Source: Minisyncoccota bacterium | GTDB taxonomy: Bacteria; Patescibacteriota; Minisyncoccia; Phycocordibacterales; UBA9973 | Reading direction: 5' to 3' | NCBI GenBank assembly: GCA_041663185.1 | Contig: JBAZQY010000002.1 | Span: forward strand, 152,496-216,495 | Length of the DNA stretch: 64,000 nt | In this document: positions 1 through 64,000 of the stretch, in pieces | Layout of the letters: each line of letters starts with the position of its first letter | Numbering within the stretch: the stretch's first letter is position 1 | Notes under the pieces: model-generated | What the model saw: the letters and a program-made list of their open reading frames with translations, nothing else | What the model was told of the DNA's origin: nothing | Database searches by the model: none | Translations under genes and position numbers: made by a program

Positions 1-784
1 GTATCATTTTGTCATTTTGCAAAATGTTTGAATGTTCTTTTTTGAGATCGCGGATTAAATACAATACCGCTGTTTTTAAACCGGAAAAAGAAAAATCGTA
101 ATCTTTTGAATACATCATTGGACGAGGAAGTTTTATTCTTAATTTTTCATTCTTAATTCTTAATTTTCGAGCTTGGTCTGCCAAGCGAGATATCTCTGGT
201 CCACCAGGATAAGGAAGCCCAAGCATGCGTGCTACCTTATCGAATGCTTCTCCGGATGCGTCGTCTCTTGTCCCGCCAATTTTTTTATATTTCATAAAGT
301 TTTTTACTAAAACAAGTTCTGTGTGTCCACCTGAGACCAGTAGCGAGAGCACTGGGAATATTTTTTTATTTTGAGTGACTGTGAAAGTTTTTCCTTTTTG
401 GGGAAATATAGAAAATATGTGCCCCTCCATGTGGTTTACCGGAACAATTGGAATTTTGTATTTATCCCCAAGTTCTTTGGCAAAAACAATTCCTGTCCAA
501 AGTGCTGGTTCAAGTCCTGGACCATAAGTGACAGTAATTAAATCGATTTTTTCTATTTTTATTTTTGCTTGTTTTAAAGTTTTTTCAAAAATAATTGGCA
601 GATTTTTTTGATGTTCTCTTTTGGCAAGAGCCGGAAAAACACCCCCATACTCGGCATGGATTTTTATTTGTGAATTCGTATTGTTTGCTAGAATCCTGAA
701 AATGTCATTTTTACCACTTATTTTTACTTCCAAAATACTTATTCCAGTATCATCGCACGATGTTTCAATTGCTAAAATTCGCAT
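1..784 (-). CDS. tsaD: tRNA N6-adenosine threonylcarbamoyltransferase TsaD (Kae1/Gcp family), 3' part runs off the window start
   Basis: Reverse-strand translation from the ATG (revcomp of cat at 782-784) gives MRILAIETSCDDTGISILE...HMEGHIFS...VLSLLVSGGHTELVLV...DKVARMLGLPYPGGPEIS. This is the typical TsaD N-terminus and metal-binding His motifs. It is absent from the ORF track because no stop lies within the window. Confidence 0.8.
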   Translation of the reverse strand, partial: MRILAIETSCDDTGISILEVKISGKNDIFRILANNTNSQIKIHAEYGGVFPALAKREHQKNLPIIFEKTLKQAKIKIEKIDLITVTYGPGLEPALWTGIVFAKELGDKYKIPIVPVNHMEGHIFSIFPQKGKTFTVTQNKKIFPVLSLLVSGGHTELVLVKNFMKYKKIGGTRDDASGEAFDKVARMLGLPYPGGPEISRLADQARKLRIKNEKLRIKLPRPMMYSKDYDFSFSGLKTAVLYLIRDLKKEHSNILQNDKMI

Positions 785-840
785 AGAGACACTATATCAT
801 AAGGGTTTTTATTTGACTATTTATATGATAAACTCATCTT

Positions 841-1419
841 ATGGAGAAAAAACACATAATAACGATTGCTGGTAAGCTTGGAAGCGGAAAATCTTCAACT
901 TCTAAAAGAGTGGCTAATCTTTTAAATTATGAGAGAGTCTCTACTGGTGAGTTTATGCGATTGATGGCTGACAAAAAAGGAATCGCATTAGATGAATTAA
1001 GTAAAATAGCCGAAGCGGATATTTCCATAGATAAGCAATTAGATGATTATAATTTAGAAATAGGAAAAAAAGAAAATATTATTTTAGATTCTCGGCTTGG
1101 TTTTTATTTCATTCCTAATTCTTTTAAAGTATTTCTTGAGCTTGATCCTAATGTTGCCTCAGAAAGAATTCTAGAAGATAAAAAAACAAATCCTAATCGA
1201 CACACAGAGGCGACTGGAGTTTTTGATACAAAAGAAAGTATAATTGAAAGCATAAATAATCGTCTATCAAGCGAGAGAAGAAGATATAAACAGTTATATG
1301 GAATTAATGATTTAACGGCGCATGAAAATTTTGATTTGGTTATTGATACCTCTAAGATGCCGTTAGAAGAAGTCTCTCAGAAAATTATAGAAGAATATAA
1401 TAATTGGTTAAACAAATAA
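841..1419 (+). CDS. cytidylate kinase-like P-loop nucleotide kinase
   Basis: N-terminal Walker A motif (IAGKLGSGKSST), about 190 aa, with the overall shape of a (d)CMP kinase-like family. The assignment is from motif memory only. Confidence 0.55.
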   Translation: MEKKHIITIAGKLGSGKSSTSKRVANLLNYERVSTGEFMRLMADKKGIALDELSKIAEADISIDKQLDDYNLEIGKKENIILDSRLGFYFIPNSFKVFLELDPNVASERILEDKKTNPNRHTEATGVFDTKESIIESINNRLSSERRRYKQLYGINDLTAHENFDLVIDTSKMPLEEVSQKIIEEYNNWLNK

Positions 1420-1424
1420 ATAAG

Positions 1425-2822
1425 ATGAAAATACTAAGCGAATTATTAGAAGATATAAAAGTAATTGAAAGCCATGGAAATCTTGATGCTCGAGTGTCTT
1501 CTGTTTCGCTTAATTCAAAAACTATTGAACCGAGGTCATTGTTTGTCGCATTAGTTGGAAATGTCGTTGACGGACATATATTTATTGATGAAGTGGTTGA
1601 AAAAGGAGCTACTGTGGTAATTTATGAAAATGATCCCAAGGAGTTTAAGAGTGGCGTGACTTATTTGAAAGTGACTGATACTCATAGTGTTGTAGGAATA
1701 ATCGCTGATAATTTTTACGGGAATCCGTCTCGCAAGTTGAAATTAGTTGGAGTGACTGGCACAAACGGTAAGACTACAACAGTGACATTACTCCATCAAC
1801 TTTTTCGTAATTTAGGATATAAGGTAGGAATGATTGGGACAGTTGTTAATAAAATAAATGATAAATTTTATGAAGCTACTAGAACAACTCCGGACCCAGT
1901 TAGTTTGAATAAATTACTGGCCGAAATGGTAGATGAAGGTTGTGAATATTGTTTTATGGAAGTCTCATCTCATTCTGTCTGCGAAAAGAGAATTTCTGGA
2001 CTTTCTTTTGTTGGGGGTATATTTACAAATCTTACGCTTGATCATTTGGACTATCATAAAACAATAGATAATTATTGTAATGCCAAAAAAAGTTTTTTTG
2101 ATATTTTACCTGCGACAGGTTTTGCAATTGCAAATATTGATGACGAGAAAGGGGAGTATATACTAAGTACTACAAAAGCCCATAAATATACAATGAGTTT
2201 GAAACAAGAGGCAGATTTTAATGAACGACTTGAGACAAAACTAATCGGCGAATTTAATATGTATAATGTTTTAGGTGTATATGCTGTGGCTGTTTTACTC
2301 GGACAGGATAGGGAAAAAGTTAAAGAATTAATAAGGGAACTAGATGGAGCTCCAGGGAGATTCCAGGCAATTAAAAGCAAAAATAATATTACCGGAATTG
2401 TTGACTATGCTCATTCACCAGATGCCTTAGAGAATGTTTTGAAAACAATAAACCAAATGAAAGGAGATGGACGAGTTATTTCTGTTGTTGGGTGTGGCGG
2501 AGATCGAGATAAAAGTAAACGTCCAATTATGGCAAAGATTGGCTATGAAATGAGCGACATTCTTATCCTTACATCTGATAATCCAAGAAGTGAAAAACCT
2601 GAAGATATTTTAAGTGAAATGCAGAAGGGAATTCCGCTTGATGGTATAGATAAAGTTGAGATTATTATTGATCGGCGGATAGCAATTCAAAAGGCCTGTG
2701 AACTTGCCAAAGAAGGGGATTATATTTTAGTGGCCGGTAAGGGCCATGAAAATTATCAAGAAGTAAACGGAGTCAAAACCCATTTTGATGATATGGAAGA
2801 ATTAAAAAAATATTTGGAATAA
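1425..2822 (+). CDS. murE: UDP-N-acetylmuramoyl-L-alanyl-D-glutamate--2,6-diaminopimelate (or L-Lys) ligase MurE
   Basis: Mur ligase motifs GVTGTNGKTTT and DYAHSPDALENVL are present. The track ORF begins at a TTG at 1404, and the ATG at 1425 (MKILSELLED) is the more likely start. Confidence 0.9.
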   Translation: MKILSELLEDIKVIESHGNLDARVSSVSLNSKTIEPRSLFVALVGNVVDGHIFIDEVVEKGATVVIYENDPKEFKSGVTYLKVTDTHSVVGIIADNFYGNPSRKLKLVGVTGTNGKTTTVTLLHQLFRNLGYKVGMIGTVVNKINDKFYEATRTTPDPVSLNKLLAEMVDEGCEYCFMEVSSHSVCEKRISGLSFVGGIFTNLTLDHLDYHKTIDNYCNAKKSFFDILPATGFAIANIDDEKGEYILSTTKAHKYTMSLKQEADFNERLETKLIGEFNMYNVLGVYAVAVLLGQDREKVKELIRELDGAPGRFQAIKSKNNITGIVDYAHSPDALENVLKTINQMKGDGRVISVVGCGGDRDKSKRPIMAKIGYEMSDILILTSDNPRSEKPEDILSEMQKGIPLDGIDKVEIIIDRRIAIQKACELAKEGDYILVAGKGHENYQEVNGVKTHFDDMEELKKYLE

Positions 2823-2825
2823 ATT

Positions 2826-2859
2826 ATTATTTTGTCATTTTGCAAAATGACAAAATAAT
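2826..2859. promoter_or_regulatory. 34-bp perfect palindrome (attattttgtcattttgcaaaatgacaaaataat), candidate operator or hairpin between murE and the Cys-rich gene
   Basis: Perfect dyad symmetry was checked base by base. It lies 9 nt upstream of the ATG at 2868. A 21-nt copy of one half (attttgtcattttgcaaaatg) occurs at 6-26 inside tsaD. Confidence 0.4.
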
Positions 2860-2867
2860 CATAAAAA

Positions 2868-4538
2868 ATGGAAACAGAAAAAAGAATTTGTAAAAAATGC
2901 CAGCAGGAATTCATTTTAGACCAAGATGATTTTTCATTTTACGAAAAAATGAAAGTACCTGTACCTGAAATTTGTCCGGATTGCAGATTTAAAATGCGAG
3001 CAATGTGGAGGAATGAAACCACTTTATATTCAGGGCAGAAATGTGGTTTGTGTAATGATAGTATTATAACTGTCTATAATAGTAAGAATAATTTTAAGGT
3101 TTTTTGTTATAAATGTTTTTTATCTGACTCATGGGATGCGAAGGATTATGCAAAAAATTATAATAAGGAGGAATCTTTTTTGGGTCAATTTCATGATCTT
3201 TTTAGGAAAGTTCCAAAGAAAAATTTATCAATAGATTTATCAAGTGGTCCTATTATAAATACTTCATATGCGAATGGGGCAGGAGGTATGAAAAACTGCT
3301 ATATGGTTTTTAATGGTGGAGGCGGAGAGGATATGATGTATTGTCGTGGGATAATGAAAGCCAAAGAAATTAGTGATTGTTATTTTGGTGAAAACATAGA
3401 GTTATCGTATGAATGCATTCACATAAATAAGTCGACAGGTATTACTTTTGGAGATAGTATTGTCGGATGTGTTGATTGTATGTTTTTAAAAAATTGTAGT
3501 GGCCTTACTAATTGCTTTGGGTGTGTAAATTTAAGAAATAAAAGTCATTGTTGGTTTAATGAACAGCTCACTCGTGATGAATACACGGATAGGCTAAAAG
3601 AAATAAATGGAAGTTATTCTAAAATAGAAGAAATGAAAAAAAAGTTTTGTGATTTTTGTTTGTCGTTCTCTAATCGAGAAAATCATAATATAAAAGCTAT
3701 TGATTGTACGGGGGATTATTTATTTGATAGTAAGAATCTAAAAGAATCGTTTGAAGTAACTGAATCAGAAAATTGTAGATATCTTTGTTATACAAAAAAA
3801 ACAAACGATTCATTAGGGGTAATGGGTTTTGGAATAAAATCGGAACAATTGTTAGAAGTTGTATCTACTGGATATTCTAGTAACATAATATCTTCAAATG
3901 GTATCGATGGTTCTCAAAATATTATGTATTCAAATTCATTACATAACTGTCATGATTGTATTGGTTGTGATGGTCTTAAAAATGCTGAGTACTGTATTTT
4001 AAATAAACAATATAGTAAAGAAGAATATGAAAAGTTTAAAGAACACATAGTTAAAGAACTCACAGAATTGGGTATTCATGGGTTAATGATGCCTCCAGAA
4101 ATTGCTCCATTTGCTTATAATGAGACAATTGCTCAGGATAATATGCCTTTGACTAAAGAGGAAGCTATCGCAGAGGGGTTCAGATGGGAAGATGATATTC
4201 AGATGACGAAAGGGAAGGAAACATTGCAACAAGAAGCAATTCATGATCATATAAATGAAGTCAAAGATGAAATTACAAAAGAAATATTAAGGTGTATAAA
4301 TTGTGAACGGAATTATAAGATTACAGAACAAGAATTATTGTTTTACCGAAAAATGAAATTACCAATTCCAAGAAAATGCTTCTTTTGCCGCCATCAGGAT
4401 CGTATAAAAAGAAGAGGTCCGTATAAATTCTGGGATAGAAAATGTGACCATTGTGGAAAAGATATCAAAACCAATTACTCACCAAATAGTCCAGAGATTA
4501 TTTACTGTGAGGATTGTTATAAGCAGGAAGTAATATAA
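2868..4538 (+). CDS. large Cys-rich protein with N- and C-terminal zinc-ribbon-like CxxC pairs and internal Cys-repeat units; function unknown
   Basis: The 556-aa ORF carries many CxxC pairs. Similar terminal modules occur at both ends: CKKCQQEF..FYEKMKVPVPEICPDCR and CINCERNY..FYRKMKLPIPRKCFFCR..CDHCGKD..CEDC. Internal repeats such as NCFGCVNLRNKSHCWFNEQ and DCIGCDGLKNAEYCILNKQ are also present. It sits between murE and murD. Confidence 0.7.
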   Translation: METEKRICKKCQQEFILDQDDFSFYEKMKVPVPEICPDCRFKMRAMWRNETTLYSGQKCGLCNDSIITVYNSKNNFKVFCYKCFLSDSWDAKDYAKNYNKEESFLGQFHDLFRKVPKKNLSIDLSSGPIINTSYANGAGGMKNCYMVFNGGGGEDMMYCRGIMKAKEISDCYFGENIELSYECIHINKSTGITFGDSIVGCVDCMFLKNCSGLTNCFGCVNLRNKSHCWFNEQLTRDEYTDRLKEINGSYSKIEEMKKKFCDFCLSFSNRENHNIKAIDCTGDYLFDSKNLKESFEVTESENCRYLCYTKKTNDSLGVMGFGIKSEQLLEVVSTGYSSNIISSNGIDGSQNIMYSNSLHNCHDCIGCDGLKNAEYCILNKQYSKEEYEKFKEHIVKELTELGIHGLMMPPEIAPFAYNETIAQDNMPLTKEEAIAEGFRWEDDIQMTKGKETLQQEAIHDHINEVKDEITKEILRCINCERNYKITEQELLFYRKMKLPIPRKCFFCRHQDRIKRRGPYKFWDRKCDHCGKDIKTNYSPNSPEIIYCEDCYKQEVI

Positions 4539-4540
4539 TT

Positions 4541-5911
4541 ATGCAAAATTACAAACAACAATTTAAGGATAAGAAAATTACAATTATGGGATTGGGTATT
4601 TTGGGGAGAGGGGTGGGATATACAAAATTCTTGGCTGAATGTGGGGCTGATTTGATTGTGACAGATTTGAAAACGAAAGAACAACTTGCAACTTCAATAC
4701 AAGCATTAAAAAAGTTTAAAAATATTAAATTTGTTTTAGGTGAGCATCGGTTGGAAGATTTTATAAACAGAGATATGGTGATTAAAGCGGCAGGTGTTCC
4801 CATAGATTCTATTTACATAAAAGAGGCCAAGAAAAATAAAATCCCAGTTGAGATGGACGTGTCTCTTTTTGCTAAGTGTGCTCCTGGTGTAATGATAATC
4901 GGAGTGACGGGGACAAGAGGCAAATCAATGACGACAACTTTGATTTATCAAATATTGAGACAGAATATAAAAGACAACAATGTCTATGTGGGTGGTAATC
5001 TTCGTGGAGTTGCGACCTTACCACTTCTTAAAAAAGTAAAAGCGAGGGATATTTTAGTTTGTGAACTTGATTCATGGCAATTGCAGGGTTTCGGAGAAGC
5101 AAAGATTTCCCCACACATTTCAGTATTTACGACATTCATGCCTGATCATATGAATTATTATAAGAATTCGATGAAAGATTATTTTAATGATAAGGCAAAT
5201 ATTTTTAAGTATCAGAAAAAAAATGACGTACTAATTATTCGTCCAGGGATGAAGAAGTTTATAAATAAAAAAGAAGTTAAGGGTAAACTTGTAGTTATAA
5301 ATTCAGAAAAAGTAAAAAATTGGAAGTTCAATGTTCCAGGTATTCATCATCGAGAGAATTTAGCTTGTGCTGTGGCTGTGGCAAAGCAACTTGGTATTTC
5401 AGAGGTAAAGATTAAAAAATCAATTACGGATTTTAAAGATTTAGAAGGGCGGCTGCAACTTTTGCGAACGTATAAAGGAATAAAAATATATAATGACAAT
5501 AATGCGACAACCCCAGAAGCAACAATTGCTGGGATTGAAGCATTAGTTGACCAGCCCCGAACCCGGTTCAGGGCTAGCCCTGAACCGGGTTCGGGGCAAA
5601 GAAGAATAATTTTAATCTGTGGAGGTTCAGACAAGGGTCTTCCTCTTGATAATTTTGTTAAAACTGTAAATAAATATTGCAAAGCAGTAATTTTTCTTGA
5701 GGGGAGTGGTACAGAAAAATTACTGAGTAGTAAGCAGAAAGTAGTAGGTATTAAGGTAAAAACAATCAAAGAAGCGGTACAAGAAGCAATTAAACAAGCC
5801 AATAAAGGAGATATAATTTTGTTTTCTCCAGCGTTTGCATCGTTTGGAATGTTTAATAATGAATATGAACGTAACGATTTGTTTATGAAGATTATTAGAA
5901 GTTTAAAATAA
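4541..5911 (+). CDS. murD: UDP-N-acetylmuramoylalanine--D-glutamate ligase MurD
   Basis: N-terminal Rossmann motif (ITIMGLGILGRGVG) and Mur ligase P-loop (GVTGTRGKSMTTT) are present, with adjacent mur genes as context. Confidence 0.9.
   Translation: MQNYKQQFKDKKITIMGLGILGRGVGYTKFLAECGADLIVTDLKTKEQLATSIQALKKFKNIKFVLGEHRLEDFINRDMVIKAAGVPIDSIYIKEAKKNKIPVEMDVSLFAKCAPGVMIIGVTGTRGKSMTTTLIYQILRQNIKDNNVYVGGNLRGVATLPLLKKVKARDILVCELDSWQLQGFGEAKISPHISVFTTFMPDHMNYYKNSMKDYFNDKANIFKYQKKNDVLIIRPGMKKFINKKEVKGKLVVINSEKVKNWKFNVPGIHHRENLACAVAVAKQLGISEVKIKKSITDFKDLEGRLQLLRTYKGIKIYNDNNATTPEATIAGIEALVDQPRTRFRASPEPGSGQRRIILICGGSDKGLPLDNFVKTVNKYCKAVIFLEGSGTEKLLSSKQKVVGIKVKTIKEAVQEAIKQANKGDIILFSPAFASFGMFNNEYERNDLFMKIIRSLK
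5555..5596. repeat. 42-bp perfect GC-rich palindrome (ccccgaacccggttcaggg-ctag-ccctgaaccgggttcgggg) embedded in-frame in murD
   Basis: Both 19-nt arms and the 4-nt centre were verified. The local GC is far above the window background. It encodes PRTRFRASPEPGSG, which looks like an extra loop placed before the conserved IILICGGSDKG segment. Confidence 0.6.
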
Positions 5912-5915
5912 TTTT

Positions 5916-6536
5916 ATGAAAAAACAAATAATATTTATAAGAGGAGGAGAAGTGTTTGATAATATGGAAGACATGTATGAGTATTTAAGAACTGTAAAAT
6001 GCGATCCGTATAATAAGACAAAAGAGTGGAGGGATTGGATAATATGGGCACTTGAAGAATCTTATGATTTAATATGTCCGCTGATGCCAAACAAGCAGAA
6101 TGCTGATTACACAGCTTGGAAAATATGGTTTGAAAGACACTTCGAGTTTATTACAGATGATAATCCTATTTTGATAGGACATTCTTTAGGTGGCGCCTTT
6201 CTCCTTAAATATTTATCTGAAAATGGTTTTTCTAAAAAAATATTACAGTTACATTTAGTAGCACCTTATGTTGAAAATAATGGTATTTATTTAGAAAAAT
6301 TAAATACTTTTGCTTTTGATATTAAAAAAATAAATAAAATTAAAGATATGTGTAATGAAATACATCTTTGGCACTCAAGGGATGATAATTCTGTTCCTTT
6401 TTCTCACAGTGAGTTAGTTAAAAAAAATATTTCTACTGCAGAATTCCATATCTTTGATGACCGTGGGCATTTTCGACAACCTGCCTTCCCTGAGATATTA
6501 GAAGTAATAAATAAATCAATATATGAAAGAAATTGA
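5916..6536 (+). CDS. alpha/beta serine hydrolase, RBBP9/YdeN-like
   Basis: Nucleophile elbow GHSLGG, followed by a downstream acidic residue and His (SRDDNSVPF..DDRGHF). Size is about 200 aa. Confidence 0.6.
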   Translation: MKKQIIFIRGGEVFDNMEDMYEYLRTVKCDPYNKTKEWRDWIIWALEESYDLICPLMPNKQNADYTAWKIWFERHFEFITDDNPILIGHSLGGAFLLKYLSENGFSKKILQLHLVAPYVENNGIYLEKLNTFAFDIKKINKIKDMCNEIHLWHSRDDNSVPFSHSELVKKNISTAEFHIFDDRGHFRQPAFPEILEVINKSIYERN

Positions 6537-6729
6537 GAAAAAATATACAAAAAAACAAACGATTAAAATCCTTAAAAGACTGGTAGATTCTTTGGCTAAA
6601 GGTAAAGCTTTTCGAATGCAAATAAAAGGGAAAAAAGTTTATGTTTCAAAAGAAACGGAAATAGAAATAGAATACGAGAAAGACAAAAAGAAAGAAAAAG
6701 TTGAGATTGAAATTAAATGGGAAAAATAA
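6523..6729 (+). CDS. amphi-Trp domain small protein
   Basis: 68 aa, Lys/Glu-rich, ending in the EIEIKWEK pattern characteristic of amphi-Trp domain proteins. It overlaps the upstream gene by 14 nt. Confidence 0.5.
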   Translation: MKEIEKKYTKKQTIKILKRLVDSLAKGKAFRMQIKGKKVYVSKETEIEIEYEKDKKKEKVEIEIKWEK

Positions 6730-6730
6730 G

Positions 6731-7147
6731 ATGAAAAAGGTTGTATTTATTGATCATGGTAATATGCTTCGAAGTCCAATTGCAAAGGCTATTTATAATC
6801 AACTAGCAAAAGATGGTTCTTTGGCTTATAGTTATGGTACTCATGTGTTAGAGCAAGGATATCAAGGCAAAAAACTTTCTTCATTTAAAAAATTAGAAAT
6901 AGAAATCAATGAGATGAAAAAATATGGACTAGATATTTCTAACGAATATTGCGAACAGCTAAAAGAAGAATATCTGAAAGATGCTGACAAGGTTATTGTT
7001 ATGTTAGAAAAAGAATTTATTCCAGAGTGGCTGAATAATTATAAATGTGAACATTGGGAAATTCCAAATCCAGAGGCTCATACAAGCCAAATAATTGAAG
7101 ATATAATTAAATTAATTAAGAAAAAAGTTTTAAAATTAATAAAATAA
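6731..7147 (+). CDS. low-molecular-weight phosphotyrosine phosphatase / ArsC-like fold protein with Asp in place of the P-loop cysteine
   Basis: The N-terminal VFIDHGNMLRSPIAKAI aligns to the LMW-PTP CxGNxCRS P-loop with a C-to-D change. The size (about 139 aa) fits. The ATG at 6731 is preferred over the track start at 6701. Confidence 0.45.
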   Translation: MKKVVFIDHGNMLRSPIAKAIYNQLAKDGSLAYSYGTHVLEQGYQGKKLSSFKKLEIEINEMKKYGLDISNEYCEQLKEEYLKDADKVIVMLEKEFIPEWLNNYKCEHWEIPNPEAHTSQIIEDIIKLIKKKVLKLIK

Positions 7148-7149
7148 AA

Positions 7150-7178
7150 AAGACGGGCCGTTAATCGACCCGCCTCTA
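7150..7178. terminator. imperfect hairpin plus T-run between convergent genes
   Basis: gacgggccgttaatcgacccgcctc followed by tattttta; the stem is imperfect. Confidence 0.3.
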
Positions 7179-7181
7179 TTT

Positions 7182-7991
7182 TTATTTATATATAATCAAA
7201 ATAACTTTTCTTGCACAGGTTTTTCCTCCTGTGGCATCGTAACAATGATCCCACCAACATAGACTAGGGGATGTCTGCATCTTCTGGTAACTTATTCTCT
7301 TGGATTTAAATCCGTGAAGAATAAATTGTTCTCCGATGATACTTGGCACTGACACTCCGCCATGCTTTTCCCCAAGAGGCACTGCATTTTCTGCGTAATT
7401 GTTTTGGAGGAAACTCAGTACCATTTTATTCGCTGTTTCAGATCCTGGCTCTTCGATATCATACCTAAATGAATCTGGCTCCAGTCCACCCACTATGAAT
7501 ATTTCATAATCATAGGATTCATGAGCATCAGCCAACTTAGCAATATTATCGATTACACTCCAATGTTCCCTGAATTTCTGGCCGTGAAATATCTGAAGTT
7601 TATCAATAACCGAATTAAATCCTGCCTTGGCGGTAATTAATAGATCATTCCTTTTATCATGGTAAATCACAATCGGACTGCATTCTGTTGTTTCAAACAT
7701 AACCGCAGAATTTTTTTCAATAGCAAGCCCATCTGTTTGTGGGCCCTTCATAATTTTCATATTTCCAATGCTCATAAACTCTTGGAAATCTGAGGGTTGG
7801 GAAAGTTCAGCAGTAAATCCTGAACAATCTGGCCAATACAGAGTGGAAACGTCATTGTTTCGCAATATTGATAGTAGCTCCGGGTGATTACGCAAATCTT
7901 TTTCTAAACTTTCAGTTGTATCTAACATCAGAATATCTATTCTGCCCGAAAGCGAAAAAATCGAGGGATTGGTATTTTCCTGGTTTTTCAT
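7182..7991 (-). CDS. hypothetical protein (269 aa) with a C-terminal CWWDHC..GGKTC motif
   Basis: Long ORF on the minus strand, diverging from murC. No family was recognised. Confidence 0.55.
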   Translation of the reverse strand: MKNQENTNPSIFSLSGRIDILMLDTTESLEKDLRNHPELLSILRNNDVSTLYWPDCSGFTAELSQPSDFQEFMSIGNMKIMKGPQTDGLAIEKNSAVMFETTECSPIVIYHDKRNDLLITAKAGFNSVIDKLQIFHGQKFREHWSVIDNIAKLADAHESYDYEIFIVGGLEPDSFRYDIEEPGSETANKMVLSFLQNNYAENAVPLGEKHGGVSVPSIIGEQFILHGFKSKRISYQKMQTSPSLCWWDHCYDATGGKTCARKVILIIYK

Positions 7992-8095
7992 TGGTATATT
8001 TATTTGGTTATTTTCAATTTTATTTTTATATTAACACAATTTATATAGGATGTCTAAGAGTTATAAATTATCAATTTTTGTTGTATTATGTAAAC

Positions 8096-9469
8096 ATGGA
8101 TTTAGATTTATCCCTTGGCCGTAGTCATACGAACGAGGCAAAAATTAAAAATGTTCACTTTATTGGTATTGGTGGAATCGGTATTTCAGCGGTGGCGCGG
8201 ATGATGCTAGAGGAGGGGAAGAATGTTACCGGGCAGGATATGCAGGATGGGGAAATTGTTAATGAGCTTCGTTTACTCGGTATAGATATCAAAATTAGAC
8301 AATCATATGAAAATATTCCGAAAGATACAGATCTTGTAGTCTATACAATTGCTATCGAATATTATGACCCAGAATTATTTAAAAAACTGAAAGAAAGGAA
8401 TGATATAGCAATCAAATCTTATCCCGAAATGCTTGGGGTGATAAGTAAGGATAAATATACAATTGCAATTTGTGGAACTCATGGGAAGACTACAACAACA
8501 GGAATGATCTCACAAATTTTGATTGACGGTGGGAAAGACCCGATGGTGATTGTTGGAAGTTTATTAAAAGGTAAAACTAATTTTATTGCGGGTAAAAGTG
8601 ATTTGTTTGTAGTTGAGGCTTGTGAGTACCGAAGATCATTTTTGAATATTAATCCAAACGTTTTAGTTATTACAAATATTGATGAAGACCATTTGGATTA
8701 TTATAAAGATATAGAAGATATTAAAAATGCCTTCCATGAGATGGTGATGAAAGTACCAGAGGATGGATATGTAATTTGCAACCCAGATGATGAAAATATT
8801 TCGGATGTTATTAAGGGGATAAAGGCAAAAGTAATAAATTGGCAAGATTATTTTGATGCAGGTTTGAAATTAAAAATTCCTGGGATACATAATAAGAAAG
8901 ATGCCGCGGCGGCCATGGCCGCCGCGGCTACTCTTGGTATTTCTCAATCCTCTGCAAGGGGAGTCCTTGCAGAATTTCCGGGGACATGGAAACGTTTTGA
9001 ATTCAGGGGAAAACTTTCTAATGGAATACTTCTTTATGACGATTATGCTCATCATCCGACAGAAATTATGGCTACACTCGAAGGTTTTCGGGAATTGTAT
9101 CCAAAAACTGACGGCTGGAAAATCACAGTTATTTTCCAGCCACACCTATTTTCACGCACCAAATTACTTCTAGATGACTTTGCGAAAAGTTTTTCTGATG
9201 CTGATGAAGTTCTTGTTTTACCAATTTACTATGCTCGGGAAGTTGATGATGGAACAATAAGTTCAGAAATTTTAGCGGGGGAGATAAACAAACACACCAA
9301 CAATGCAAAATCTTTTTCAGATTTTAATGAAGCAGAAAAATCTCTGGAAGTCGGACCTGCCTCGCCAACGAGTCAAGGCGGGCTTCCAGAAATGGGTGAT
9401 AAAAATATTATTGTGACAATGGGGGCAGGAGAAGCTTCAAAAATTGGAGATTTCCTATTAAAAAAATAA
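8096..9469 (+). CDS. murC: UDP-N-acetylmuramate--L-alanine ligase MurC
   Basis: The sequence reads IGIGGIGISAVARMML, GTHGKTTTTGMI and DYAHHPTEI. The track ORF start at 7868 overlaps the divergent gene and contains only non-coding-looking sequence. The ATG at 8096 (MDLDLSLGRS) is preferred. Confidence 0.9.
   Translation: MDLDLSLGRSHTNEAKIKNVHFIGIGGIGISAVARMMLEEGKNVTGQDMQDGEIVNELRLLGIDIKIRQSYENIPKDTDLVVYTIAIEYYDPELFKKLKERNDIAIKSYPEMLGVISKDKYTIAICGTHGKTTTTGMISQILIDGGKDPMVIVGSLLKGKTNFIAGKSDLFVVEACEYRRSFLNINPNVLVITNIDEDHLDYYKDIEDIKNAFHEMVMKVPEDGYVICNPDDENISDVIKGIKAKVINWQDYFDAGLKLKIPGIHNKKDAAAAMAAAATLGISQSSARGVLAEFPGTWKRFEFRGKLSNGILLYDDYAHHPTEIMATLEGFRELYPKTDGWKITVIFQPHLFSRTKLLLDDFAKSFSDADEVLVLPIYYAREVDDGTISSEILAGEINKHTNNAKSFSDFNEAEKSLEVGPASPTSQGGLPEMGDKNIIVTMGAGEASKIGDFLLKK
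8903..8928. repeat. 26-bp perfect GC-rich palindrome (gccgcggcggccatggccgccgcggc) inside murC
   Basis: Verified self-complementary. It encodes the AAAAMAAAA stretch of the conserved Ala-rich MurC segment using only GC-rich Ala codons in a low-GC genome, and it contains NcoI-like and SacII-like cores. Confidence 0.5.
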
Positions 9470-9487
9470 TTGTGATATAATAAAAGA

Positions 9488-10297
9488 ATGAAAAAATATT
9501 TTCTTTCCATACTAATCATAATATTGACCATCATCGCTTTTCCAATTTCTGCAGAAGTGGTGACTAATTCCGGATTTATTCCTGGGCAAATCTGGTACTC
9601 AAAAGATACTTTAGTTGAGGGAGAAACTGTAAATATCCATACGGCAATTTGGAATGGTGAGAAAGAATCGCTTTCTGTGAAGGTAGAATTTTATGACAAA
9701 AATGTTATTTTAGGAAGTAGAGATGTTGTCTTATCACCATCAGAATTGAAAGATGTATTTGTTCCCTGGAAGATTACCTCGGGAGACCATGTTATTTCTG
9801 CAAAAATTATCTCATCACTAGCTACTATTTCTGGGAAAAAAGAAAAAGTGACTCTTGATCGTGTGACAACCTCGACAGATAAACAATTTGTCCCAGTTGT
9901 CGTGAAGAACGCACAAGGTGAATCAGTCTCTGGAACAAGTTCCTTGAAAGATCAAATAGATAATGTCGTTCCTGATAAGGTTAGCACTTCTGTGGCCAAT
10001 GGTTTTACCGTAGTAGATAATTTTCGAGATAAAACATTCACGCAAGTCTCGACAGTTCGAGATGACACCCAAGAAGAAATAAATCTTCTGAAAACAAAAG
10101 AAAAAACAGTCGCTGAAACTTTGAGTACAAAAAACAATATTGAAGATGCCACCGAAAAACCAATTGCTTATATTAAACTTTTTATTTTTTCAATCCTGGC
10201 GCTCATTTTTGGGAATAAAATAATTTTTTATGGACTTCTGGCTATTGTCGTTTTCTTTGTATTGCGTTATTTATATCGCAAAATTAGAAATAGATAA
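9488..10297 (+). CDS. secreted/membrane-anchored hypothetical protein (N-terminal signal peptide, C-terminal TM)
   Basis: The N-terminus is hydrophobic (MKKYFLSILIIILTIIAFPISA), and a C-terminal TM helix precedes a basic tail. It lies within the division/cell-wall cluster. Confidence 0.55.
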   Translation: MKKYFLSILIIILTIIAFPISAEVVTNSGFIPGQIWYSKDTLVEGETVNIHTAIWNGEKESLSVKVEFYDKNVILGSRDVVLSPSELKDVFVPWKITSGDHVISAKIISSLATISGKKEKVTLDRVTTSTDKQFVPVVVKNAQGESVSGTSSLKDQIDNVVPDKVSTSVANGFTVVDNFRDKTFTQVSTVRDDTQEEINLLKTKEKTVAETLSTKNNIEDATEKPIAYIKLFIFSILALIFGNKIIFYGLLAIVVFFVLRYLYRKIRNR

Positions 10298-10348
10298 TAT
10301 AAAATATATTTGTCAAATCTAGACTCTTTAGGGTACAATTGATTCGTA

Positions 10349-10612
10349 ATGAAGAGAGTCATTTTTGATATAATTTTATTTATTTCAGTATTTATTTTTC
10401 CTTGGTGGATAAGTGCTATTTTATTGCTCGGGGGGATTTTTCTTTTTAATAAATTTTACGAATTTATTATAGCCAGTGTAATTATTTTTGCCTTATATTC
10501 TGTTCCTGGGGTCAGGTGGATATCCTCGCCAGTCATTTTTTCACTGTTTATAATAATCTTTTATATTATGGTTGAATATTTTAAAAATAGAATTATCTTA
10601 TATAAAAAATAA
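10349..10612 (+). CDS. small integral membrane protein (87 aa)
   Basis: Two or three predicted TM helices, flush against the downstream PBP gene. Confidence 0.4.
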   Translation: MKRVIFDIILFISVFIFPWWISAILLLGGIFLFNKFYEFIIASVIIFALYSVPGVRWISSPVIFSLFIIIFYIMVEYFKNRIILYKK

Positions 10613-10615
10613 AAA

Positions 10616-12313
10616 ATGTCTTTTCACATTAATCACAGAAGAATAAAAAGAGATATTGACCCAGATGAAATTTTTCTGGATTCTAAAAATTTACCTGATT
10701 TCAACAAACAACAATTTGAAGGTAGATTAGAAAAGGCAATACCCAAACATTCAGTGCTACTGGTAGGAGCTTTTTTCTTGGTAGTTGTTTTTATTTTTGT
10801 GGGACAAGTTATAAATCTTCAAATAATAAAAGGCGAGGCATATTTTAAAAAAAGTGAAAATAATACATTGATGGAAAGACCGATTTTCGCAGACAGGGGA
10901 CTTATCTATGACCGTAATCAAGTTCTTCTTTCTTGGAATACTTGGGCAAAAGAAGATATAAATAAATTATCTTCACCAGAAAGATCTTATTATGATGCTT
11001 CCGGATTTGGATTACTTCTTGGTTATGTTAGTGCGCCAGCCAAAGACTCCTCTGGGTATTATTGGCAAGATAATTTTATCGGGAAAGATGGTGTTGAAAA
11101 ATTTTTTAATGATAATTTAACTGGGGTTAATGGAGTTCGTATTACTGAGACTGATGTGAGTGGAGTTATTCAATCAGAAAATATGATTCAATCTCCCAAG
11201 GCCGGTGAAAATCTTACATTATCGATTGATTCAAGAATTCAAAAGAAAATGTATGAATCAATGTCGTCGATGGCCAGGAATGTAAATTTTCAAGGAGGAG
11301 CCGGTGTCATGATGGATATAAAAACAGGGGAGTTACTCGCTCTGACAAGCTATCCAGAATATAATGGGAATATTTTATCTCTCGGTAAAGACAGTAAAAC
11401 GATAAGCGGATATTTTGCTGACAAACGGAAAGTTTTTTTGAATCGAGCAGTCTCAGGACTTTATAGTCCGGGGTCAACCGTCAAACCATTTCTTGGTTAT
11501 GGTGCCTTGATTGAAAATGTTATTAGTCCTCTTAAATTAATTTTTTCTAATGGGTCAATTTCAATTCCAAATCCATATTTCCCTGACAAAAAATCTGTCT
11601 TTAAAGATCATGGAACATTTGGTTATGTGGATATGAGGAAAGCGATTGCCGTTTCGTCTGACGTATATTTTTATCAAATCGGTGGAGGATTTGAAAGCCA
11701 AAAAGGTTTAGGTATTTTAAATATAGATAAATATATAAGATTGTTTGGTATTGGAGAGAAAACTGGGGTAAATCTGGGTGGAGAAAAGGATGGAACAATT
11801 CCGACACCAGAATGGAAAGCTAAAACTTTCAAGGGTGAACCATGGCGAGTGGGAGATACGTACAATACCGCTATTGGTCAGTATGGTTTCCAAGTCACAC
11901 CGGTTCAAATGGCTCGAGCAGTAGCAGGTATTGCCAATATGGGAACGATTTATACTCCACACATCACACTTGCTGATAAAAATTTTGAATCACCGCAAAT
12001 GACAATACCAGTTGACCCTGATAAAATGAAAGTTATACACGAAGGAATGCGAATGGCGGTGACGGAAGGGACTTGTATGGCCCTAAATATTCCGAGCGTT
12101 AAGGTCGCGGCTAAATCTGGAACTGCTCAAGTTGGGCTAGGTAACACAAATACTAACTCGTGGATAATTGGCTTCTTCCCGTATGAAAATCCGAGATATG
12201 CATTTGCCCTTGTCATGGAGCGTGGACCCAAAGAGGCCTCCGGAAATGCGACGAGGGTAATGAGTGAAGTCATTGATTACATGAGCGTCTATACTCCAGA
12301 ATACTTTCAATAA
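10616..12313 (+). CDS. penicillin-binding protein 2-like class B transpeptidase
   Basis: N-terminal TM anchor, SxxK (GSTVKPF), SxN-like (SSD) and KSG/KTG (AKSGTAQ) motifs. Confidence 0.85.
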   Translation: MSFHINHRRIKRDIDPDEIFLDSKNLPDFNKQQFEGRLEKAIPKHSVLLVGAFFLVVVFIFVGQVINLQIIKGEAYFKKSENNTLMERPIFADRGLIYDRNQVLLSWNTWAKEDINKLSSPERSYYDASGFGLLLGYVSAPAKDSSGYYWQDNFIGKDGVEKFFNDNLTGVNGVRITETDVSGVIQSENMIQSPKAGENLTLSIDSRIQKKMYESMSSMARNVNFQGGAGVMMDIKTGELLALTSYPEYNGNILSLGKDSKTISGYFADKRKVFLNRAVSGLYSPGSTVKPFLGYGALIENVISPLKLIFSNGSISIPNPYFPDKKSVFKDHGTFGYVDMRKAIAVSSDVYFYQIGGGFESQKGLGILNIDKYIRLFGIGEKTGVNLGGEKDGTIPTPEWKAKTFKGEPWRVGDTYNTAIGQYGFQVTPVQMARAVAGIANMGTIYTPHITLADKNFESPQMTIPVDPDKMKVIHEGMRMAVTEGTCMALNIPSVKVAAKSGTAQVGLGNTNTNSWIIGFFPYENPRYAFALVMERGPKEASGNATRVMSEVIDYMSVYTPEYFQ

Positions 12314-12332
12314 AATACCCCTTAGATATTTA

Positions 12333-12380
12333 CCCCATAGGCAAGGCCTATGGGGTAGGCCTAGGGGGTATTTGTTTTTA
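12333..12380 (+). terminator. rho-independent terminator downstream of the PBP gene
   Basis: ccccatagg-caagg-cctatgggg hairpin, then a T-run. Confidence 0.6.
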
Positions 12381-12563
12381 AAGAAGATAATTTTGCCCTT
12401 TTCTCTTTACTTTTTTATGAAAAAATGTTAGTATAGACCCATTATTTATCCCGTTATAAATCATAAGTATGAATTACGGGATTTTATATTTAGTGTAGTG
12501 CGGAGGAAAACCTTATAAGTTAATTTTTGTATCGGAATCCAAGGGTTCTATACTAACAATTAT

Positions 12564-13028
12564 ATGGAAGAAACAAACTATATCACAGAAGACAAAAAAC
12601 AAGCACTGAAAGACGAACTTCATAATTTGAAAACTATAAAACGTAAAGAAATACTTGAAGCACTTGAAGCGGCTCGAGCTCTTGGTGATTTATCTGAAAA
12701 TGCTGAGTATCATCAAGCTCGCGAAGATCAAGGTAAAACCGAAGATCGAATAAATCAAATTGAGCACATGCTCAGGTCTGCCATTGTTGTTAAAAAACAT
12801 TCAAGTAATAATGTAGAAATTGGTACAACTGTCAAAGTTAAGAGAGAAGATAGTAAAGAACCGATTACTTACAGTATTGTCGGGGCAGAAGAAGCAGATA
12901 TGGCCAATAATAAAATTTCTAATAAATCTCCACTCGGCGAGGCTCTTTTTGGAAAGCGTAAAGGGGATGTCGTATCTATCAAAACTCCCAAGGGACTAGC
13001 CAAATACACTCTTATTGATATACAATAG
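12564..13028 (+). CDS. greA: transcription elongation factor GreA
   Basis: N-terminal coiled coil with acidic finger (DLSENAEYHQAREDQ) and a C-terminal FKBP-like domain; 154 aa. Confidence 0.9.
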   Translation: MEETNYITEDKKQALKDELHNLKTIKRKEILEALEAARALGDLSENAEYHQAREDQGKTEDRINQIEHMLRSAIVVKKHSSNNVEIGTTVKVKREDSKEPITYSIVGAEEADMANNKISNKSPLGEALFGKRKGDVVSIKTPKGLAKYTLIDIQ

Positions 13029-13034
13029 AGATAT

Positions 13035-14522
13035 ATGGCAGGAATAAAAGAATTACGCGATGAGCGAATAAAGAAAATAGAATTATTAAAGAGTGCAGGG
13101 ATGAACCCATACCCAGCATCTGTTCCGCGGGACTACTCAATTGCCGAAGTTAAAAATTTTTTTGACAAACTTATAACAGAATCGGAAAAGAAAAATATTT
13201 CTATTGCCGGTCGAGTTATTGTCGTCCGAGGGCAAGGAGCAATCTTGTTTGTGGTCTTACAAGATGGAGTAGAAAGATTGCAGGCTGTTTTGAAGAAAGA
13301 TTCTTTAGATGAAGATTTATTTAATTTGTTTGTGAATACAATTGATAATGGAGATTTTATTTCAGTCACTGGCTCATTGTTTATTACTCAAAGAGGGGAG
13401 CAAAGCATTTTGATTAAAAGTTGGCAAATGGCCACCAAAGCGCTACTACCATTGCCCGATAAATGGGCTGGTCTGCAAGATCAAGAAGAAATCTATCGTA
13501 AACGATATCTAGATATTTTAATGGATAAAGAAGTTTACAATCGCTTTGTTCTTCGTTCTAAAATTATTAAATTTATTCGAGAGTTTTTTGATAATAAAAA
13601 CTTTTTGGAAGTAGAAACTCCTATATTGCAAACTCAAGCCGGAGGAGCGATGGCGAAAGTGTTTGAGACATATCATAATGATTATGCGATGCCAATGGTT
13701 TTGCGTATTGCTCTTGAGCTTGACCATAAAATGCTGATGACGGGTGGCTATGAAAGAGTTTATGAAATTGGTAAAAATTTTAGAAATGAAGGTACAGACC
13801 CGACGCACTTACAAGAATTCACGATGATGGAATGGTATGCTGCTTACCAAAGCCTTGAGACAAATATGAAATGGACAGAAGAGCTTATTAAATTAATTGC
13901 GAGTGATTTAATCGGGAAGACATCATTTAAGGTTTATGATAATGAAGGGAATGGAACAGATGTCGAGTTGGGTGGGGAGTGGCCACGAGTGACGTTCGAT
14001 TCTTTACTTAAAAAAGATGCAAATATTGATATTGAAACAATTACGGAAGAGGAAGCACGTAGAGAAGCGATAAAATGGGGAATAAAAGAAGAAGAAGCAG
14101 AGAAACTGGGTCGCGGTAACTTACTCGATAAAATTTACAAGAAATCTTCCAGGATTAAAATTATTAATCCGACTTTTGTGACAGATTTTCCTGGGGATTT
14201 GAAACCTCTGGCTCAACAGAATGAAAATGGAACAGCGAAAGTTTGTCAGTTGATTATTGCTGGAGCAGAAATTACAAATCAGTATGCTGAATTAGTAAAT
14301 CCAAAAATCCAACGCGATCTTCTCATCGCTCAATCAAAGGCCAAAGAAGGGGGAGATGAAGAAGCAATGCAAGTTGATGAAAATTTTTTGACTGCAATGG
14401 AGCATGGCATGCCACCGATGACTGGATTTGGAATGGGCATAGACCGACTGGTAGCAATATTTACAGAACAAAAAAATCTCAGGGATGTTATTTTCTTCCC
14501 AATAATGAAACCAAGAGAATAA
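13035..14522 (+). CDS. lysS: lysine--tRNA ligase (class II)
   Basis: N-terminal OB anticodon-binding domain and class II motifs (FLEVETPIL, FRNEGTD..H..EFTMME, GMGIDRL). Confidence 0.95.
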   Translation: MAGIKELRDERIKKIELLKSAGMNPYPASVPRDYSIAEVKNFFDKLITESEKKNISIAGRVIVVRGQGAILFVVLQDGVERLQAVLKKDSLDEDLFNLFVNTIDNGDFISVTGSLFITQRGEQSILIKSWQMATKALLPLPDKWAGLQDQEEIYRKRYLDILMDKEVYNRFVLRSKIIKFIREFFDNKNFLEVETPILQTQAGGAMAKVFETYHNDYAMPMVLRIALELDHKMLMTGGYERVYEIGKNFRNEGTDPTHLQEFTMMEWYAAYQSLETNMKWTEELIKLIASDLIGKTSFKVYDNEGNGTDVELGGEWPRVTFDSLLKKDANIDIETITEEEARREAIKWGIKEEEAEKLGRGNLLDKIYKKSSRIKIINPTFVTDFPGDLKPLAQQNENGTAKVCQLIIAGAEITNQYAELVNPKIQRDLLIAQSKAKEGGDEEAMQVDENFLTAMEHGMPPMTGFGMGIDRLVAIFTEQKNLRDVIFFPIMKPRE

Positions 14523-14534
14523 AAAATATTAAAA

Positions 14535-14565
14535 AGACCCAGGTAATTTACCGGGGTCTTTTTTG
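14535..14565 (+). terminator. rho-independent terminator after lysS
   Basis: agacccagg-taattta-ccggggtct followed by tttttt. Confidence 0.6.
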
Positions 14566-14579
14566 ATAGAGATAATCTA

Positions 14580-14765
14580 TCAGAATCCTGATATCTGTCC
14601 TTTGGGGACAAATGGCATATCAATCTCTCCCTCTTTGCAAATAGAGGTGGTTGATTCTTTTTGTGCACTTTGAAGGGCATAAATTGTTTTGGAAAACGGC
14701 CAGAAGCCTATTTTCTTTGCAACAATAAAATATACTCCAGGCGGGTAAATGACATTTTTTTTCAT
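14580..14765 (-). CDS. small hypothetical ORF (61 aa), possibly not a real gene
   Basis: The ORF lies in the gap between lysS and mraZ, and nothing else supports it. Confidence 0.2.
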   Translation of the reverse strand: MKKNVIYPPGVYFIVAKKIGFWPFSKTIYALQSAQKESTTSICKEGEIDMPFVPKGQISGF

Positions 14766-14844
14766 GGCCTTAAATTTACTATAAATTATATAACAAAATA
14801 AGCTTTTTGTCTATTTTTAGAACCCTTAGTTATCCACAGATTTA

Positions 14845-14915
14845 AAGTGGGGAGGGTTGTTTGTTTTGTGGGATAAAGTGGTGTATAATTAAAGCAAGTG
14901 GGATACAGTGGGAAA
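14845..14915 (+). promoter_or_regulatory. mraZ promoter with a GTGGG direct-repeat array (candidate MraZ operator)
   Basis: GTGGG(G/A) or GTGGT repeats start at 14847, 14868, 14878, 14898 and 14908, spaced 10 or about 20-21 bp apart. A TATAAT box at 14884-14889 and a TTGTTT -35-like element at 14861-14866 (17-bp spacer) overlap the repeats. Confidence 0.55.
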
Positions 14916-14949
14916 AGATAAAATAGTAAATATTCCACTTTTTAATTTT

Positions 14950-15384
14950 ATGTTAATTGGCGAATACACTCACACACTAGACGATAAAAATAGAATGTCT
15001 CTACCCGTAAAATTCCGCAAGGAGATGGGGAAAAGTGTTGTCGTTGCCCCAGGGCTAGACAACTGTCTTTCAATTTTTACAACGCACGAGTGGCAAAAAA
15101 TTTCAGGAAAATTATCTGACTCATCAATGCTCGCTAGTGACAATAGAAGTTTCTCGAGATTTATGTTTGGTCAAGCTGTCGTCGTCGATGTCGATACAAA
15201 TGGCCGAATACTAATCCCGGAAAATTTGAAAAATCGTTCAGGCTTATCTAGTAAGGTTGTTGTTATTGGTGTGCAGAACCGCGCCGAAATCTGGAATGAG
15301 AAAGCATGGAATGATTACAAGAAAGTAGTGGAGAAGCAGGCAGATGCCCTGGCAGATAAATTAGGGCAAATAGGTGTTCTTTAA
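14950..15384 (+). CDS. mraZ: transcriptional regulator MraZ
   Basis: MLIGEYTHTLDDKNRMSLPVKFR matches the MraZ N-terminus with its duplicated DxxxR motif. The ATG at 14950 is preferred over the track start at 14908. Confidence 0.9.
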   Translation: MLIGEYTHTLDDKNRMSLPVKFRKEMGKSVVVAPGLDNCLSIFTTHEWQKISGKLSDSSMLASDNRSFSRFMFGQAVVVDVDTNGRILIPENLKNRSGLSSKVVVIGVQNRAEIWNEKAWNDYKKVVEKQADALADKLGQIGVL

Positions 15385-15385
15385 A

Positions 15386-16282
15386 ATGAAACATATTTCT
15401 GTATTACTAAGTGAATCAATTGATGGGCTAGAAATAAAGCCAGGTGAAATTATTGTTGATGGAACACTCGGAGGTGGTGGACATACACTTGAAATAATCC
15501 GTCGTCTTGGAAACAAAGTGAAAATAATTTGCCTCGACTTAGACACTGACGCAATCAGAAGAGCAAAGAAATTAATAGACAAAACATTGGGTGATGTAGT
15601 CTACCAGACAGCTGGGTTCCAAGATATTGAGCAAGTGCTTGATGGTTTGAAGATAAAAAATGTCGATAAGATTCTACTTGATTTGGGGCTAAGTTCATTT
15701 CAATTGGAAGAAGGAGATAGGGGATTCACATTTTCAAAAGATGAACCACTTCTAATGACAATGAAGAAAAATCCAAACTCAAATGATTTAACTGCTTATG
15801 AAATTGTGAATACTTGGGGAGAAGAATCGTTGGCGGATATAATTTATGGTTTTGGAGAAGAAAAATATTCAAGAAAAATTGCCAGGGCGATAGTAGAAGC
15901 TCGCGAAGAAAAGGAGATAAAGACAACTTTTGATTTGAATGAAATTATTGAAAAAACTGTTGGCAAATTCTATCGAGGTAAAAAAATTCATCCATCAACT
16001 AGGACCTTCCAAGCATTAAGAATTGCGACTAATAGTGAATTAATTAATTTGGAAAAAGTAATACAAAAAGGTTTCGAAAGATTATCAATCAGGGGAAGAA
16101 TGGCCATTATTAGTTTTCATAGTTTAGAAGATCGCATTGTCAAAAAAGCATTTTTAAAATTAAAACAAGAAGGTTGTGCAAATATTATTACAAAAAAACC
16201 AATAGTGCCGAGTGATGAAGAAATTAAATTAAATCCTCGTTCACGTAGTGCTAAATTAAGATTAATAGAAAAAACAAAGTAA
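15386..16282 (+). CDS. rsmH: 16S rRNA (cytosine1402-N4)-methyltransferase RsmH (MraW)
   Basis: The sequence reads HISVLLSESIDGL..DGTLGGGGH, with a DLG motif (LLDLGLSS). It immediately follows mraZ. Confidence 0.9.
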   Translation: MKHISVLLSESIDGLEIKPGEIIVDGTLGGGGHTLEIIRRLGNKVKIICLDLDTDAIRRAKKLIDKTLGDVVYQTAGFQDIEQVLDGLKIKNVDKILLDLGLSSFQLEEGDRGFTFSKDEPLLMTMKKNPNSNDLTAYEIVNTWGEESLADIIYGFGEEKYSRKIARAIVEAREEKEIKTTFDLNEIIEKTVGKFYRGKKIHPSTRTFQALRIATNSELINLEKVIQKGFERLSIRGRMAIISFHSLEDRIVKKAFLKLKQEGCANIITKKPIVPSDEEIKLNPRSRSAKLRLIEKTK

Positions 16283-16286
16283 ATAT

Positions 16287-16610
16287 ATGACAAAAGCAAA
16301 AGCAATCACAAAAGATATCACAGAAAATATTAAAACACAAAAAATGTTACTTCGAGTGTTGATTTGTAGTTCAATCGTTTTGTGCGCTGTCTATATTTAT
16401 CTTATTGGTTCTATAACTTTCAATATTATTGCCCGCAAATCATTAGAAAATACAGCAACTAACCTAGCCAATAGTGTGAATCAACTTGAATTGACCTATT
16501 TGAATAATGTGAAGGGAATAGATAAAGAATATGCTTTTTCAAAAGGATTTGTAGATGTTCATCAAAATATTTTTGCAACAAGAGATATTAATCATGTCGC
16601 TATTCGCTAA
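16287..16610 (+). CDS. FtsL-like small bitopic division protein
   Basis: 107 aa with a single TM helix and then a coiled coil, in the conserved position between rsmH and ftsI. Confidence 0.5.
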   Translation: MTKAKAITKDITENIKTQKMLLRVLICSSIVLCAVYIYLIGSITFNIIARKSLENTATNLANSVNQLELTYLNNVKGIDKEYAFSKGFVDVHQNIFATRDINHVAIR

Positions 16611-18316
16611 TGAAATTATCATCGTTCCAAAAGAGAATAAGGGTTTTGATTGGTTTTGTTCTTTTAGTGTCTATCATTCTCTTGGGTAGACTTTTTTTTG
16701 TTCAGGTTATTCATAAAAACTTTTATATTTTGCGTGCCGATAAGCAATATGTCACTCCGGCGGGTAATATATTTGATCGTGGTTCAATATATTTTTCTAA
16801 AAAAGATGGTTCACTTGTGACTGCTGGGACAGTAACTTCAGGATTTAAGCTGACAATGGTTCCAAAGAATATTGTTAATGCTTCGGATGTTTATACACAA
16901 TTAAGTCCATATTTACAAATGGATGAAGATACTTTTTTAACAAAAGTTTCCAAAATTGATGATCCATACGAAGAAATTGCAACAGGTTTAAATAAAGAAC
17001 AAGTTACAGAAATTGAAAATCTCAAAATTAAAGGGCTTTCTATTTTTAAAGATAATTGGCGATTTTACCCTGGAGGAAATCTTGCTTCGCATACGCTTGG
17101 TTTCTTAGCTTATAAAAATGATTCTCTGGTTGGTCAGTATGGATTAGAACGTTTTTATAATAGTACACTTTCTAATAGAGAAGATGAAGACTATGTGAAT
17201 TTTTTTGCTGAAGTTTTTTCAAATATTAGAGATACAATTTCAGATACAAATAGAGGTGATGTTATTACAACGATTGAACCGTCCACGCAATCTACCCTAG
17301 AAGGTGAGCTTGCGTCAGCTTTAGAGAAATGGAAAGCTGATCAAGCCGGTGGAATAATTATTAATCCACAAACTGGAGAGATATATGCTATGGCAGGATT
17401 ACCAGATTTTGATTTAAATAATTTTAGAAAAGTAGAGGATGTCGGCGTTTATCGTAATCCTTTAGTTGAAAATGTTTTTGAATTTGGGTCAGTTATTAAA
17501 CCATTGGTGATGATGGGGGCGATTGACGCGGGAGTTGTTACTCCAGAGACAACTTATTTTGATAATGGATTTATCGTTGTAGATAAAAAGACAATAAATA
17601 ACTTTGATAAAAAAGGGCGTGGACTTGTGACGATGCAAGATGTCCTTAATCAATCCTTAAACACTGGGATGGTTTTTGTTGAAAGTAAACTCGGGCATGA
17701 CAAATTTCGCGCTTATTTAAAATCGTATGGAATTGGAGAAAAAACGGGGATTGATCTTCCCAATGAAACTTCTGGTCTTATAAAAAATATTGATAGTCCT
17801 CGAAATATTGAATATGCCAATGCCGCTTTTGGTCAAGGGATAGCCTTGACTCCGATTGAAGCAGCCAGAGCGTTTGCGATTATTGCTAATGGGGGCAAAC
17901 TCGTGACACCACACCTAGTTAAAGAAATAAAATATGACAATGGACTTTCCAAAAATCTTGATTATCCTTTCATTAAAGAAAATATAATAAAAAAAGAATC
18001 ATCTGATACTGTGACTAGAATGCTCATTAAAGTTTTTGAATCTTATGATAACGGAGTGCATAAATTTAATAATCACAGCGTTGCCACAAAAACAGGTACG
18101 GCACAAGTAGCAAAGGAAGACGGGAAGGGGTATTATACAGATCGTCATATGCACTCATTTTTTGGATATTTTCCAGCTTATGAACCCAAATTTTTAGTTT
18201 TTCTTTTTCTTAAAAATCCTAAAGAAGTCAAATATGCTTCCCAAACATTAATTCCACCTTTTATTAATATCACTAAATTTATTATAAATTATTATAATGT
18301 TCCACCCGATAGATAG
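16610..18316 (+). CDS. ftsI: peptidoglycan D,D-transpeptidase FtsI-like (class B PBP)
   Basis: TM anchor plus SxxK (SVIKPL), SxN (SLNTGM) and KTG (KTGTAQ) motifs. The TAATG overlap with the upstream gene suggests translational coupling. Confidence 0.85.
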   Translation: MKLSSFQKRIRVLIGFVLLVSIILLGRLFFVQVIHKNFYILRADKQYVTPAGNIFDRGSIYFSKKDGSLVTAGTVTSGFKLTMVPKNIVNASDVYTQLSPYLQMDEDTFLTKVSKIDDPYEEIATGLNKEQVTEIENLKIKGLSIFKDNWRFYPGGNLASHTLGFLAYKNDSLVGQYGLERFYNSTLSNREDEDYVNFFAEVFSNIRDTISDTNRGDVITTIEPSTQSTLEGELASALEKWKADQAGGIIINPQTGEIYAMAGLPDFDLNNFRKVEDVGVYRNPLVENVFEFGSVIKPLVMMGAIDAGVVTPETTYFDNGFIVVDKKTINNFDKKGRGLVTMQDVLNQSLNTGMVFVESKLGHDKFRAYLKSYGIGEKTGIDLPNETSGLIKNIDSPRNIEYANAAFGQGIALTPIEAARAFAIIANGGKLVTPHLVKEIKYDNGLSKNLDYPFIKENIIKKESSDTVTRMLIKVFESYDNGVHKFNNHSVATKTGTAQVAKEDGKGYYTDRHMHSFFGYFPAYEPKFLVFLFLKNPKEVKYASQTLIPPFINITKFIINYYNVPPDR

Positions 18317-18318
18317 TT

Positions 18319-19623
18319 ATGACCAAACAAATATTTAAAAAAATTATAATATTCATTATTACTTGGCAAGCCAAATTGGTGCTAGCCAAATATCATCCCA
18401 AAATTATTGCGATTACTGGATCAGTCGGTAAAACATCGACTAAGGATGCTCTTTTTACTGTTCTATCAAAATTTAAAATAGTTAGAAAAAGTGAAAAAAG
18501 TTTCAATAGTGAGATAGGTTTACCATTGACTATTTTAGGGCTACCGAATGGTTGGGATGATCCTTTTGTTTGGCTTGTAAATATTCTTCATGGTTTTGCT
18601 CTAATATTATTTAGGAAGCCTTATCCAGAATATTTGATTCTGGAAGTGGGAGTAGGGAAGCCGGGAGATATTAAAAAGAATGTTGTCCCTTGGTTGAAAA
18701 CTGATGTAGTGATTGTTACTCGTTTCCCTGATAGACCAGTACATGTTGAGTTTTTTGAATCAGCCGAGAAAATTATAGAAGAAAAAAGTGCTCTAGTATC
18801 TACTTTAAAGAAAAATGGAGTGCTAATATTAAATCACGATGATGAAAAAGTTTACGCTCTCCACCAGAAATCAAATTGCAAAACTGTCTCTTACGGGATG
18901 CACGAAAACTCGACTTACCATTCAATGTATCCAACTTATTCTTATAATACAAAACATAATCATAAAGTTCCCAATGGAATTAATTTTAAATTAGAATATG
19001 AAGGGAATACTTTCCCAGTAATTTTACCTAATGTTTTAGGAATGCATAATGTTGGTCAGGCTCTTGCAGCTGTGGCTTGTGCCCATGAACTTGGTTGTGA
19101 TTTACTCGAATCAATTCGGGCGATCAGTGAGTATTCTACTCCTCCTGGTCGGTTATCACTTATTGAAGGGATGAAAGATTCAATTATTATTGATGACACT
19201 TACAATTCATCTCCAGTGGCGATGGAGTCAGCGATAGAGGTATTGAGAGACATTGAAGGCAAAAGAAGAATTGCTGTACTTGGAGATATGCTTGAATTGG
19301 GTAAATTTACCGAAGAAGAACATCGTCTTGTTGGAGGGAAAATATTTGGTGTCGCTGACATTTTAATTACTGTTGGGCCAAGAGCGAAATCTATAGTAGA
19401 AGGGGCTAAAGAGAGTGGTTTTATAAAGAAAAATATTTATAGTTTTGATTCAGTAAAAACGACTGGTGAATTTTTAGAAAAAATGATAGAAGAGGGGGAT
19501 ATTATCCTAATCAAAGGTTCCCAAGGAGTACGCCTAGAACGTGCTGTAGCGGCTATTATGGAACATAAAGAGATGAAAGGTAAACTTCTATGTCGCCAAG
19601 ATAAAGAATGGCAAAATCGCTAA
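18319..19623 (+). CDS. murF: UDP-N-acetylmuramoyl-tripeptide--D-alanyl-D-alanine ligase MurF
   Basis: Mur ligase P-loop ITGSVGKTSTKD, in the mraZ-rsmH-ftsL-ftsI-murF order. Confidence 0.9.
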   Translation: MTKQIFKKIIIFIITWQAKLVLAKYHPKIIAITGSVGKTSTKDALFTVLSKFKIVRKSEKSFNSEIGLPLTILGLPNGWDDPFVWLVNILHGFALILFRKPYPEYLILEVGVGKPGDIKKNVVPWLKTDVVIVTRFPDRPVHVEFFESAEKIIEEKSALVSTLKKNGVLILNHDDEKVYALHQKSNCKTVSYGMHENSTYHSMYPTYSYNTKHNHKVPNGINFKLEYEGNTFPVILPNVLGMHNVGQALAAVACAHELGCDLLESIRAISEYSTPPGRLSLIEGMKDSIIIDDTYNSSPVAMESAIEVLRDIEGKRRIAVLGDMLELGKFTEEEHRLVGGKIFGVADILITVGPRAKSIVEGAKESGFIKKNIYSFDSVKTTGEFLEKMIEEGDIILIKGSQGVRLERAVAAIMEHKEMKGKLLCRQDKEWQNR

Positions 19624-19652
19624 AATAACGAATAAAAAATAGAAATAAAAAT

Positions 19653-19682
19653 GCCCCGGTCGCAAAAATTCGCGACCGGGGC
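19653..19682 (-). terminator. GC-rich hairpin terminator (T-run on the minus strand) between murF and the convergent gene
   Basis: gccccggtcgc-aaaaatt-cgcgaccggggc, with a U-tract on the minus-strand side. Confidence 0.55.
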
Positions 19683-19708
19683 ATTGTGTGCCGGTTATCA
19701 ATTAGTGA

Positions 19709-20149
19709 TCAATTAATAACCATAGCATCAGGATTTTCTTTACCATTGATTTTACAAGGTCCGCCAGATCTGATGACCGGATATATGTTTTCGGGGAAAA
19801 ACTTTAATAACTCAAAAATGTCATTAAAGTTTTTGGAATAGTTTAATGAATTCCACCCCCCAGTATACTCACTTTTTTGGAGTAACTGGAATAGGATTTC
19901 ATTTTTTTCCCCGATGTGAATTTCCAAACATCGGTGAGGGAACTCCCCTGAGATAAACATCTCAAAGAGATAAATATACCCTCCAAAATCAGAGGGAATA
20001 ATTGGGTTGGTTTCTCTGGAAATCGTTATTTTGACTTCCGGGATATTCTCACCTTGGATGGAGAACATCGCTTTGATTAAATACTTCTCAGAAAATACTT
20101 CCCTTAAAAAATTTAACAAAAATTCCTGGGTATTGTTTCTTGTTTTCAT
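19709..20149 (-). CDS. hypothetical protein (146 aa)
   Basis: A clean ORF, but no motif was recognised. Confidence 0.5.
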   Translation of the reverse strand: MKTRNNTQEFLLNFLREVFSEKYLIKAMFSIQGENIPEVKITISRETNPIIPSDFGGYIYLFEMFISGEFPHRCLEIHIGEKNEILFQLLQKSEYTGGWNSLNYSKNFNDIFELLKFFPENIYPVIRSGGPCKINGKENPDAMVIN

Positions 20150-20292
20150 GCTATATTTTTTAGAATGTGAATGTTTTTATTTTTTATCAGTATAATATAT
20201 TTTTGCTCTCGAGTCAAATCTATTGACTTTTAATTTAAATTATGTTATCATTTAAGTAAATACTCTGAAATCAAAAACTAAACCTTAATAAT

Positions 20293-20901
20293 ATGAAAAA
20301 AATATTCTTTTTATTCATTGTCTTTTCAGCATTTTATGTAAGTGCTTTAAAGGCAGAGGGGACGGATTCACTGTCTCTTTCAGAAAAATTCTTTTCGAAG
20401 TTCACCGAAGTCACGGTGAGCTATGGAGGAATTGCCCAGAGCCGGTTATATTTTACCCAGGATCTGGATAATGAAAAGGAAACTAATCTTATTTGTTTTC
20501 CCTCCAAATTTATCCAGTTAAACGGAGGGGCTAATATTACGGTTAGGTCTCTCAAGACCGTTCATGTCTTTACCCTTGCTATTTTTGACCTCAGCTTTAG
20601 ATTGAAAAATGGATACTATTTCCATATTCCCCGTTTGGGTGATTTAGAGTGGGATGCCTATGTTATTTATTCGAAATCGTTTTGTGATTTCGGTAGTGAA
20701 AATAATTTTAGCCCCAAATTTCATTGGGGGACTAATTATCTTGGGGTAGGGCTGGAATGCCCAATCCCTGGGATTTATACCAGCAAGGATAATCCTCTGG
20801 AGATAGTTCCTTTTTTTGAAATCGGCAACGATTTCCGGGGAAACATTCTTCCCATATTGGGATTTCGGATTAATTTCCCGCATTATATTTGGGAGAGATA
20901 A
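20293..20901 (+). CDS. secreted hypothetical protein (signal peptide)
   Basis: MKKIFFLFIVFSAFYVSALKA signal-like N-terminus. A possible TTGACT-17-TATCAT promoter lies at about 20223-20252. Confidence 0.55.
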   Translation: MKKIFFLFIVFSAFYVSALKAEGTDSLSLSEKFFSKFTEVTVSYGGIAQSRLYFTQDLDNEKETNLICFPSKFIQLNGGANITVRSLKTVHVFTLAIFDLSFRLKNGYYFHIPRLGDLEWDAYVIYSKSFCDFGSENNFSPKFHWGTNYLGVGLECPIPGIYTSKDNPLEIVPFFEIGNDFRGNILPILGFRINFPHYIWER

Positions 20902-20928
20902 TATGTTTATCTACTCTAATGATATTTT

Positions 20929-20958
20929 AGCCAACGCGCAAGTGTTGGCTATTTTTTT
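20929..20958 (+). terminator. rho-independent terminator
   Basis: agccaac-gcgcaagt-gttggct followed by attttttt. Confidence 0.55.
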
Positions 20959-20977
20959 ATTTTTCAAATCACATAAT

Positions 20978-21010
20978 AAAAAATAACCTCCCGAGAGAGG
21001 TTATTTTTAT
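20978..21010 (-). terminator. hairpin terminator for the small minus-strand ORF
   Basis: aacctc-ccgaga-gaggtt flanked by T/A runs on both strands. Confidence 0.45.
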
Positions 21011-21014
21011 ATGA

Positions 21015-21134
21015 CTATTGAGCTGGGGTTTCTTCAGCAGCTGGAGTTTCTGTAGTCTCCGGAGTTTCTGGGGTTGTTGTATCACAAGTACAAGGGTCAT
21101 TGCCACATTTAGGGCATTTTGTTGTTTCGTCCAT
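21015..21134 (-). CDS. small Cys-rich protein, 39 aa (MDETTKCPKCGNDPCTCDTTTPETPETTETPAAEETPAQ)
   Basis: Hand-translated from the minus strand. It is below the 60-aa track cut-off. It has a CPKCG..CTC zinc-knuckle-like motif and its own terminator hairpin. Confidence 0.3.
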   Translation of the reverse strand: MDETTKCPKCGNDPCTCDTTTPETPETTETPAAEETPAQ

Positions 21135-21383
21135 ATTTTATTTAGAATTAATTAACAATAAACACATTAACAGCCAGTCGACTAACTTGCCATTATTAGC
21201 ACCTAGTGACATTATATCTTAAATAACCATAAAAACCTATTTATTTATCAGAGGATTTTTTGGTGTTGACAATATTTTCTTCAAATAATAAAATTAGACT
21301 TACGTAATATCTATTTGTTTTAATGTGTGGAGTTTTTATCTATTTGTTAAAAAATTTATTAATTAATAATTATATAAAAATAT

Positions 21384-21839
21384 ATGAAAAAAATATTAAT
21401 TGTTGTTGGAGTTCTTGTGTTAGTTATTGTAATTGTGGTTATTTTAGTTCAAAAAAACAAAGCGGGGGATTTAAAAGGGTTTGTGGATACTAATTCTTTG
21501 CCAATTGAGGCACCTTCTTCGAATCAGCAGGAGTTAACTAATTTGGAAAATTCTACCACCCAAAATAAAGTATCTTTTGCTATCAATGGGGGTAATTTTT
21601 ATTTCAAACCAAATATTATTACTGCCAAGCAAGGTGATGTTATTAGTGTCACCTTTAAAAATGATGATGGTTTCCATGATTTTGTTATTGATGAATTTAA
21701 TGTGAAAACTCAAACCCTAAAATCAGGCGGGGAAGAAACAATTACTTTTACGGTAGATAAAAAGGGGAGTTTTGAATTCTATTGTTCAGTTGGATCTCAT
21801 CGCCAGATGGGTATGAAGGGTACCCTGATTGTTGAATAA
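21384..21839 (+). CDS. cupredoxin (plastocyanin/azurin-like blue copper protein), membrane-anchored
   Basis: N-terminal TM helix. Type-1 copper ligand pattern H (FHDF) ... C-x2-H-x2-M (YCSVGSHRQMGM). Confidence 0.75.
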   Translation: MKKILIVVGVLVLVIVIVVILVQKNKAGDLKGFVDTNSLPIEAPSSNQQELTNLENSTTQNKVSFAINGGNFYFKPNIITAKQGDVISVTFKNDDGFHDFVIDEFNVKTQTLKSGGEETITFTVDKKGSFEFYCSVGSHRQMGMKGTLIVE

Positions 21840-21862
21840 GAAGTTGTTAAATAATCAAAAAT

Positions 21863-21895
21863 AAATACCAAGGACTAGCCTTGGTATTTATTTTT
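21863..21895 (+). terminator. rho-independent terminator after the cupredoxin gene
   Basis: aaataccaagg-actag-ccttggtattt followed by atttttg. Confidence 0.6.
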
Positions 21896-21914
21896 GACAT
21901 TTACTTACTATATT

Positions 21915-22052
21915 TTAGCCTCTAATAAGTCTGAAAATAATTACTATAATAGCAATTACAATCAGAATATGAATAAACCCTCCCAAGGTAAAGGAAGTTA
22001 TCATTCCAAGTAACCATAAAATAATTAAAATAATAGCTATTATCATTAACAT
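21915..22052 (-). CDS. DUF5670-like small membrane protein (45 aa)
   Basis: Hand-translated as MLMIIAIILIILWLLGMITSFTLGGFIHILIVIAIIVIIFRLIRG. The GWLLG...GGxIHxLLVIAIIV pattern is typical of the lmo0937/DUF5670 family. It is below the track size cut-off. Confidence 0.45.
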   Translation of the reverse strand: MLMIIAIILIILWLLGMITSFTLGGFIHILIVIAIIVIIFRLIRG

Positions 22053-22086
22053 ATTTTTTCGAATTCCTCTTTGATGAGATTAATTG

Positions 22087-22611
22087 TTAAAGTGAACTTA
22101 CAAACCACCCAAACAAACTGAATTGTTCTTTTTGTTCAAGGATAAACTTCTCGACCTTACTTTGTTCATCGTTCAAAAAATTTATTTGAGTATCAATTTG
22201 ATTTTTACTTATTTCATCTTTTGCTTCCATTTTTATAATTCCCAGAGAATAATTTAAATTTTTTATCTGAACTAATTGAAAATTGAGTACCTTTAAATTA
22301 TTACCAATTAAAAGTTTCTTTATCTTACTCCCATTTTTTATATTAAATATTGCCTTATTTATTTCTCCTGTAGAGAAATTTTGTTTCTCAGTAATGTTTT
22401 CTAATTTTGTTTTTTCTGTTTCAATTAAAATATCGCGATCTTTGATAAGTTTTGAATCATTAAAATTTTTTACTAAATCAGGAGAGAGGGAATTGCTCTC
22501 TAAAATGTTTAACTCATTATTTATTTCAAATTCAAAAGCGTCAACGTTAGCAAAAGATATTAACATAAATATTACCAACAGCCCTTTTTTAATTTTATTT
22601 ACTATGTTCAT
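22087..22611 (-). CDS. secreted hypothetical protein
   Basis: Signal-peptide-like N-terminus (MNIVNKIKKGLLVIFMLISFANVDA) and a Lys/Asn-rich body. Confidence 0.55.
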   Translation of the reverse strand: MNIVNKIKKGLLVIFMLISFANVDAFEFEINNELNILESNSLSPDLVKNFNDSKLIKDRDILIETEKTKLENITEKQNFSTGEINKAIFNIKNGSKIKKLLIGNNLKVLNFQLVQIKNLNYSLGIIKMEAKDEISKNQIDTQINFLNDEQSKVEKFILEQKEQFSLFGWFVSSL

Positions 22612-22693
22612 ATATAAATTTATTTTCGTTTTCTAAACAACTCTCTATATATAGATGACGTTAGACAAAGTAAATATATTACAACTATTTCTT

Positions 22694-23287
22694 TCAAGTT
22701 TTATTTTTATGATCTTTTTTTAATCCATCAATTTCTTTTTTTAATTTCAAAATTTGAACTTCAAGTTTTTTAGTTTGTTTTGTGAGATTAGCTTCTACAT
22801 AATTTGCATGACTGGCAAGTGTTTCAGCCACAAGCATTATTTCGGTGACATCTTCCATCGCTAGAAGAATGATTGGAGGAAATGTTTCAAGTGTTGTGTC
22901 TTCTTTAAAATGAATTTGACGAGCATTTAATATCATCACCTTGCGTCCAATAATAGGGAACTCATGAACAACCTCAAAACCCTTAAAAAATGTATTTTTA
23001 GGTAAAATATCTTCTAAAAGTTTTTTTAACGCGGGAATATTCCATTGTCCATCTCCCAATTCATATACAAGTTTGTTTTGAGTTTCTTGTAATTCAACTT
23101 GAAATGTTCGGAAAAATGATTCATTGGCTGTCATCACTCTTAAATCTTTATTTAGAATTAACACTGGCTCTCGCACGACGTCAACTACCGTTTTTATATA
23201 TGTCCAACTTTTTGACCACAATTCTTTTATCATTTTTGTCTCATTTTGGCTAATAATTTTACTAGAATCTTTTTTATTTTTTTTCAT
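22694..23287 (-). CDS. PAS domain protein with a C-terminal coiled coil
   Basis: Central PAS-like fold (VLILNKDLRVMTANESFFRTF..ELGDGQW) and a heptad-rich C-terminus. Confidence 0.5.
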   Translation of the reverse strand: MKKNKKDSSKIISQNETKMIKELWSKSWTYIKTVVDVVREPVLILNKDLRVMTANESFFRTFQVELQETQNKLVYELGDGQWNIPALKKLLEDILPKNTFFKGFEVVHEFPIIGRKVMILNARQIHFKEDTTLETFPPIILLAMEDVTEIMLVAETLASHANYVEANLTKQTKKLEVQILKLKKEIDGLKKDHKNKT

Positions 23288-23517
23288 ACCCCTTATGCCG
23301 TAATAAGGATAAAATTATTACAGTTCGCTATTAGTTATCTAAAGTGCTATACTTTAGTATCGAGATTATATTTCTCGGCAAAACAATTATTGTAATGCCA
23401 ATGCCACAAGACCCTACAACTCACTCTCTCAAATAACCATACAGAAATCAATATATTCTAATTACTACATTGTGATTGTAATAATTATGTAATTAAAAGT
23501 CGTGAAAAACGGCATAT

Positions 23518-24045
23518 ATGTATATGTCTCAAATAAAAGAGAAGAAAAATAAAGAAAATAAAGATATATTAAATCAAGCCCACCAAAATTTTTCAAAAGG
23601 GCTTAATTCTTATGCTTATTTCAAGATTCACAATCGTACTATTAGTACAGATTTAGTCCAAGATACTTTCATCAAGACATGGAGTTATTTAGTTAGGGGT
23701 GGGAAAATTGATATCATGAAGGCTTTTCTTTATCATATTTTAAATAATCTTATTGTTGATCAATATCGCAAACACAAAACTCTTTCACTTGATGATCTTA
23801 TGGAAAAAGGGTTTGAGCCCAAAGCAAGTGAATTTGATCCCAATTTTGATATTTTAGATGGCAAAACAGCGCAATTGATGATTAAATGTCTTCCCGATAA
23901 ATATAGGAAAGTAATGCTTATGCGATACGTCCAAGAGTTAACCCTTAAAGAAATTTCTTTAATCACCGGAAAATCAAAAAATAATATAGCAGTCCAAATA
24001 CATCGAGGACTTGAAAAATTAAAATTATTGTATCGTCGCGCGTAA
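23518..24045 (+). CDS. ECF-type RNA polymerase sigma-70 family factor
   Basis: Region 2 (LVQDTFIKTWSYL..DQYRKHK) and region 4 HTH (LTLKEISLITGKSKNNIAVQIHRGLEKLK). Confidence 0.8.
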   Translation: MYMSQIKEKKNKENKDILNQAHQNFSKGLNSYAYFKIHNRTISTDLVQDTFIKTWSYLVRGGKIDIMKAFLYHILNNLIVDQYRKHKTLSLDDLMEKGFEPKASEFDPNFDILDGKTAQLMIKCLPDKYRKVMLMRYVQELTLKEISLITGKSKNNIAVQIHRGLEKLKLLYRRA

Positions 24046-24059
24046 ATGTCCTTTCTGTC

Positions 24060-24091
24060 ATATATCTCCAATACAGAGATATATTTTTTTA
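24060..24091 (+). terminator. rho-independent terminator after the sigma factor gene
   Basis: atatatctc-caataca-gagatatat followed by ttttttt. Confidence 0.6.
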
Positions 24092-24219
24092 TCTATTCGT
24101 ATCCTAAACTGTAATACCTTCAGGGCTGGCTCGGCATCATAATCAGTGAATGATGTTGGATAAGTAATTTAGTCGATTATCAATCCGAAATAGTAATTAT
24201 TAATGTTTATAAAAATAAT

Positions 24220-26145
24220 ATGAAAAAGTATTTTTTAATTAGTGGAATTCTGGTGTTTGTTTTAATTGGTTTGTTTACTCTAAATAGTAATGTCTTTGCT
24301 GTATCTGTGGAACCACAAGCTATAGTTACTACTTCAGATACAGAGGCAGAACCCCCAACAGCAACTATCATAGCCACAAAGATTGTTTGTGATAATGAAA
24401 AAGATTTACCAGATTGGGGGAGTGGTGGAGCTGATATAACAGAAAATACTGCCATGAGTTTTGTTTTAGAAAATAATAATTGTCAGATAGTCCCTTGGAC
24501 ATTTGAATGGTCTGTTGATTGGAATACTAACCCCGGAGATAATCTTTTATCTGGTGGAGAAGGGTGGAATTCTTTTGAGGGCAAAGCAGAGATATCAACA
24601 GGAAAAGGATTAAATATATTAGTTCGTGAACGAATGAAAGATGAATATATCCCATTTACAGGACCAAACGATAAGGATGCTATTTCAGCAGAATTTTATT
24701 GTAATACAGATGTTTTAGCTTATGATAATTATGAATGGATAAATTCCATAGCTCCGGATGAAGTGTATTACTGTGTTGGATTTAATGTTTTAAAAGAAAT
24801 TTCACCGGAACCAATAAATGGTGGATGGAGTGCATGGAGTGAAAAAAATAATACCTGTGGATATTCAGGAACCCAGACAAGAACATGTACTAATCCCTCT
24901 CCAGCCAATGGTGGGGCAGATTGTAGTTTGTTAGACGGTGGAAATTTGACTCAGGCATACACAAATGATGCTTGTGGAATAACCCAACAGTGTAATATTA
25001 AAAGTGACAATACCAATGTTCTTGGAAACAATAGAGGTAGTGCAGTTCCAACATGGAAATCTACCAATTGGGTTCAATCAATCCCAACATCGAGTGCTTT
25101 ATGGATATGGAATGCATATCATGTTACGGCAGAGAGTGCAAAAAATGGCGAGAATGAGACCTTTACTAAAACATTTAACGTTGGAGAAAATATTACCTCG
25201 GCAAGTATTAAATTAGCTGTTGATAATGGATATAGATTAGAAATAAATGGGACAGAGGTGATAAATAGAATGGCTGATCAATATAAATATACTAATTTTC
25301 AATCTCTGACAACAATAGATATAAAAAGTTATCTAGTTACAGGAACAAATACTATAAAATTTTACGTCAGAAATTATTCATCATCATCTAATAGCCCAAC
25401 AGTTAATCCAGCCGGACTCATGTATGATCTTACTTTAGTGAGTGATACTTGTTCAGTAAATAATGAAGCGGTTGTTGTAAATGGCGGATGGAGTGCTTGG
25501 AGTACGAAAGATAATTCTTGTGGAATAACAGGAACGGAAACTCGTACTTGTACAAATCCAAGTCCTCTAAATGGAGGGTTGGATTGTAGTTTACTTGATG
25601 GAGGAAATTCCTCACGAGTGTACACAAATGATGCATGTGGTAGTACACCGATTGATATGTGTCTAAATATTGAAGGAGTTCAAACAACAATTCCAAATGG
25701 AATGGAAGTAAATAATGATAAAGAATGTACAGAGATAGAATCTAGGGACAGCGGTTCAACATATGGTTCTAGATCTACTAAAGTAGCAATAGCTAATGCT
25801 AATGAAGGAAGAGTCCTCGGAGCTAGTACTTCTTGTGGACAATATTTGTTTACTTATATCAAATATGGAACTACTAATGATAAAAGTGAAGTAATTAAAT
25901 TGCAACAATTTCTAAATGAGTATTTGACTTTGAATCTTCCAGTTGATGGATACTATGGATTAGAAACATATAATGCCGTCAAAACATTTCAACTCAAACA
26001 TTCTCCGGAAGTCTTAAGACCATGGGTGGGTGTTAGTTTGAAGAATGAGTCAAAAGGTACTGGTTGGATGTATAAAACAACTCAAAGATGGATAAACATG
26101 ATAAAGTGCCCAGAGTTAAATTTACCAATGCCAATTTTACCATAA
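24220..26145 (+). CDS. large secreted protein with two thrombospondin type-1 (TSP1)-like repeats and a C-terminal PG_binding_1-like domain
   Basis: Signal peptide. Two copies of [15 protein letters not shown]..[25 protein letters not shown]...TNDACG (WSxWS plus six Cys). The C-terminal [25 protein letters not shown] matches the LxxxG..DGxFGxxTxxAVxxFQ peptidoglycan-binding pattern. Confidence 0.8.
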
Positions 26146-26155
26146 ATACCAAAAA

Positions 26156-26188
26156 ACAATCCCCCTAACAGGGGATTGTTTTTTTTAT
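26156..26188 (+). terminator. rho-independent terminator
   Basis: caatcccc-ctaaca-ggggattg followed by tttttttt. Confidence 0.6.
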
Positions 26189-26222
26189 TGAATAATAAAA
26201 AACACTGACCCTGGGGTCAGTG
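26186..26222 (-). terminator. terminator for the minus-strand membrane protein gene
   Basis: acactgaccc-tgg-ggtcagtgt with a U-run on the minus strand. Confidence 0.5.
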
Positions 26223-26279
26223 TAGTTCTTAATATAAAATTCAAACCAATATTTTTTTGTTTTGTATTTATTACATGGG

Positions 26280-26873
26280 CTACTGTCCTTTTTCTTTGAA
26301 GTATCTCTCGATATTTATTTTGTACCATTCCGGAGGAATTTTCTCCTTGAACCAGATACTGTTTTCATAATTATCCAGCTCCATTACAACTTTGTAAATT
26401 AGAGTGACCATGAATACTACAGAGAATACTGAAATTCCGCCAATCCATGCACTTGAGAAAGGGAAGAACATAACAAAGAAAACAAAAACGAAAGTTATTC
26501 CAGCTACCGGTAAATGAATTAATATTGGCAGCTGTTCATCTCGGTAGAGTAAGAAAGTTTCCAGGTCATTTTTTACCACAGCTTTTGAAACAATTTTATA
26601 CTCGTCCAGAACCTTATTCACAGCATATCCCGCAAAGATGACGTAGGTAAATGCTGAGAACATCAGGGAGATGAAAAGTATTGCATTTTCGTCTTCTTTG
26701 GGAAAGCTCCAGTCGAAGTGATAAATTGTCATCCCCCATACAAGCGCGGATATAATTCCGGCATAAATAGATTTTGTCACGACAGGGCTATGCCGTTTAA
26801 TTGTGACCCACTTTCTGTTGTGAGGAATATAATTCCTCGCATGTTTCGGTTTCGAAGTTTTTGAAGGATCCAT
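26280..26873 (-). CDS. integral membrane hypothetical protein (about 4 TM helices)
   Basis: Multiple hydrophobic helices and a clean ORF. Confidence 0.55.
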   Translation of the reverse strand: MDPSKTSKPKHARNYIPHNRKWVTIKRHSPVVTKSIYAGIISALVWGMTIYHFDWSFPKEDENAILFISLMFSAFTYVIFAGYAVNKVLDEYKIVSKAVVKNDLETFLLYRDEQLPILIHLPVAGITFVFVFFVMFFPFSSAWIGGISVFSVVFMVTLIYKVVMELDNYENSIWFKEKIPPEWYKINIERYFKEKGQ

Positions 26874-27017
26874 TTTTTCTAATATTTAGATTTAATGATA
26901 TTTTTCGATAAGATATTATCATGAGATGAGATGTTTGTCAATATGGTTTGAAAATACAAGTGAAGGGGAGTATGATTGAAGGGTAATTAAAAATTAAGAA
27001 TTTGGAAGATAATATAT

Positions 27018-27416
27018 ATGGAGAATTTTCAGATAAAAAATATTTTTGATAATATTTCAAAAGGCGAAATGGATCAAGTCGCCGGGATAAAAATCACTCA
27101 TTTGGCTGGCGGAGAAGATTTGAGTTTTTATTTGGCCGAAATAGAATCACATAAAAAGATCAATGCACATTACCACGCAGATGGTACTGAAATCTATCAA
27201 ATATTCGAAGGTTCCGGAGAGATTCGGATTAGTAAAAATGAAAATACGAATCATTGGGATATTAAAAAAATAGTAAAGAAAGGGGACTGCTTTTCGGTAC
27301 AAGAAGGCGAAGTCCATCAATTAGTAAATACCGGAGAAGAAAAACTCATTTTACTTTTCGCTTGCCCGAAATCCCATTTATCAAACGATAGAACCGTGGT
27401 TGCGATAGAAAATTAG
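27018..27416 (+). CDS. cupin domain protein
   Basis: Two-His cupin motif 1 (HYHADGTEIYQIFEGSGEI) and motif 2 (GEVHQLVNTGEE). Confidence 0.65.
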   Translation: MENFQIKNIFDNISKGEMDQVAGIKITHLAGGEDLSFYLAEIESHKKINAHYHADGTEIYQIFEGSGEIRISKNENTNHWDIKKIVKKGDCFSVQEGEVHQLVNTGEEKLILLFACPKSHLSNDRTVVAIEN

Positions 27417-27514
27417 AAATAACAAATAAACCCAAGGGTTGTAAAAATTGTATTTTTTTGTTATTTTAAGTGAGTAATAATTCGTAATTCCTAATTGGTA
27501 ACTATTAATTATTT

Positions 27515-27580
27515 TGGCCCCATCGTCTAACGGTTAGGACATCGCCTTTGAAAGGTTGAAGTTTGGGATGGGACCCAAAC
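27515..27580 (+). pseudogene. degenerate tRNA-like element: exact copy of the first 33 nt of the downstream tRNA-Glu, then diverged
   Basis: GGCCCCATCGTCTAACGGTTAGGACATCGCCTT is identical to 27709-27741. The following sequence does not form a canonical anticodon/T-arm/acceptor (a GTTTGGG/CCCAAAC hairpin replaces them). Confidence 0.4.
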
Positions 27581-27708
27581 AAAAAACCTGTGATAGTATT
27601 ATATGAGTTATAACGAAATAGAATACAGAACAGGTGTACTGCTTCTGTAAGAAGGTAAATTCTGAGGTCGATTCGAATCGAACTTTGATTAAAATAAAAT
27701 AAAAAATT

Positions 27709-27780
27709 TGGCCCCATCGTCTAACGGTTAGGACATCGCCTTCTCAAGGCGGTAATCAGAGTTCGATTCTCTGTGGGGTC
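27709..27780 (+). tRNA. tRNA-Glu (anticodon CTC)
   Basis: A 72-nt cloverleaf was folded by hand. It has a 7-bp acceptor stem (GGCCCCA/TGGGGTC), a D arm (GTCT..GGAC), an anticodon stem TCGCC/GGCGG with loop TTCTCAA, and a T arm CAGAG-TTCGATT-CTCTG. No CCA is encoded. Confidence 0.8.
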
Positions 27781-27832
27781 ACAAACGCGGTATTCAAAAA
27801 GAGTGCACTTCTGCACTCTTTTTCGCGTTTGT
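27781..27832 (+). terminator. nested hairpin terminator after the tRNA
   Basis: caaacgcg...aagagtgca-cttc-tgcactctt-ttt...cgcgtttg. Confidence 0.5.
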
Positions 27833-28032
27833 GAAGACGGAAGCATATTTTTCTAGTAAGAAAAATAGCTGAGTCCGGGGCTGGAAAATTTGCTTTTGAC
27901 GAAAAGCAAATTATTGTGGCTCACATAGATTATGCATGCGAAGCATACAAAATTTATTTTAACGTTGGAGTTTGAGAAAATTAAAAAGCCACTACTATAA
28001 TTCGTGGCTTATTTTAGCAACCTACGGACACG

Positions 28033-28386
28033 TTAATTTTTCGAGATAACCTCCAGCAAGGGTTTGAGTCTTTCGGAGCGCTGAAGTTTTACTGTCCATT
28101 CGGTTTTTTCTTCAGGGTTTAATTTCCTGTATCCCTTAATTCCCACATGCTTTCCCTTGACCTTTTCGTTGGAAATATATAACCGGTCTGTCCAGACGTC
28201 ACTTACAGGATAGGGAATTTTAGAGTTTTCCAGTAAATCCACCAGCTTGAAACCAAGCAACATCGTAGCGCCAGTAATTGATCCAACTTCCTTTTGCTTT
28301 ACAAAATATGGTTCTTTACGACCATCTTCAAACTCAATCAAAATGATAGAGTTCTCATCAATTTCTGAATGAATTAAGTATTTCAT
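28033..28386 (-). CDS. hypothetical protein (117 aa)
   Basis: Clean ORF at the edge of the defence island, with no motif recognised. Confidence 0.5.
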   Translation of the reverse strand: MKYLIHSEIDENSIILIEFEDGRKEPYFVKQKEVGSITGATMLLGFKLVDLLENSKIPYPVSDVWTDRLYISNEKVKGKHVGIKGYRKLNPEEKTEWTVKLQRSERLKPLLEVISKN

Positions 28387-28516
28387 TTTGTGAGAATTTA
28401 GTTAAACACTTTTTTCTTCACATTACCTCATATTTCGTATTTTGGCAAGATAGGGAAGTAAATACCCATATATTCTTTACAATTTGATTCCAATTTTGTC
28501 CCACCTGAGGTTCATC

Positions 28517-28545
28517 TAACGGGAATAGCAAGAACCGTTCTTGCT
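28517..28545. promoter_or_regulatory. 29-bp near-perfect palindrome upstream of the C-protein gene (candidate C-box/operator)
   Basis: gaatagcaagaac-c-gttcttgctattc, with 13-nt arms perfectly complementary. It lies about 70 nt upstream of the preferred C-gene start, between divergent genes, so it is not a terminator. Confidence 0.4.
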
Positions 28546-28617
28546 ATTCAGGGGGTTTGGTGAGGAATGCGGGGGCGACCCTGTATTGTATTATATGGCA
28601 ATTTGGAATATTACGCA

Positions 28618-28860
28618 ATGGAATATTATAATAATCTTATGCCTAGAGCAATATATACAAAAGACCATAATGAAATTGTTAAGCGCTTAGTAAAAGCACG
28701 ACTAGAGTCTGGACTAGGACAAGTTGAAGTTGCTAAAAAATTAGGGAAAACTCAATCATATCTTTCTAAAATAGAATCCGGACAAAGAAGATTTGATGTT
28801 TTGCAATTAAAAGAATTTGCAAAACTTTATAAAAAACCATTAGACTATTTTGTTAAATAA
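28618..28860 (+). CDS. restriction-modification controller (C) protein, XRE-family HTH
   Basis: About 80 aa from the in-frame ATG at 28618 (MEYYNNLMPRAIY...). HTH_XRE pattern: GLGQVEVAKKLGKTQSYLSKIESGQR. Its 3' end overlaps the next gene, as in C-R operons. The track start at 28567 is an alternative. Confidence 0.7.
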   Translation: MEYYNNLMPRAIYTKDHNEIVKRLVKARLESGLGQVEVAKKLGKTQSYLSKIESGQRRFDVLQLKEFAKLYKKPLDYFVK

Positions 28861-28864
28861 ATAT

Positions 28865-29428
28865 ATGAAAAAAAATAAAATTACTGTAACGATTAATAAG
28901 AAACAAATCAAGCTTGATATCTTAAAAATAGAAAGCTCTGATAAAGCTAAATTACGAACAATATTTAAGCGTTGGTTGGAACTTAGTAATTTACTTAAAA
29001 GTCTTGGTTCAAGAGGGGTAAATATACCAGAAGGACTTACAGAAAGTTTATTTTGCTTGGAAATGAATTCTGCTAGGGTTATTAAAGCATATAATTCAAA
29101 AGGTTCATTTGATACAATCAACAGGAATAATAATAAAAGACAACAGGTAAAGGCAACAAGTAGTAGTGGTCCTACTTCATTTGGACCAAATTCTTTTTGG
29201 GATGAAAATGAGTTATATTTAATGGATTTTGTTGGAAAGGATGGAATAATAGATGGAACTTTTAGTATTTATAGAATTCTTGATAAATATATTTATCTCT
29301 CTAAGGTAAATAAAACTGAAAGATTATCAGATCAACAGGCCCAAAAAAGAAGACCCAGGATGGATTTAAGGAAAGATGTTGTAATAAAATACAAATTAAA
29401 ACCAATTAAAAAAGGTTCTATCGTTTAG
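28865..29428 (+). CDS. candidate type II restriction endonuclease (small, basic, no recognisable fold)
   Basis: 187 aa directly after and overlapping the C gene, and convergent with the methyltransferase. The assignment is positional inference only. Confidence 0.35.
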   Translation: MKKNKITVTINKKQIKLDILKIESSDKAKLRTIFKRWLELSNLLKSLGSRGVNIPEGLTESLFCLEMNSARVIKAYNSKGSFDTINRNNNKRQQVKATSSSGPTSFGPNSFWDENELYLMDFVGKDGIIDGTFSIYRILDKYIYLSKVNKTERLSDQQAQKRRPRMDLRKDVVIKYKLKPIKKGSIV

Positions 29429-31006
29429 TTACTCCATTGCTTTCATCATCTGTTTAGCCACAGCTTCTACTACTGGAACACTCACAGAGTTTCCAAATTG
29501 TTTATACAATGCAGAATCTGCTAAAGGAGGTAATTTAAAACTATTTGGAAATCCTTGTATTCTTGAACACTCAAGGGGTGTTAATTTTCTTATTCCTTTC
29601 TTATCTTTAATTATCGGAACATTGTGTCCACCCATTCCCATGTTAGCTGTAAGTGTAGGGCAAACTCCACTTTTATTCTCTCTGACATATTGTCTTCTCC
29701 ATTGATATACTTTTCCTTCTTCTTTTACATCTTTTTTTAGTTTTTCAAAAAGAGGCTTTCCGTTGTAATAGTATTTCTCAGAAACATTTTTCTCTAATAA
29801 ATCAGTAATTTTTACATTAAGTTTAATAGGCTCAGGAAATGTAAATTTATCTGAATACTCTTTATTTTTAAACCCAACGATATATATACGTTCACGATTT
29901 TGAGGGACATTACCATATTCCATTGTATTTAATACTTTTGCTTTAACATGATATCCTAAATCTTTTAGAGTTTCTTCAATTATTCTAAATGTGTTGCCTT
30001 CGTCATGGCTTTTTAGATTTTTTACATTTTCAAGTAAAAATCCTTCTGGATTTTTTGCTTTAATAATTTTGGCTATATCAAAGAATAAATTACCTCTATT
30101 TTTTGGATCATCAAATCCTTTACGATATCCTGCAATAGAAAAAGCCTGACAAGGGAAACCTCCTAATATAAAATCAAATTCTGGTAAATCATTAATCCCT
30201 ATTTTTCTTATATCTTCAACTATCAATTTTGAATCTTTAAAATTAAGATCATATGTTTGCTTACAGGGTGCATCAAAATCATTTGCAAAAACTGTTTTAA
30301 ATCCTGCATTTTCAAATCCCATTCTTATGCCACCTATTCCAGCAAATAGATCTATTGTTTTAAATCCGTGTTTTGTTTTCTTTTGAGGTTTTACTTCCTG
30401 TTCTATTTTTGGATTACTTATAATCTGAACAACTACACCACGAACTTCAACTTCTTTTCTGTAAAAAGGAAGCATTGATTGATTCCTAGGTTCTAGTCTA
30501 AATCTATTTTTATCTCGATATAGTTTTTTTAATGTTGCTTCATTGTCGTCAATAATAGCAACTACGGTTTGTCCGTTTTCAGCCACTGATTGCTTTTTTA
30601 TTATTACAATATCCCCATTAAATATTCCTTCTTCTATCATACTGTCTCCTTGGACTCTTAGTGCATAATAATCTTTAGGACTTTTAATATTTGAGTTAAT
30701 TATTGAAATGGCATCTTGTTTATCTTCAATCGCTTCTATTGGATAACCTGCTGCGATAGTTCCCATAACTGGTATTTCAATGATTTGAAAATTTTCTTTA
30801 TTAGTTTCTATACTTCTTGATAAATTATCAGACTTTGAAATGTAGCCTTTTTCTTTTAAAGCGTTTACATGTTCATGTACAGTAGAAATTGCTTTTAATT
30901 TAAATTTCTTTCGTATCTCGTCATTAGTAGGAGATATACCATTTTCATTGATATATGAGTTAATAAAATCCAGTATTAATTTTTGTTTTTTTGTTAGTGT
31001 TTGCAT
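29429..31006 (-). CDS. LexA repressor (HTH + S24 peptidase) fused to a DNA (cytosine-5)-methyltransferase
   Basis: N-terminus: MQTLTKKQKLILDFI..ISPTNDEIRKKF..ISTVHEHVNALKEKGYI (LexA DNA-binding domain), Ala-Gly site (IAAGYP), S24 catalytic Ser (VQGDSM) and Lys (EATLKKLYR). C-terminus: m5C-MTase motifs I (DLFAGIGGIRMGF), IV (GGFPCQAFS), VI (ENVKNL), VIII (QNRERIYIVG), IX (RKLTPLECSRIQGFP) and X (QFGNSV). The track ORF extends 21 codons upstream to 31069. The ATG at 31004-31006 matches the canonical LexA start. Confidence 0.85.
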   Translation of the reverse strand: MQTLTKKQKLILDFINSYINENGISPTNDEIRKKFKLKAISTVHEHVNALKEKGYISKSDNLSRSIETNKENFQIIEIPVMGTIAAGYPIEAIEDKQDAISIINSNIKSPKDYYALRVQGDSMIEEGIFNGDIVIIKKQSVAENGQTVVAIIDDNEATLKKLYRDKNRFRLEPRNQSMLPFYRKEVEVRGVVVQIISNPKIEQEVKPQKKTKHGFKTIDLFAGIGGIRMGFENAGFKTVFANDFDAPCKQTYDLNFKDSKLIVEDIRKIGINDLPEFDFILGGFPCQAFSIAGYRKGFDDPKNRGNLFFDIAKIIKAKNPEGFLLENVKNLKSHDEGNTFRIIEETLKDLGYHVKAKVLNTMEYGNVPQNRERIYIVGFKNKEYSDKFTFPEPIKLNVKITDLLEKNVSEKYYYNGKPLFEKLKKDVKEEGKVYQWRRQYVRENKSGVCPTLTANMGMGGHNVPIIKDKKGIRKLTPLECSRIQGFPNSFKLPPLADSALYKQFGNSVSVPVVEAVAKQMMKAME

Positions 31007-31137
31007 ATTGCTAAATAATATATGTTTTGCTACAATTCTATTATAACCGAATATATACCGAAAGTGCAAGCAGTTACCTATAGATATTATAAATAACTGT
31101 TACAAGTCGAAATTTATTAAAAAATAAAACGATTTTT

Positions 31138-32040
31138 ATGTCATCAATTATTCAAGATTTACAAATTGAAGCTACAGATCAAAGTAACTCATGCTCAGAT
31201 TTATTAAGAAAAGCGAAGATTGTTGCTGTTAAACTCGATTTAGAAGAGTTTGCAGAGTGGATAGAAAAAGAATTAAATGGATACAAAGGTTTCTCAAATA
31301 AAGACCTCCCAGATTATAGAATAGTAAGTGGAGAACCAAAAGCTTGGAATCCATATCATGGCTGGCAACCTATTTTGTTTGGTGATACAGAGGCTGGAGA
31401 TATCATGGCAAAAAGAGGCGTAATGCAACCCATCGGTGAACTTGATGATCTTGCAAAAACAGATTCAAGTACTTTCATGATTGATTACAATACTTCTGCC
31501 AAAAAACAAATAATGGAGGCTATTGGCTTTGAAACAGATATAAAATTTATGATAGGTAGAACTGCCGTTACTGGGATCTTGGATGGTGTACGAAATTTAA
31601 TACTTGATTGGGCTTTAAGATTAGAAAAGGCAGGTGTAGCAGGAGAAGGTATTTCTTTTTCTAAAGAAGATAAAGAGAGAGCAAAAATAACTGGTGATAT
31701 CTATAATGTAGGTCATATCGAAAATTTTGCTGGTACATTAGGAAATGTGTCTGATGATGTTACTCTTAATGTTCATCAAATTAATACGAAATCAATAGAA
31801 GAAATAAAAAAATTAACTGATCAAATTAATAAATATACCCCAGATATTGACTTACCAATAGAAAGAAAAAGTGAAGTTAATGATATAGTTACAGAATTAA
31901 AGAATGAGCTTTCTAAAAAATCACCGGAACAATCCAATATAAAATTGGCATTAAGGTCGTTAAAAACTATTTTTGAAGCTGTAGCAGGAAATGTTATTGC
32001 ACAAGGTATTATTGTTGAGATTAGTAAGTATATTCACTAA
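31138..32040 (+). CDS. AbiTii-like abortive infection protein
   Basis: The N-terminal pattern IIQDLQIEATD..CSDLLRKAKIVAVKLDLEEFAEWIEKELNGY resembles the AbiTii family signature. This is recalled from memory rather than searched. Confidence 0.55.
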   Translation: MSSIIQDLQIEATDQSNSCSDLLRKAKIVAVKLDLEEFAEWIEKELNGYKGFSNKDLPDYRIVSGEPKAWNPYHGWQPILFGDTEAGDIMAKRGVMQPIGELDDLAKTDSSTFMIDYNTSAKKQIMEAIGFETDIKFMIGRTAVTGILDGVRNLILDWALRLEKAGVAGEGISFSKEDKERAKITGDIYNVGHIENFAGTLGNVSDDVTLNVHQINTKSIEEIKKLTDQINKYTPDIDLPIERKSEVNDIVTELKNELSKKSPEQSNIKLALRSLKTIFEAVAGNVIAQGIIVEISKYIH

Positions 32041-32044
32041 TTAA

Positions 32045-32689
32045 ATGAAATCCATAAAAGATTTTATCAATTTATTAAATCAAAACCTTGGCTTAATTCA
32101 AGCAATTTCAACAATTATACTTGTCATTATTACAGCATGGTATGCTATTTCTACTAAACGAATGGCAAATTTAATGAGAGCACAAATAACATCTAAAATT
32201 AAGATAGAAAATACATCAATAGGTTCACAGTTTAATGAAGATTGGATATTAAAACACGGTTTTGATAAAAATAGTTTCTTAACAATAAAAGCTATTTTTG
32301 ATATCAGAAATGAAGGAAATGCCTCAGGTAGTATTTATAAACCGTCTTTAGAGATTAGTCTTCCTGTAATTAATTTATCTTTTAAAATTGGTCCAAAAAC
32401 TAAATCCTATGAAGATTATAATTTTAAATCAAATGGCAATATGACTTCTTATGATACTAGAACGATAAATCATGGAACTTCAATATTTTTGCAAGGCGGT
32501 GGTTCAGAAAGAATAGAACTTAATTATCACTTTGACATCAATACAGATGATAAGCTAAATTTTACAAATGAAGCTAAAAAGAATCCGTCTAATATTAAAT
32601 ATTATTTAATTACAATCGATAATTTTGGAAGAGAACATAAGATTTTAGTTTCTGATATAAAAGAAGAAAGAAATTTTGGACTTAAATAA
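32045..32689 (+). CDS. membrane-anchored partner protein of the AbiTii-like gene (N-terminal TM, beta-rich body)
   Basis: Separated from the upstream gene by 4 nt. The TM helix is LGLIQAISTIILVIITAWYAIS. Confidence 0.45.
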   Translation: MKSIKDFINLLNQNLGLIQAISTIILVIITAWYAISTKRMANLMRAQITSKIKIENTSIGSQFNEDWILKHGFDKNSFLTIKAIFDIRNEGNASGSIYKPSLEISLPVINLSFKIGPKTKSYEDYNFKSNGNMTSYDTRTINHGTSIFLQGGGSERIELNYHFDINTDDKLNFTNEAKKNPSNIKYYLITIDNFGREHKILVSDIKEERNFGLK

Positions 32690-32696
32690 TACATAA

Positions 32697-32731
32697 AAAG
32701 AAAGCTCCCAAAGAAAGCGGGAGCTTTCTTT
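32697..32731. terminator. bidirectional hairpin terminator (13-bp stem)
   Basis: aaagaaagctccc-aaagaaagc-gggagctttcttt between convergent genes. Confidence 0.6.
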
Positions 32732-32748
32732 GGGAGCGATGTTTTAAT

Positions 32749-33402
32749 TTACTTCGTAACTAACCATGCACGTGACCAGATTCGGCAAATGTGATAATAG
32801 TCATTTTCAAGCATGAAACCGAAAGACAATTCTTCGCGCATGAAATGTCCATCTCCACCAAAAAGTCCACTGAGTCCTTTTTCTTTGTCTTGCGTAAATG
32901 AAGTACCCCAACGCTTACGTTCACTTTCGATAAATAGCCAGAGAGTTTCTACGACGGTCATTTGTTGATCAACGAAATTATCATATTCGTTTTCGTCTTT
33001 TATTGCACCGAACAAATAACGCAATCCAAATTTGGGAACAACCCTAATTTGCGTAATATAACCATCTTTGCCTGGTTTTTCAGATTCAGCACCAAATAAT
33101 GCAAAATCTTTTCCTGGATTAACAACCTGAGCAGATTGAATATCCATTATGCGCACCAAAGCTTCAAAGTCTGCTTTTGTAATGGAGTTATCGAAATAAA
33201 CAATTCCTCCACAAGCATCTTGTTCTGGGGCTCCTAAAAATGGATTCCCGTCATTTCTTTTTTGATAACCATAAAAACTGTTACCCATTGGAGCAAATTT
33301 TGAAAGATCTCCTGGTTCAACTTTAAGTTTATTATCGGAATAGATTAGTGGTGAAATACGAACTTTATCACCCATGTCAAAAATAATTCTTGTCGTTTCC
33401 AT
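32749..33402 (-). CDS. hypothetical protein (217 aa)
   Basis: Clean ORF on the minus strand at the right edge of the defence island, with no motif recognised. Confidence 0.5.
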   Translation of the reverse strand: METTRIIFDMGDKVRISPLIYSDNKLKVEPGDLSKFAPMGNSFYGYQKRNDGNPFLGAPEQDACGGIVYFDNSITKADFEALVRIMDIQSAQVVNPGKDFALFGAESEKPGKDGYITQIRVVPKFGLRYLFGAIKDENEYDNFVDQQMTVVETLWLFIESERKRWGTSFTQDKEKGLSGLFGGDGHFMREELSFGFMLENDYYHICRIWSRAWLVTK

Positions 33403-33579
33403 GTTAATAACATTTTAGATTTAATTGATTATCACAAAAGACTTTTATAAATCTTCTCTAATAATCAATCAAATCTAATTTCAAAGAACTAACCTTATCT
33501 ATACATTATACTCCTTTTTGAGTTAAATGTCAAGCTCTGAAACCCCCTATATTTAAGCCCTATTTGTTATAATCTATAT

Positions 33580-34137
33580 ATGTCAGATGAAATCACACCA
33601 AAGGAAGAAGTAACGGTAGAAGCTCCAATTGAGCCTGTTCCCGCTTCTGTAAAAGACTCCAGCGAGGCAATGTCTGAGCCTATAGAAACTATTCCCTCAG
33701 AACCAGAGATTCCAGCTGTTGAACCAAAACCAACTCTAAATTCCACTATGGAATCGGGTGCAACGGCTCAAATACCAGGAAATGAGCCGTTGGACACACC
33801 AGAGGAGAAACCTCTGGCTCCGTCTGAACCTAAAAAAGAAATCCCATTAGAGCCAACGAGTCCACAAGTGAACCCTGCCTCTAATGGGACAGGGAAAAAT
33901 CTAGCTCGTGAGTTACTTGTACAAGCTAAAAATGCAATCCAATCTAGAAAAAGAAAAAAGTTGGATAAAATTATGACTTTGTTTGCGAAGCAAACAAAGA
34001 TAACAAACGACGAAGTTGAGAAACTTCTTCATGTCTCGGATGCAACAGCAACTCGGTATTTATCGCAACTAGAAAAAGAAGGAAAAATAAAACAAAACGG
34101 AAAAATAGGAAAATCTGTATTTTATTTCAGAATTTAA
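33580..34137 (+). CDS. Pro/Glu/Ser-rich protein with a C-terminal winged-helix DNA-binding domain
   Basis: Low-complexity PE-rich N-terminal half. The C-terminus reads KITNDEVEKLLHVSDATATRYLSQLEKEGKIKQNGKIGKSVFY, which is wHTH-like. Confidence 0.5.
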   Translation: MSDEITPKEEVTVEAPIEPVPASVKDSSEAMSEPIETIPSEPEIPAVEPKPTLNSTMESGATAQIPGNEPLDTPEEKPLAPSEPKKEIPLEPTSPQVNPASNGTGKNLARELLVQAKNAIQSRKRKKLDKIMTLFAKQTKITNDEVEKLLHVSDATATRYLSQLEKEGKIKQNGKIGKSVFYFRI

Positions 34138-34180
34138 TTTCAGTCTTTAAATACTAATCTTTTCGTGTTATAATCAATAA

Positions 34181-34870
34181 ATGCAGGATTTAGGAACACT
34201 ATATATCGTGGCGACGCCGATTGGGAATATGGAAGATATTACTCTTAGGGCAATTCGGGTGCTGAAGGAGGTGGATTATATTTTGTGTGAAGACACTCGG
34301 ACGACGCAGAATTTACTGAATAAATATGACATTAAAACAAAAACGATGAGTTACAATACTCATAGCACTGAAAACAAAGAATCGGTTGTTATTAATTTGA
34401 TAAAGGCTGGGCAAAGTTTTGCCCTAGTGTCTGATGCTGGAACTCCTTGTATATCTGATCCGGGAGTCCTTCTGATATCTAATATAAGAAAAGAATTTGG
34501 AAAAGAGGCCAAAGTCTCGCCAATTCCTGGACCAAGCGCTTTGATCTCGGCACTTTCAGCCAGTGGTATTTCATCGGCGGAATTTATTTTTCTTGGTTTT
34601 CTGCCACACAAAAAGGGGAGGCAAAAATTATTTAAAGAAATAAAAGAAACGGATAGAGTAGTAGTTTTTTATGAATCAACTCATCGAATTTTGAAAACTC
34701 TTGAATCGCTCGATACTTTTGTCCCCAAAAGAGAAGTCATGATTGCTCGCGAAATTACAAAAAAGTTTGAAGAATTTGTCAAAGGGACACCAAAAGAATT
34801 ATTGGAACATCTTAATAGTGATAAAGATAAGCAAAAGGGGGAGTTTGTCGTGATTGTTTCTCCTTCATAA
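34181..34870 (+). CDS. rsmI: 16S rRNA (cytidine1402-2'-O)-methyltransferase RsmI
   Basis: Tetrapyrrole-methylase-fold N-terminus GTLYIVATPIGNMEDITLRAIRVLKEVDYILCEDTR. Confidence 0.85.
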   Translation: MQDLGTLYIVATPIGNMEDITLRAIRVLKEVDYILCEDTRTTQNLLNKYDIKTKTMSYNTHSTENKESVVINLIKAGQSFALVSDAGTPCISDPGVLLISNIRKEFGKEAKVSPIPGPSALISALSASGISSAEFIFLGFLPHKKGRQKLFKEIKETDRVVVFYESTHRILKTLESLDTFVPKREVMIAREITKKFEEFVKGTPKELLEHLNSDKDKQKGEFVVIVSPS

Positions 34871-35104
34871 ATGGAGTATAATAAAAGAATGAGAAAAGAA
34901 AAAACTTTATTTATTATTGGCTTGTGGGTAATGTTGTTGCCCTTTTTAGGTTTTCCTAATTCTTGGCGAAAGATATTATTTCTCATAACTGGGTTAGCCA
35001 TTATATATCTGGCATATCTATTTTATTTAGAAATTAAAGCGCGCCTATCTAAAGATACGAATCATAGTAAAACATTTGTAGACAATATCGGTAGTGGAGA
35101 ATAA
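34871..35104 (+). CDS. small membrane protein (77 aa)
   Basis: Two hydrophobic helices, tightly packed between rsmI and the next gene. Confidence 0.4.
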   Translation: MEYNKRMRKEKTLFIIGLWVMLLPFLGFPNSWRKILFLITGLAIIYLAYLFYLEIKARLSKDTNHSKTFVDNIGSGE

Positions 35105-35106
35105 AT

Positions 35107-36336
35107 ATGCTATCTAAAAAAAAGATAAAAGTAATTTTTATAACTGGCCTCGCATTGGTATTATGCGGGGTAATTGTTTTTTATATTTTGCCATTAGTTT
35201 ACGGAAGTAATATAGAGTATGACCAGAATAAAGATTCATCTATCAGTGATAAAAATAATTTAAAAAATAGTGATGATAAGATTGAGAAAGAGAACTTGGT
35301 CAAAAGTGAAAATGCCCAAGCACTTATTCCGGTGACTCATATTGCCACCCCGGAGCACGTCCGAGCACTTTATATGTCTGGTTGGGTTGCTGGCTCAGAA
35401 GATTTTCGTAATTCATTAGTAAAAATTGTCGATCAGACAGAGTTAAATGCTGTGGTCATTGATATAAAAGATTCAACGGGGCGAATTAGTTTTGCCACGG
35501 ACAATTTGGAGATTCAAGAAATGGGGAGTTCAGAAAACCGTATAAAAAATATTCGTGCACTTACTTCACTACTTCACTCTAAGAATATTTATATCATCGG
35601 CCGTGTTTCAGTTTTTCAAGATCCATATCTGACAAAGTTAAAACCAGCCTGGGCGATAAAAAGATTGAGTGATGGGGGAGTCTGGAAAGATCGTAAGGGT
35701 TTATCATTTCTTGATCCAACAAATAAAAATGTTCATGATTACATTTTAGATATTTCTTTGTATTCTTATAGTGTTGGGTTTGATGAAATAAATTTTGATT
35801 ATATCAGGTATCCTTCTGATGGAAATATGAAAGATATTAATTATAATTTAGCAACTGGAGAAACTCGTTCAGATAATATGGAAAAGTTTTTTAAATATCT
35901 CAGAACTGAAATTAAAAAAGTAGATAACATTCCTATTTCAGCTGATCTCTTTGGGCTAACAACAGAAGCCAAAGATGATATGGGTATTGGTCAAGTTTGG
36001 GAGAAAACTATACCGTATTTTGATTTTGTTTGTCCGATGGTTTATCCATCTCATTATCCTCCTGGACATGCCGGATACAAAAACCCCGCTCTTTATCCAT
36101 ATGAAGTCATAAACAGAGCCCTGGCTAGTGCTGTAGTCAAAACTAAGGCCATTAATCAAGACCCCAAGAAAATCCGCCCATGGCTTCAAGATTTTGACTT
36201 AGGGGCTACATATACAAAAGAATTGGTTAGAGCTCAAATGAAAGCTACATATGATAATGGTTTAAATTCGTGGATGTTATGGGATCCAAGCAATAAATAC
36301 ACTCCTTCCGCATTAGAGGTTGAAACAATAAATTAA
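35107..36336 (+). CDS. membrane-anchored putative glycoside-hydrolase-like TIM-barrel protein (DUF4015/GHL-like)
   Basis: N-terminal TM. The body reads RALYMSGWVAG...LNAVVIDIKD..GRVSVFQDP, resembling the YngK/DUF4015 pattern. This is from memory. Confidence 0.45.
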   Translation: MLSKKKIKVIFITGLALVLCGVIVFYILPLVYGSNIEYDQNKDSSISDKNNLKNSDDKIEKENLVKSENAQALIPVTHIATPEHVRALYMSGWVAGSEDFRNSLVKIVDQTELNAVVIDIKDSTGRISFATDNLEIQEMGSSENRIKNIRALTSLLHSKNIYIIGRVSVFQDPYLTKLKPAWAIKRLSDGGVWKDRKGLSFLDPTNKNVHDYILDISLYSYSVGFDEINFDYIRYPSDGNMKDINYNLATGETRSDNMEKFFKYLRTEIKKVDNIPISADLFGLTTEAKDDMGIGQVWEKTIPYFDFVCPMVYPSHYPPGHAGYKNPALYPYEVINRALASAVVKTKAINQDPKKIRPWLQDFDLGATYTKELVRAQMKATYDNGLNSWMLWDPSNKYTPSALEVETIN

Positions 36337-36360
36337 TTTTGTAATAATAAAGATAGAATT

Positions 36361-37578
36361 ATGAAATATAAAATTTTAAAACAATTTGGTTATGTAATTA
36401 TTTCCTTGATAATTATTACTGGAATTTTAGGATTGGGTGTTTATCTTGGATATTCACATCGCCCAGAAATAGACAAAGTCACATCTATTATCAATAAAAC
36501 TCCACAAGTAGAAACAACAGCGGATTTTAATTCATTTTGGAAAGTCTGGAATATTTTAAATGAGAAATCTATTTATAATGACCAGATAAAAGATCAAGAT
36601 CGTGTCTGGGGAGCCATCTCGGGGCTGGCTTCTTCACTTGGAGATCCATATACAGTCTTCTTTCCACCGAAAGAGAATAAAGAGTTCACCGAAGAGATTT
36701 TGGGCTCATTTGATGGTATTGGAGCGGAGATAGGAATGAAAGAAAATATCTTGACGATTATTGCTCCACTCAAGGATACTCCAGCATGGAAAGCAGGTAT
36801 CAAGAGTGGAGATAAAATTATAAAAATAAATAAAGAAAGTACAGTTGATATGACAGTTGATGAAGCGATTGATTTAATTCGAGGGCCTGCCGGGACTACT
36901 GTGAGCTTAACGATTCTTCGATTGGGAGAAAATGAAGCCCGTGAATTTGTTGTTGCTCGAGAAAGTATCGCTGTGCCAACTTTAGATACGAATTTACGAG
37001 ATGATGGAATTTTTGTTATTACCCTGTACAGTTTTTCTGAAAACTCTTCTAATTTGTTTAGAGAAGCATTGATGAAATTTATTGATTCTGGTTCCAGCAA
37101 ACTTATCTTGGATTTACGTGGTAACCCTGGTGGTTATCTGGATTCAGCTGTGAATATTGGCTCATGGTTTATTGATGAAGGTAAAACGATTCTGAGTGAA
37201 GATTTTGCTGATGGGCGTGAACCTAAAACTTATCGCAGTCGTGGTCCGCGTTTGTTCAATGAGCATCTTTCACTCATCGTGCTTGTCGATGGAGGTTCTG
37301 CTTCTGCTTCTGAAATTTTAGCCGGAGCTCTTCGAGAGCATAATATTGCGACTTTGGTTGGAGAAAAGACTTTTGGTAAAGGTTCTGTCCAAGAATTAAT
37401 AAAGATCACCGATGAGACATCTCTCAAGGTTACTGTTGCGAACTGGCTTACTCCCAACGGCGTTTCTATTTCTCTCGAAGGACTTACTCCAGATATTATT
37501 GTGCCTTATACCCAGAAAGATTATGAGGCTAAAAAAGACCCACAAATGGATAAAGCGATTGAAATATTATTAAAATAA
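36361..37578 (+). CDS. carboxyl-terminal processing protease (S41 family) with a PDZ domain
   Basis: PDZ (GIKSGDKIIKIN), S41 motif LDLRGNPGGY, Ser in GSASASEILAGAL and Lys in TFGKGSVQ. Confidence 0.85.
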   Translation: MKYKILKQFGYVIISLIIITGILGLGVYLGYSHRPEIDKVTSIINKTPQVETTADFNSFWKVWNILNEKSIYNDQIKDQDRVWGAISGLASSLGDPYTVFFPPKENKEFTEEILGSFDGIGAEIGMKENILTIIAPLKDTPAWKAGIKSGDKIIKINKESTVDMTVDEAIDLIRGPAGTTVSLTILRLGENEAREFVVARESIAVPTLDTNLRDDGIFVITLYSFSENSSNLFREALMKFIDSGSSKLILDLRGNPGGYLDSAVNIGSWFIDEGKTILSEDFADGREPKTYRSRGPRLFNEHLSLIVLVDGGSASASEILAGALREHNIATLVGEKTFGKGSVQELIKITDETSLKVTVANWLTPNGVSISLEGLTPDIIVPYTQKDYEAKKDPQMDKAIEILLK

Positions 37579-37585
37579 AAAAATT

Positions 37586-38023
37586 ATGAAAGTTATCTTA
37601 CTTACAGATATCCCAAAAGTTGGAAATAAATATGATGTTAAAGATTTCAAAGAGGGCTATGCTCAGAATGTTCTTCTAGCTAAAGGGTTAGCAATTCTAG
37701 CGACTCCAGTCGAGCTTGCAAAATTAGAAGCCAGAAAAAGACAGACAGAAAAAAAGAGGGAAGAAGAAATGAAATCTTTTATAGAATTGATTGCAACTGT
37801 GGGCAATAAAGTGATTACCATAAAAGCCAAAGCCAACGATAAGGGGCATTTATTTAAAGCGGTTGGTCCTAAAGATGTTGTTGTTGCAATTAAAGAAATT
37901 GCTGGAGTAGAAATAGATGAAAAATCTATCATAATGGAACACATTAAAACTCTTGGCACTTATAAAATTTCTATAAAAAAAGGTGATCAGAAAGGGGAGT
38001 GTGAAATTTTAATAATAAGATAA
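37586..38023 (+). CDS. rplI: 50S ribosomal protein L9
   Basis: MKVILLTDIPKVGNKYDVKDFKEGYAQNVLLAKGLA is the typical L9 N-domain; 145 aa. Confidence 0.9.
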   Translation: MKVILLTDIPKVGNKYDVKDFKEGYAQNVLLAKGLAILATPVELAKLEARKRQTEKKREEEMKSFIELIATVGNKVITIKAKANDKGHLFKAVGPKDVVVAIKEIAGVEIDEKSIIMEHIKTLGTYKISIKKGDQKGECEILIIR

Positions 38024-38052
38024 AAAAATTCCCGATATATCGGGAATTTTTT
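38022..38052. terminator. bidirectional hairpin terminator between rplI and rpmA
   Basis: aattcccgatatatcgggaatt flanked by A/T runs. Confidence 0.6.
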
Positions 38053-38053
38053 G

Positions 38054-38326
38054 TTAGATTACGTGGACGATTTTTTTGACTGATGATGAGCGGTTGAAAT
38101 TTATTTTTCTTTTTGTTCCATATTTTATAGTACCTTCTTTAAGAGCAAAAAGAGTATGATCTTTGCCAAGACCGACATTGTTTCCTGGAAGAATTTTTGT
38201 ACCACGTTGTCGGATAATGATTGAACCAGCTTTTGCTTTTTCACCAGCGTAAAGTTTCGTACCTAAGTACTTTGGATTTGAGTCTGTTAAGTTTTTGGCC
38301 GAACCCCCGGCCTTTCTATGTGCCAT
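38054..38326 (-). CDS. rpmA: 50S ribosomal protein L27
   Basis: [29 protein letters not shown]...[28 protein letters not shown]. Confidence 0.9.
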
Positions 38327-38410
38327 GAAATGTTTATTAGTAGTTTACTGGCTAATGACAGGATTTTATCCTCAGAAAGGACTAGCAAACTACATTTGAA
38401 TAAATTATAA

Positions 38411-38812
38411 TTGAACTGTATGAGTATATCTGATTTTTTATATAAAATCAAGAGCCAAATTGACATTGACAAGATTACTTTTTTGTATCTTTGTATAATA
38501 ATAGGGGTGGGGATTAGTGCTTTTGGTTTGGGTCGGCTATCTGTCGATAATAATTCCGAGAGAAGCAATAATATAATTATTACAGAAAATGACAACTTAT
38601 TACTTAGGCAAGATAAAAATAATTCTGATGATTACCTGACGCCATCCATGCAATCAGCCGAGAGAAGGTATGTGGCCTCAAAAAATGGTAAAATGTATTA
38701 TAGTCCTGGTTGTAGTGGAGCTAAAAGAATTAAACCAGAAAATGAAGTTTGGTTTAGCACGACGGAAGAAGCTGAAAAATCCGGTTATGAATTATCTGTT
38801 CTGTGTAAATAA
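38411..38812 (+). CDS. membrane-anchored protein with a C-terminal Ada-like zinc-binding domain
   Basis: TM helix, then YVASKNGKMYYSPGCSGAKRIKPENEVWFSTTEEAEKSGYELSVLC. This resembles the Ada N-terminal metal-binding pattern (FYxxKTtgIYCRPsC...kpENvvfFxtxeeAxxaGfRPC). Confidence 0.45.
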   Translation: MNCMSISDFLYKIKSQIDIDKITFLYLCIIIGVGISAFGLGRLSVDNNSERSNNIIITENDNLLLRQDKNNSDDYLTPSMQSAERRYVASKNGKMYYSPGCSGAKRIKPENEVWFSTTEEAEKSGYELSVLCK

Positions 38813-38820
38813 ATAAACAA

Positions 38821-39720
38821 ATGAAAATACGTTATCAATTTTTTATAATTATTTTTGTTGGACTCTCTCTTTTTATTTTAAGAGAGGATTTTTTGTCTGT
38901 TGTAAAAAATATTTCCTCATCTTTAAATAAAGAAGATAAGCCAAGTATTCAATTAGAAGAGGAGCCCCTCTTACTCGGACAAGCTGATACTCCAGGGCCT
39001 TTACGGGTCGTTAATGATTTGTTAAATATCAACAGTGATGCAAAGTTATCTAATAATAATATTATTGTTCTCACGAATAAGAATAGAAAAGAGAATGGCG
39101 GGCTAGCTCCATTAATGGAAAATTCGAAATTAAATTTATCCGCCAGTAAAAAATTACAAGATATGTTTGATCATCAATATTTTGAACATACTTCGCCAAC
39201 TGGAGTTGGGGTCTCAGATCTTGGCAACGAAGTGGGATACAATTACATTTTGATTGGCGAAAATTTGGCCATGGGCAACTTCCAAGATGATAAGGCTTTG
39301 GTGGATGCTTGGATGGCAAGTCTAGGTCACCGCGCCAATATTTTAAATAAAAATTACACAGAGATCGGAATAGCTGTTGGGCAGGGTCAATTTGAAGGCA
39401 AAAATATTTGGATGGCTATTCAACATTTCGGTACTCCTCGAAGTATTTGCCCAGTTGTTGACCAGGTTCTTTATGGAATTATTAATGCCAATCAAAGTCA
39501 AATTAAAGAAATGGAGCAAGATCTTATCTTACGCAAAGAAATGATCGATAATGGAGCTGTTTACGAGGGGAGTAGTCGTAATGAGCAAGTTGATCAATAT
39601 AATGATTTGGTAAATATTTATAATGATTTAATTGCAAACACAAAAGAAAAAATAAAAAATTATAATAATCAAGTGCAAGCATTTAATTTCTGTCTTTCTG
39701 GTATTAATAATTCCGATTAA
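38821..39720 (+). CDS. CAP (cysteine-rich secretory protein/PR-1/YkwD-like) domain protein, secreted
   Basis: N-terminal TM/signal. CAP motifs GHRANILNKNYTEIGIAV and HFG...; coiled-coil C-terminus. Confidence 0.75.
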   Translation: MKIRYQFFIIIFVGLSLFILREDFLSVVKNISSSLNKEDKPSIQLEEEPLLLGQADTPGPLRVVNDLLNINSDAKLSNNNIIVLTNKNRKENGGLAPLMENSKLNLSASKKLQDMFDHQYFEHTSPTGVGVSDLGNEVGYNYILIGENLAMGNFQDDKALVDAWMASLGHRANILNKNYTEIGIAVGQGQFEGKNIWMAIQHFGTPRSICPVVDQVLYGIINANQSQIKEMEQDLILRKEMIDNGAVYEGSSRNEQVDQYNDLVNIYNDLIANTKEKIKNYNNQVQAFNFCLSGINNSD

Positions 39721-39928
39721 TTTGGTTTTCCACAAGAGTGGGGTAGTGTCAAGAAGCCTATTTATAGCTATATTTTTAAGATAGAAGGACGTCGCACAAT
39801 ATATCTTTGCGACACTCTTGTTTTTTAAAACAATCCTTATTATTATTAGGGTTATTATGATGCCTCAATTTTTCATTGATTGTGCGACATCAAAAGTCGA
39901 TATTATAAATAAAATAATTTAAAAATAT

Positions 39929-40180
39929 ATGAAATTTGAAGAAAATGTAAAATTATTGACTGCCCTATCGAATCCATATGACATGTCTGCTACCGGTGGA
40001 CCTGTTGGTGTTTCTCATAAGGTTCGTTTGAATATCAATGGTGAGATTTTTGTTGCTAATGCGACAGAAGATCAGGTTAAGGAATATTCAAAGTTTGAGG
40101 GTAAGGACGGTGTTGCTGTTTTGAATTTTACTTCTCCAAAGGAGAAGTTACGTTTGAGTTTGGTTTCGTTTTCTGTGTAG
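39929..40180 (+). CDS. prophage small protein (83 aa), possible ssDNA-binding gV analogue
   Basis: First ORF after the left repeat. The size and beta-rich composition fit gV, but there is no motif support. Confidence 0.35.
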   Translation: MKFEENVKLLTALSNPYDMSATGGPVGVSHKVRLNINGEIFVANATEDQVKEYSKFEGKDGVAVLNFTSPKEKLRLSLVSFSV

Positions 40181-40255
40181 TGTTTTAAACTTGCTGACCC
40201 TTTTGGAATTATTCGTATTTTATTTGTCCTTTAGGGTCGGCATGTTTAGAAAATT

Positions 40256-40870
40256 ATGAAAAAAATTATTTTATCAATTATTCTTGCATTTATTTTTACT
40301 TTTGGTTGCAATACTGCTATTGCTGATGATAATTTTGATTATGTTACTCAAACTTTTGTAGTTACTCTTGATTCTTCTGTTATTACTAACATGTATTCTT
40401 CTCCTTATGAGATTTTACCTTCTCCTGGTTCTGGTAAGTACATTGTGGTTGATACTGCTAATGCTCATTTTGTTCCGACTGTTGGGAGTAATTATTCTGG
40501 TGGGGGAAATGTTCGACTTGTTGAATGTAGTGGTGGTAGTTATCAAACTCAATTAGTGGTTTCTTCATCTGTAATTAATTCTGGTGTTGAGTTTTTTACT
40601 TATGCAATTTATCAAAATAATTCTTATTACCATGAATCTGATCCTGTTTGTGTTACAAATTTAACCTCAGCTTTTTCTGGTAATGGCGGTACTTTAACTT
40701 TTTATCTTCAATATCACGTTGTTGATATTTCTTCTCAGTCTTTTGTTTCTTCTACTGACTCCCCCTTTTTTCCACCGGGTTTAGTTTGGTTTTTGGAGTT
40801 TGGTGTTTTAACCTTTCTTTTCTTTTATGTTATGAAATTTATTATTAAGTATTTTGGAAAAATATTATGA
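40256..40870 (+). CDS. prophage secreted Ser-rich protein with a C-terminal TM (putative virion/minor coat protein)
   Basis: Signal peptide, Ser/Val-rich body and a C-terminal hydrophobic anchor. Confidence 0.5.
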   Translation: MKKIILSIILAFIFTFGCNTAIADDNFDYVTQTFVVTLDSSVITNMYSSPYEILPSPGSGKYIVVDTANAHFVPTVGSNYSGGGNVRLVECSGGSYQTQLVVSSSVINSGVEFFTYAIYQNNSYYHESDPVCVTNLTSAFSGNGGTLTFYLQYHVVDISSQSFVSSTDSPFFPPGLVWFLEFGVLTFLFFYVMKFIIKYFGKIL

Positions 40871-41001
40871 GTGATGAGTATTCAACAATTTATATTTTAG
40901 TTACTTCTTATCTTCCTCGGATTTTATTTTTAATATTTTTTCCTGCTGTTTTGGTCGGTGTAGCGTTTAACTTTATGAAAAATCCTTTGCGTAATATATG
41001 A
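40867..41001 (+). CDS. prophage small hydrophobic protein (44 aa), g7/g9-like candidate
   Basis: Hand-translated: MSDEYSTIYILVTSYLPRILFLIFFPAVLVGVAFNFMKNPLRNI. ATGA overlap with the next small ORF. Confidence 0.25.
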   Translation: MSDEYSTIYILVTSYLPRILFLIFFPAVLVGVAFNFMKNPLRNI

Positions 41002-41105
41002 GTTTATCTGAATTACAACAATTATCGATAGAAGTTATTGCTACTGCTTTGGTGTGTGGATTTTTGTTTGCTCTTTTCATAGCCCTTTTTGGTCATGAAA
41101 AGTAG
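40998..41105 (+). CDS. prophage small hydrophobic protein (35 aa), g7/g9-like candidate
   Basis: Hand-translated: MSLSELQQLSIEVIATALVCGFLFALFIALFGHEK. Confidence 0.25.
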   Translation: MSLSELQQLSIEVIATALVCGFLFALFIALFGHEK

Positions 41106-41140
41106 GTCGTAATTATTAGAATTAATTTAACAAGTATTAT

Positions 41141-41341
41141 ATGGAAATTGGAGTTATAGGAAATTGTTTGACTGTTGCACAAGCGACTTGTACGGGTACT
41201 GGAGTTATGAAGGAGTTAGGAGGTGCGTTTTATGGTTACTCTGGTGCTTTGGTTACAATTCTAGGGGCTGTTATCGGAATTGGGGTTGCTTACTTGGTGT
41301 TCCGTTTCGGTTGGAGAAAAGTTAAGGGTTCTACAAAGTAG
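41141..41341 (+). CDS. inovirus major coat protein-like (copy 1)
   Basis: 66 aa with an amphipathic N-terminus, a hydrophobic TM (ILGAVIGIGVAYLVF) and a basic C-terminus (RFGWRKVKGSTK), as in g8p. Confidence 0.6.
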   Translation: MEIGVIGNCLTVAQATCTGTGVMKELGGAFYGYSGALVTILGAVIGIGVAYLVFRFGWRKVKGSTK

Positions 41342-41400
41342 AATTCTTATGTGGGGTCGTAATTATTAATTAATTTGTATATTAATTTATACCAAATAAC

Positions 41401-41553
41401 ATGACTGCAAGTGCAATGACAACGTTAGTTACCGACACTTTAACATCATATGGTGGAGCATTACTTACAATTCTAGGGGCTGTTATCGGAATTGGGGTTG
41501 CTTACTTGGTGTTCCGTTTCGGTTGGAGAAAAGTTAAGGGATCAACAAAATAA
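41401..41553 (+). CDS. inovirus major coat protein-like (copy 2)
   Basis: 50 aa. The 3' about 95 nt are nearly identical to copy 1 (same TM and basic tail) and the N-terminus differs. It is below the track cut-off. Confidence 0.55.
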   Translation: MTASAMTTLVTDTLTSYGGALLTILGAVIGIGVAYLVFRFGWRKVKGSTK

Positions 41554-41557
41554 AATA

Positions 41558-41612
41558 CCCCTCGTATGCGAGGGTCTGCTCGACCTTTAGGGCGAGCAAG
41601 CCCTCGCACGTG
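41558..41612 (+). terminator. GC-rich hairpin cluster after the coat genes
   Basis: ccctcg-tatg-cgaggg and gctcg..cgagc / gccctcgc hairpins. A terminator follows the major coat gene in Ff phages. Confidence 0.45.
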
Positions 41613-42920
41613 AGATTAATTGCGAAAATTATCATGAAAAAAGTTATACTCAAAAGTGTTTATGTTGGCTTGCTCGTTCTAGGGTTCGGGCTGGGTATTT
41701 CGCATTTTGTTTTTGCTGATGAAAATTATCGTGTTCCTGCTCATTTAGAAAATAATTCTCAAATATTTTGTGATAATCCTCCCTGGAATGGTACTGATGG
41801 TTATTGGGTTTCTTGGGGTGCAAGTATTGGAGCTCAGGTAGCTGAATTTCCTTTTGAATATCCCTTAGGTGGTAATGGTACAGCAACGATTTGTACCGGG
41901 AATGCAAATGTTCCTTATGGTGGAGCTGATGGTAATTTTTCTGATCATACTGGTACAGCTTATGAAACTTTTTATACAGATAGTGCTCGTACTCAAATTT
42001 TTGGTTTTATAGAATTTTCTTGTGTTGATAATGTTGGTTGTTCTATTGTTGAAAGTATTGCTGAAACGTGTTTAGATGGTATTCAAAATCAAGATGAAAC
42101 CGCTATTGATTTTGGAGGTGTTTGTCGTTTTTCTTCTCGTTTGTATCATATTTCTCCTGTAAGTGATTCTACTACTTCTTCATCTGTGTTTGATATTGTT
42201 TATAAATATTATGTTAATAGTGTTGATGATTCTGATTTGGATAAGGTTTTGGTTACTGTATGTCCTCGTTCCTATTCTTTCGATGATTGTCAGATTTTTG
42301 AACACGATATTACTACTTATGATTCTTTGGTTGAAGTTACTGATGAGTTTACTGCTGTAACTGGTCAAAATGGTCTTTATGAAGTTGCTGTTTCTCTTTG
42401 GAATGGAGATTATGATGTTTCTTGTTCTTGGTATCAAGTTTTTTGTACTCCTACTACTTCTCGTATGGGTCCTGGTGATTTGTGGACTTTTAATGTGATT
42501 AATCAATCTGGTGAGTATGGTACTCCTGAGGTTATTTTAGATACTGATTTTTATGTGAATGATTCTTGTGGATCTACTGATTTAGGTTGTCAAATAAAAA
42601 ATGCTATAAAATGGTTTTATGTTGTATCCCCTACTACTCTGCAATCTTTTTCTAATTTGAGTTTACAGGATTCTGTTCCGTTTTCGTATATTTATGATGT
42701 TGGTAATTTGTATGATGAGTTATTTGAAAATGGAGGGTCTGCTGAGATTGATATTCATGTTACTACTCCTATTGGACAGATAACTTTTATTAATGCAGAT
42801 ATGATTGAGGGTGTTCCGTATGCTTCTACCATTAAAACAATTTTAGGTGCGTTACTTTATTTGTTTACAGCAATGACAGTTTATAAATTAGTATTAAATA
42901 CTTTTCATTCAAAAGTATAA
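41610..42920 (+). CDS. inovirus g3p-like adsorption/minor coat protein
   Basis: 436 aa with a signal peptide, a Cys-rich body and a C-terminal TM anchor (ILGALLYLFTAMTVYKLVL). Confidence 0.5.
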   Translation: MRLIAKIIMKKVILKSVYVGLLVLGFGLGISHFVFADENYRVPAHLENNSQIFCDNPPWNGTDGYWVSWGASIGAQVAEFPFEYPLGGNGTATICTGNANVPYGGADGNFSDHTGTAYETFYTDSARTQIFGFIEFSCVDNVGCSIVESIAETCLDGIQNQDETAIDFGGVCRFSSRLYHISPVSDSTTSSSVFDIVYKYYVNSVDDSDLDKVLVTVCPRSYSFDDCQIFEHDITTYDSLVEVTDEFTAVTGQNGLYEVAVSLWNGDYDVSCSWYQVFCTPTTSRMGPGDLWTFNVINQSGEYGTPEVILDTDFYVNDSCGSTDLGCQIKNAIKWFYVVSPTTLQSFSNLSLQDSVPFSYIYDVGNLYDELFENGGSAEIDIHVTTPIGQITFINADMIEGVPYASTIKTILGALLYLFTAMTVYKLVLNTFHSKV

Positions 42921-42926
42921 TTATAT

Positions 42927-43193
42927 ATGTTAGATTTTTTGGCTCAACAAGTTCATAGTTTCCTGTCATTCCTTATTGGGTTGTTTCCCTCTGGTACTGG
43001 TTTTCCTGAGGGCTTTCATACTGCTATGGCTACTCTTGGTGGTTATGTTCATTTGCTTGATCCTCTTGTTCCTATGGCTACTCTTTTAACTTGTGTTACT
43101 TTAATTTTTACTGTTGAGATTGCTATTTTTGGATTTAAGGTTTTGCGTTGGATTCTTTCCCATGTTCCCTTTTTGGGTGGTAAGGGTGTTTAA
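42927..43193 (+). CDS. inovirus g6p-like minor coat membrane protein
   Basis: 88 aa and very hydrophobic, located between the g3p-like gene and Zot. Confidence 0.4.
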   Translation: MLDFLAQQVHSFLSFLIGLFPSGTGFPEGFHTAMATLGGYVHLLDPLVPMATLLTCVTLIFTVEIAIFGFKVLRWILSHVPFLGGKGV

Positions 43194-43217
43194 TTATTAG
43201 TTTTTAAAATAAAATAC

Positions 43218-43925
43218 ATGGCTATATTTGAAATTTGTGAGGGTGCTCCAGGTCAAGGTAAGAGTTTATATACTGCTCGTCTTACTAGACGTATTTTGAT
43301 TCGTAATAAAAAATGGTTTAAAAAAACTGGTGTTATTCGTCCGATTTTTTCTAATTTAAAATTTTCAGAAGCTTTTGAGGAGGAGGGAAAAGATTTTATT
43401 TTTTATTGGTCTGATACTGCTGAATTAGTTAAGCTTTCTGATTGCGATATTATCTGGGACGAAATTGCGACAGAATTAGACAGTCGCAATTTCGCTGAAT
43501 TGACTGTGGAAATGAAAAGATTTTTATCGCAATACAGAAAGCGTGGTATTGATATTTATGCTAATACTCAGGATTTCTCAATGATTGATAGACGTGCCCG
43601 TTTGATGATTTCTGCTGTTTATACTCTTTATAAAGTTTTGGGGTCTAGGGATATTTCTACTACGAAACCGAATCCTAGTGTTATTTGGGGGCTTGTTATG
43701 ATTCGTCGTGTTCAAAATTTTAAAGAGGATAACCCTGAAAAGAAAAAGTATGATTTTATGCCCTCTTTTATGTTTATAGAAAAAGAGTTAGTTTCTCTCT
43801 ATGATACTCGTCAGGATATTCCTATGGGTCGTCCGGCTCCTTTAAAGCATAAAGTTTTGTATTGTGAATTCTATGGCGTTAAAGGTCATCAATGTGAAAA
43901 TCATTGTAAAGTGGTTCATTCATGA
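43218..43925 (+). CDS. Zot-like (g1p) phage morphogenesis ATPase
   Basis: Walker A (EGAPGQGKSLYT) and Walker B (DIIWDE), with a Zot-family N-domain layout. Confidence 0.85.
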   Translation: MAIFEICEGAPGQGKSLYTARLTRRILIRNKKWFKKTGVIRPIFSNLKFSEAFEEEGKDFIFYWSDTAELVKLSDCDIIWDEIATELDSRNFAELTVEMKRFLSQYRKRGIDIYANTQDFSMIDRRARLMISAVYTLYKVLGSRDISTTKPNPSVIWGLVMIRRVQNFKEDNPEKKKYDFMPSFMFIEKELVSLYDTRQDIPMGRPAPLKHKVLYCEFYGVKGHQCENHCKVVHS

Positions 43926-43972
43926 CTTGATATAACCACATAACATGTAAATTATTAAAATATACACTTAAA

Positions 43973-44707
43973 ATGATTTTATATAGAAAATATGGTAAAA
44001 CAATCGAAATTACAAAAACTCAAAAAGAACCCTCCCCCATTCGTCGGGTATCAAGTTCCCGAAAAAATGGCGAACCTTTGGCTGTTAGACGTGCCGATTC
44101 AGTTCGTCGGACCAAAAGAATATGTCTGCGCCGATTGTTATCTGCTATTGAGGAGCTTGGATCTCCGTTATTCATTACGCTCACCTTTCAGGGTAGTGCC
44201 TCAGATGTATTATTTAGTTCCAGTGCTCTCACTCGTTTCCAAAGGAGGTTGTCAATTTCATTTCCAAACTCTCAATCCCTCTTTGTTCCCGAACTCTCTC
44301 CTGGTGGGAGAATCCATTTTCATGGCTTGCTCTTTGGAGTGTCGCAAGAGTGGGGTGATGTTAAAAAAGGTAAACGTACCATATCAATCGGTCGAGAAAG
44401 AAAAGAGAGGGTTTTCTCAAAATTGTGGGGATTCGGTTTTGTTGATTTGCTCCAAACTGATGGCTCTCCCCGATTGGCTTATTACGTATCAAAATACGTA
44501 ATTAAAGCGTCGTATGAGCCGTTTTTAACTCCTTTACGACTTGTAAGAACTTCCCGGGGGTTTCCTAAACCGACCGAGTATAGATTTAAAACTGAAAGCG
44601 AGTTTAATTATTTATTTTCTCGTATGAAATTACGCAATGTTTGGGAGTTTTCCACTTATACGCCTTATTTAGGTAAGGTATCAAAAATTTTTTATGATAT
44701 AATTTGA
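43973..44707 (+). CDS. rolling-circle replication initiator (HUH endonuclease Rep)
   Basis: Motif I FITLTF, motif II HFHGLLF (HUH) and motif III YYVSKYVIK (catalytic Tyr pair). Confidence 0.85.
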   Translation: MILYRKYGKTIEITKTQKEPSPIRRVSSSRKNGEPLAVRRADSVRRTKRICLRRLLSAIEELGSPLFITLTFQGSASDVLFSSSALTRFQRRLSISFPNSQSLFVPELSPGGRIHFHGLLFGVSQEWGDVKKGKRTISIGRERKERVFSKLWGFGFVDLLQTDGSPRLAYYVSKYVIKASYEPFLTPLRLVRTSRGFPKPTEYRFKTESEFNYLFSRMKLRNVWEFSTYTPYLGKVSKIFYDII

Positions 44708-44709
44708 TT

Positions 44710-53266: not shown

Positions 53267-56200
53267 TTATCGATTCAAAACTTCACGAGTTAATGGCCCA
53301 ACAATTCCATCATCATCTAATCCATTTGCCAGCTGGAATTTCATAACCGCAGCTTTTGTTTTTGGTCCAAAGATTCCATCGGCAAGACCGCAATTATAAC
53401 CAGCAGTATTTAGGAATTTCTGAAGTTCTATGACTTCATTACCCTTTGAGCCAAGCTTCAAGGGTAAAGTGAAAATGAATTTTTCAGCACCGAGAACTTG
53501 TCCAAGAATTGGAGTAATAGTAGGAATTGGTCTTATGTAACTTCCAGATGATCCTCCACCACTGCTTGATGTCGATTGACATGCATCGTTTGTAATTATT
53601 CTAGTAGAATTTCCTCCATCAATTGCACTACAAGGAATTCCCCCGTTGGTTGGTTCTGTACAAATACGAGTTTGGGTATATATTAATCCACATTGTTCGT
53701 TTACGGGGCTCCACGCACTCCAAACTCCATCTATTGGTAATGGAGTATCGTCGACTACCTCACAATTAGTTCCATTTGTATTTGCACTACCAGGAGTTAT
53801 ACAAACATAGGCAAAATCAGCCGAGTTATTATTTGTATCTTGTCCATCTGGATATCTTGAAATACTATGCGGAGTTGAATCAGTAGGAGCTAAATCAGCT
53901 TGAGCGCCTGTGCCTTCAGTATAACCTGCCACACTTCCTTCATAACTTACTGTATCAATTATAGTATTAGTTGAATCAAATATAGCAACCGCATCTGCTC
54001 CAGCTCCTCCATTTTGGATTAAATCAGTATTAGGTGATATATCAAGATCACAATTTATAACTGTAGCTGTATTAGAACAAATTATATAATAATCACCAGA
54101 ATTTAAATTAACACTAGGTAAATTTATAGTTTGATAAAGCACAATCCCAGTCCCATTAATCAAACGCACTTCATAATTATCAAGATTAATTACTCCCTCT
54201 CCGATATTTTTTAATTCGACAAATTCAGCTATATCAGCACTTGGTTGATCATAATCAATTTCATTTATTACTAATTCAGTTGAAGTTGGAGGAACAATTT
54301 CTGTTTCTGTCACATTCACAGTTCGTGTGATTGGCGAAGCGACATTTCCTGCACTATCTGTGGCTGTGTAAGTAATTGTGTAAGAGCCAGCTGTATTTGT
54401 ATCCACAACACCAGAAGCATTAACGACGATTGAGCTATCAACAATATCAGAAGCAGTTGCACCAGGATCAATGAAAGTATCCCCAACTATTAATTCCATT
54501 GGATTTACTCCAAGAAGTGTAATGACTGGAGCAGTTGTATCAACAACTATTACTGATCTTTCTGCTTGATTAGCCGATGTGCCCCAAGAATCCGTTACAT
54601 TGTAGAATATTTTATGAAGTCCAAGCACAAGTGTGTCTATTGGTAATCCAGTCGTAACAATAAGACTTGAGATATCAGCACCGATTTTATCTTCCGCTGT
54701 TGCTCCCTCATCCATATATATAGAACCAGCCTCAAGATCTAATACATTATAACCAGTTCTGTAAATTATCGGCTTATCTTTGTCAACAGCATTAACTTCG
54801 ATTGTTTTTTCTGAAGAATTTTCTTGATTATCAGTTGCTTTATATGTGACGTGATAAGTGCCAAGAGCACCAGTATCTACATTATTATCTGTTACCTCAC
54901 AAGGAAGTGGTGATCCATCAACTAAGTCGGAAGCAGCACAAGTTGGTTCAGAAAATTCTTCATTTATCCAAGTATCAATTGAATCTGAACTTGCAATATT
55001 TATAATTGGACCAGTCGTATCCTCGATTGTTACAAGAGAAGTTACTTCTTCTGAAATATTTCCAGAATGATCAGTCGCTTTCCAGTTCACAATAGTTTCC
55101 CCAAGAGGAAAAGTTGTCGGAGTATAAGAAATTATTGGATTTTCGTCAGCAATATCTGTGGCAACTGCTTGAATAAGAGTCGGATTTGTTAATGGTCCAG
55201 TTGCTTCAAAAATTTGATCAACTGGAGCCGTAATGGTTGGAAGAGTGGTATCAGTAATTATTACCGCAAAACTATTTGTGGCAGTATTTCCAGCTGTATC
55301 TGTTGCACTACATTCAACATCATTAGATCCCACCGGAAAAGTTGAACCAGATTCCGGAGTACAATTTACTGTTGGAGTAGCTGGATTTGTGTCTGTCGCA
55401 GTTGCTGTAAAGATTGCAACAGCACCATTGTGGCTAGTAGCCTCTTCGGTAATTGTAGTTGGCAAAGTTAATACTGGAGCAGTATTATCAACATCTATAG
55501 AAACAGATGCAGATAATGCATGATTTCCTGCTTCATCATATGCGTCAACCCAAATATTATGAACTCCATCCGTCAAAGAAGTTGTGTCAAAAGAAATTGA
55601 ATATGGAGAATTTGTATCTTCGCCAATTTTTACTCCAACAACACTTGAATGCCAAAATTCTACTTTTGAAATATCGGCGGTTGTATCACTAGCGTTAGCC
55701 TCAATTGTGATTGTTCCATTGACTAAACTACCAGAAGAAGGAGAAGTGACAGAAGAAGTTGGGGCAGTTTGATCTATACCACCAATAGCATTAGACATTT
55801 TATATGTAGTATTTGAAGCAGAATCAATTGCTCGATAACAAACTTTTTTACCATTATCTGATTCAGATGTGAATGTTTGACTTGTATAAGAAATAAAAGT
55901 TAAAGATGAATCACAGACAGAACCAGTTGTGTTACTCATTTTTAGAGTTCCCTCATTAGCACTTGCGGTGATAGTTTTACTTTGAGCAGGAGTGGTCCCA
56001 GGTTCATTAATAGTAATTTCTGGAGCAGTAGTGTCTGGAGTGTAATAAACGGTAACAGAAATATTATCAACTGAAGCAATTCTTGTTCCACCGGCAGTCC
56101 GAGTGATAGATAAACCAACACCAAAATTTGATGAGTTAATATCACTAGCTGTCCATGTTGTCCCCCATTTCTCAGTTTCACTTCCATAAGTCACGATAGT

Positions 56201-56599
56201 ATCGGTTGTTGGCCAAGCTTCGGAAGTCTTGGCTTTATTACTACTTGTTGCCGAAAGACCCTTAAACACTTTGACATATTTATCACTGACAACAGAGGGA
56301 GAACACCCAGCAACTTTACAGGCTTGTTTTTTTTCAATATTTACTTTGATTCCATTGATTGTTGAACCAGCTGGAATAGAAAATCCAAAGTTACTTGCTC
56401 TTAGATAATCTGAAAAATAAGTTGCATCTTCCATTTTGAGTGTTGCGTAGGTATTATCTGAAGTTGTTGCATTGTTTGGATTTGTCCAAACAATGCTTGA
56501 ACCAGTAAATGAAGTGTCAGCTACCACCGTAGGATTACCAGAGACTTCTATAACTGAAGAAGTCGCCATTAAACTATTTGTAAATGTTAGACCAAACAA
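53267..56599 (-). CDS. giant secreted adhesin-like protein (1110 aa) with Ig-like repeats, a lamin-tail domain, a TSP1-like repeat and a PG_binding_1 domain
   Basis: Signal peptide. Thr/Ser-rich repeated beta domains. LTD motif LVINEIDYDQPSADIAEFVELKNIG. TSP1-like DGVWSAWSPVNEQCG..TQTRICTEP..GGIPCSAIDGGN..TNDAC. The C-terminus ELQKFLNTAGYNCGLADGIFGPKTKAAVMKFQ is a peptidoglycan-binding pattern. Confidence 0.85.
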   Translation of the reverse strand: MFGLTFTNSLMATSSVIEVSGNPTVVADTSFTGSSIVWTNPNNATTSDNTYATLKMEDATYFSDYLRASNFGFSIPAGSTINGIKVNIEKKQACKVAGCSPSVVSDKYVKVFKGLSATSSNKAKTSEAWPTTDTIVTYGSETEKWGTTWTASDINSSNFGVGLSITRTAGGTRIASVDNISVTVYYTPDTTAPEITINEPGTTPAQSKTITASANEGTLKMSNTTGSVCDSSLTFISYTSQTFTSESDNGKKVCYRAIDSASNTTYKMSNAIGGIDQTAPTSSVTSPSSGSLVNGTITIEANASDTTADISKVEFWHSSVVGVKIGEDTNSPYSISFDTTSLTDGVHNIWVDAYDEAGNHALSASVSIDVDNTAPVLTLPTTITEEATSHNGAVAIFTATATDTNPATPTVNCTPESGSTFPVGSNDVECSATDTAGNTATNSFAVIITDTTLPTITAPVDQIFEATGPLTNPTLIQAVATDIADENPIISYTPTTFPLGETIVNWKATDHSGNISEEVTSLVTIEDTTGPIINIASSDSIDTWINEEFSEPTCAASDLVDGSPLPCEVTDNNVDTGALGTYHVTYKATDNQENSSEKTIEVNAVDKDKPIIYRTGYNVLDLEAGSIYMDEGATAEDKIGADISSLIVTTGLPIDTLVLGLHKIFYNVTDSWGTSANQAERSVIVVDTTAPVITLLGVNPMELIVGDTFIDPGATASDIVDSSIVVNASGVVDTNTAGSYTITYTATDSAGNVASPITRTVNVTETEIVPPTSTELVINEIDYDQPSADIAEFVELKNIGEGVINLDNYEVRLINGTGIVLYQTINLPSVNLNSGDYYIICSNTATVINCDLDISPNTDLIQNGGAGADAVAIFDSTNTIIDTVSYEGSVAGYTEGTGAQADLAPTDSTPHSISRYPDGQDTNNNSADFAYVCITPGSANTNGTNCEVVDDTPLPIDGVWSAWSPVNEQCGLIYTQTRICTEPTNGGIPCSAIDGGNSTRIITNDACQSTSSSGGGSSGSYIRPIPTITPILGQVLGAEKFIFTLPLKLGSKGNEVIELQKFLNTAGYNCGLADGIFGPKTKAAVMKFQLANGLDDDGIVGPLTREVLNR

Positions 56600-56691
56600 A
56601 ACTAAAACAGTTACGAAACTAATTGAAAAATAGACATAATAAAGTGCATATCAAGTGGATAAAATTATGTGTAAAATATCCTTACAATTAT

Positions 56692-57426
56692 TCATTTTTT
56701 GTTTAAATAATACTTTCTTTTAGTTTCCGGTAACCGTTCAATAGTATATCGGAGCATAGTCCGAGGCATTTTAGTTGTATAAATATCTAGAAATGCAATT
56801 AACTCTTTTTCGGATACCCTCTTCCCAATTTCTCGAAGCATCCAGCCGACAGCTTTATGAATGAGGTCGTGCTTATCTTTTAAAAGTATTTTTGCAATTC
56901 TAAAAGTCCACTCCGATTCTCCTTTATAGATAAATGCAAATGTAGAAACAATTGCAATCCGACGCTCCCAAATATTTTTTGAATTTGCAAGTTTAGTGAG
57001 GATTGTTTTTTTAAATGTATCACTTTGGTCGTATAAATAATTTCCAATAATGTATCCTGCAGATAGATCAACTAAATCCCAGTTATTAATATACTTAGTG
57101 TGTTTCAAATAAAAATTAAATATTTTTTTATGACTCTCCGCTAGGACTTTCCTAGCGGAGAGGGGGGAAGATTTATATTTATGAACTAAGATTAATAAGG
57201 CGATGAGGCGAACTTCGTGGTATTTGTTTTTAATAAGTTTTGAAATATCAGGAAGTGGAATATCACCATATTTTACTGCAATTTTTCGGGCTTCGGGAAC
57301 AGTAATTCCCAAAAACAAATCCCCTTCTCCATACTGACCTTTGCCAGTCTTGAAAAACCAAGACAAGTTTTTAGCTTTCTCGTAATTTTTATGTGACATT
57401 ATTTCTTTCATAATTTTGTTATACAT
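56692..57426 (-). CDS. DNA alkylation repair protein (AlkD/AlkC-like HEAT-repeat glycosylase family)
   Basis: The N-terminus reads NYEKAKNLSWFFKTGKGQYGEGDLFLGITVPEARKIA..WDLVD, an AlkD-like pattern. Confidence 0.7.
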   Translation of the reverse strand: MYNKIMKEIMSHKNYEKAKNLSWFFKTGKGQYGEGDLFLGITVPEARKIAVKYGDIPLPDISKLIKNKYHEVRLIALLILVHKYKSSPLSARKVLAESHKKIFNFYLKHTKYINNWDLVDLSAGYIIGNYLYDQSDTFKKTILTKLANSKNIWERRIAIVSTFAFIYKGESEWTFRIAKILLKDKHDLIHKAVGWMLREIGKRVSEKELIAFLDIYTTKMPRTMLRYTIERLPETKRKYYLNKK

Positions 57427-57514
57427 ATTTCAATTATATCATTTAAAAAAATAAAATCCGTTTTAATCCTTGTGGGGAATTAAAACGGATTTTTAATATC
57501 TTATGCTAACTAAA

Positions 57515-57853
57515 TTATTTTTTCCCCCAATCACGAAAATTAAATAAGGGAAAAATAAAAATGAAAAATATAACCGACCCAATTCCTGCATACATTAAAA
57601 CTGGATTGTTAATATTGAAGCTATACCAAGCAGATATTTTGATACCCGCCGCTGGGTCATATTGGGTTATGTCCAAAACCCAATATGCTACGTAAGCTAC
57701 AGTTACAAAACCCCATAACCCAATAAGATTATCAAATAATGAGGGTAATGAAGGGGTTACATTTTTTACAATATTTTTCAAAAAATCTATCAACCGATAG
57801 ACTCCAAAAATTACTGAAACGACAGCAATTTTTAATAAGGAAATCTTTGTCAT
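57515..57853 (-). CDS. integral membrane hypothetical protein
   Basis: 3-4 TM helices in 112 aa. Confidence 0.5.
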   Translation of the reverse strand: MTKISLLKIAVVSVIFGVYRLIDFLKNIVKNVTPSLPSLFDNLIGLWGFVTVAYVAYWVLDITQYDPAAGIKISAWYSFNINNPVLMYAGIGSVIFFIFIFPLFNFRDWGKK

Positions 57854-57906
57854 AGTTGTGAATTTTAAGTTTAATCAATTATACCATAAACTAATACTAA
57901 AAGTCA

Positions 57907-57944
57907 AGCTCAAAAAAGCCCTTTATAAAGGGCTTTTTTGAGCT
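57907..57944 (-). terminator. long hairpin terminator downstream of atpC
   Basis: agctcaaaaaagccc-tttataa-gggcttttttgagct. Confidence 0.6.
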
Positions 57945-57962
57945 GTTTTCTTATTTTTATAA

Positions 57963-58406
57963 TTATTTTCGGTATTTTTTAGTTCTCCACTTATCGGCAA
58001 TCTTGATTCTATTAAGTGATCTTTCGAGTTCTGTTTCAAAGTGTTCAAAGTCAACAATTTCATTATTCTCTGCCTGTTTACGAAGCTCTTCAGCTTTGGC
58101 TTTAGCTTTTTCAATTTCTTCTTCGGTGATGTCTCCAATGTGCTCGGCAAAGTCAGCCAAGATTGTGACGGTTGTCACGTCACCATCTTTTTTTGTTTCA
58201 ACGAATCCACCGACAACACCCATAGGAATATGTTCCCCATCATTTTGAGCAACGATATCACCTGAGGCAAGTGATGCGACAAGAGGAATGTGGTCAGGCA
58301 GAATTGTTATCTCCCCTTCTGTCGTTGGAATTGTAACCAAATCCACCAATTCTTCTAGAATTAATTTTTCTGGTGTGACAATTTTTAATTGTAATTTTTT
58401 TGACAT
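57963..58406 (-). CDS. atpC: F0F1 ATP synthase subunit epsilon
   Basis: KIVTPEKLILEE..VTIPTTEGEITILPDHIPLV, with a C-terminal helical hairpin. Confidence 0.9.
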   Translation of the reverse strand: MSKKLQLKIVTPEKLILEELVDLVTIPTTEGEITILPDHIPLVASLASGDIVAQNDGEHIPMGVVGGFVETKKDGDVTTVTILADFAEHIGDITEEEIEKAKAKAEELRKQAENNEIVDFEHFETELERSLNRIKIADKWRTKKYRK

Positions 58407-58528
58407 ATATGTATTTGCGGAGGTGTATGTTTAAAATTTATGAGTAGGTGTGGGCGCGCCGGAGCGAGCTTTGCGAGCGGAGAGGGATAAGCGAGTAAAT
58501 TTTAAATATACACTGACGCAATGCTATT

Positions 58529-59911
<1,383 letters not shown>

Positions 59912-59916
59912 TTAAT

Positions 59917-60001
59917 TGCGGAACAAATTATTTTATGAAAAAATGTCTGGCTCCTCGTCCTCCCTCCTCCGAGGACTTTTTTCAGAATATAATTTGTGTA
60001 G
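59917..60001. repeat. 85-nt intergenic repeat, copy 2 (between atpG and atpD)
   Basis: See copy 1 at 48639-48723. Both copies are in the same orientation relative to the flanking minus-strand genes. Confidence 0.7.
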
Positions 60002-60029
60002 CTTTTTTAATAATATTAATAATAATTTT

Positions 60030-60980
60030 TTAACCGACACTTGCCATCCCGGCACTAATTTCTGATATTTCCCTTGTAATTCCTGCCTGACGAGCCTTGT
60101 TAAATACTAATGTTAGGTCATCAATCATTTCTCCGGCGGCCTCGTTTGCATTCTTCATGGCGACCATTCGGGATGATTGCTCACTCGCGCTTGATTCAAG
60201 GATCATCTGGTATATTTGCATTCTGGTTAATTTCTCGGCTAAGCTTTCAAGTAATTTATCAGTATCTCCTTCAAACAAATACGGTATCTCCCTTGTCTCG
60301 CCATAGCTACTTGCGGAGGCGGATTTTTTGTCTGGCAACTTCTCATTCAAATTCCCGCTAATTTCTTCTCGGATGTCTTCTTTTGAGATTGGCAGAATTT
60401 TTCTGATTTTTGGTTTTTGGGTTAAGGCTGAAACGAAATCAGTATAAGCAATGTAAACATTTTTATAATTACCATTTTTAAATTCATTAATAATTAAAGT
60501 TGAAATTGGCACAATATCTGATACTTTCAAATTTATGTCTGGCATTTCGGCAAATGTTGCCACAATATTTTGTCCAGTTTTGCGCATAGCACTGTCACCC
60601 TTTTTTCCAACTGAAATAATATCTATTTTTTCCGAGGAGGTATTTTCTTTTAGCATCAGAATGGTTTTCTTTATGATCTGCGAATTATATCCACCACATA
60701 AACCGCGATTTGAAGTGATAAGAACAATAAGATTTTTGTCATCAGAATTACCACTTGTCGCCTTTCCGTTATTTGTAAAAAATGGATGAGTAATTTCTTC
60801 CAAGCGATTTGAAAGTGATGTCAAAACTTCCCAAGAATAACTGGCATAAAGACGAGATGAAAGTGTTTGCGAAACCGCTCTCTTCATTTTTGAAGCAGAA
60901 ACAAGCTCCATCGCTTTCGTGATTTTCTTTGTGCTTTTAACACTCGTTATTCGTCTTTTAATCTCTTTGGTACTTGGCAT
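60030..60980 (-). CDS. atpG: F0F1 ATP synthase subunit gamma
   Basis: N-terminal IKRRITSVKSTKKITKAMELVSASKMKRA and a C-terminal ITREISEI..G helix. Confidence 0.9.
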   Translation of the reverse strand: MPSTKEIKRRITSVKSTKKITKAMELVSASKMKRAVSQTLSSRLYASYSWEVLTSLSNRLEEITHPFFTNNGKATSGNSDDKNLIVLITSNRGLCGGYNSQIIKKTILMLKENTSSEKIDIISVGKKGDSAMRKTGQNIVATFAEMPDINLKVSDIVPISTLIINEFKNGNYKNVYIAYTDFVSALTQKPKIRKILPISKEDIREEISGNLNEKLPDKKSASASSYGETREIPYLFEGDTDKLLESLAEKLTRMQIYQMILESSASEQSSRMVAMKNANEAAGEMIDDLTLVFNKARQAGITREISEISAGMASVG

Positions 60981-60997
60981 TTATTTTAATGAAGAAC

Positions 60998-62500
60998 TTA
61001 CTTTGTAAACGATTGCTTAAAATCTCCCATTACTTTTACTAATTCAGCTTCGCCAGCATCTGTCCACATTTTTTCTGTTGTAACTTCCTTATAAAAAGTT
61101 TTAGCATTTCGTCTGGTATATTCAATTAATCCTTCTTCGAAAGTTTTAATTTTATCAATGGCAATATCGTCCATGAACCCTTTGGTCAAAGCATAAAGAA
61201 CAACAACTTGGTCCTCTGTTGCCATCGGTGCGTATTGAGGTTGCTTTAATACTTCTACAGCACGTTTCCCACGTTCTAGCTGATTCTTCGTCGATTCATC
61301 AAGGTCAGAACCGAATTGAGAGAATGCTTCCAGTTCGCGGAATTGAGCAAGATCAAGCTTCAATGTTCCTGAAACTTTCTTCATGGCTTTAATTTGAGCA
61401 GCTGAACCAACACGGGAAACCGAAAGTCCAACGTTAACAGCTGGGCGAATTCCTTTGTAGAATAAATCAGTTTCTAGGAACATTTGTCCATCAGTAATTG
61501 AGATAACGTTTGTCGGAATATATGCGGTCACGTCGCCTGATTGAGTTTCAACAATTGGCAGTGCAGTAATAGAACCTCCTCCATATTCTTTATTTCTTCG
61601 GCAAGCTCGCTCTAATAATTTTGAGTGCAAATAAAAGACATCTCCTGGGAAAGCTTCACGGCCTGGTGGTCGGCGAAGAAGCAGTGAGATTTCACGATAA
61701 GCCACAGCGTGCTTTGAAAGATCATCATAAATTATCAAAACATCTTTTCCTTGGTCCATGAAATTCTCAGCAATAGTAACTCCAGTATAAGGAGCGATGT
61801 ATGAAAGAGCAGCCGATTCAGAACTCCCAGCCGAAACGATAATCGTGTAATCCATTGCTCCACCTTCTTCGAGTCGTGTCTGAAGTTTTCGAAGCTTAGA
61901 ATCTTTTTGACCAATTGAAACGTAAACACAAATCATGTCTTGTCCTTTTTGATTTAAGATTGTATCGATAGCGATAGCAGTTTTTCCTGTCTGGCGGTCA
62001 CCGATAATAAGTTCACGTTGACCACGGCCGATTGGAATAAGCGCATCAATTGCTTTAATACCTGTCTGAACAGCCTGAGAAACTGATAAGCGAGTAATAA
62101 CCCCAGGGGCAACCTTTTCGATTGGGCTATTCTTTTCGGTTTTAATTGCTCCTTTACCGTCAATTGGTTCACCAAGAGCGTTCAAAACACGACCAATTTG
62201 AGCATTTCCGACTGGAACTGAGAGAATCTTTCCTGTTGATTTAACCTCATCACCTTCGCGAATTTTTGTGAAGTCACCAAGAATAATAACTCCAATGGAA
62301 TCTTCTTCGAGGTTTAGAGTTACGCCAGCTTCACCGTTTGGGAATGAGACCATTTCTGAAGCTTTGATATCTGAAAGTCCTGAAATTTTTGCAATACCAT
62401 CGAAAACCTCAATAACGTGTCCGACTTTTTCAGCCTTGACATCATCTTTCCATTTTTCGATTTGTTTTCTTAAATTTTCTACAATGTGATTTTTTGTCAT
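60998..62500 (-). CDS. atpA: F0F1 ATP synthase subunit alpha
   Basis: Walker [12 protein letters not shown] and alpha-subunit collinearity. Confidence 0.97.
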
Positions 62501-62524
62501 ATATTCCTTGGTTCGCCGTGGCGA

Positions 62525-62932
62525 CTAATTGGTTACTAAATAATTTTTTAATCTATTTATTTTGCTTTTTAATGTCATGTCTATAATTTCATCTCCGACC
62601 TCAATTTTGATTCCTCCTAGAAATTTATCATCGGTTTCAAATTCTAGAATTGCATTTTTGACTTTGTATCTCTTTTTAATAAAATGTTCAATTTCGCTCA
62701 CTACTCCTTTTTTTATCTCTGCTTTTGAACTGATCTTTGCTCTGACGACTTCTTCATTTTTATCAATCAGTTTTTGTAATTTATTTAAAATTTCTTTGGA
62801 CTTACCGAGCGCATGTTTTTCTGAAAGTAATTTAACAGTATTTTTGAGTATAACTTCAAGTTCCACTCCACTTTTCTCATTAGTGGATTCGTAGATTGCT
62901 CGAGCGATGTTGTTAACTGAAATAGTTGCCAT
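62525..62932 (-). CDS. atpH: F0F1 ATP synthase subunit delta (short, OSCP-like)
   Basis: Position between atpF and atpA. The C-terminal EIIDMTLKSKINRLK delta-like motif is present; only 135 aa. Confidence 0.65.
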   Translation of the reverse strand: MATISVNNIARAIYESTNEKSGVELEVILKNTVKLLSEKHALGKSKEILNKLQKLIDKNEEVVRAKISSKAEIKKGVVSEIEHFIKKRYKVKNAILEFETDDKFLGGIKIEVGDEIIDMTLKSKINRLKNYLVTN

Positions 62933-62933
62933 A

Positions 62934-63425
62934 TTAAATATTCTTTAATTGATCGACTGTTTTTTGGTCAAACTTGTCCCCTGCTTGTGACTCTAATAAT
63001 TTTTCTGTTGCCTTGACCACAAGAGAAACGATTTCCTGCTTGGCTTCTTCTACCATTTTCACTTTTTCAGACTCAAGAACCTTCTTGCCGTTTAAAATCA
63101 GTGCATCAACTTCTTTTTTAGCATTTTCCATCATTTCGGCTTTCTTTACCTCGACTTCTTTTTTGCCTTCTTGGAAAAGAATATTTGCTTCTTCTTTTGC
63201 TTTTAGAATAACACTTTCATATTCTTTCTTTGTCTTTATGAGTGTTTCGGCATTTATTTTTGCATCTTCTACTCCTTTATTTATACGATTCTCTCTTTCT
63301 GACATCATCTTCTTTAATGGTTTTAGAGCGAAGAAATATAGAACCAAAAAAACTACCAAAAAGTTTAATGCCTGAGCAATGATTATTTTCCAATCTATGT
63401 GAAATGTTGTTATCAATGATTCCAT
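62934..63425 (-). CDS. atpF: F0F1 ATP synthase subunit b
   Basis: Single N-terminal TM then a long charged helix, in the operon position. Confidence 0.75.
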   Translation of the reverse strand: MESLITTFHIDWKIIIAQALNFLVVFLVLYFFALKPLKKMMSERENRINKGVEDAKINAETLIKTKKEYESVILKAKEEANILFQEGKKEVEVKKAEMMENAKKEVDALILNGKKVLESEKVKMVEEAKQEIVSLVVKATEKLLESQAGDKFDQKTVDQLKNI

Positions 63426-63538
63426 GTTTTAAATAATTAAAAATTAATAATTAAGAATTACGAACTAAAAACGAAGAAGCTTTAGCTTCTTACTCCTAGC
63501 CATTTGAAAAATCAACTGACTAGATGTAAATAGCAAAA

Positions 63539-63805
<267 letters not shown>

Positions 63806-63899
63806 CTAAAGGGCTCCGACACGATAAATAATTTCAATAATTTATTCCGCCTAACGATTTTGTATTAATAATAATTTCGACGACTAATAATAATTTCTA

Positions 63900-64000
63900 C
63901 TACGTCACAGCTTGAACATGTTTTTCTGCGTGTTCATGCTCCCCGCCTTGACTCGGCGAGGCAGGTTCGTGTTCATCGTGATCTTGTGAAGCAATTGTGA
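63900..64000 (-). CDS. 3' end of an upstream ORF running off the window (possibly atpB with a His/Glu-rich C-terminal tail)
   Basis: Minus-strand frame reads ...TIASQDHDEHEPASPSQGGEHEHAEKHVQAVT* with a stop at 63900-63902. It sits where atpB is expected upstream of atpE, and a-subunits end in ...EEH-like motifs. It is locally GC-rich. Weak. Confidence 0.3.
   Translation of the reverse strand, partial: TIASQDHDEHEPASPSQGGEHEHAEKHVQAVT

Follow-up and report, generated by a model that had tools for sequence, protein, structure and literature searches.

The stretch of DNA analysed here, hereafter the window, is 64,000 nucleotides long and carries on its forward strand a complete open reading frame, ORF X (positions 2868 to 4538), between two genes of Mur ligases. 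ORF X starts with an ATG codon, and its orthologues align with it from residue 1. The encoded protein, X, has 556 amino acids (64.6 kDa, pI 5.95) and belongs to subfamily A of a Patescibacteria multi-zinc β-solenoid family. An NCBI protein from a metagenome-assembled genome, WC603_02730 of Candidatus Paceibacterota, is 100% identical to X and is labelled 'hypothetical protein'. X has no transmembrane segment or signal peptide (maximum KD(19) = 1.18) and is a soluble, cytoplasmic protein.

The upstream neighbour is murE (1404 to 2822, forward strand; Pfam Mur_ligase, 3e-7, Mur_ligase_M, 5.6e-46, and Mur_ligase_C, 1.2e-34), and the downstream one is murD (4541 to 5911, forward strand; Pfam MurD-like_N, Mur_ligase_M, and Mur_ligase_C). 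The ORF list and the Pfam matches of both neighbours confirm the multi-CxxC reading frame between murE and murD that a preliminary description of this DNA had reported. The ATG of murD lies 2 nt past the stop codon of X (junction TAATTATG); because of this spacing, the two genes are probably co-transcribed and translationally coupled. The same description took dcw genes to be normally contiguous, which does not hold here, since the cell-wall genes are scattered across about 20 kb, with unrelated genes among them. The 45-nt spacer between murE and X contains, as had been noted, a perfect 34-bp AT-rich palindrome, ATTATTTTGTCATTTTGCAAAATGACAAAATAAT (2826 to 2859, no strand assigned), which ends 8 nt before the ATG. 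Its sequence occurs nowhere else in the window, shuffles gave 0 matches to it, and as RNA it would form a hairpin of -13.4 kcal/mol (z = -3.4). An Rfam scan of positions 2500 to 4800 returned nothing near threshold. Neither further copies of the family nor a VirD4-like ATPase were found across the 64 kb of the window.

Architecture of the X protein

X contains 35 cysteines (6.3%) and 13 CxxC motifs, compared with 2.15 +/- 1.35 such motifs, and 8 at most, in 5000 shuffled versions of the protein. The geometry of the CxxC motifs suggests that X binds zinc. In the AF2 model (pLDDT 89.2, pTM 0.90), a double zinc finger is followed by two narrow β-solenoids, each with helices after it, an acidic linker, and a basic double zinc finger. 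A repeat solenoid had been anticipated, and the model contains two. The architecture of X is an internal duplication.

The N-terminal double zinc-finger module (aa 1-95; 2868 to 3152, forward strand) is modelled with pLDDT > 90 and has a sub-threshold match to zf_Tbcl. Its first finger is treble-clef-like (C8, C11, C36, C39), and its second has the form CxxC...CxxC (C59, C62, C80, C83). Over 132 family members, these cysteines are conserved at 94-100% in finger 1 and 66-95% in finger 2. β-Solenoid 1 (aa ~120-232; 3225 to 3563, forward strand) ends in a Cys-rich cap and is separated from β-solenoid 2 (aa 266-380; 3663 to 4007, forward strand; AF2 strands at aa 268-377) by a helical hairpin (aa 236-264; 3573 to 3659, forward strand; AF2 helices 236-246 and 250-264). 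No other segment varies as much among paralogues as this hairpin, which has the top column entropy (2.66 bits). The solenoid regions have moderate model confidence (pLDDT ~68-78). The two solenoids are homologous (27% identity, E 2e-8), and a Cys-rich repeat closes each of these halves of the core: NCFGCVNLRNKSHCWFNEQ (aa 215-233) caps solenoid 1 and DCIGCDGLKNAEYCILNKQ (aa 363-381) caps solenoid 2, where C367 is 97% conserved and N379 invariant. The internal cysteine repeat of the preliminary description is therefore present twice, although its spacing is C-x2-N-x-Q and not C-x3-N-x-Q.

A helix and a conserved acidic linker follow (aa 381-470; 4008 to 4277, forward strand), containing PFAYNETIAQDNMPLTKEEA..GFRWEDD. 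The net charge of aa 403-470 is -9.7 in X (family mean -6.8), the entropy of the linker within subfamily A is the second-lowest (0.64 bits), and Y417, N418, G437, and W440 are near-invariant. The C-terminal double zinc-finger module (aa 471-556; 4278 to 4535, forward strand) begins with a strongly basic, treble-clef-like finger (C476, C479, C504, C507), the net charge of aa 471-520 being +10 in X and +7 in the family mean. It ends with a CxxC...CxxC finger whose four cysteines (C526, C529, C547, C550) are 96-98% conserved. The two terminal modules, which had been called near-identical, are homologous (E 3e-11) but share only 29% identity over 77 aa; their corresponding motifs are FYEKMKVPVP at aa 24 and FYRKMKLPIP at aa 492.

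Altogether, X has four CxxC...CxxC sets with cysteine conservation of 66-100%, and only ~16-20 of its 35 cysteines are conserved. The second N-terminal finger and the first C-terminal finger are degenerate in 25-35% of paralogues. Within subfamily A, conservation is highest in the basic C-terminal finger and the acidic linker; among paralogues, variation is greatest in the solenoids and the hairpin.

A Patescibacteria family and its genomic neighbours

The absence of a recognised family in the preliminary description proved correct, as profile searches with X gave only sub-threshold matches at the termini. These are PF13451, zf_Tbcl (17.2 bits against a cut-off of 24; E 0.0049, aa 6-43), PF23477, zf_Tbcl_2 (20.5 bits against 27; E 4e-4, aa 524-553), and NCBIfam TIGR04272 (17.7 bits against 36), the C-terminal ones covering aa 523-553. 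Across 80 diverse family members, 27 match zf_Tbcl and 44 match zf_Tbcl_2 at E < 0.01 (best E for the latter 8.8e-10), and a precomputed PF23477 match exists for some orthologues (P0006, P0015, P0018, P0097). From these sequence matches, the zf_Tbcl_2 domain is probably homologous to the C-terminal finger of X. Pfam detected nothing but terminal fingers in the same 80 members, so that the core of ~400 aa has no Pfam match; it has none in NCBIfam or the PDB either. One of the 80 members is a GNAT fusion.

A strong match to a known, unrelated family was looked for in Pfam, NCBIfam, PADLOC, PHROGs, and the PDB, and none was found: PADLOC (0 matches) and PHROGs gave no match to X, NCBIfam only sub-threshold ones, and searches of the PDB by sequence and by profile nothing but LIM-type fingers (E >= 0.002). 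Foldseek with the X model returned nothing below E 0.02. No description was found in literature searches on the family, on the Pfam and TIGR accessions, or on CPR Cys-rich paralogue arrays, and no database offers a name, a core domain model, or a structure for the X family.

Sequence searches gave 6755 matches to X at the level of 90%-identity clusters, nearly all of 545-600 aa. The best 120 of these 6755 are 58-100% identical to X, and all of them that carry a source name are called hypothetical. Leaving aside the identical protein, the ~120 best matches share 58-76% identity over 99-100% of their length. Clusters at 50% identity number 3540 at E <= 1e-3, 2521 at E <= 1e-10, and 1310 at E <= 1e-30. 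Relatives are encoded on 581 genome stretches, from which 80 loci were kept for the locus analyses. The titles of these 80 loci are either the generic 'bacterium' or taxon-specific, the latter naming Patescibacteria lineages; one 31%-GC contig is mislabelled Burkholderiales. The X family is very large, confined to Patescibacteria (CPR), and never characterised. A phage origin was considered and rejected, the scan of viral contigs having given one partial match at a contig end.

Subfamily A, defined by single-linkage clustering at >= 50% identity, occurs in 39 loci with a median length of 556 aa. Conservation is strongest in this subfamily, whose members are all 553-558 aa long, with a single copy per locus. 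X falls within it by full-length collinear homology, by its conserved cysteine sets, and by its length. The other subfamilies (B, C, D, and more) usually form head-to-tail arrays of 2-9 genes, the largest array having 9 copies in 13.6 kb. The 79 loci with family ORFs hold 188 of them; at least two copies occur in 47 loci, always on the same strand, and the gap between adjacent copies has a median of 9 nt. The median identity of copies within a locus is 38.5%, and 96% of copies have a nearer relative in another genome. These subfamilies are ancient paralogues.

The commonest neighbour from outside the family is a VirD4/TrwB/HerA-like P-loop ATPase (42 members in 28 of the 80 loci); in 52 of the 80, there is no such ATPase within +/-6 kb. 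The ATPase cluster matches the TrwB_AAD_bind, T4SS-DNA_transf, TraG-D_C, and HerA models, and in other genomes the ATPase family matches PADLOC mad8 (6.7e-13) and HerA models. It has no transmembrane segment. The gap between ATPase and X genes has a median of 4 nt (n = 16), and the arrays are often in apparent operons with this soluble ATPase; a recurring frame is mreB-ATPase-[X array]-rsmE-ATPase-dnaJ. Patescibacteria genomes have ~2 VirD4-like homologues each, almost never near virB4 and possibly exapted (PMC12102498). From this number, a random 13-kb window is estimated to hold such a homologue only a few percent of the time, and the resulting enrichment is inflated because related genomes share ancestry and are not independent samples. 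The window has no such ATPase within its 64 kb, so the partnership is optional for subfamily A.

The neighbours of 36 subfamily-A orthologues in genome loci, all full-length and with >=47% identity, were counted. A family paralogue lies upstream in 8 and downstream in 14 of them, a VirD4-like ATPase precedes the gene in 8, and a Mur ligase lies upstream in 6 and downstream in 5. Synteny with murE and murD is thus largely not conserved.

Possible roles of X

The role that we tentatively prefer, with less than even confidence, is that of a modular, zinc-dependent adaptor acting with orphan VirD4/HerA-like ATPases. The constant part of such an adaptor, namely the terminal finger modules and the linker, would bind a common partner, either nucleic acid, contacted through the basic C-terminal finger, or the hexameric ATPase, or both. 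Ligand specificity would differ between paralogues and come from the more variable solenoids and hairpin. In the lineage of the window, an array site between murE and murD may have shrunk to a single subfamily-A copy. Two subfamilies are located inside cell-wall gene clusters, an observation that fits a cell-envelope role better than the adaptor model.

It is more doubtful that the X family and the orphan soluble ATPases together constitute an unrecognised cytoplasmic machine, made of a hexameric motor and ancient, specialised zinc-finger/β-solenoid adaptors. The adaptors, of which one array can have as many as 9, would occupy ~2% of a sub-megabase genome, and the targets of the machine might be nucleic acids or cell-envelope and division proteins. 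If true, it would account for the T4CP homologues encoded apart from the type IV secretion genes.

X proteins could instead be sequence-specific DNA-binding regulators, with finger modules spaced by a rigid solenoid reading bipartite or palindromic operators, a role that we regard as unlikely. The strongly basic C-terminal finger module (+7 to +10) and the number of paralogues, typical of the expansion of regulator families such as transcription factors, are in its favour. So is the palindrome directly upstream of X, which overlaps promoter-like hexamers (TTGTCA-16-AATAAT) carried on both strands. In locus L082, the murE-X spacer likewise has a palindrome, with another sequence, and the core of that palindrome is found again before X-family genes in L059, L041, and L016. 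However, the palindrome of the window is not in any of the seven orthologous murE-X spacers examined and is lineage-specific. Long perfect palindromes precede 18% of family genes and 11% of other genes, which is no significant enrichment (Fisher p = 0.15). The window holds other perfect palindromes, some of them inside the coding regions of murD and murC, and palindromes of this kind are a common feature of these genomes at large. The dedicated regulation that had been read into the palindrome is accordingly not supported, and a dedicated operator was rejected. An intrinsic terminator was rejected as well, as there is no T-run and no match in a terminator scan. In addition, X showed neither a helix-turn-helix nor a known DNA-binding fold, and a length of 556 aa combined with an acidic charge overall (-6.8) is atypical of a bacterial repressor.

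Somewhat less probable still is a metal-dependent scaffold or regulator of the Mur ligases, of peptidoglycan-precursor synthesis, or of the wider cell-envelope machinery. The preliminary description had proposed a Mur-coupled role from the position of X between murE and murD. In favour of such a role, X lies between these two genes and ends 2 nt before murD. The order murE-X-murD occurs in 6-7 of the 39 loci with subfamily A (again in L002, L004, L010, L013, L016, and L022), and murE-X in L031 and L082. Moreover, subfamily C adjoins cell-wall genes in the order scpA-scpB-vanY-X-mraY-ftsW-murG in five loci (L042, L046, L049, L050, L071), and mreB is a frequent near neighbour (12 loci). Against this role stand the low frequency of flanking Mur ligases among the 36 orthologues and the context of the closest relative found (76% identity), pgk-X-X-HIT-recJ, where the gene sits between another paralogue and HIT/recJ. 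X does not hold the position of a dcw core gene across these orthologues. At the locus of a relative with 71% identity, four family copies come after cmk-murE. Between murE and murD there are 1, 2, or at least 4 family genes, which is the behaviour of an array site and not of a fixed partner, and the two dcw contexts, each in one clade, represent about two events in evolution. In the window, unrelated genes already stand among those of the cell wall, and four Mur ligases would not need up to 9 paralogues per genome. A Mur-coupled role for X is not supported, and the murE-X-murD placement is read as a local relocation and not as evidence of Mur-ligase function. A loose association of the family with cell-envelope genes is kept as a residual hint because subfamily C adjoins mraY-ftsW-murG.

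We consider it very unlikely that X proteins are effectors or substrates of VirD4-like coupling proteins, exported by Patescibacteria T4SS into host cells, with the arrays as a repertoire. Such systems are widespread in Patescibacteria (PMC12102498), the linkage to VirD4/TrwB-like ATPases with a TraG-D_C match is operonic, the paralogues form tandem arrays, and the C-terminal region is basic. Nevertheless, true coupling proteins carry an N-terminal membrane anchor that is missing from the ATPase, this ATPase is almost never encoded near virB4, and tightly folded multi-zinc proteins make poor secretion substrates. Subfamily A remains 58-76% identical among the 120 best matches, from many MAGs and metagenomes, and ancient paralogues with orthologues elsewhere resemble housekeeping genes and not rapid effector turnover. 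The least probable role is that of a self-assembling cytoskeletal or structural β-solenoid (bactofilin- or curli-like stacking) or of a metal-storage or redox (Fe-S) protein, to which the mreB neighbourhood, the 6.3% cysteine, and the CxxCxxC runs at the solenoid caps might point, but for which there is no bactofilin, curlin, or Fe-S Pfam match, the helices and finger modules cap the solenoid ends in the model, against end-to-end stacking, and only ~16-20 of the 35 cysteines are conserved.

Patescibacteria genomes are very small, and many keep several 1.7-kb copies under strong purifying selection, with subfamily A at about 60-76% identity from one class to another; the X family is therefore likely important for the biology of these bacteria. 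The definition of the family and its link to the ATPase provide a testable handle on the role of exapted coupling-protein homologues, a question raised in PMC12102498. The definition also guards against the spread of a misleading 'Mur-ligase partner' label from the gene order of one lineage.

Relation to known systems

The termini of X resemble the 'probable treble clef' models zf_Tbcl (PF13451), zf_Tbcl_2 (PF23477), and TIGR04272, with which they share CxxC...FY...P..C..CR and CxxC-x17-CxxC, the latter present in X as C526-x2-C529-x17-C547-x2-C550. These models are functionally uncharacterised and cover ~35-45 aa at each end, and the core of X is without counterpart in them. LIM and other double zinc-finger adaptors likewise combine two consecutive Cys4 fingers into one module. 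The best PDB profile matches of X are second fingers of CRP/LIM proteins (E 0.002-0.06 over ~35 residues, below homology significance); LIM domains are eukaryotic, and their spacing differs from that of X.

Among narrow β-solenoids, curli CsgA (8c50) and the antifreeze or ice-binding proteins (1m8n, 3ult, 1ezg) are 6-8% identical to X. CsgA and the insect and plant antifreeze proteins are secreted, small, and held together by disulfides or amyloid stacking, whereas X is cytoplasmic and has two solenoids set between zinc-finger modules. Curlin_rpt and bactofilin (DUF583) matches were looked for in X and not found. The left-handed β-helix acyltransferases and γ-carbonic anhydrases (GlmU, LpxA/D, Cam) are reached by Foldseek only at E >= 0.025 with TM < 0.1; no hexapeptide Pfam match occurs in X or the 80 members, and X lacks the trimer-interface active-site motif of hexapeptide enzymes.

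No PADLOC model of an anti-phage defence system matches X. The relaxase, NurA, or Sir2-type partners of known motor systems are not found with X and its ATPase, and the X of the window is not beside such an ATPase. Unlike type IV coupling proteins, the ATPase of the family is soluble and not near virB4. The apparent operons of X and the ATPase resemble motor-plus-adaptor gene pairs, as in VirD4/TrwB/TraD with their substrate adaptors and in HerA-partner complexes.

The multi-CxxC protein and its family

The 556-aa protein encoded on the forward strand at 2868-4538, here called X, follows a MurE-type Mur ligase with three domains (Pfam; 1404-2822) and precedes murD (4541-5911), whose product carries a MurD-like N-terminal domain (Pfam). 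X contains 35 cysteines and 13 CxxC motifs, compared with 2.15 +/- 1.35 motifs (maximum 8) in 5000 shuffles of the same composition. The motif FY-x-KMK-[VL]P-[VI]P occurs once per terminus, at aa 24 and aa 492. The zinc-ribbon-like modules reported at both ends in the preliminary description are present and homologous, but "near-identical" was too strong for 29% identity (E 3e-11). The internal Cys-rich unit is also found, in two copies, with a spacing that differs by one residue from the one first given.

An AlphaFold2 model built with a 132-sequence alignment (pLDDT 89.2, pTM 0.90) predicts an N-terminal finger pair made of two consecutive CxxC...CxxC units (aa 1-95), a helix, a narrow β-solenoid (aa ~120-232), a helical hairpin (aa 236-264), a second β-solenoid (aa 266-380), a helix (aa 384-400), a conserved linker (aa 403-470) and a second finger pair (aa 471-556). 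Confidence is lower in the middle of both solenoids (pLDDT 68-78). The core consists of two homologous halves (E 2e-8), and Foldseek returned no match among solved structures below E 0.02. The outer-finger cysteines (C8/11/36/39 and C526/529/547/550) are kept in 94-100% of the family, the inner-finger ones in 66-79%, and C216 and C367, one in each solenoid cap, in 92-97%. The C-terminal treble-clef-like finger is strongly basic (+10 in X, +7 on family average) and the linker ahead of it acidic (-9.7 and -6.8, respectively). A hydropathy scan of X found neither hydrophobic segment nor signal peptide.

In a word-indexed protein database X gave 6755 significant matches, one of them identical. Almost all of the best 120 are 552-577 aa long and match over their full length at 58-100% identity; they come from Candidatus Paceibacterota, Nomurabacteria, Staskawiczbacteria and related groups, and those named in the source are all "hypothetical protein". 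Scanned exhaustively with HMMER, a set of 1.84 billion cluster representatives (50% identity) yielded 3540 clusters at E <= 1e-3, 2521 at 1e-10 and 1310 at 1e-30, the best 150 being nearly all 545-600 aa and collinear with X. At least 581 stretches encode a relative when one genome per species is scanned, and the family is essentially missing from viral contigs. Among the 80 loci kept for analysis, some record titles are merely generic ("bacterium") and the taxon-specific ones name Patescibacteria lineages, with the single exception of a "Burkholderiales" contig (L080, JAMPXW010000001.1). With 31% GC and neighbour gene clusters in common with the CPR loci L005 and L072, this contig almost certainly belongs to Patescibacteria and was misbinned.

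Pfam searches of X and 80 family members gave sub-threshold terminal finger models on X and no match for the core. The ~400-aa core had zero coverage by NCBIfam, PADLOC and PHROGs, sequence and profile searches of the PDB pointed to no known family, and the literature searched holds no description of the X family. Databases already list the X sequence, as a hypothetical protein; its family has no name, core model, structure or literature. X is real, conserved and cytoplasmic, its gene has variable neighbours, and its family is very large and lineage-restricted, with a novel overall architecture assembled from known elements (Cys4 fingers, β-solenoids). One HMMER cluster match, the 731-aa P0245, joins an N-terminal GNAT acetyltransferase (Acetyltransf_1, 3e-8) to a full X body (aa 184-728) that has lost several finger cysteines; this fusion is possibly a functional hint, or else a product of gene calling.

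Genomic neighbourhoods

X had been proposed as a scaffold or regulatory partner of the Mur ligases, inserted where division and cell-wall genes are normally contiguous. In the window, these genes are already scattered among unrelated ones: the Pfam-based order over 841-19623 runs from cmk (841-1419) through murE, X and murD to an α/β-hydrolase (5916-6536), murC (8099-9469), a PBP (10616-12313), a class II aminoacyl-tRNA synthetase (13035-14522), rsmH (15374-16282), an ftsI-like PBP (16610-18316) and a murF-like ligase (18319-19623). The arrangement murE-X-murD recurs in L002, L004, L010, L013 and L022, probably in L031, and with one additional paralogue in L016. A Mur ligase is nevertheless the upstream neighbour in only 6 of 36 full-length orthologues of subfamily A, the group to which X belongs; a VirD4-like ATPase (8), a family copy (8) or unrelated genes (10) occupy that place elsewhere. 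The closest relative (76% identity) lies between an X paralogue and HIT-recJ, in the order tpiA-pgk-X(590 aa)-X_A-HIT-recJ, and in a 71%-identity relative cmk-murE leads into four family genes. In one clade, then, the murE/murD interval serves as an array site whose occupancy varies. The specific Mur-ligase proposal is not supported. Members of the paralogous subfamily C occur in five loci as scpA-scpB-vanY-X-mraY-ftsW-murG. Family genes have therefore reached cell-wall clusters at least twice, a suggestive pattern that nevertheless comes down to about two events.

Across the 80 loci (+/-6 kb each) there are 188 family ORFs, with two or more copies in 47 of 79 loci, always on the same strand and head-to-tail; up to nine tblastn segments fall within one stretch of 13.6 kb. 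The median gap between adjacent copies is 9 nt. Since copies of one locus share a median identity of only 38.5% and 96% of them have a nearer relative in another genome, the paralogues are ancient and have been maintained; they do not stem from recent expansion. At 50% identity, single-linkage clustering separates subfamily A (a single copy in each of its 39 loci, median 556 aa), the multi-copy subfamily B (590 aa), subfamily C (575 aa) and further subfamilies.

When the 599 non-family ORFs of the kept loci were clustered without bias, one cluster dominated (42 members, 28 loci, ~500 aa). It matches TrwB_AAD_bind, T4SS-DNA_transf, TraG-D_C and DUF87/HerA in Pfam and the mad8 and HerA models in PADLOC, and it lacks a membrane anchor. 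This VirD4-like ATPase usually stands directly upstream of the first family gene (median gap 4 nt, n = 16). A recurring Paceibacteria frame, (PaaX-like)-mreB-ATPase-[X array]-rsmE-ATPase-dnaJ, is conserved in L003, L009, L011, L012, L015, L019, L023, L035, L061, L070 and others; arrays within it are flanked on both sides by copies of this soluble T4CP-like ATPase. A 2025 survey of 2918 Patescibacteria genomes counted 5713 VirD4-like homologues, of which only 148 were near virB4; its authors suggested exaptation (PMC12102498). At about two copies per genome, the presence of the ATPase in 35% of the 13-kb stretches around family genes amounts to an enrichment estimated at roughly ten-fold, a figure inflated by shared ancestry. 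The 64-kb window itself contains no VirD4-like ATPase.

A candidate adaptor function

X may tentatively be viewed as a modular adaptor with constant ends and a variable body, because conservation within subfamily A is highest in the linker and C-terminal finger, and the solenoids and hairpin diverge most among paralogues. The ends (fingers and linker) would bind a shared partner, which could be nucleic acid, the ATPase or both, and the body (solenoids and hairpin) would select the ligand; nucleic acid is a candidate because the C-terminal finger is basic. A Mur-ligase partner, a DNA-binding regulator, a secreted effector and a polymer or metal-storage protein are all weaker readings than the adaptor. 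Given its size and conservation, its ancient tandem arrays and its operonic link to orphan coupling-protein homologues, the family merits further work.

Palindromes upstream of X and elsewhere

The perfect 34-bp palindrome upstream of X is confirmed (2826-2859); 8 nt separate it from the ATG, and it occurs only once in the window. Its RNA folds better than shuffles (z = -3.4); it has promoter-like hexamers on both strands, no T-run and no Rfam match, and might act as an internal promoter or operator. Dedicated regulation of X, as first suggested, finds no specific tie: seven orthologous loci lack the palindrome in their murE-X spacers, and over the 80 loci perfect inverted repeats (arms >= 11 nt) are present in 18% of the spacers ahead of family genes vs 11% of those ahead of other genes (p = 0.15). 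The equivalent spacer of L082 holds a different 34-bp near-palindrome.

A core around TTCTATAGAA / ACATTCT..AGAATGT is common to long palindromes that precede family genes in several genomes. These palindromes lie in L082 (4960-4995, TCTATTCTATAATTCTATAGAATTGTAGAATAGA), L059 (~3930-3985, AGTTTATTCTATAATTCTATAGAATTATAGAATAAACT), L041 (~4074-4356) and L016 (7677-7727), and may represent a conserved operator of a putative Paceibacteria regulator.

A perfect 30-bp palindrome at 38023-38052, with halves AAAAAATTCCCGATA and TATCGGGAATTTTTT, separates the convergent ORFs 37586-38023 (+) and 38054-38326 (-) and looks like a bidirectional intrinsic terminator. Further perfect zero-loop palindromes lie within the murC and murD genes of the window. 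The GC-rich 26-bp one in the murC ORF (8903-8928; GCCGCGGCGGCCA and TGGCCGCCGCGGC) encodes AAAAMAAAA as read from the sequence, and could have arisen either by insertion or by remodelling of a stretch rich in Ala. The 44-bp one in murD (5554-5597; GCCCCGAACCCGGTTCAGGGCT and AGCCCTGAACCGGGTTCGGGGC) is GC-rich and in-frame in an AT-rich gene. The resulting extra loop, ~QPRTRFRASPEPGSGQRR, is absent from most orthologous MurD proteins; L004 murD has a diverged version, FPETRFRGVSPKPGFGERK. The murD palindrome resembles a palindromic element inserted in frame and is comparable in this respect to the Rickettsia palindromic elements.

Follow-up and report, generated by a model that had tools for sequence, protein, structure and literature searches.

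The perfect 44-bp palindrome within the murD gene of the window (the whole 64-kb stretch of DNA that was analysed) is best explained as a non-autonomous, selfish miniature palindromic element, a REPIN-like inverted doublet of a dispersed unit that sits in frame in genes of Nomurabacteria/Paceibacteria (CPR); a probability of about 0.72 is assigned to this reading. An in-frame miniature palindromic element had been proposed in an earlier note on this DNA, and the insertion into murD, the dispersed copies of the arm and the stable fold all agree with that proposal; as an analogy, its likening of the element to Rickettsia palindromic elements and REP/MITE-like hairpins holds good. The features of the window and the copies of the unit at other loci are collected in Table 1.

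Table 1. Palindromic elements and their host genes in the window, with copies of the murD unit at other loci
Feature	Position or locus	Strand	Description
murD host gene, 456 aa	4541-5911	+	ORF contains the whole palindrome
Perfect palindrome	5554-5597	.	Two inverted copies of a GC-rich 21-nt hairpin unit; TA joint, centre GCTAGC
Left unit, GCCCCGAACC-C-GGTTCAGGGC	5554-5574	+	Self-hairpin with one C.A mismatch; read (Q)PRTRFRA
Right unit	5577-5597	+	Exact reverse complement of left unit; read SPEPGSG(Q)
murC perfect palindrome, 26 bp, GCCGCGGCGGCCATGGCCGCCGCGGC	8903-8928	+	Encodes AAAAMAAAA
Second element site, murC C-terminus	9346-9387	+	F3 hairpin, GGAAGTCGGA and CTTCC (LEVG..LP), split by F6 element
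F6 element in murC, 27 nt, nested	9356-9382	+	CCTGCCTCGCCAACGAGTCAAGGCGGG, read PASPTSQG
Intergenic F2-like hairpin, TACCCCATAGGCAAGGCCTATGGGGTA	12331-12357	.	Inside an outer CCCC..GGGG hairpin, then a T-run
DNA-alkylation-repair (AlkD-like) gene	56692-57426	-	Hosts F4 hairpin
F4 perfect hairpin, 29 nt, CTCTCCGCTAGGACTTTCCTAGCGGAGAG	57134-57162	-	Read SARKVLAE in the AlkD-like gene
F6 copy, 24 nt, CCTGCCTCGCCGAGTCAAGGCGGG	63942-63965	-	Encodes PASPSQGG near an ORF C-terminus
Unit copy, L083	murD, same site		Single hairpin; encodes SPEPGSG as the right unit does
Unit copy, L089/L095	dapF, in frame		Single 27-nt hairpin CTTCCCCCGAACCCGGTTCAGGGGAAG; encodes SPEPGSG in L089
Unit copy, L087	Intergenic, just 3' of a stop codon		Single 27-nt hairpin CTTCCCCCGAACCCGGTTCAGGGGAAG

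The two arms of the palindrome (5554-5575 and 5576-5597) are 22 nt each, complementary at 22/22 positions and separated by a spacer of 0. A perfect palindrome of 42 bp had been described previously at 5555-5596; the letters quoted for it are correct, and the true extent is one base greater on each side. Its characterization as a GC-rich sequence in a low-GC genome is well founded, the GC content of the stem being 72.7% as compared with 28-42% per 2-kb window across the 64 kb (mostly 32-36%) and about 33% for the genome; the flanks are AT-rich, and the GC-rich arms do not resemble them. According to shuffled sequences, the number of matches to the 19-nt arm expected by chance is 0, and folding of the mRNA segment, which had been put forward as a check, predicted a hairpin of 20-bp-plus at -46.8 kcal/mol vs. 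-20.0 +/- 3.2 in shuffles (z = -8.5). Chance is therefore excluded as the source of the palindrome.

Each arm is also a 21-nt hairpin in its own right, and its 19-mer occurs singly elsewhere; therefore, the 44-mer is an inverted doublet of a dispersed unit, and the peptides encoded by the arms (PRTRFRA and SPEPGSG) differ for no other reason than that one unit is read in two different phases. The earlier note had overlooked this doublet structure, as well as the several further elements of this kind within the window.

The ORF encodes a protein 100% identical to a UDP-N-acetylmuramoyl-L-alanine--D-glutamate ligase of a Candidatus Paceibacterota MAG, which also matches solved MurD structures. 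The palindrome had been placed inside this reading frame, and indeed lies wholly within it. The insert corresponds to codons 339-352 (P339-G352), which are read PRTRFRASPEPGSG, and falls between a helix (325-336) and a strand (356-360) at the start of the MurD C-terminal domain; its reported position immediately before the IILICGGSDKG block was nearly right, with three residues (QRR) intervening. In the solved MurD of Streptococcus agalactiae (3LK7), a 13-residue alignment gap lies exactly opposite VDQPRTRFRASPE, and among 58 related murD genes the short form GIEALKxxKKNIILICGG is found in 20, the other 38 carrying inserts of 2-22 aa. The stretch is thus an insertion into murD: the alignment of orthologues places a lineage-specific insertion of 14 aa at this exact position, and no orthologue carries the same residues without the nucleotide symmetry, the site being either empty or occupied by a different GC-rich hairpin. 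The earlier view of the insert as an extra loop relative to canonical MurD also agrees with the AlphaFold model, in which residues 341-352 have a pLDDT below 50 and no secondary structure; as modelled, the insert is an extra, disordered surface loop outside the folded MurD core.

Searching for the arm elsewhere, as had been suggested earlier, recovered the exact 19-mer (unit CCCCGAACCCGGTTCAGGG(G)) in CPR contigs of low GC content, four in all, which represent three separate loci, namely murD, dapF and a site following a stop codon (Table 1). These were 4 of the 15 matches in the metagenome scan; the other 11 are from contigs of 57-70% GC, are not part of a hairpin and were taken as chance. 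A scan of viral contigs gave 0 matches to the arm, and the 64-kb window holds no second copy of the murD unit. The murD gene of L083 shares approximately 70% DNA identity with that of the window, whereas the unit is identical at 19/19 positions, which argues against simple inheritance. An orthologous doublet in L096 has 4 arm mismatches and is identical to the window copy at 31/42 positions, as compared with 73.6% gene-wide. In dapF, two elements correspond to gaps of just 2-4 aa against a solved plant DapF, so some copies are not clean insertions.

The same murD site was compared across 80 related Nomurabacteria loci and was found to hold many different GC-rich hairpins, 13 of which are long palindromes. 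The occupants range from 17 to 53 nt and belong to unrelated families, with some sites containing two in tandem or eroded remnants (the latter in L040, L067 and L044). Occupancy is scattered over the MurD tree, and sister taxa are unlike each other: L005 has a doublet where L009 is empty, and L002 differs from L034, as do L012/L017 from L025/L032. Beyond this site, 85 lineage-specific inserts were counted at at least 12 MurD sites, with a GC content of 51% vs. 34% in the core, and MurD length in the clade varies from 441 to 494 aa. All 78 of 78 murD ORFs are intact, with every insert a multiple of three and stop-free. The peptide sequence of the inserts is not conserved among relatives, whereas the hairpin symmetry is.

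Comparable hairpins are abundant across these genomes. Perfect GC-rich hairpins with a stem of at least 9 number 62 in 1.41 Mb (0-2 in shuffles), and those with a stem of at least 15 number 15 (0 in shuffles), which gives a density in the related loci of roughly 1 perfect hairpin per 23 kb in addition to many imperfect ones; long ORFs contain 112 of the 154 GC-rich hairpins. The families recur at non-orthologous sites in many genes, in all three frames and also between genes. The 18 copies of family F3 (GGAAGTCGGACTTCC) are spread over all three frames; family F1 (CCTGCCTGCGCAGGCAGG), with 11 copies distributed over at least 7 genes, is read in one frame throughout, and its 18-nt element is exactly a 6-codon insertion. 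Doublets are shared between genes as well, with the doublet in murE of L031 identical at 47/53 positions to that in murD of L028, and the doublet in murE of L066 identical at 42/47 positions to that in murD of L005; on these comparisons, doublets move as units. The mismatches in L096 and the remnants at the murD site likewise point to a decay of copies over time.

Further elements were found within the window itself. In murC, the uninterrupted F3 hairpin occupies the same codons in L017/L026, and other inserts are present at the same relative position (GGAAG^TC) in murC of L006 and L070; the site at the C-terminus is a nested insertion. The second F6 copy shares 25 identical bases and the reading frame with the murC copy, and its ORF, located upstream of the ATP synthase c subunit, is probably atpB. 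The murD site is occupied by family F4 in L026, L037 and L065, and L087 carries a further member that is identical at 27/27 positions. The F2-like hairpin sits 3' of the stop codon of gene 10616-12313, and its core (TAGGCAAGGCCTA) agrees with family F2, read as SPRQGLG in murD of L006, L017 and L019. The 26-bp murC palindrome is of another kind: most murC orthologues use GCA/GCT codons for a non-palindromic AAAA(M/L)AVA, where the stems are 3-5 bp, and the segment is palindromic to varying degrees in L033, L006, L025 and L017; a conserved Ala-rich segment has thus been made palindromic in place rather than inserted. The F3 hairpin in murC likewise arose without a change in length. From these in-place palindromes it follows that a non-transpositional process of making palindromes also acts, which could explain part of the pattern.

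Such a process is the basis of the alternative in which template switching during replication (quasi-palindrome conversion or snap-back synthesis) created the murD palindrome itself at its present site, a short GC-rich loop segment having been duplicated in inverted orientation and then kept perfect by arm-to-arm correction. The single unit at the same murD site in L083 makes a step from monomer to doublet conceivable, and the two murC cases are palindromes formed without length change. Additionally, four positionally homologous 44-mers retain 94% pairing with changes on both sides at 14/22 pairs, and the window copy is perfect, unlike the orthologue in L096, whose divergence is about that of the gene as a whole. 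However, unrelated loci (dapF, intergenic) share 19-27 nt of the unit without a difference, whole doublets recur in different genes beyond the reach of local synthesis, and the arms are unlike their flanks. As a full account of the murD palindrome, template switching is therefore unlikely; it probably helps to maintain and double the elements, whose origin must lie elsewhere. A functional role of the structure in the murD mRNA or DNA, selected for example as a translational pause between domains, for mRNA stability or processing, or for the binding of a protein, would account for the very stable hairpin, its position at a domain boundary, and the presence of some hairpin at the site in most relatives with pairing kept via compensatory changes. 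This is nevertheless quite unlikely, given that 20/58 relatives lack any insert, that the occupants vary in length and family and include tandems and eroded remnants, and that numerous other genes host the same families, in each of the three frames, as does intergenic DNA. The scan predicted no intrinsic terminator at 5554-5597, where the next bases are caaagaagaa and no T-run follows, and tRNA-Glu was the sole Rfam match in the whole window at the gathering score, none falling on the palindrome. The programmed structured RNA that had been offered previously as an alternative is disfavoured by the absence of the insert in about one third of the relatives, the unrelated hairpins in others, their scatter on the tree and the lack of a T-run.

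It is very unlikely that the extra loop is an adaptive Pro/Gly/Ser/Arg-rich linker with incidental nucleotide symmetry. Although the insert peptides are similar in composition across species and placed on the surface, complementarity at 22/22 positions cannot be incidental, the two arm peptides differ merely through the reading phase of one unit, and no conserved peptide with non-palindromic codons was seen in the orthologues. Uptake sequences of other bacteria replace existing sequence without a change in length and prefer one frame; as some of the short repeats here are also length-neutral and F1 always keeps one frame, the repeats might resemble DNA uptake signals that CPR cells with natural competence accumulated through biased uptake and recombination. 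That origin is highly improbable, since there are many unrelated families instead of one motif per species, and since all of them are hairpins, with many clear or nested insertions and with doublets moving as units. An assembly or amplification artefact in the form of a chimeric fold-back is barely credible: the ORF is intact and in frame, a protein identical to the MurD of the window is on record from two contigs and several sources, and dozens of MAGs from different, unrelated studies with different contig-naming styles carry analogous in-frame palindromes at the corresponding codon, which argues against a chimeric assembly.

Returning to a REPIN-like mobile element, related genomes also encode candidate enzymes for its movement. 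Ten ORFs with a Y1_Tnp domain (PF01797) were detected in 8 related loci, and their best NCBIfam match is the REP-associated tyrosine transposase, at 70-72 bits as compared with the equivalog cut-off of 80; they are described here as RAYT-like. Inverted hairpins (GTCAAAG-N5-CTTTGAC or GTCAAGG..CCTTGAC), which are also dispersed elsewhere, lie on both sides of each ORF. The co-occurrence of RAYT-like genes with REP-like hairpins suggests, by analogy, a mobilisation of the REP/REPIN type. The flanking hairpins belong to a family different from the murD unit, and the link to the enzyme consequently rests on this co-occurrence and on a single run of identical bases, at least 11 nt long (by eye 13 nt, CAAAGACGGTCTT), that an in-gene doublet (L059 9237) has in common with the GTCAAAG-type REP. 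Within the 64-kb window, neither a RAYT-like gene nor a GTCAAAG-type REP was found. A tblastn search with an approximate IS608 TnpA query gave no match.

Combined, these results are consistent with the following course of events. The 21-nt hairpin unit would belong to a superfamily of dispersed repeats colonising Nomurabacteria/Paceibacteria genomes and spreading via a single-stranded DNA hairpin intermediate, presumably handled by a Y1/HUH enzyme. Because these genomes are approximately 90% coding, most surviving copies lie within genes, where a Pro/Gly/Ser/Arg-rich loop is tolerated, and persistence would be restricted to copies of 3n length that are stop-free in the host frame. Judging from the conservation of frame, the copies would be transcribed and translated as part of the host protein, and the hairpins appear to be read through as additional surface loops; in MurD, this would be a disordered loop of 14 residues between the last central-domain helix and the first strand of the C-terminal domain, with no expected part in catalysis. 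The perfect arms may reflect either recent copying of the whole doublet or arm-to-arm correction by template switching. More tentatively, and at odds well short of even, the elements may constitute an undescribed class of translation-compatible REPIN-like hairpins and doublets (15-53 nt) that are mobilised via single-stranded DNA by RAYT-like Y1 enzymes, land in or near existing hairpins (giving hot spots and nesting), keep their symmetry by arm-to-arm conversion and act as a major source of loops in essential proteins, as at the MurD sites.

The closest parallel is with REP/REPIN elements and their RAYT transposases (Bertels & Rainey 2011, PMC3116915, PMC3337134; RAYT families, PMC5581495). 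As in REPs, an imperfect palindromic unit of about 20 nt is present at dispersed loci (murD of the window, L083 and L096; dapF of L089/L095; L087), and as in REPINs, where two inverted units forming one long hairpin are the replicating form, the 44-mer consists of the unit, TA and its reverse complement. Clusters, nested arrangements and long perfect palindromes as a by-product are also shared, the last having been reported as a product of REPIN activity (PMC3337134), and the related genomes have single Y1/HUH transposases between inverted REP-like hairpins. In contrast, REPs are extragenic by definition whereas the CPR hairpins are mostly intragenic, in frame and presumably translated; the spacer of the CPR doublets is 2-5 nt instead of tens of nt; the CPR elements stand out by their high GC content against an AT-rich genome; none showed a 5' motif of the GTAG type; and the RAYT-like genes are flanked by a hairpin family other than the murD unit. 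Unlike a MITE, the window element has no terminal inverted repeats bounding an interior and shows no target-site duplication.

Rickettsia palindromic elements (RPE), reportedly described by Ogata et al. in 2000, are similar in being selfish palindromes in frame in essential genes that stay intact, in being kept where an extra surface peptide is tolerated outside the folded core, and in the decay of their copies. They are mentioned in PMC6649704 and PMC10969869. RPEs are approximately 100-150 bp and are not known outside Rickettsiales, and are set apart by this description from the CPR elements, which are 15-53 bp, GC-rich, divided among many unrelated coexisting families, often perfectly palindromic and accompanied by a candidate transposase family. 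Mitochondrial GC clusters and byp elements are short, GC-rich, palindromic mobile elements of an AT-rich, gene-dense genome, some of them inside coding sequence, and the CPR elements share these properties. The yeast GC clusters and the byps of Magnusiomyces capitatus (cited in PMC6649704) differ in their organellar rather than bacterial hosts. Byps additionally interrupt the frame, and translation passes over them by bypassing. The CPR inserts are in frame and free of stops; as the frame is kept in every copy, read-through translation is the simple reading, and translational bypass or splicing of the insert was rejected. Coding palindromes of Nematomorpha mitochondria are perfect inverted repeats in functional genes whose "binary" perfection suggests arm-to-arm conversion, with template switching proposed and with dynamic gain and loss between species (PMC6649704). 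There, the arms encode conserved protein and form no dispersed family, whereas the CPR arms add a loop and derive from a dispersed unit; the 26-bp murC palindrome alone resembles the Nematomorpha case.

In the literature searched, no description of in-frame palindromes or hairpins in CPR, Patescibacteria or Parcubacteria was found, although subscription journals were mostly outside the search and absence is not proof; the family would then be new for CPR bacteria while being of a known, RPE- and REPIN-like type. Its presence suggests that selfish repeats are active even in bacterial genomes of extreme reduction and gene density, where they persist because they can be read as protein; the elements inflate and diversify CPR proteins. 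Where unrecognised, such elements will confound CPR alignments, phylogenies, domain annotation and structure prediction. Together, the hairpin families, doublets, nesting, in-place palindromes and RAYT-like genes offer a compact natural system for studying both the movement of REP/REPIN-type elements and the upkeep of perfect palindromes. The presence or absence of copies could also provide strain-level markers for metagenomes.

Around the copies of F1, F2, F3 and F5, neither a target-site duplication nor a conserved target was found, and no terminal inverted repeats separate from the hairpin were seen, the whole element being the hairpin. F1 loosely tends to precede GGNGAYAT (Gly-Asp-Ile/Val), which is equally explicable as a protein-level filter. 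An insertion model with duplication of CTAG or TA was dropped because it yields no multiples of three. CTAG itself is frequent at the centres and borders of many of the elements.

The stretch ccccgaacccggttcaggg-ctag-ccctgaaccgggttcgggg, described in an earlier note as a perfect inverted repeat within the murD reading frame, is enclosed by an ORF whose product is MurD, being 100% identical to the UDP-N-acetylmuramoyl-L-alanine--D-glutamate ligase of a Candidatus Paceibacterota MAG and alignable over its full length with solved MurD structures. The symmetry was borne out and extends one base further at each end, giving two arms of 22 nt that are 100% complementary with no spacer. The GC content, put at about 70% in a genome of about 33%, was found to be 72.7%, against 28-42% (mostly 32-36%) in 2-kb segments of the 64-kb window. 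No arm matches are expected from shuffled sequences, and the RNA fold, which the note had proposed as a check, reaches -46.8 kcal/mol compared with -20.0 +/- 3.2 in shuffles; therefore, chance is excluded. No Rfam family matches the palindrome, and no terminator-like T-run follows it on the 3' side.

MurD codons 339-352 encode PRTRFRASPEPGSG, so that the peptide does precede the conserved IILICGGSDKG block, though not immediately as the note had it, because QRR intervenes. Among 40 MurD proteins (72-79% identity), length variation is clustered at a few sites, the largest being exactly the palindrome position, between GIEAL and IILICGG. The suggestion of an extra loop relative to canonical MurD agrees with the short form GIEALKxxKKNIILICGG in 20 of 58 related murD genes from genome contigs (the other 38 have 2-22 additional residues) and with a 13-residue gap opposite VDQPRTRFRASPE in the alignment to Streptococcus agalactiae MurD (3LK7), both of which map the extra segment to the exact palindrome site. 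In an AlphaFold model built from the alignment (mean pLDDT 83), residues 341-352 form the sole segment with pLDDT <50, without secondary structure and flanked by helix 325-336 and strand 356-360. Judged from these alignments and the predicted structure, the palindrome is an insertion in a tolerant loop.

Each arm forms a hairpin of its own (GCCCC-GAACC-C-GGTTC-A-GGGC, containing a single C.A mismatch), and the 44-mer consists of this unit, TA and the reverse complement of the unit, hereafter a doublet. The search for further arm copies called for in the note was productive: of 15 matches to the 19-nt arm in public metagenome contigs, four lie in CPR contigs of 29-34% GC, including in frame in dapF, a gene that also bears a second, different hairpin. 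The remaining 11 lie in contigs of 57-70% GC with no hairpin context and look like chance. The nearest orthologous copy, in L096 (murD 73.6% DNA identity), is a doublet equal in length and position, with mismatches at four points in its arms; it agrees with the window doublet at 31/42 positions, approximately the gene-wide divergence.

Across the lineage, the same murD position is occupied in different species by different GC-rich hairpins of 17-53 nt, of which 13 are long palindromes (stems of 15-26 bp), with tandem pairs in some loci and eroded remnants in others. Three more 44-mers at the identical position (L031, L001 and L096) have the common outline GCC...GGCTAGCC...GGC, with arms resembling three different single-hairpin families; when the four 44-mers were compared, 94% of cells were paired and both sides had changed in 14/22 pairs. 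The state of the site is scattered on an approximate neighbour-joining MurD tree, with sister taxa often differing (e.g., doublet versus empty), implying repeated gain, loss or replacement. Within 78 murD genes, lineage-specific inserts of 4 aa or longer number 85 and fall at no fewer than 12 positions, with 51% GC versus 34% in the core, and all 78 genes remain single intact ORFs according to crude, stop-to-stop gene calls. Related low-GC loci totalling 1.41 Mb contain 62 perfect GC-rich hairpins whose stems reach at least 9 (0-2 in dinucleotide shuffles), 15 of them with stems of at least 15 (0 in shuffles).

Several hairpin families recur at different sites. F1 (CCTGCCTGCGCAGGCAGG) has 11 copies in at least seven genes, including four MurD positions, and is always read as LPAQAG, while the 18 copies of F3 (GGAAGTCGGACTTCC) use all three reading phases (GSRTSR, RKSDF, EVGLP); F4 and F2 recur in several genes and intergenically. 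The murE-like gene next to murD is a second doublet hot spot, located behind K(Y/F)xYGF, near Mur ligase residue 190. Doublets there match murD doublets from other species at 47/53 and 42/47 positions; the hot-spot position is empty in the window's own murE-like gene. In the window murC, a 27-nt F6 element splits an F3 hairpin that is intact in L017 and L026, and L006 and L070 carry other inserts at the same relative point (GGAAG^TC). A second, 24-nt F6 copy in the window lies in another gene in the same frame. With the recurrent families and nested copies counted, the window contains at least five further superfamily members besides the murD doublet, and these sequence patterns provide evidence that GC-rich hairpins have been copied between sites.

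Coordinates of the features in the window and in related loci (L numbers; contigs from related CPR genomes)
Feature	Location	Remarks
murE-like gene	1404..2822	
CxxC-rich protein	2868-4538 (+)	556 aa
murD ORF	4541..5911 (+)	
murD palindrome	5554-5597	noted as 5555-5596; arms 5554-5575 and 5576-5597
murC palindrome	8903-8928	26 bp, perfect
F6 elements	9356-9382; 63942-63965	
ftsI-like gene	16610..18316	hairpin 17831-17851
Bsp6I-type restriction endonuclease	28567-28860 (+)	
Small HTH_3 protein	28850-29428 (+)	
LexA-methylase fusion	29429-31069 (-)	546 aa
AbiTii protein	31138-32040 (+)	
Probable prophage	~39900-44710	GC-rich hairpins 41558-41613
Zot-like / M13 protein I-like ATPase	43218-43925	
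Rolling-circle replication initiator	43973-44707	PF23343
~85-nt intergenic repeat	48640-48710; 59918-59990	other species: L083 3956-3989; L087 1136-1181, 2809-2871
AT-rich inverted repeat	63772-63849	L087 4851-4912
Single unit	L083, same murD site	murD ~70% DNA identity to window's; read SPEPGSG
27-nt hairpin CTTCCCCCGAACCCGGTTCAGGGGAAG	L089/L095, dapF	in frame (TSPEPGSGE)
Same 27-mer	L087	immediately 3' of permease gene stop codon
murE-like hot-spot doublets	L031 2353-2405; L066 335-381; L059 9237-9287; L023 9298-9342; L077 3519-3561	gene upstream of murD
RAYT-like loci	L023, L027, L028, L051, L054, L059, L067, L077	e.g. L054 15911-16537, L027 537-1205

Palindromes also appear to be made or perfected in place. 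At the murC palindrome, a conserved stretch of MurC reads AAAAMAAAA; most orthologues have an equally long, non-palindromic AAAA(M/L)AVA with GCA/GCT codons, and the palindromes of a few species show compensated differences. This looks like in-place palindromisation altering two amino acids. The murC F3 hairpin likewise occupies codons found in all orthologues; the AT-rich flanks of F3 copies co-vary, lengthening the stem, and the central base alternates between G and C among orthologous copies. Combined with the contrast between the perfect window murD doublet and its drifted L096 orthologue, these patterns point either to elements being re-copied often or to template switching that corrects one arm from the other, the latter having been proposed for other coding palindromes (PMC6649704).

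A candidate mobilising enzyme was sought with a RAYT-like (REP-associated Y1 transposase) sequence that served as a probe only; eight related loci yielded 10 ORFs, 200-243 aa long. All four ORFs that were profiled matched Pfam Y1_Tnp (PF01797), three above the curated cut-off, and their best NCBIfam match was REP-associated tyrosine transposase at 38-72 bits (cut-off 80). The genes are of two types, each flanked by inverted hairpin copies (ATGTCAAAG-N5-CTTTGACAT or GTCAAGG..CCTTGAC), the classical REP-RAYT arrangement (PMC3116915, PMC3337134). The flanking hairpin ATGTCAAAGACNGTCTTTGACAT is also dispersed, and in several cases a copy supplies the gene that follows murD with its apparent start and its first seven codons (MSKTVFD). 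The L059 doublet at 9237 matches the REP exactly over at least 11 nt (13 nt, CAAAGACGGTCTT, by eye); this match and the co-occurrence in the clade weakly suggest a link between the RAYT-like genes and the in-gene hairpins. No RAYT-like gene and no REP of the RAYT-flanking type was found in the 64-kb window, whose other HUH enzyme is the rolling-circle Rep of the inovirus-like prophage, and nothing connects that Rep with the hairpins. Separately, the ftsI-like gene contains a GTCAAGG-GATAG-CCTTGAC hairpin (7-bp stem) that arises from synonymous codon choice in the conserved motif FGQGIALTP; orthologues encoding this peptide lack the palindrome, and the hairpin resembles the REP type beside the RAYT-like genes in L054 and L059.

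The best-supported reading, in line with the miniature palindromic element favoured in the earlier note and supported by the unit copies at other loci, is that the murD palindrome is a selfish, non-autonomous hairpin element in doublet form. Such an element would move between sites, would be translated together with MurD and would be retained because the surface loop that it adds, 14 disordered residues, does no harm. Template switching at the site alone cannot account for unrelated loci sharing identical units and doublets. A selected RNA or DNA structure, including the programmed RNA element that the note had offered as its alternative, conflicts with the absence of the insert in a third of relatives and its replacement by unrelated hairpins in others. 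An adaptive peptide loop is hard to square with a site where symmetry is conserved and sequence is not. Drive of the uptake-signal type is at odds with the many families and their nesting, and an artefact is contradicted by the recurrence of in-frame palindromes in independent MAGs.

The selfish element resembles Rickettsia palindromic elements in behaviour, as in-frame selfish palindromes, but is far shorter and from a different phylum. Its architecture (hairpin unit, inverted doublet, and Y1 transposase nearby in relatives) is that of REP/REPIN, whereas it lacks the defining extragenic location and the RAYTs are candidate partners; it is therefore a member of neither group. It differs from yeast mitochondrial byps in preserving the frame. 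Full-text searches of a collection with few subscription journals returned no account of CPR/Patescibacteria carrying palindromic repeats in frame. The scale of such elements in essential genes of minimal genomes makes them of interest, and REP-type mobility and palindrome maintenance become testable in a compact system.

Additional features were observed in the window. The protein encoded directly upstream of murD has many CxxC pairs and a sole, sub-threshold Pfam match to a treble-clef zinc finger at its C-terminus, and occupies the place where the L096 murE-like gene directly abuts murD. The fusion of a LexA DNA-binding domain, a Peptidase_S24 domain and a C-5 cytosine DNA methylase, an unusual joining of a LexA-like autocleaving repressor to a restriction-modification methylase, neighbours restriction endonuclease, HTH_3 and AbiTii genes. 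The probable integrated inovirus-like (filamentous) prophage, which carries the Zot-like ATPase and rolling-circle initiator genes, has a strongly negative AT skew and GC-rich hairpins directly upstream of its largest ORF. It lies where gene orientations converge and the cumulative GC skew peaks (~44-45 kb), which is probably the replication terminus; inovirus-like phages integrate at dif in the replication terminus. The ~85-nt intergenic repeat precedes atpD and a dehydrogenase gene, and its hairpin, CCTCGTCCTCCCTCCTCCGAGG, is accompanied by T-runs on both strands; the repeat may be a bidirectional terminator, a regulatory cassette or another repeat family. Finally, the interval separating the ATP synthase c-subunit gene from the gene upstream of it contains an inverted repeat whose AT-rich arms (24 nt each, 96% complementary) have 30 nt between them; this repeat is 90% conserved in an unrelated contig.

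Follow-up and report, generated by a model that had tools for sequence, protein, structure and literature searches.

The window analysed here, a stretch of 64,000 nucleotides from the Minisyncoccota contig JBAZQY010000002.1, carries at 24220..26145 (+) the gene of a 641-aa modular, predicted secreted protein (NCBI MFA6251538.1, named 'peptidoglycan-binding protein') and at 53267..56599 (-) the gene of an 1110-aa surface protein; both open reading frames are present as the initial annotation had described them. Upstream of the first gene lies an ECF-type sigma factor gene (23518..24045, +), for which the ATG at 23524 is the probable start; it is preceded on the opposite strand by a divergent PAS-like gene (22694..23287, -; weak PAS matches) and by an open reading frame for a 174-aa protein with a hydrophobic N-terminus and no Pfam match (22087..22611, -). 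The Rfam scan of the window returned one tRNA and nothing else. The third-position GC content of 24220-26145 is 20%, near that of three housekeeping genes (22-31%), and the gene sits on a 273-kb bacterial contig; given this composition and the bacterial context, we rejected a eukaryotic contamination or a recent transfer.

The 641-aa protein is built as a succession of modules. A predicted signal peptide read from the sequence (aa 1-27; 24220..24300, +), consisting of MKK, a hydrophobic core and NVFA|VS, appears in the AF2 model as a helix over residues 4-20 and then a disordered linker. It is followed by a first beta-sandwich domain (domain A, aa 44-195; 24349..24804, +), a thrombospondin type-1 (TSP1) repeat in a four-cysteine form (repeat 1, aa 198-254; 24811..24981, +), a jelly-roll domain (domain B, aa 256-412; 24985..25455, +), a second TSP1 repeat (repeat 2, aa 418-475; 25471..25644, +), a short cysteine-containing linker motif ending in NDKEC (aa 477-505; 25648..25734, +) and a PG_binding_1-type C-terminal domain with an extension (aa 538-641; 25831..26142, +). 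The linker motif recurs as BLAST segments (q477-503) in several homologs and is modelled with a pLDDT of 84-86 in the AF2 full-length model. The matches described below establish the identities of these domains, two of which, CnaB-like (pilin-type) and CBM67-like, are newly recognised and were absent from the initial annotation. The 18 cysteines of the protein fall in conserved pairs inside the modules, and together with the signal-peptide-like N-terminus they suggest that it is extracytoplasmic.

The TSP1-like unit had been described as a 54-aa sequence with a WSxWS tryptophan ladder and six cysteines, present twice in the 641-aa protein and once in the 1110-aa protein. The copies are where they were said to be, the third being recognised by its similarity to repeats 1 and 2 (repeat 3, aa 955-1009; 53573..53737, -); a scan of all six frames shows that these three are the total in the window, and WSAWS is found in each. 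Other details need correcting: the unit as then written is 52 aa long, it departs from copy 2, which has GTETRTC, and each of the three copies contains four cysteines instead of six (C213, C223, C235 and C252 in repeat 1; C434, C444, C456 and C473 in repeat 2; C970, C980, C990 and C1007 in repeat 3). C258 and C411 were considered as the missing cysteines and rejected, as they open and close domain B, which lies between the repeats, and are conserved there. At the protein level repeats 1 and 2 are 72% identical and repeat 3 is about 55-60% identical to both (59% to repeat 1), BLASTP of repeat 3 against the 641-aa protein giving E = 4e-19 and 1e-18. The DNA identity among the three copies is only 58-68%, so they are old duplicates and not an assembly artefact.

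That the unit is a TSP1 repeat (TSR) is borne out by the profile searches proposed in the initial annotation, in which TSP_1, LTD and PG_binding_1 all matched above cut-off. PF00090 (cut-off 21.6) gives 25.3 bits for the 641-aa protein as a whole and 26.6 bits for repeat 1 by itself. Repeat 2 alone stays under the cut-off at 15.3 bits and has a phmmer match to UNC5A over aa 418-475; repeat 3 alone reaches 20.1 bits with TSP1_spondin, also under the cut-off, and matches UNC5B at E = 2e-4. Repeats 2 and 3 therefore count as TSRs through their similarity to repeat 1 and their weaker PDB matches. Against the PDB, a profile of the unit matched UNC5B (1.5e-17), thrombospondin-1 (1lsl and 3r6b, ~7e-16) and ADAMTS13, properdin and C6-C8 (1e-7 to 1e-5), while phmmer with the unit matched UNC5B, UNC5D, thrombospondin-1 and C8, and animal SCO-spondin and coadhesin proteins were matched through it. 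No other beta-sandwich family was matched.

Alignments to solved TSRs place the four cysteines on canonical C2, C3, C4 and C6. Relative to 1lsl, three residues including the third tryptophan and Cys1 are deleted, and Cys5 is replaced by tyrosine. Cys1-Cys5 is one of the three disulfides in thrombospondin-1 TSRs, and the loss of both is coherent because these two residues pair together there. The ladder is likewise shortened to two tryptophans instead of three and one arginine (QTRTC) instead of RxR, with WSAWS kept. As the six cysteines and three disulfides of the canonical domain are not found, the unit is a variant TSR. Reduced-cysteine TSR variants also exist in apicomplexans. In the AF2 full-length model, repeat 1 (pLDDT 82-87) has an irregular first segment followed by beta-strands at 216-220 and 244-248, and repeat 2 is modelled at pLDDT 58-71; it is on the sequence-to-structure alignments and this strand pattern that a three-strand TSR fold of the unit would rest. 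The likeness to the TSRs of animal proteins (TSR2/3 of thrombospondin-1, UNC5, properdin, ADAMTS13, C6-C9) extends over about 55 aa, with WSxW, CG, xTRxC, NPxPxxGGxxC and the terminal cysteine collinear, and includes the modelled irregular first strand followed by two regular ones. However, the animal domains have the RxR ladder and a CxxS/TCG O-fucosylation site, which the unit has lost along with all but one arginine, and they sit with animal matrix domains, whereas the unit sits with bacterial wall-binding, CnaB-like and CBM modules. Judged by these sequence comparisons, the repeats are true homologs of the eukaryotic TSP1 repeats, in a reduced form with two tryptophans, one arginine and four cysteines.

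Domain A is a CnaB/pilin-like beta-sandwich with four conserved cysteines, similar in fold to the stalk domains of CnaB-type pilins and adhesins and belonging to no Pfam family. Searches with 22 of its members gave no Pfam match, its profile found nothing among the PDB sequences at E <= 10, and it has no detectable sequence similarity to the Gram-positive CnaB pilins and MSCRAMM-type adhesins RrgB, SpaA, SpaD, SdrD and Spy0128. Across 265 copies of the domain, K54 (first strand), E137 (a central strand) and N189 (last strand) are nearly invariant. Domain A is a candidate for a new isopeptide-type stalk domain, and represents a sharply bounded, unnamed family of some 1,060 cluster representatives. 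Both domain A and TSRs also occur in multi-domain proteins of great size (up to 3,321 aa) that contain Ig-like, HYR, PKD and DUF11 modules. In contrast to the Gram-positive adhesins, the 641-aa protein has no LPXTG/sortase signal and would be anchored by its PG_binding_1-type domain, and domain A differs from theirs by its four conserved cysteines and by an isopeptide bond that is putative.

Domain B, bracketed by the conserved C258 and C411, resembles CBM67-like lectins. Single-sequence Pfam searches gave weak matches to Bac_rhamnosid_N (17.1 bits against a cut-off of 25), PA14 and GH2_N. With a profile of the domain, residues 135-231 of the rhamnosidase 3w5m, which we take to be the CBM67 module of SaRha78A, were matched at E = 3.8e-13, and chains named 'Lectin' (6t1d, 6t0q and 6kbj) at ~1e-12, 6kbj and 6t1d being presumably the CBM67-like lectin of Pleurotus ostreatus; Foldseek ranked rhamnosidases at the top. 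An invariant DN and one invariant asparagine align with D179, N180 and N228 of 3w5m, presumably its calcium- and rhamnose-binding residues. Unlike the CBM67 of the Streptomyces avermitilis rhamnosidase, domain B is not attached to a glycosidase, and it differs from CBM67 and the Pleurotus-type lectin chains in being closed by the C258-C411 cysteine pair and in having an invariant NPAG motif. CBM67 is a calcium-dependent rhamnose-binding module (PMC4690510), and CBM67-like lectins bind Gal, GalNAc, GlcNAc and L-Rha (PMC11186620). Domain B is probably a calcium-dependent sugar binder and, within the 641-aa protein, more likely than the TSRs to bind a ligand: the finding of the CnaB-like and CBM67-like domains makes the lectin domain, not the TSRs, the likeliest binding site.

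The initial annotation had both proteins ending in a PG_binding_1-type domain, and this proved correct with respect to PF01471 (cut-off 23). The 641-aa protein scores 33.7 bits as a whole and 37.0 bits with the domain alone; the match covers 43 of the 57 profile positions (3-45) and runs on into a divergent extension, with C539 and C630 conserved, and this C-terminal domain is modelled at a pLDDT above 90 by AF2. The domain of the 1110-aa protein is canonical (aa 1053-1108; 53276..53443, -; 66 bits, profile positions 2-57 of 57). The lamin-tail domain and Ig-like repeats attributed to the larger protein were also recovered: the former spans aa 772-887 (53939..54286, -; PF00932, 52.8 bits against a cut-off of 34.3), and in Pfam the whole protein reads as Big_7, three HYR, three Bact_surface_Ig-like, LTD, TSR and PG_binding_1. 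It may thus be a second wall-bound adhesin, its C-terminal plan (LTD, TSR, PG_binding_1) being the same. The window also contains genes for four Mur ligases, two class-B PBPs and MraW, from which we infer that the producing organism makes murein.

The gene upstream of 24220 was correctly taken for an ECF (group 4) sigma factor: it reaches 61.7 bits with the superfamily model TIGR02937 (sigma70-ECF; cut-off 42.9), and comprises only regions r2 and r4 (Pfam Sigma70_r2 and Sigma70_r4_2). Its ortholog at locus L001 is 73% identical, and relatives are found at 69 further metagenome loci, most of them 54-80% identical. The window contains three exact copies of TGTAAT-N16-CGGCAT, all at the sigma locus. 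From the motif to the start codon that it precedes, the distance is 2-8 nt for the first (23488..23515, +; sigma gene), 7 nt for the second (23295..23322, -; ATG of the divergent PAS-like gene) and 82 nt for the third (24110..24137, +; ATG of the TSR protein gene); a variant found by the motif scan, TGTAAT-N17-CGTCAT (22655..22683, -), precedes the ATG of the 174-aa gene by about 43 nt.

These candidate ECF promoters are conserved. At L001 the motif stands at all three positions with diverged spacers, including a different spacer at the place equivalent to 24110..24137. It precedes the sigma gene at the equivalent place in L001, L084, L123, L134 and L147, and the PAS-like gene in 11 listed loci (L116 and L117 look redundant). 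At L084 a motif also follows the sigma gene, and 210 nt downstream there is an open reading frame with a PG-binding-type C-terminal domain. In total, 287 kb of orthologous sigma loci contain 41 motifs against 0.23 in shuffles; these stand before the sigma gene and the PAS-like gene beside it, and also before a small membrane protein and a number of open reading frames with a signal peptide or a PG-binding domain. A separate scan for generic sigma-70 promoters gave 20 sites against 16.8 in shuffles, which is not above expectation. Upstream of the TSR gene, in the region where a search for it had been proposed, there is thus a promoter-like motif that, as judged from the comparison of loci, is specific to the neighbouring ECF sigma factor. 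The motif shared by the sigma gene and the region before 24220 supports the suggestion that the sigma factor controls 24220-26145. Its position before the sigma gene itself would mean that the sigma factor regulates its own gene and that the mRNA has little or no leader. Upstream of the 1110-aa gene the motif is absent at up to one mismatch, a single loose match there falling inside the gene. The more distant homologs L002 and L003 have no adjoining sigma gene, so ECF control is likely lineage-specific.

Two further elements lie between the sigma gene and 24220. Following the sigma stop codon, and upstream of the candidate promoter at 24110..24137, an AT-rich hairpin with a T-run can be read from the sequence (24060..24090, +; ATATATCTC-CAATACA-GAGATATAT-TTTTTT), possibly a weak terminator, which the terminator scan missed because it requires G+C-rich stems. 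The leader contains a hairpin or palindrome (24156..24186, +) revealed by comparison of loci, with the core GTAATTTAGTCGATTA at 24164-24179; L001 and L002 have an identical core and L003 a related form of it, and the outer stem varies on both sides between loci. The conserved palindrome points to a further layer of control.

The locus resembles ECF systems of the SigW, SigM and SigX type by its r2 and r4 sigma factor, by a motif found before its own gene and before envelope genes, by a CGT/CGG-type -10 element and by a spacer fixed at 16 nt. However, it lacks an adjoining gene for a membrane anti-sigma factor and has instead a conserved divergent gene for a soluble PAS-like protein; its -35 element, TGTAAT, is not of the usual AAC type; and the sigma and PAS-like genes appear leaderless, the -10 element standing 6-9 nt from the ATG, or as much as 14 nt in the case of the sigma gene. 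The 641-aa protein was also considered as the anti-sigma factor and rejected, as only four residues precede its hydrophobic segment and it can thus have no cytoplasmic anti-sigma domain.

We consider it moderately probable, judging from the gene sequences, that 24220-26145 encodes, in a Paceibacterota (CPR) bacterium, a modular surface protein that is secreted, rich in disulfides and held by murein, presents a lectin and is switched by an ECF sigma factor. The module order would be signal peptide, CnaB/pilin-like stalk, TSP1 repeat, CBM67-like jelly roll, TSP1 repeat, cysteine linker and PG_binding_1-type C-terminus. The protein would be exported by Sec and its C-terminal domain would hold non-covalently to the murein of the producing cell. 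Stalk and spacer would be formed by the CnaB-like domain and the two TSRs, rigid and stapled by disulfides; these modules, which may also be adhesive in a secondary way, would present the lectin domain to rhamnose- or galactose-type glycans on a partner cell or surface. The neighbouring sigma factor would switch on its expression along with that of other envelope proteins. Such an arrangement suggests an adhesin or attachment factor, as the initial annotation had proposed. We know of no account of how Paceibacterota attach to their partners or of what most of their surface proteins do; the 641-aa protein is a concrete candidate for attachment, with a lectin domain, a murein-binding domain, a defined promoter motif and a sigma factor; from the last two, a small envelope regulon can be predicted in many related genomes.

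The orientation could be the reverse of the one just proposed: the protein would stay attached to its producer through an uncleaved N-terminal signal-anchor, and the C-terminal PG_binding_1-type and lectin domains would grip the wall of a host or partner, bridging the two cells. The long N-terminal hydrophobic core (about 18 residues, modelled as helix 4-20) would fit such an anchor, and CPR bacteria are generally taken to be episymbionts. The PG-binding domain moreover belongs to a divergent subtype that many Paceibacterota proteins share and whose extension and disulfide are conserved, and the ECF regulon repeatedly includes small secreted proteins that are little more than such a domain. 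On the other hand, the c-region NVFA|VS suits a signal peptidase I site, the hosts of Paceibacterota may lack accessible murein, and the window contains the producer's complete complement of genes for murein synthesis, which makes self-binding the simpler reading. We thus regard the reversed orientation as unlikely.

It is also improbable, to our mind distinctly so, that the protein is devoted to envelope maintenance and is no adhesin, that is, a member of an ECF envelope-stress regulon that binds murein and the cell's own wall polysaccharide (e.g. a rhamnose-containing polymer) and organises or protects the envelope, the TSRs being purely spacers. This would agree with the presence of the motif before small PG-binding proteins and before a small membrane protein of about 82 aa, which we take to be of the YeaQ/GlsB stress type, with the location of the gene about 4.6 kb downstream of a dcw-type Mur ligase/PBP cluster and with the profile searches, in which no catalytic or host-directed domain was found in the 641-aa protein. 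It accounts poorly for the association of domain A and TSRs with adhesin-typical modules in the very large proteins mentioned above, and for the classic adhesin architecture of the paralog at 53267-56599.

As to the distribution of the unit, which the initial annotation had recommended examining in related genomes, TSRs occur at about 216 places in prokaryotic species genomes, chiefly in Patescibacteria. The four-cysteine form is seen almost only in Paceibacteria-type bins, and canonical six-cysteine TSRs with the same core as the unit are present in other prokaryotic bins. That the unit might be an unrelated bacterial cysteine-rich module with a chance WSxWS, or the gene a eukaryotic contaminant, could be argued from its four cysteines and from the two of three copies that stay under the Pfam cut-off alone, but is effectively refuted and most improbable given profile-to-PDB E-values down to 1e-17, collinear over the whole repeat (CG, TRxC, NPxPxxGGxxC, terminal cysteine), the graded series from the four-cysteine to the canonical six-cysteine form across prokaryotic bins and, for contamination, the in-frame fusion to bacterial domains, the host codon composition and the 273-kb bacterial contig.

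The TSR is usually presented as an adhesion module of animals and apicomplexans (PMC3417536). Our literature search, which left most subscription journals outside, found no report of type-1 repeats in CPR or other prokaryotes, only type-3 repeats in giant genes of Omnitrophota and eukaryotic or unrelated work. The frequency of the domain in uncultivated prokaryotes and its coherent two-disulfide form bear on its origin and on the minimum required for the fold. One may speculate, although we give this a low probability, that TSRs are not an animal or apicomplexan invention but a widespread extracellular module of uncultivated, partner-dependent prokaryotes, used in cell-to-cell attachment; the four-cysteine form would then be a minimal two-disulfide fold, the repeat would have passed from one domain of life to another, bacteria being the possible donors and early animals the recipients, and in the present lineage an ECF sigma factor devoted to the task, partnered by a PAS-like protein, would turn on display of the repeat protein.

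Apicomplexan adhesins such as TRAP and CSP offer a parallel, in that TSRs stand on the surface of a microbe beside another ligand-binding domain (PMC3417536), presumably for cell attachment; these TSRs are thought to be animal-derived (PMC3417536), and the apicomplexan adhesins are anchored as type I membrane proteins and linked to a gliding motor, whereas the 641-aa protein has a murein-binding-type anchor. The bins with TSRs are above all Patescibacteria, and others are labelled Bdellovibrionales, Planctomycetales, Rickettsiales, Omnitrophota and DPANN archaea. Prokaryotic and invertebrate repeats are very alike, with TRTCTNPxPANGGxxC in common, a likeness for which transfer between domains of life would account.

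The two reading frames singled out in the initial annotation, 24220-26145 (+, 641 aa) and 53267-56599 (-, 1110 aa), both exist, and a six-frame regular-expression scan placed the proposed repeat unit twice in the 641-aa protein (aa 203 and 424) and once in the 1110-aa protein (aa 960). The WSAWS...C...RxC pattern has no other site in any frame of the window, and an HMM search with a unit profile over all window ORFs returned the same three copies. The copies share 59-72% identity as protein (the third matches the 641-aa protein by BLASTP with E = 4e-19 and 1e-18) and just 58-68% as DNA, and they are therefore old duplicates. The six cysteines first ascribed to each unit were not confirmed, the count being four in every copy; C258 and C411, also tried as repeat cysteines, were rejected and are the conserved end cysteines of domain B, which lies between the repeats.

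The unit is a thrombospondin type-1 repeat (TSR), as had been suggested, rather than another family with a coincidental WSxWS, because: (i), Pfam TSP_1 (cut-off 21.6) scores 25.3 bits on the whole 641-aa protein and 26.6 bits on repeat 1 alone, (ii), phmmer against PDB sequences matches the TSRs of UNC5B (3.7e-8), UNC5D, thrombospondin-1 (1lsl) and C8 beta and, (iii), a profile built from 25 bacterial units of the same type matches solved TSRs of UNC5B (1.5e-17) and thrombospondin-1 (about 7e-16) as well as ADAMTS13, properdin and C6-C8. Alone, repeat 2 (TSP_1, 15.3 bits) and its counterpart in the 1110-aa protein (TSP1_spondin, 20.1 bits; UNC5B, 2e-4) score under the cut-offs; both are clearly the same unit as repeat 1. 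AlphaFold, given the full-length protein, models repeat 1 (pLDDT 82-87) with an irregular first segment followed by two strands, and repeat 2 with lower confidence (pLDDT 58-71). Aligned with thrombospondin-1 (1lsl), the bacterial unit lacks the three-residue stretch bearing the third Trp and Cys1 and has a Tyr in place of Cys5 (YTNDAC vs CNTQAC), its four cysteines aligning with C2, C3, C4 and C6. The pairs in thrombospondin-1 are reportedly C1-C5, C2-C6 and C3-C4, an assignment said to come from Tan et al. in 2002; the missing cysteines would thus be partners, and precisely one disulfide would have gone from the bacterial unit, both halves together. That the unit is not a TSR, or that the gene is a contaminant, is effectively excluded; window G+C is 34%, and the GC3 of the 641-aa gene (20%) is near the values in three housekeeping genes.

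When one genome for each prokaryotic species was scanned by pattern plus tblastn, 216 stretches proved to encode relatives of the unit. By record title, the best 80 of these 216 loci comprise 51 from Patescibacteria lineages, 10 from proteobacterial MAGs, 6 unclassified, 4 each from Planctomycetales and Bdellovibrionales, 2 from DPANN archaea and 1 each from Omnitrophota, Thermodesulfovibrionia and Fimivivens; since all are MAGs, binning errors may account for some of the labels. The four-Cys form dominates in roughly the 25 best loci (L004-L032), whose bins are nearly all Paceibacteria/Nomurabacteria-type or unclassified; it is sporadic in lower-ranked loci, the remainder sharing the core but having the canonical six-Cys form. 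Identity of the unit to invertebrate SCO-spondin and coadhesin proteins reaches about 50-55%. One review regards TSP1 as an animal domain handed on to apicomplexans (PMC3417536), and full-text literature searches turned up no discussion of type-1 repeats from CPR bacteria or any other prokaryote. NCBI MFA6251538.1 ([quoted passage not shown]), encoded on a 273-kb contig, has exactly the sequence of the 641-aa protein, and its automatic Pfam annotation already lists TSP_1 and PG_binding_1.

Comparison of the 641-aa protein with its 120 best BLAST homologs shows that its modules are shuffled among Paceibacterota proteins. From inspection of the sequence alone, its N-terminus (MKK, a hydrophobic core and NVFA/VS) reads as a signal peptide. 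Domain A (24349-24804, +, aa 44-195) has a confidently modelled CnaB/pilin-like fold (pLDDT 88, pTM 0.84) and belongs to an unnamed family, for which neither Pfam (22 members searched) nor PDB sequences gave a match. Searched with a profile, 1.84 billion cluster representatives yielded a sharply bounded family (1,060 proteins at E <= 1e-3, 855 of them < 1e-30); the domain commonly occurs in tandem, with 2-4 copies per protein, and the proteins reach 3,321 aa. Near-invariant in 265 copies are a first-strand Lys, a central-strand Glu, a last-strand Asn and four Cys, and we hypothesize that the Lys/Glu/Asn layout matches an isopeptide triad. The domain B (aa 256-412) profile matches residues 135-231 of a Streptomyces avermitilis rhamnosidase (3w5m, 3.8e-13) and chains named "Lectin" (6t1d, 6kbj, about 1e-12), which we take to be the Pleurotus ostreatus lectin; Foldseek with the whole model ranked rhamnosidases first, then GH2 sugar-binding domains and CBM6/35. 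The CBM67 of the S. avermitilis enzyme is a calcium-dependent rhamnose-binding module (PMC4690510), and CBM67-like lectins bind Gal, GalNAc, GlcNAc and L-Rha (PMC11186620).

The predicted PG_binding_1 end of the 641-aa protein was recovered (33.7 bits in the whole protein, 37.0 alone; cut-off 23). Within aa 538-641, modelled at pLDDT > 90, the match spans 43 of 57 profile positions and runs on into a conserved extension with a C539/C630 pair. All 18 cysteines of the protein lie in conserved pairs inside modules, a pattern expected of exported proteins. A dcw-type cluster (1404-19623), comprising four Mur ligase genes, two class-B PBP genes and MraW, lies upstream of the sigma/TSR locus and stops about 4.6 kb short of it; the cell thus makes peptidoglycan, a possible attachment substrate for PG_binding_1. 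The domain identities and the promoter motif described below are demonstrated, and for the function the best inference is a Sec-exported, murein-tethered lectin or adhesin: the CnaB-like domain and TSRs would form a rigid, disulfide-stapled stalk displaying the CBM67-like sugar-binding domain, and expression of the protein would be under the control of the adjoining ECF sigma factor. The inverted orientation, in which the PG_binding_1 end would grip the wall of a partner cell, is a rival, as is a role in envelope maintenance inside a stress regulon. New here are the reduced prokaryotic TSR, the domain architecture and the hitherto unnamed stalk domain, together with a definable ECF regulon.

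Domain and family profiles bore out the ECF-type sigma factor upstream of 24220 (23518-24045, +), and the promoter motif sought there was found as TGTAAT-N16-CGGCAT, 82 nt before the ATG. The exact motif has three sites in 64 kb, every one at the sigma locus, the others lying 2-8 nt before the sigma start and, on the opposite strand, 7 nt before the divergent PAS-like gene (22694-23287, -); a variant (N17/CGTCAT) precedes the next gene (22087-22611). Locus L001, whose sigma factor is 73% identical and whose 641-aa protein homolog (P0003) lies two genes downstream, keeps the motif at all three corresponding positions, its spacer sequences being different. Over 69 metagenome loci with sigma orthologs (287 kb), a slightly relaxed motif occurs 41 times vs 0.23 (maximum 3) in shuffles. 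Further sites stand before the genes for an 82-aa membrane protein and for several proteins with signal peptides, some of which end in the PG-binding-type domain seen in the 641-aa protein. Such a pattern is typical of an autoregulated ECF regulon of envelope proteins, of which the TSR protein would be a member in this genome; the more distant homolog loci L002 and L003 have no adjoining sigma gene. At ortholog loci the motif lies 7-14 nt before the ATG of the sigma gene and mostly 6-9 nt before that of the PAS-like gene, suggesting leaderless mRNAs. The PAS-like protein, soluble and of about 190-200 aa, is a candidate sigma partner. More widely, TGTAAT-N16/17-CG(G/T)CAT marks a small ECF regulon on many Paceibacterota-type metagenome contigs (window 22655-24137; L001, L084-L152).

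The leader of the TSR-protein family contains a hairpin or palindrome with the core GTAATTTAGTCRATTA, kept across loci (window 24156-24186; L001 2502-2533; L002 503-533; L003 about 3925-3955) and present also where the sigma gene does not adjoin. Its outer stem is altered on both sides from locus to locus, and the element may act as an operator or as a structure in the leader RNA. Directly downstream of the domain A/PG-binding protein gene, L002 (2975-3967) and L003 (6754-7764) encode a protein with CAP/SCP (PF00188), a secreted module known best from eukaryotes.

The 1110-aa protein carries the lamin-tail domain (LTD, 52.8 bits), Ig-like repeats and PG_binding_1 (66 bits, full profile) foreseen for it, Pfam giving Big_7, three HYR, three Bact_surface_Ig-like, LTD, the TSR and PG_binding_1. 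Its listed TTG start falls inside a hydrophobic, signal-peptide-like stretch (..ISFVTVLVLFGLTFTNSLMA/TS; 56560-56660, -), so the true start is uncertain; just upstream lies an out-of-frame ATG (MHFIMSIF..) beside a T5 run, and an unusual start codon or an assembly frameshift could account for the anomaly. The product of the adjacent gene (52645-53181, -) belongs to 8xMP, a family of octameric membrane proteins (PF24838, E = 2e-38). Elsewhere in the window, a single 546-aa ORF (29429-31069, -) combines LexA DNA-binding, Peptidase_S24 self-cleavage and complete C-5 cytosine DNA methylase domains, an unusual fusion.

Follow-up and report, generated by a model that had tools for sequence, protein, structure and literature searches.

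A probable compact defence hot spot between tRNA-Glu and rsmI in a CPR bacterium, with a LexA-fused methyltransferase and, it is likely, separately moving modules

In the 64,000-nucleotide stretch of DNA analysed here (the window), from a tiny-celled Paceibacterota (CPR) bacterium, a patch of defence genes lies in the interval from a tRNA-Glu gene to rsmI. An earlier sequence-only reading had placed an island at 28033-33402. The coordinates and strands of its ORFs were all correct, and tRNA-Glu and a duplicated tRNA half lie where it put them, but the extent it gave was too short: the variable segment runs to 34180 and takes in a winged-HTH (wHTH) gene at 33580-34137. The features are listed below; the preferred starts for C (28639), R (28865) and M (31006) are those of the public-record annotation.

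27516-27555, plus strand: duplicate of the tRNA-Glu 5' half, non-functional as a tRNA (no ARAGORN or Rfam call)
27675-27691, minus strand: 17-nt inverted relic of the tRNA-Glu variable/T-arm region, 94% complementary to 27753-27769
27710-27782, plus strand: tRNA-Glu(CTC), left landmark of the variable segment; the orthologous tRNA adjoins rsmI in L011 and L012
28033-28386, minus strand: 117-aa ORFan, GC 0.379, native-like
28523-28549: candidate operator between the divergent genes, in their promoter region; a perfect palindrome of 13+1+13, GAATAGCAAGAAC-C-GTTCTTGCTATTC
28589-28630: imperfect, C-box-like palindrome with two copies of TGGAATATTA, directly 5' of the C start
28639-28860, plus strand: C (controller) protein, XRE-type HTH, 73 aa (ORF open from 28567; HTH_3 6e-13; weak PADLOC Control_protein matches)
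28865-29428, plus strand: Bsp6I-family type II restriction endonuclease (R), 187 aa (ORF open from 28850; RE_Bsp6I Pfam 1.9e-8; PADLOC REase_II 3e-20)
29429-31006, minus strand: m5C methyltransferase (M) with N-terminal LexA, 525 aa (ORF to 31069; LexA_DNA_bind, Peptidase_S24 and DNA_methylase, the last at 1.9e-94)
31138-32040, plus strand: AbiTii-family abortive-infection protein, 300 aa (Pfam 2e-43; PADLOC 1.9e-47)
32045-32689, plus strand: 214-aa protein with N-terminal membrane helix and Ig-like beta-sandwich, of a tiny defence-associated family; GC 0.256
32704-32737: bidirectional terminator with a 15-bp stem, separating the AbiTii operon from the convergent 217-aa gene
32749-33402, minus strand: 217-aa protein from a CPR family of wide conservation; the gene has a promoter of its own and no link to defence
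33580-34137, plus strand: protein rich in Pro and Glu that carries a conserved winged HTH at its C-terminus; found together with the 214-aa family in L009, L094 and L095
34181-34870, plus strand: rsmI, with which the conserved right flank begins

The defence content read from the sequence is genuine, comprising an R-M system and an AbiTii-family gene with Pfam and PADLOC matches; in the defence-annotation check the PADLOC profiles REase_II and AbiTii mark two recognised systems. The 5.4 kb that hold these two systems have the lowest GC of any such stretch in the window (28033-33402; 0.31, where the mean is 0.342 and the sd 0.017; a 1.7% tail), and the clustering of defence genes exceeds chance. 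By module, GC is 0.298 in C-R-M, 0.31 in AbiTii and 0.256 in the 214-aa gene; it is 0.37-0.38 in the 117-aa gene, the 217-aa gene and rsmI.

What had been noted as a C / candidate endonuclease / LexA-methyltransferase locus resolves into a C-controlled Bsp6I-family type II R-M system whose methyltransferase is fused to a complete LexA. This protein scores 178 bits against the TIGR00498 lexA profile (cut-off 111) and 347 bits against dcm, and its LexA part has both the DNA-binding domain and the S24 autopeptidase, in which an Ala-Gly cleavage site (IAAGYP), a GDSM serine and an LKK lysine can be recognized by eye. No such fusion was present among at least 5000 plasmid matches and 1653 phage matches. 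The system is of the Bsp6I kind and most likely recognises GCNGC, which occurs 29 times in the window against 66.5 expected (ratio 0.44, z = -4.6) and is the most depleted of the NN-N-NN palindromes tested.

Within the R-M module (about 28390-31076), the small C protein probably times or limits expression of R, and the LexA domain of the methyltransferase probably represses transcription at a palindromic operator. Because the LexA part is full-length with apparent cleavage site, serine and lysine, this regulator could be removed by RecA-stimulated self-cleavage, which would release repression and tie R-M expression to DNA damage. The perfect palindrome at 28523-28549 may tentatively be put forward as the operator. 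Its core is found twice beside the homologous R-M module of another locus (L106), and it is found away from R-M genes too, in L106 and in L100-L103; its outer arms vary symmetrically, in the manner of an RNA or DNA hairpin.

In L106 the LexA-methyltransferase is 92% identical in amino acid sequence to that of the window while the Bsp6I-family endonuclease is just 42% identical, and the C, AbiTii and 214-aa genes are all lacking. The pair stands there in an unrelated housekeeping context, with an SDR gene on one side and tRNA-Gln, LOG, PyrG and FtsEX on the other, and its nucleotide homology to the window is limited to 29252-31076. Judged by homology, the stretch is a mosaic, from which the LexA-M/R pair recurs alone in L106.

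The AbiTii-like call stands on a strong profile match. An AbiTii N-domain (residues 3-183) is followed by an AbiTi-like C-terminal region (residues 219-296; PADLOC AbiTi profile, 7.9e-8). Homologs form 3495 representative clusters, 673 with E <= 1e-30, and among the best 150 listed almost every one is 290-310 aa long and aligns over its whole length. In all three plasmid homologs inspected (Rhizobium, Vibrio and Brevibacillus) the gene is solitary, the nearest downstream gene lying at least about 330 nt away. The module is probably a self-contained single chain, the AbiTii domain acting as sensor and the AbiTi-like helical region as output, and by analogy with the lactococcal system it would presumably abort infection when triggered.

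The 214-aa gene starts 4 nt past the AbiTii stop. Its product has one strong hydrophobic helix (residues 17-35; Kyte-Doolittle 2.15) and a predicted fold of moderate confidence (pLDDT 70), a generic Ig-like sandwich; basic residues after the helix in a family alignment (A1) suggest, by the positive-inside rule, that the sandwich is cytoplasmic. It matches no Pfam, NCBIfam or PADLOC model, and its single PHROGs match is insignificant (E 0.012). The family is very small: 11 clusters among 5.8e9 proteins and a few metagenome loci, about 15 loci altogether. Homology between these loci at the nucleotide level is confined to the ORF, and the genes 5' of it are mutually unrelated right up to their stop codons; they include type IIG and type III R-M enzymes, a trypsin-like protease, GmrSD/HNH and PDC-S06. 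Against an independent gene stands this tight coupling, 2-8 nt, to whatever precedes it, which a true modular partner would show too. The gene recurs as last cistron behind many different defence genes in a few related Paceibacterota, often with the wHTH gene next.

Both genes flanking the two defence systems were considered as parts of them and rejected. The 117-aa ORF is probably a real gene, judging from strand skews and GC; it has no homolog anywhere searched (among 5.8e9 proteins, just itself) and no family match in Pfam, PADLOC, NCBIfam or PHROGs, and we regard it as an orphan within the segment. The 217-aa gene had been proposed as a defence candidate, a proposal we abandon: it belongs to a broadly conserved CPR family whose closest homologs lie amid housekeeping genes, and it is presumably a native gene located here by happenstance.

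That the segment is accessory relative to a conserved flank, as had been anticipated, is borne out on the rsmI side. Many relatives share the order rsmI followed by 409-aa, 405-aa and 145-aa genes, and upstream of rsmI there is zero conservation. Both nearest relatives are without any island gene, tRNA-Glu(CTC) and rsmI being separated by 180 nt in L012 and by one pilin-like gene in L011; the wHTH gene, too, went undetected in the rsmI-bearing loci of relatives, these two included. Since these relatives are distant (rsmI 79-82% identical), with the right flank alone conserved and tRNA-Glu on the opposite strand, insertion and rearrangement are not separable. No strain-level presence/absence polymorphism was found, this strain's other contigs being identical and breaking only at repeats.

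The sequence-only reading had made the 214-aa protein a membrane partner of AbiTii; taken further, the two would form a dedicated two-gene abortive-infection system like lactococcal AbiTi/AbiTii, in which the membrane protein serves as effector. The membrane helix and the 4-nt spacing are real, the genes share strand and terminator with no strong promoter between them, and lactococcal AbiT requires two genes (PMC13064643). A conserved pair, however, is not what we find: in every other locus seen, other genes lie upstream, AbiTii preceding no other member of the 214-aa family; AbiTii itself is solitary on the three inspected plasmids; an AbiTi-like part is already present on its C-terminus; and the 214-aa protein matches zero PADLOC models. 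We therefore reject the 214-aa protein as an AbiTii partner and hold a dedicated pair to be very improbable. If the 214-aa protein is instead a portable, generic membrane module that cooperates with any defence gene placed ahead of it, perhaps by anchoring the upstream effector at the membrane or gating it there, AbiTii/214-aa would be one case of a new class of modular systems. In 10/10 loci examined the preceding gene shares the strand; it is unrelated from locus to locus and lies 2-8 nt away in seven of the ten. PADLOC or Pfam assigns seven of nine contexts to defence; the association is kept across identities from 82% down to 45%; and a cytoplasmic beta-sandwich would suit such a role. Against this, no requirement for a membrane partner is known for R-M enzymes of types IIG and III, the fold offers neither catalytic nor pore-forming features, the gap is 72-116 nt in L007 and L098, and the contexts are perhaps non-independent, several loci having downstream wHTH or S49 genes in common. 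We consider this role unlikely, if not negligibly so, and favour an independent low-GC accessory gene that is co-transcribed with AbiTii and probably not dedicated to it.

As to the segment as a whole, it might be no defence island at all but a synteny breakpoint whose genes are ordinary and specific to the lineage; the 214-aa and wHTH genes would then be native to the flank in one small genus, with unrelated neighbours that come and go. The loss of synteny upstream of rsmI in all relatives, the inverted match of the neighbouring DNA in L016 to window 58-63.7 kb, the co-recurrence of the 214-aa and wHTH genes in three loci, and the absence of both an integrase and an att-like repeat would fit. 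We nevertheless judge it improbable, given two bona fide defence systems in the segment, a 214-aa family much too rare for a core gene whose variable neighbours are overwhelmingly defence genes, and the GC of the 214-aa gene, which is the region's lowest and, in four other loci as well, resembles defence cargo and not housekeeping. The duplicated tRNA fragment raises instead the prospect that an integrase placed a classical genomic island in the tRNA-Glu gene. The first 25 nt of the two copies are identical (two copies in the window, chance expectation 0), the 5' flank of the duplicate has an ancestral look, resembling the tRNA flank in relatives, an inverted T-arm relic exists, and related modules also adjoin tRNAs (tRNA-Gln in L106 and L098, tRNA-Ile in L009). 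The duplicate, however, is a 5' half lying just 154 nt upstream of the intact gene and not at the island's far end, about 100 nt 3' of the tRNA retain homology to L012, and the tRNA 3' end occurs once in the window, so that no repeat of it marks the far border. Neither the ORFs listed for 16.6-46 kb, among which no integrase or recombinase was noticed, nor a Pfam scan of ten proteins between 26.3 and 34.1 kb, in which none matched an integrase or recombinase, yielded an enzyme for such an event. With no integrase noticed in this range and no far-border repeat, this is not a classical tRNA-integrated island, and we regard that origin as extremely unlikely.

We consider it likely, instead, that the tRNA-Glu–rsmI segment (about 27783-34180) is accessory and prone to recombination, a defence hot spot populated by separately moving modules, neither a single integrated element nor a single multi-gene system. 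Overall it is an ordinary small hot spot with two modest novelties: the fusion of LexA to the methyltransferase, and the family of membrane proteins associated with defence.

Compared with known Bsp6I-type R-M systems (GCNGC) with a C protein, the window's endonuclease matches the family, the m5C methyltransferase next to it shares 53-55% identity with plasmid enzymes, a small XRE-type HTH gene preceded by a palindrome lies just 5' of R, and GCNGC is depleted; the closest plasmid methyltransferase, on the one plasmid inspected (pST64987), is likewise paired with an annotated Bsp6I-family endonuclease. It differs in the complete N-terminal LexA, and the sister copy in L106 differs in having no C gene and so divergent an R. 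In SsoII/EcoRII-like methyltransferases an N-terminal HTH autoregulates the R-M operon. The present enzyme similarly carries its DNA-binding domain at the N-terminus of an m5C methyltransferase in a divergent or convergent R-M locus, and self-repression through the fused domain is a plausible logic, but the fused module here is a full LexA and there is a separate C protein besides. The AbiTii protein resembles lactococcal AbiT and the proteins with an AbiTii domain reported by Anantharaman et al. 2013 (PMC3710099) in its strong full-length domain match, in keeping the conserved glutamate (E45) and arginines, in the match of its C-terminal 80 residues to the AbiTi profile, and in having homologs in defence or mobile neighbourhoods. 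Being a single 300-aa chain where lactococcal AbiT has two genes, and with no conserved Rx4-6H HEPN motif in its C-terminal region (whose sole conserved feature is a terminal (I)LEGAAGNxxAxGI helix), it is neither the split lactococcal form nor an AbiTii-HEPN (c2405/Ymh) fusion. The likeness of the 214-aa protein to Ig-like/DUF4352-like beta-sandwiches and archaeal pilin/FlaF/FlaG-like proteins is structural only: it has a 16-residue leader before the helix but neither a pilin-type signal nor Glu5, and its charge distribution suggests a cytoplasmic domain. The region as a whole is like defence islands and hot spots beside tRNAs in its two clustered defence systems, low GC, content variable among relatives and tRNA border; unlike them, it has no integrase, no att repeat and a single conserved flank, and it combines modules of separate distributions with at least one native non-defence gene, that for the 217-aa protein.

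The segment between tRNA-Glu(CTC) and rsmI (approximately 27783-34180) is a genuine defence hot spot, though a small and ordinary one, in which a restriction-modification (R-M) system of a known kind is clustered with an abortive-infection gene of a known kind, both recognised by PADLOC. The sequence-only reading had drawn a defence island at 28033-33402 beside the tRNA. All of its ORFs were recovered at the same coordinates and on the same strands, as were the tRNA with its duplicated fragment and the C-R-M(LexA) locus, for which Pfam, PADLOC and NCBIfam matches identified C, a Bsp6I-family R and an adjacent m5C methyltransferase, M. The features are as follows.

27710-27782: tRNA-Glu(CTC)
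28033-28386, minus strand: 117-aa ORF
28523-28549: perfect 27-bp palindrome with core CAAGAACCGTTCTTG, between the 117-aa ORF and the C gene
28567-28860, plus strand: C, XRE-type HTH (public start 28639, 73 aa; HTH_3 6e-13)
28850-29428, plus strand: R, Bsp6I-family endonuclease (annotated start 28865, 187 aa; Pfam and PADLOC)
29429-31069, minus strand: M, m5C methyltransferase with a LexA domain (real start the ATG at 31006, 525 aa; DNA_methylase, TIGR00675)
31138-32040: AbiTii protein
32045-32689, plus strand: 214-aa gene, 4 nt after AbiTii
32749-33402, minus strand: 217-aa gene
33580-34137, plus strand: winged-HTH (wHTH) gene
34181-34870: rsmI

The region had been supposed to be accessory between two conserved flanks, the cupin gene and rsmI, and this held for the right-hand side alone. 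Genes to the right of rsmI (a small membrane protein, 409-aa, 405-aa and 145-aa proteins, and beyond) are syntenic in many Paceibacteria; to the left of rsmI there is no conservation in the relatives compared, and the cupin gene flank was recovered in no relative, the relatives being distant (rsmI is 82% and 79% identical to that of the two closest species representatives). None of the window genes from 28033 to 34137 is present in the two closest relatives, L011 and L012. There the tRNA-Glu(CTC), on the opposite strand, is separated from rsmI by one pilin-like gene in L011 and by 180 nt in L012, and approximately 100 nt downstream of the window tRNA are still homologous to L012. At a GC content of 0.31, where the mean is 0.342 (sd 0.017), the 5.4-kb stretch is the lowest in the window and falls in the 1.7% tail. 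This low GC is carried by C-R-M (0.298), AbiTii (0.31) and the 214-aa gene (0.256); native-looking values are found for the 117-aa ORF (0.379), the 217-aa gene (0.37) and rsmI (0.375). In a more distant relative, L016 (rsmI 67% identical), the sequence 5' of rsmI (1-6500) corresponds to window 58-63.7 kb in inverted orientation, and the junction upstream of rsmI is therefore a recurrent point of large-scale rearrangement. Strain-level variation was considered and rejected: exact-protein look-ups returned identical short contigs only, and these end at the tRNA repeat (~27539) and at a palindromic terminator (32724), ends that mark breaks in the assembly rather than polymorphism.

The single tRNA in the region (ARAGORN, Rfam) has its 5' half repeated 194 nt upstream at 27516-27555, where the first 25 nt are identical; this 5' half has two copies in the 64 kb, with none expected by chance. 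We rejected the upstream copy as an intron-containing or alternative tRNA, since it has no T-arm or 3' acceptor strand and neither ARAGORN nor Rfam calls one. A 17-nt inverted copy of the variable/T-arm region of the tRNA lies between the two copies, at 27675-27691. The 5' flank of the upstream copy resembles the flank of the relatives' tRNA, and the intact tRNA has a different 5' flank together with the ancestral 3' flank. Judged by these sequences, 27490-27790 looks like a recombination scar. Set against a tRNA-integrated mobile element, the region lacks both hallmarks: none of the ten proteins between 26.3 and 34.1 kb matched an integrase or recombinase family in Pfam, and the 3' 25-mer of the tRNA occurs once in the window even at up to 3 mismatches, leaving no distal direct repeat. 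Because there is neither an integrase nor a tRNA 3'-end repeat, and because the relatives lack the region's genes and its GC is low, the region is most aptly described as a variable hot spot located at a break in synteny and not as an integrase-borne island.

Within the R-M module the C stop codon lies 4 nt before R. Control_protein matches of C are weak (E 0.006-0.009, PADLOC), and a C-box-like palindrome with direct repeats, judged without a C-box model, is located at 28589-28630. R matches RE_Bsp6I at 1.9e-8 (34.7 bits, Pfam cut-off 25) and REase_II at 3.1e-20 (PADLOC), and is named a Bsp6I family enzyme by NCBI. M covers the full DNA_methylase profile (1.9e-94, Pfam) and scores 347 bits against TIGR00675 dcm. 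Its methyltransferase part is 53-55% identical to m5C enzymes of plasmids and phages, and on one inspected plasmid, pST64987 of Streptococcus thermophilus, the M homolog adjoins an annotated Bsp6I-family endonuclease. Bsp6I cuts at GCNGC, which occurs 29 times in the window where 66.5 are expected (O/E 0.44, z = -4.6, maximal-order Markov model) and is the most depleted of the NN-N-NN palindromes tested; six of the 29 overlap in one short GC-rich repeat at 8903-8924, so that independent sites number even fewer than 29. This depletion is consistent with prolonged exposure to a system specific for GCNGC. Among 4-bp palindromes, GATC is the most depleted in the whole window (122 observed, 204 expected, O/E 0.60, z = -5.7), which hints at exposure to a second, GATC-specific restriction system located outside the region.

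The most unusual single feature of the region is the fusion of LexA to the methyltransferase. From the annotated start, the first ~200 residues of M are a complete LexA, with Pfam matches to LexA_DNA_bind (9.8e-17) and Peptidase_S24 (2.3e-29, profile 1-116 of 116) and a score of 178 bits against the TIGR00498 lexA equivalog (cut-off 111, profile 1-201 of 203). By eye, the cleavage site can be placed at the Ala-Gly of IAAGYP, and the catalytic dyad at the serine of GDSM and the lysine of ATLKKL; we take these to be the equivalents of E. coli A84-G85, S119 and K156. The fusion did not turn up among the plasmid hits (at least 5000) or the phage hits (1653), and full-text literature searches found no report of it. 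A seemingly cleavable LexA on a methyltransferase would couple R-M control to the SOS signal, and is a lead worth keeping. We found no second lexA in the window, and the fused one is the sole LexA in the 64 kb. In relatives (L016 at 18786-19355, L023 and L027), a LexA-like protein of 189 aa is encoded by a gene of its own ~9 kb 3' of rsmI, and the syntenic position in the window holds no such gene.

The 27-bp palindrome raises the question of an operator. Because its GAAC/GTTC half-sites recall Gram-positive LexA boxes, CAAGAACCGTTCTTG may be the core of an operator bound by the LexA domain of M. It occurs once in the window, and an identical core is found twice (4437-4465 and 5306-5338) beside the R-M module of L106, a 13-kb contig from another metagenome in which the C gene is absent; L100-L103 have a weaker form (L100 9700-9718). 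The palindrome also recurs in intergenic regions of related Paceibacterota, and its outer arms vary among loci by symmetric (compensatory) changes. Both the other locations and the symmetric changes weaken the operator reading, and the palindrome may instead be a hairpin.

Comparison with L106 reveals the mosaic make-up of the region. Nucleotide homology between the window and this contig is confined to 29252-31076 (85% over 1.8 kb) and stops between the M and AbiTii genes, which indicates an R-M unit that moves alone and places the AbiTii junction near 31076. Between window 29429-31006 and L106 5468-7609 the LexA-methyltransferases are 92% identical, although L106 has GNSM in place of GDSM, the Bsp6I-family R proteins beside them are 42% identical, and C belongs to the window copy alone. 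This pattern suggests that an R (or C-R) cassette was replaced beside a conserved M. The L106 contig also lacks AbiTii, the 214-aa gene and the 117-aa gene, and its module is flanked by an SDR gene on one side and by tRNA-Gln, LOG, CTP synthase and FtsEX on the other.

The "AbiTii-like" label of 31138-32040 was borne out by an AbiTii domain at residues 3-183 (PF18864, 2e-43, 149 bits, Pfam cut-off 27.6) and by a PADLOC AbiTii match at 1.9e-47. Further along the chain, PADLOC matches residues 219-296 to its AbiTi profile (7.9e-8) and to the C-terminus of PDC-M14B. There are 3495 relatives among 1.84 billion cluster representatives (673 at E <= 1e-30), and the best 150 of the 3495 are nearly all 290-310 aa and align end to end; an N-domain followed by a C-terminal tail is therefore the common form of this AbiTii family. 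In an alignment of 48 full-length homologs, W41, E45, G48, P58, R61 and R152 of the N-domain are conserved, and conservation in the C-terminal part is limited to the terminal Gly/Ala-rich (I)LEGAAGNxxAxGI helix.

The 214-aa protein had been proposed as a membrane partner of AbiTii. It has a single strong hydrophobic helix, and its AlphaFold model (pLDDT 70) consists of a long N-terminal helix and an Ig-like beta-sandwich, for which a fold search returned generic Ig-like matches only. Basic residues following the membrane helix suggest, by the positive-inside rule, that the beta-sandwich is cytoplasmic. Nothing significant was found in Pfam, PADLOC, NCBIfam or PHROGs (the lone PHROGs match, of unknown function, has E 0.012), the AbiTi model did not match, and the window contains no paralog of this or of the 217-aa family. 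The family is very small. A search of 5.8 billion proteins gave 11 relatives at cluster level, and a few further loci come from metagenomes (45%-82% identity); the conserved motifs of the family are FDxRNEGNASGSxYKP, YDTRTINHG and FLQGG. Nucleotide similarity around the gene is limited to the ORF (32054-32690, 81%), and 5' of the family members the sequence is unrelated as far as the preceding stop codon, which lies 2-8 nt from the ATG. In the window and in the homologous loci from relatives or metagenomes, the following lie upstream of the 214-aa gene.

Window: AbiTii
L003-L006: type IIG enzyme, then a 199-aa protein with an RNGSAH motif
L007: ResIII helicase, then a 111-aa protein
L008: small 2-TM protein
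L009 and L096: trypsin-like protease with PADLOC RT-Protease/LmuA-like matches
L095: type III mod/res, with an OLD/AriA-like ATPase further upstream
L098: PDC-S57, EcoRI-like methylase, GmrSD_N/HNH nuclease
L099: PDC-S06, then a zinc-ribbon protein
L010 and L094: gene of no assigned family

The 199-aa protein (L003 9398-9997) sits between the IIG enzyme, which is of MmeI type, and the 214-aa family gene; its RNGSAH (Rx4H) is typical of HEPN RNases, and no Pfam or PADLOC model matched it. GC is as low as that of defence cargo for the 214-aa gene in four other loci too. AbiTii homologs (~294-301 aa) on Rhizobium, Vibrio and Brevibacillus plasmids are solitary, with the nearest downstream gene at least ~330 nt away, and are neighboured by Abi, CBASS, toxin-antitoxin, reverse-transcriptase and recombinase genes. 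A dedicated AbiTii plus membrane-partner system is contradicted by the different upstream gene at each of the other loci carrying the 214-aa family and by the solitary homologs on the three plasmids. The 214-aa gene is a rare accessory defence-associated gene and not an AbiTii partner. As a component of phage-defence operons the family would be previously unrecognised, and a very small membrane-protein family recurring as the tail gene of unrelated defence operons is a lead to keep. We regard as rather improbable the wider proposal that the family is a portable last cistron of unrelated CPR defence operons with a shared membrane-level function and, in addition, that the LexA-methyltransferase fusion makes R-M respond directly to RecA-sensed DNA damage. 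On that proposal the 214-aa gene would attach as a tail cistron to AbiTii, HEPN-like, trypsin-like protease, type IIG/III R-M, GmrSD/HNH and PDC-S06 genes.

The 217-aa gene is a native CPR gene, and its position beside defence genes does not make it a defence candidate. At cluster level it has at least 248 relatives of equal length (48-88% identity), from sources including Sungbacteria and Nomurabacteria, and its closest homologs are neighboured by genes for aminoacyl-tRNA synthetases, DnaB, RecR, LepA and MurJ, or by those for kinases and for a peptidase; no defence gene lies close to them. Pfam, PADLOC, NCBIfam and PHROGs gave no significant match, and PDB sequences likewise yielded no significant match, whether the query was the profile of the 217-aa family, AbiTii or the restriction enzyme. 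The gene has its own perfect sigma-70-type promoter (TTGACA-17-TATAAT, 33533-33505, minus strand) and shares a bidirectional terminator with the AbiTii operon. Its leader (33403-33533) contains a 30-nt inverted repeat (33415-33444/33449-33478) and is conserved 5' of the homolog in L100 (9780-9888). Among the embedded unknowns put forward as defence candidates, the 217-aa protein drops out and the 214-aa protein stands as a member of a defence-associated family, though not as the partner of AbiTii. The 117-aa ORF has no family in any library and no relative among 5.8 billion proteins; the case for a real gene is its length, for an ORF in AT-rich intergenic sequence, together with its minus-strand skews. 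A 117-aa gene downstream of the 214-aa gene in L003 was rejected as its homolog (E 0.078), and a 238-aa protein of L009 was rejected as a 217-aa homolog, being instead a homolog of the wHTH protein. The latter is Pro/Glu-rich with a C-terminal winged HTH, and as called has no exact-protein record. Its gene lies directly 3' of the 214-aa gene in L094 and L095, and after an insertion in L009 and the window; across these four loci its C-terminal 70 residues are nearly invariant and its Pro/Glu-rich N-terminal region is very variable in length (proteins of 185 to ~280 aa).

In CPR/Patescibacteria, whose genomes are tiny, few defence systems have been recognised; this mosaic hot spot indicates that defence modules are nevertheless exchanged among them in the ordinary manner. 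In practice the analysis is of mostly negative value, as it keeps the 217-aa gene and the "AbiTii partner" off lists of defence candidates drawn up from adjacency only.

Two known arrangements of the AbiTii domain bear comparison with the window protein. The domain has been described as a module of ~180 aa at the N-terminus, marked by a conserved glutamate and in other bacteria fused to c2405 or Ymh HEPN domains (PMC3710099). In contrast to those fusions, the window protein has no C-terminal HEPN domain: Pfam gave no HEPN family match, and beyond residue 175 the 48-sequence alignment shows neither a conserved R or H nor an Rx4-6H motif. Lactococcal AbiT requires both AbiTi and AbiTii, and AbiTi resembles an endoribonuclease domain (2026 review, PMC13064643). 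The window likewise has an AbiTii-domain protein but, unlike lactococcal AbiT, no separate AbiTi gene; an AbiTi-like stretch is fused to the AbiTii chain in its place, and by its profile matches the window protein is a single chain of AbiTii domain and putative AbiTi-like tail.
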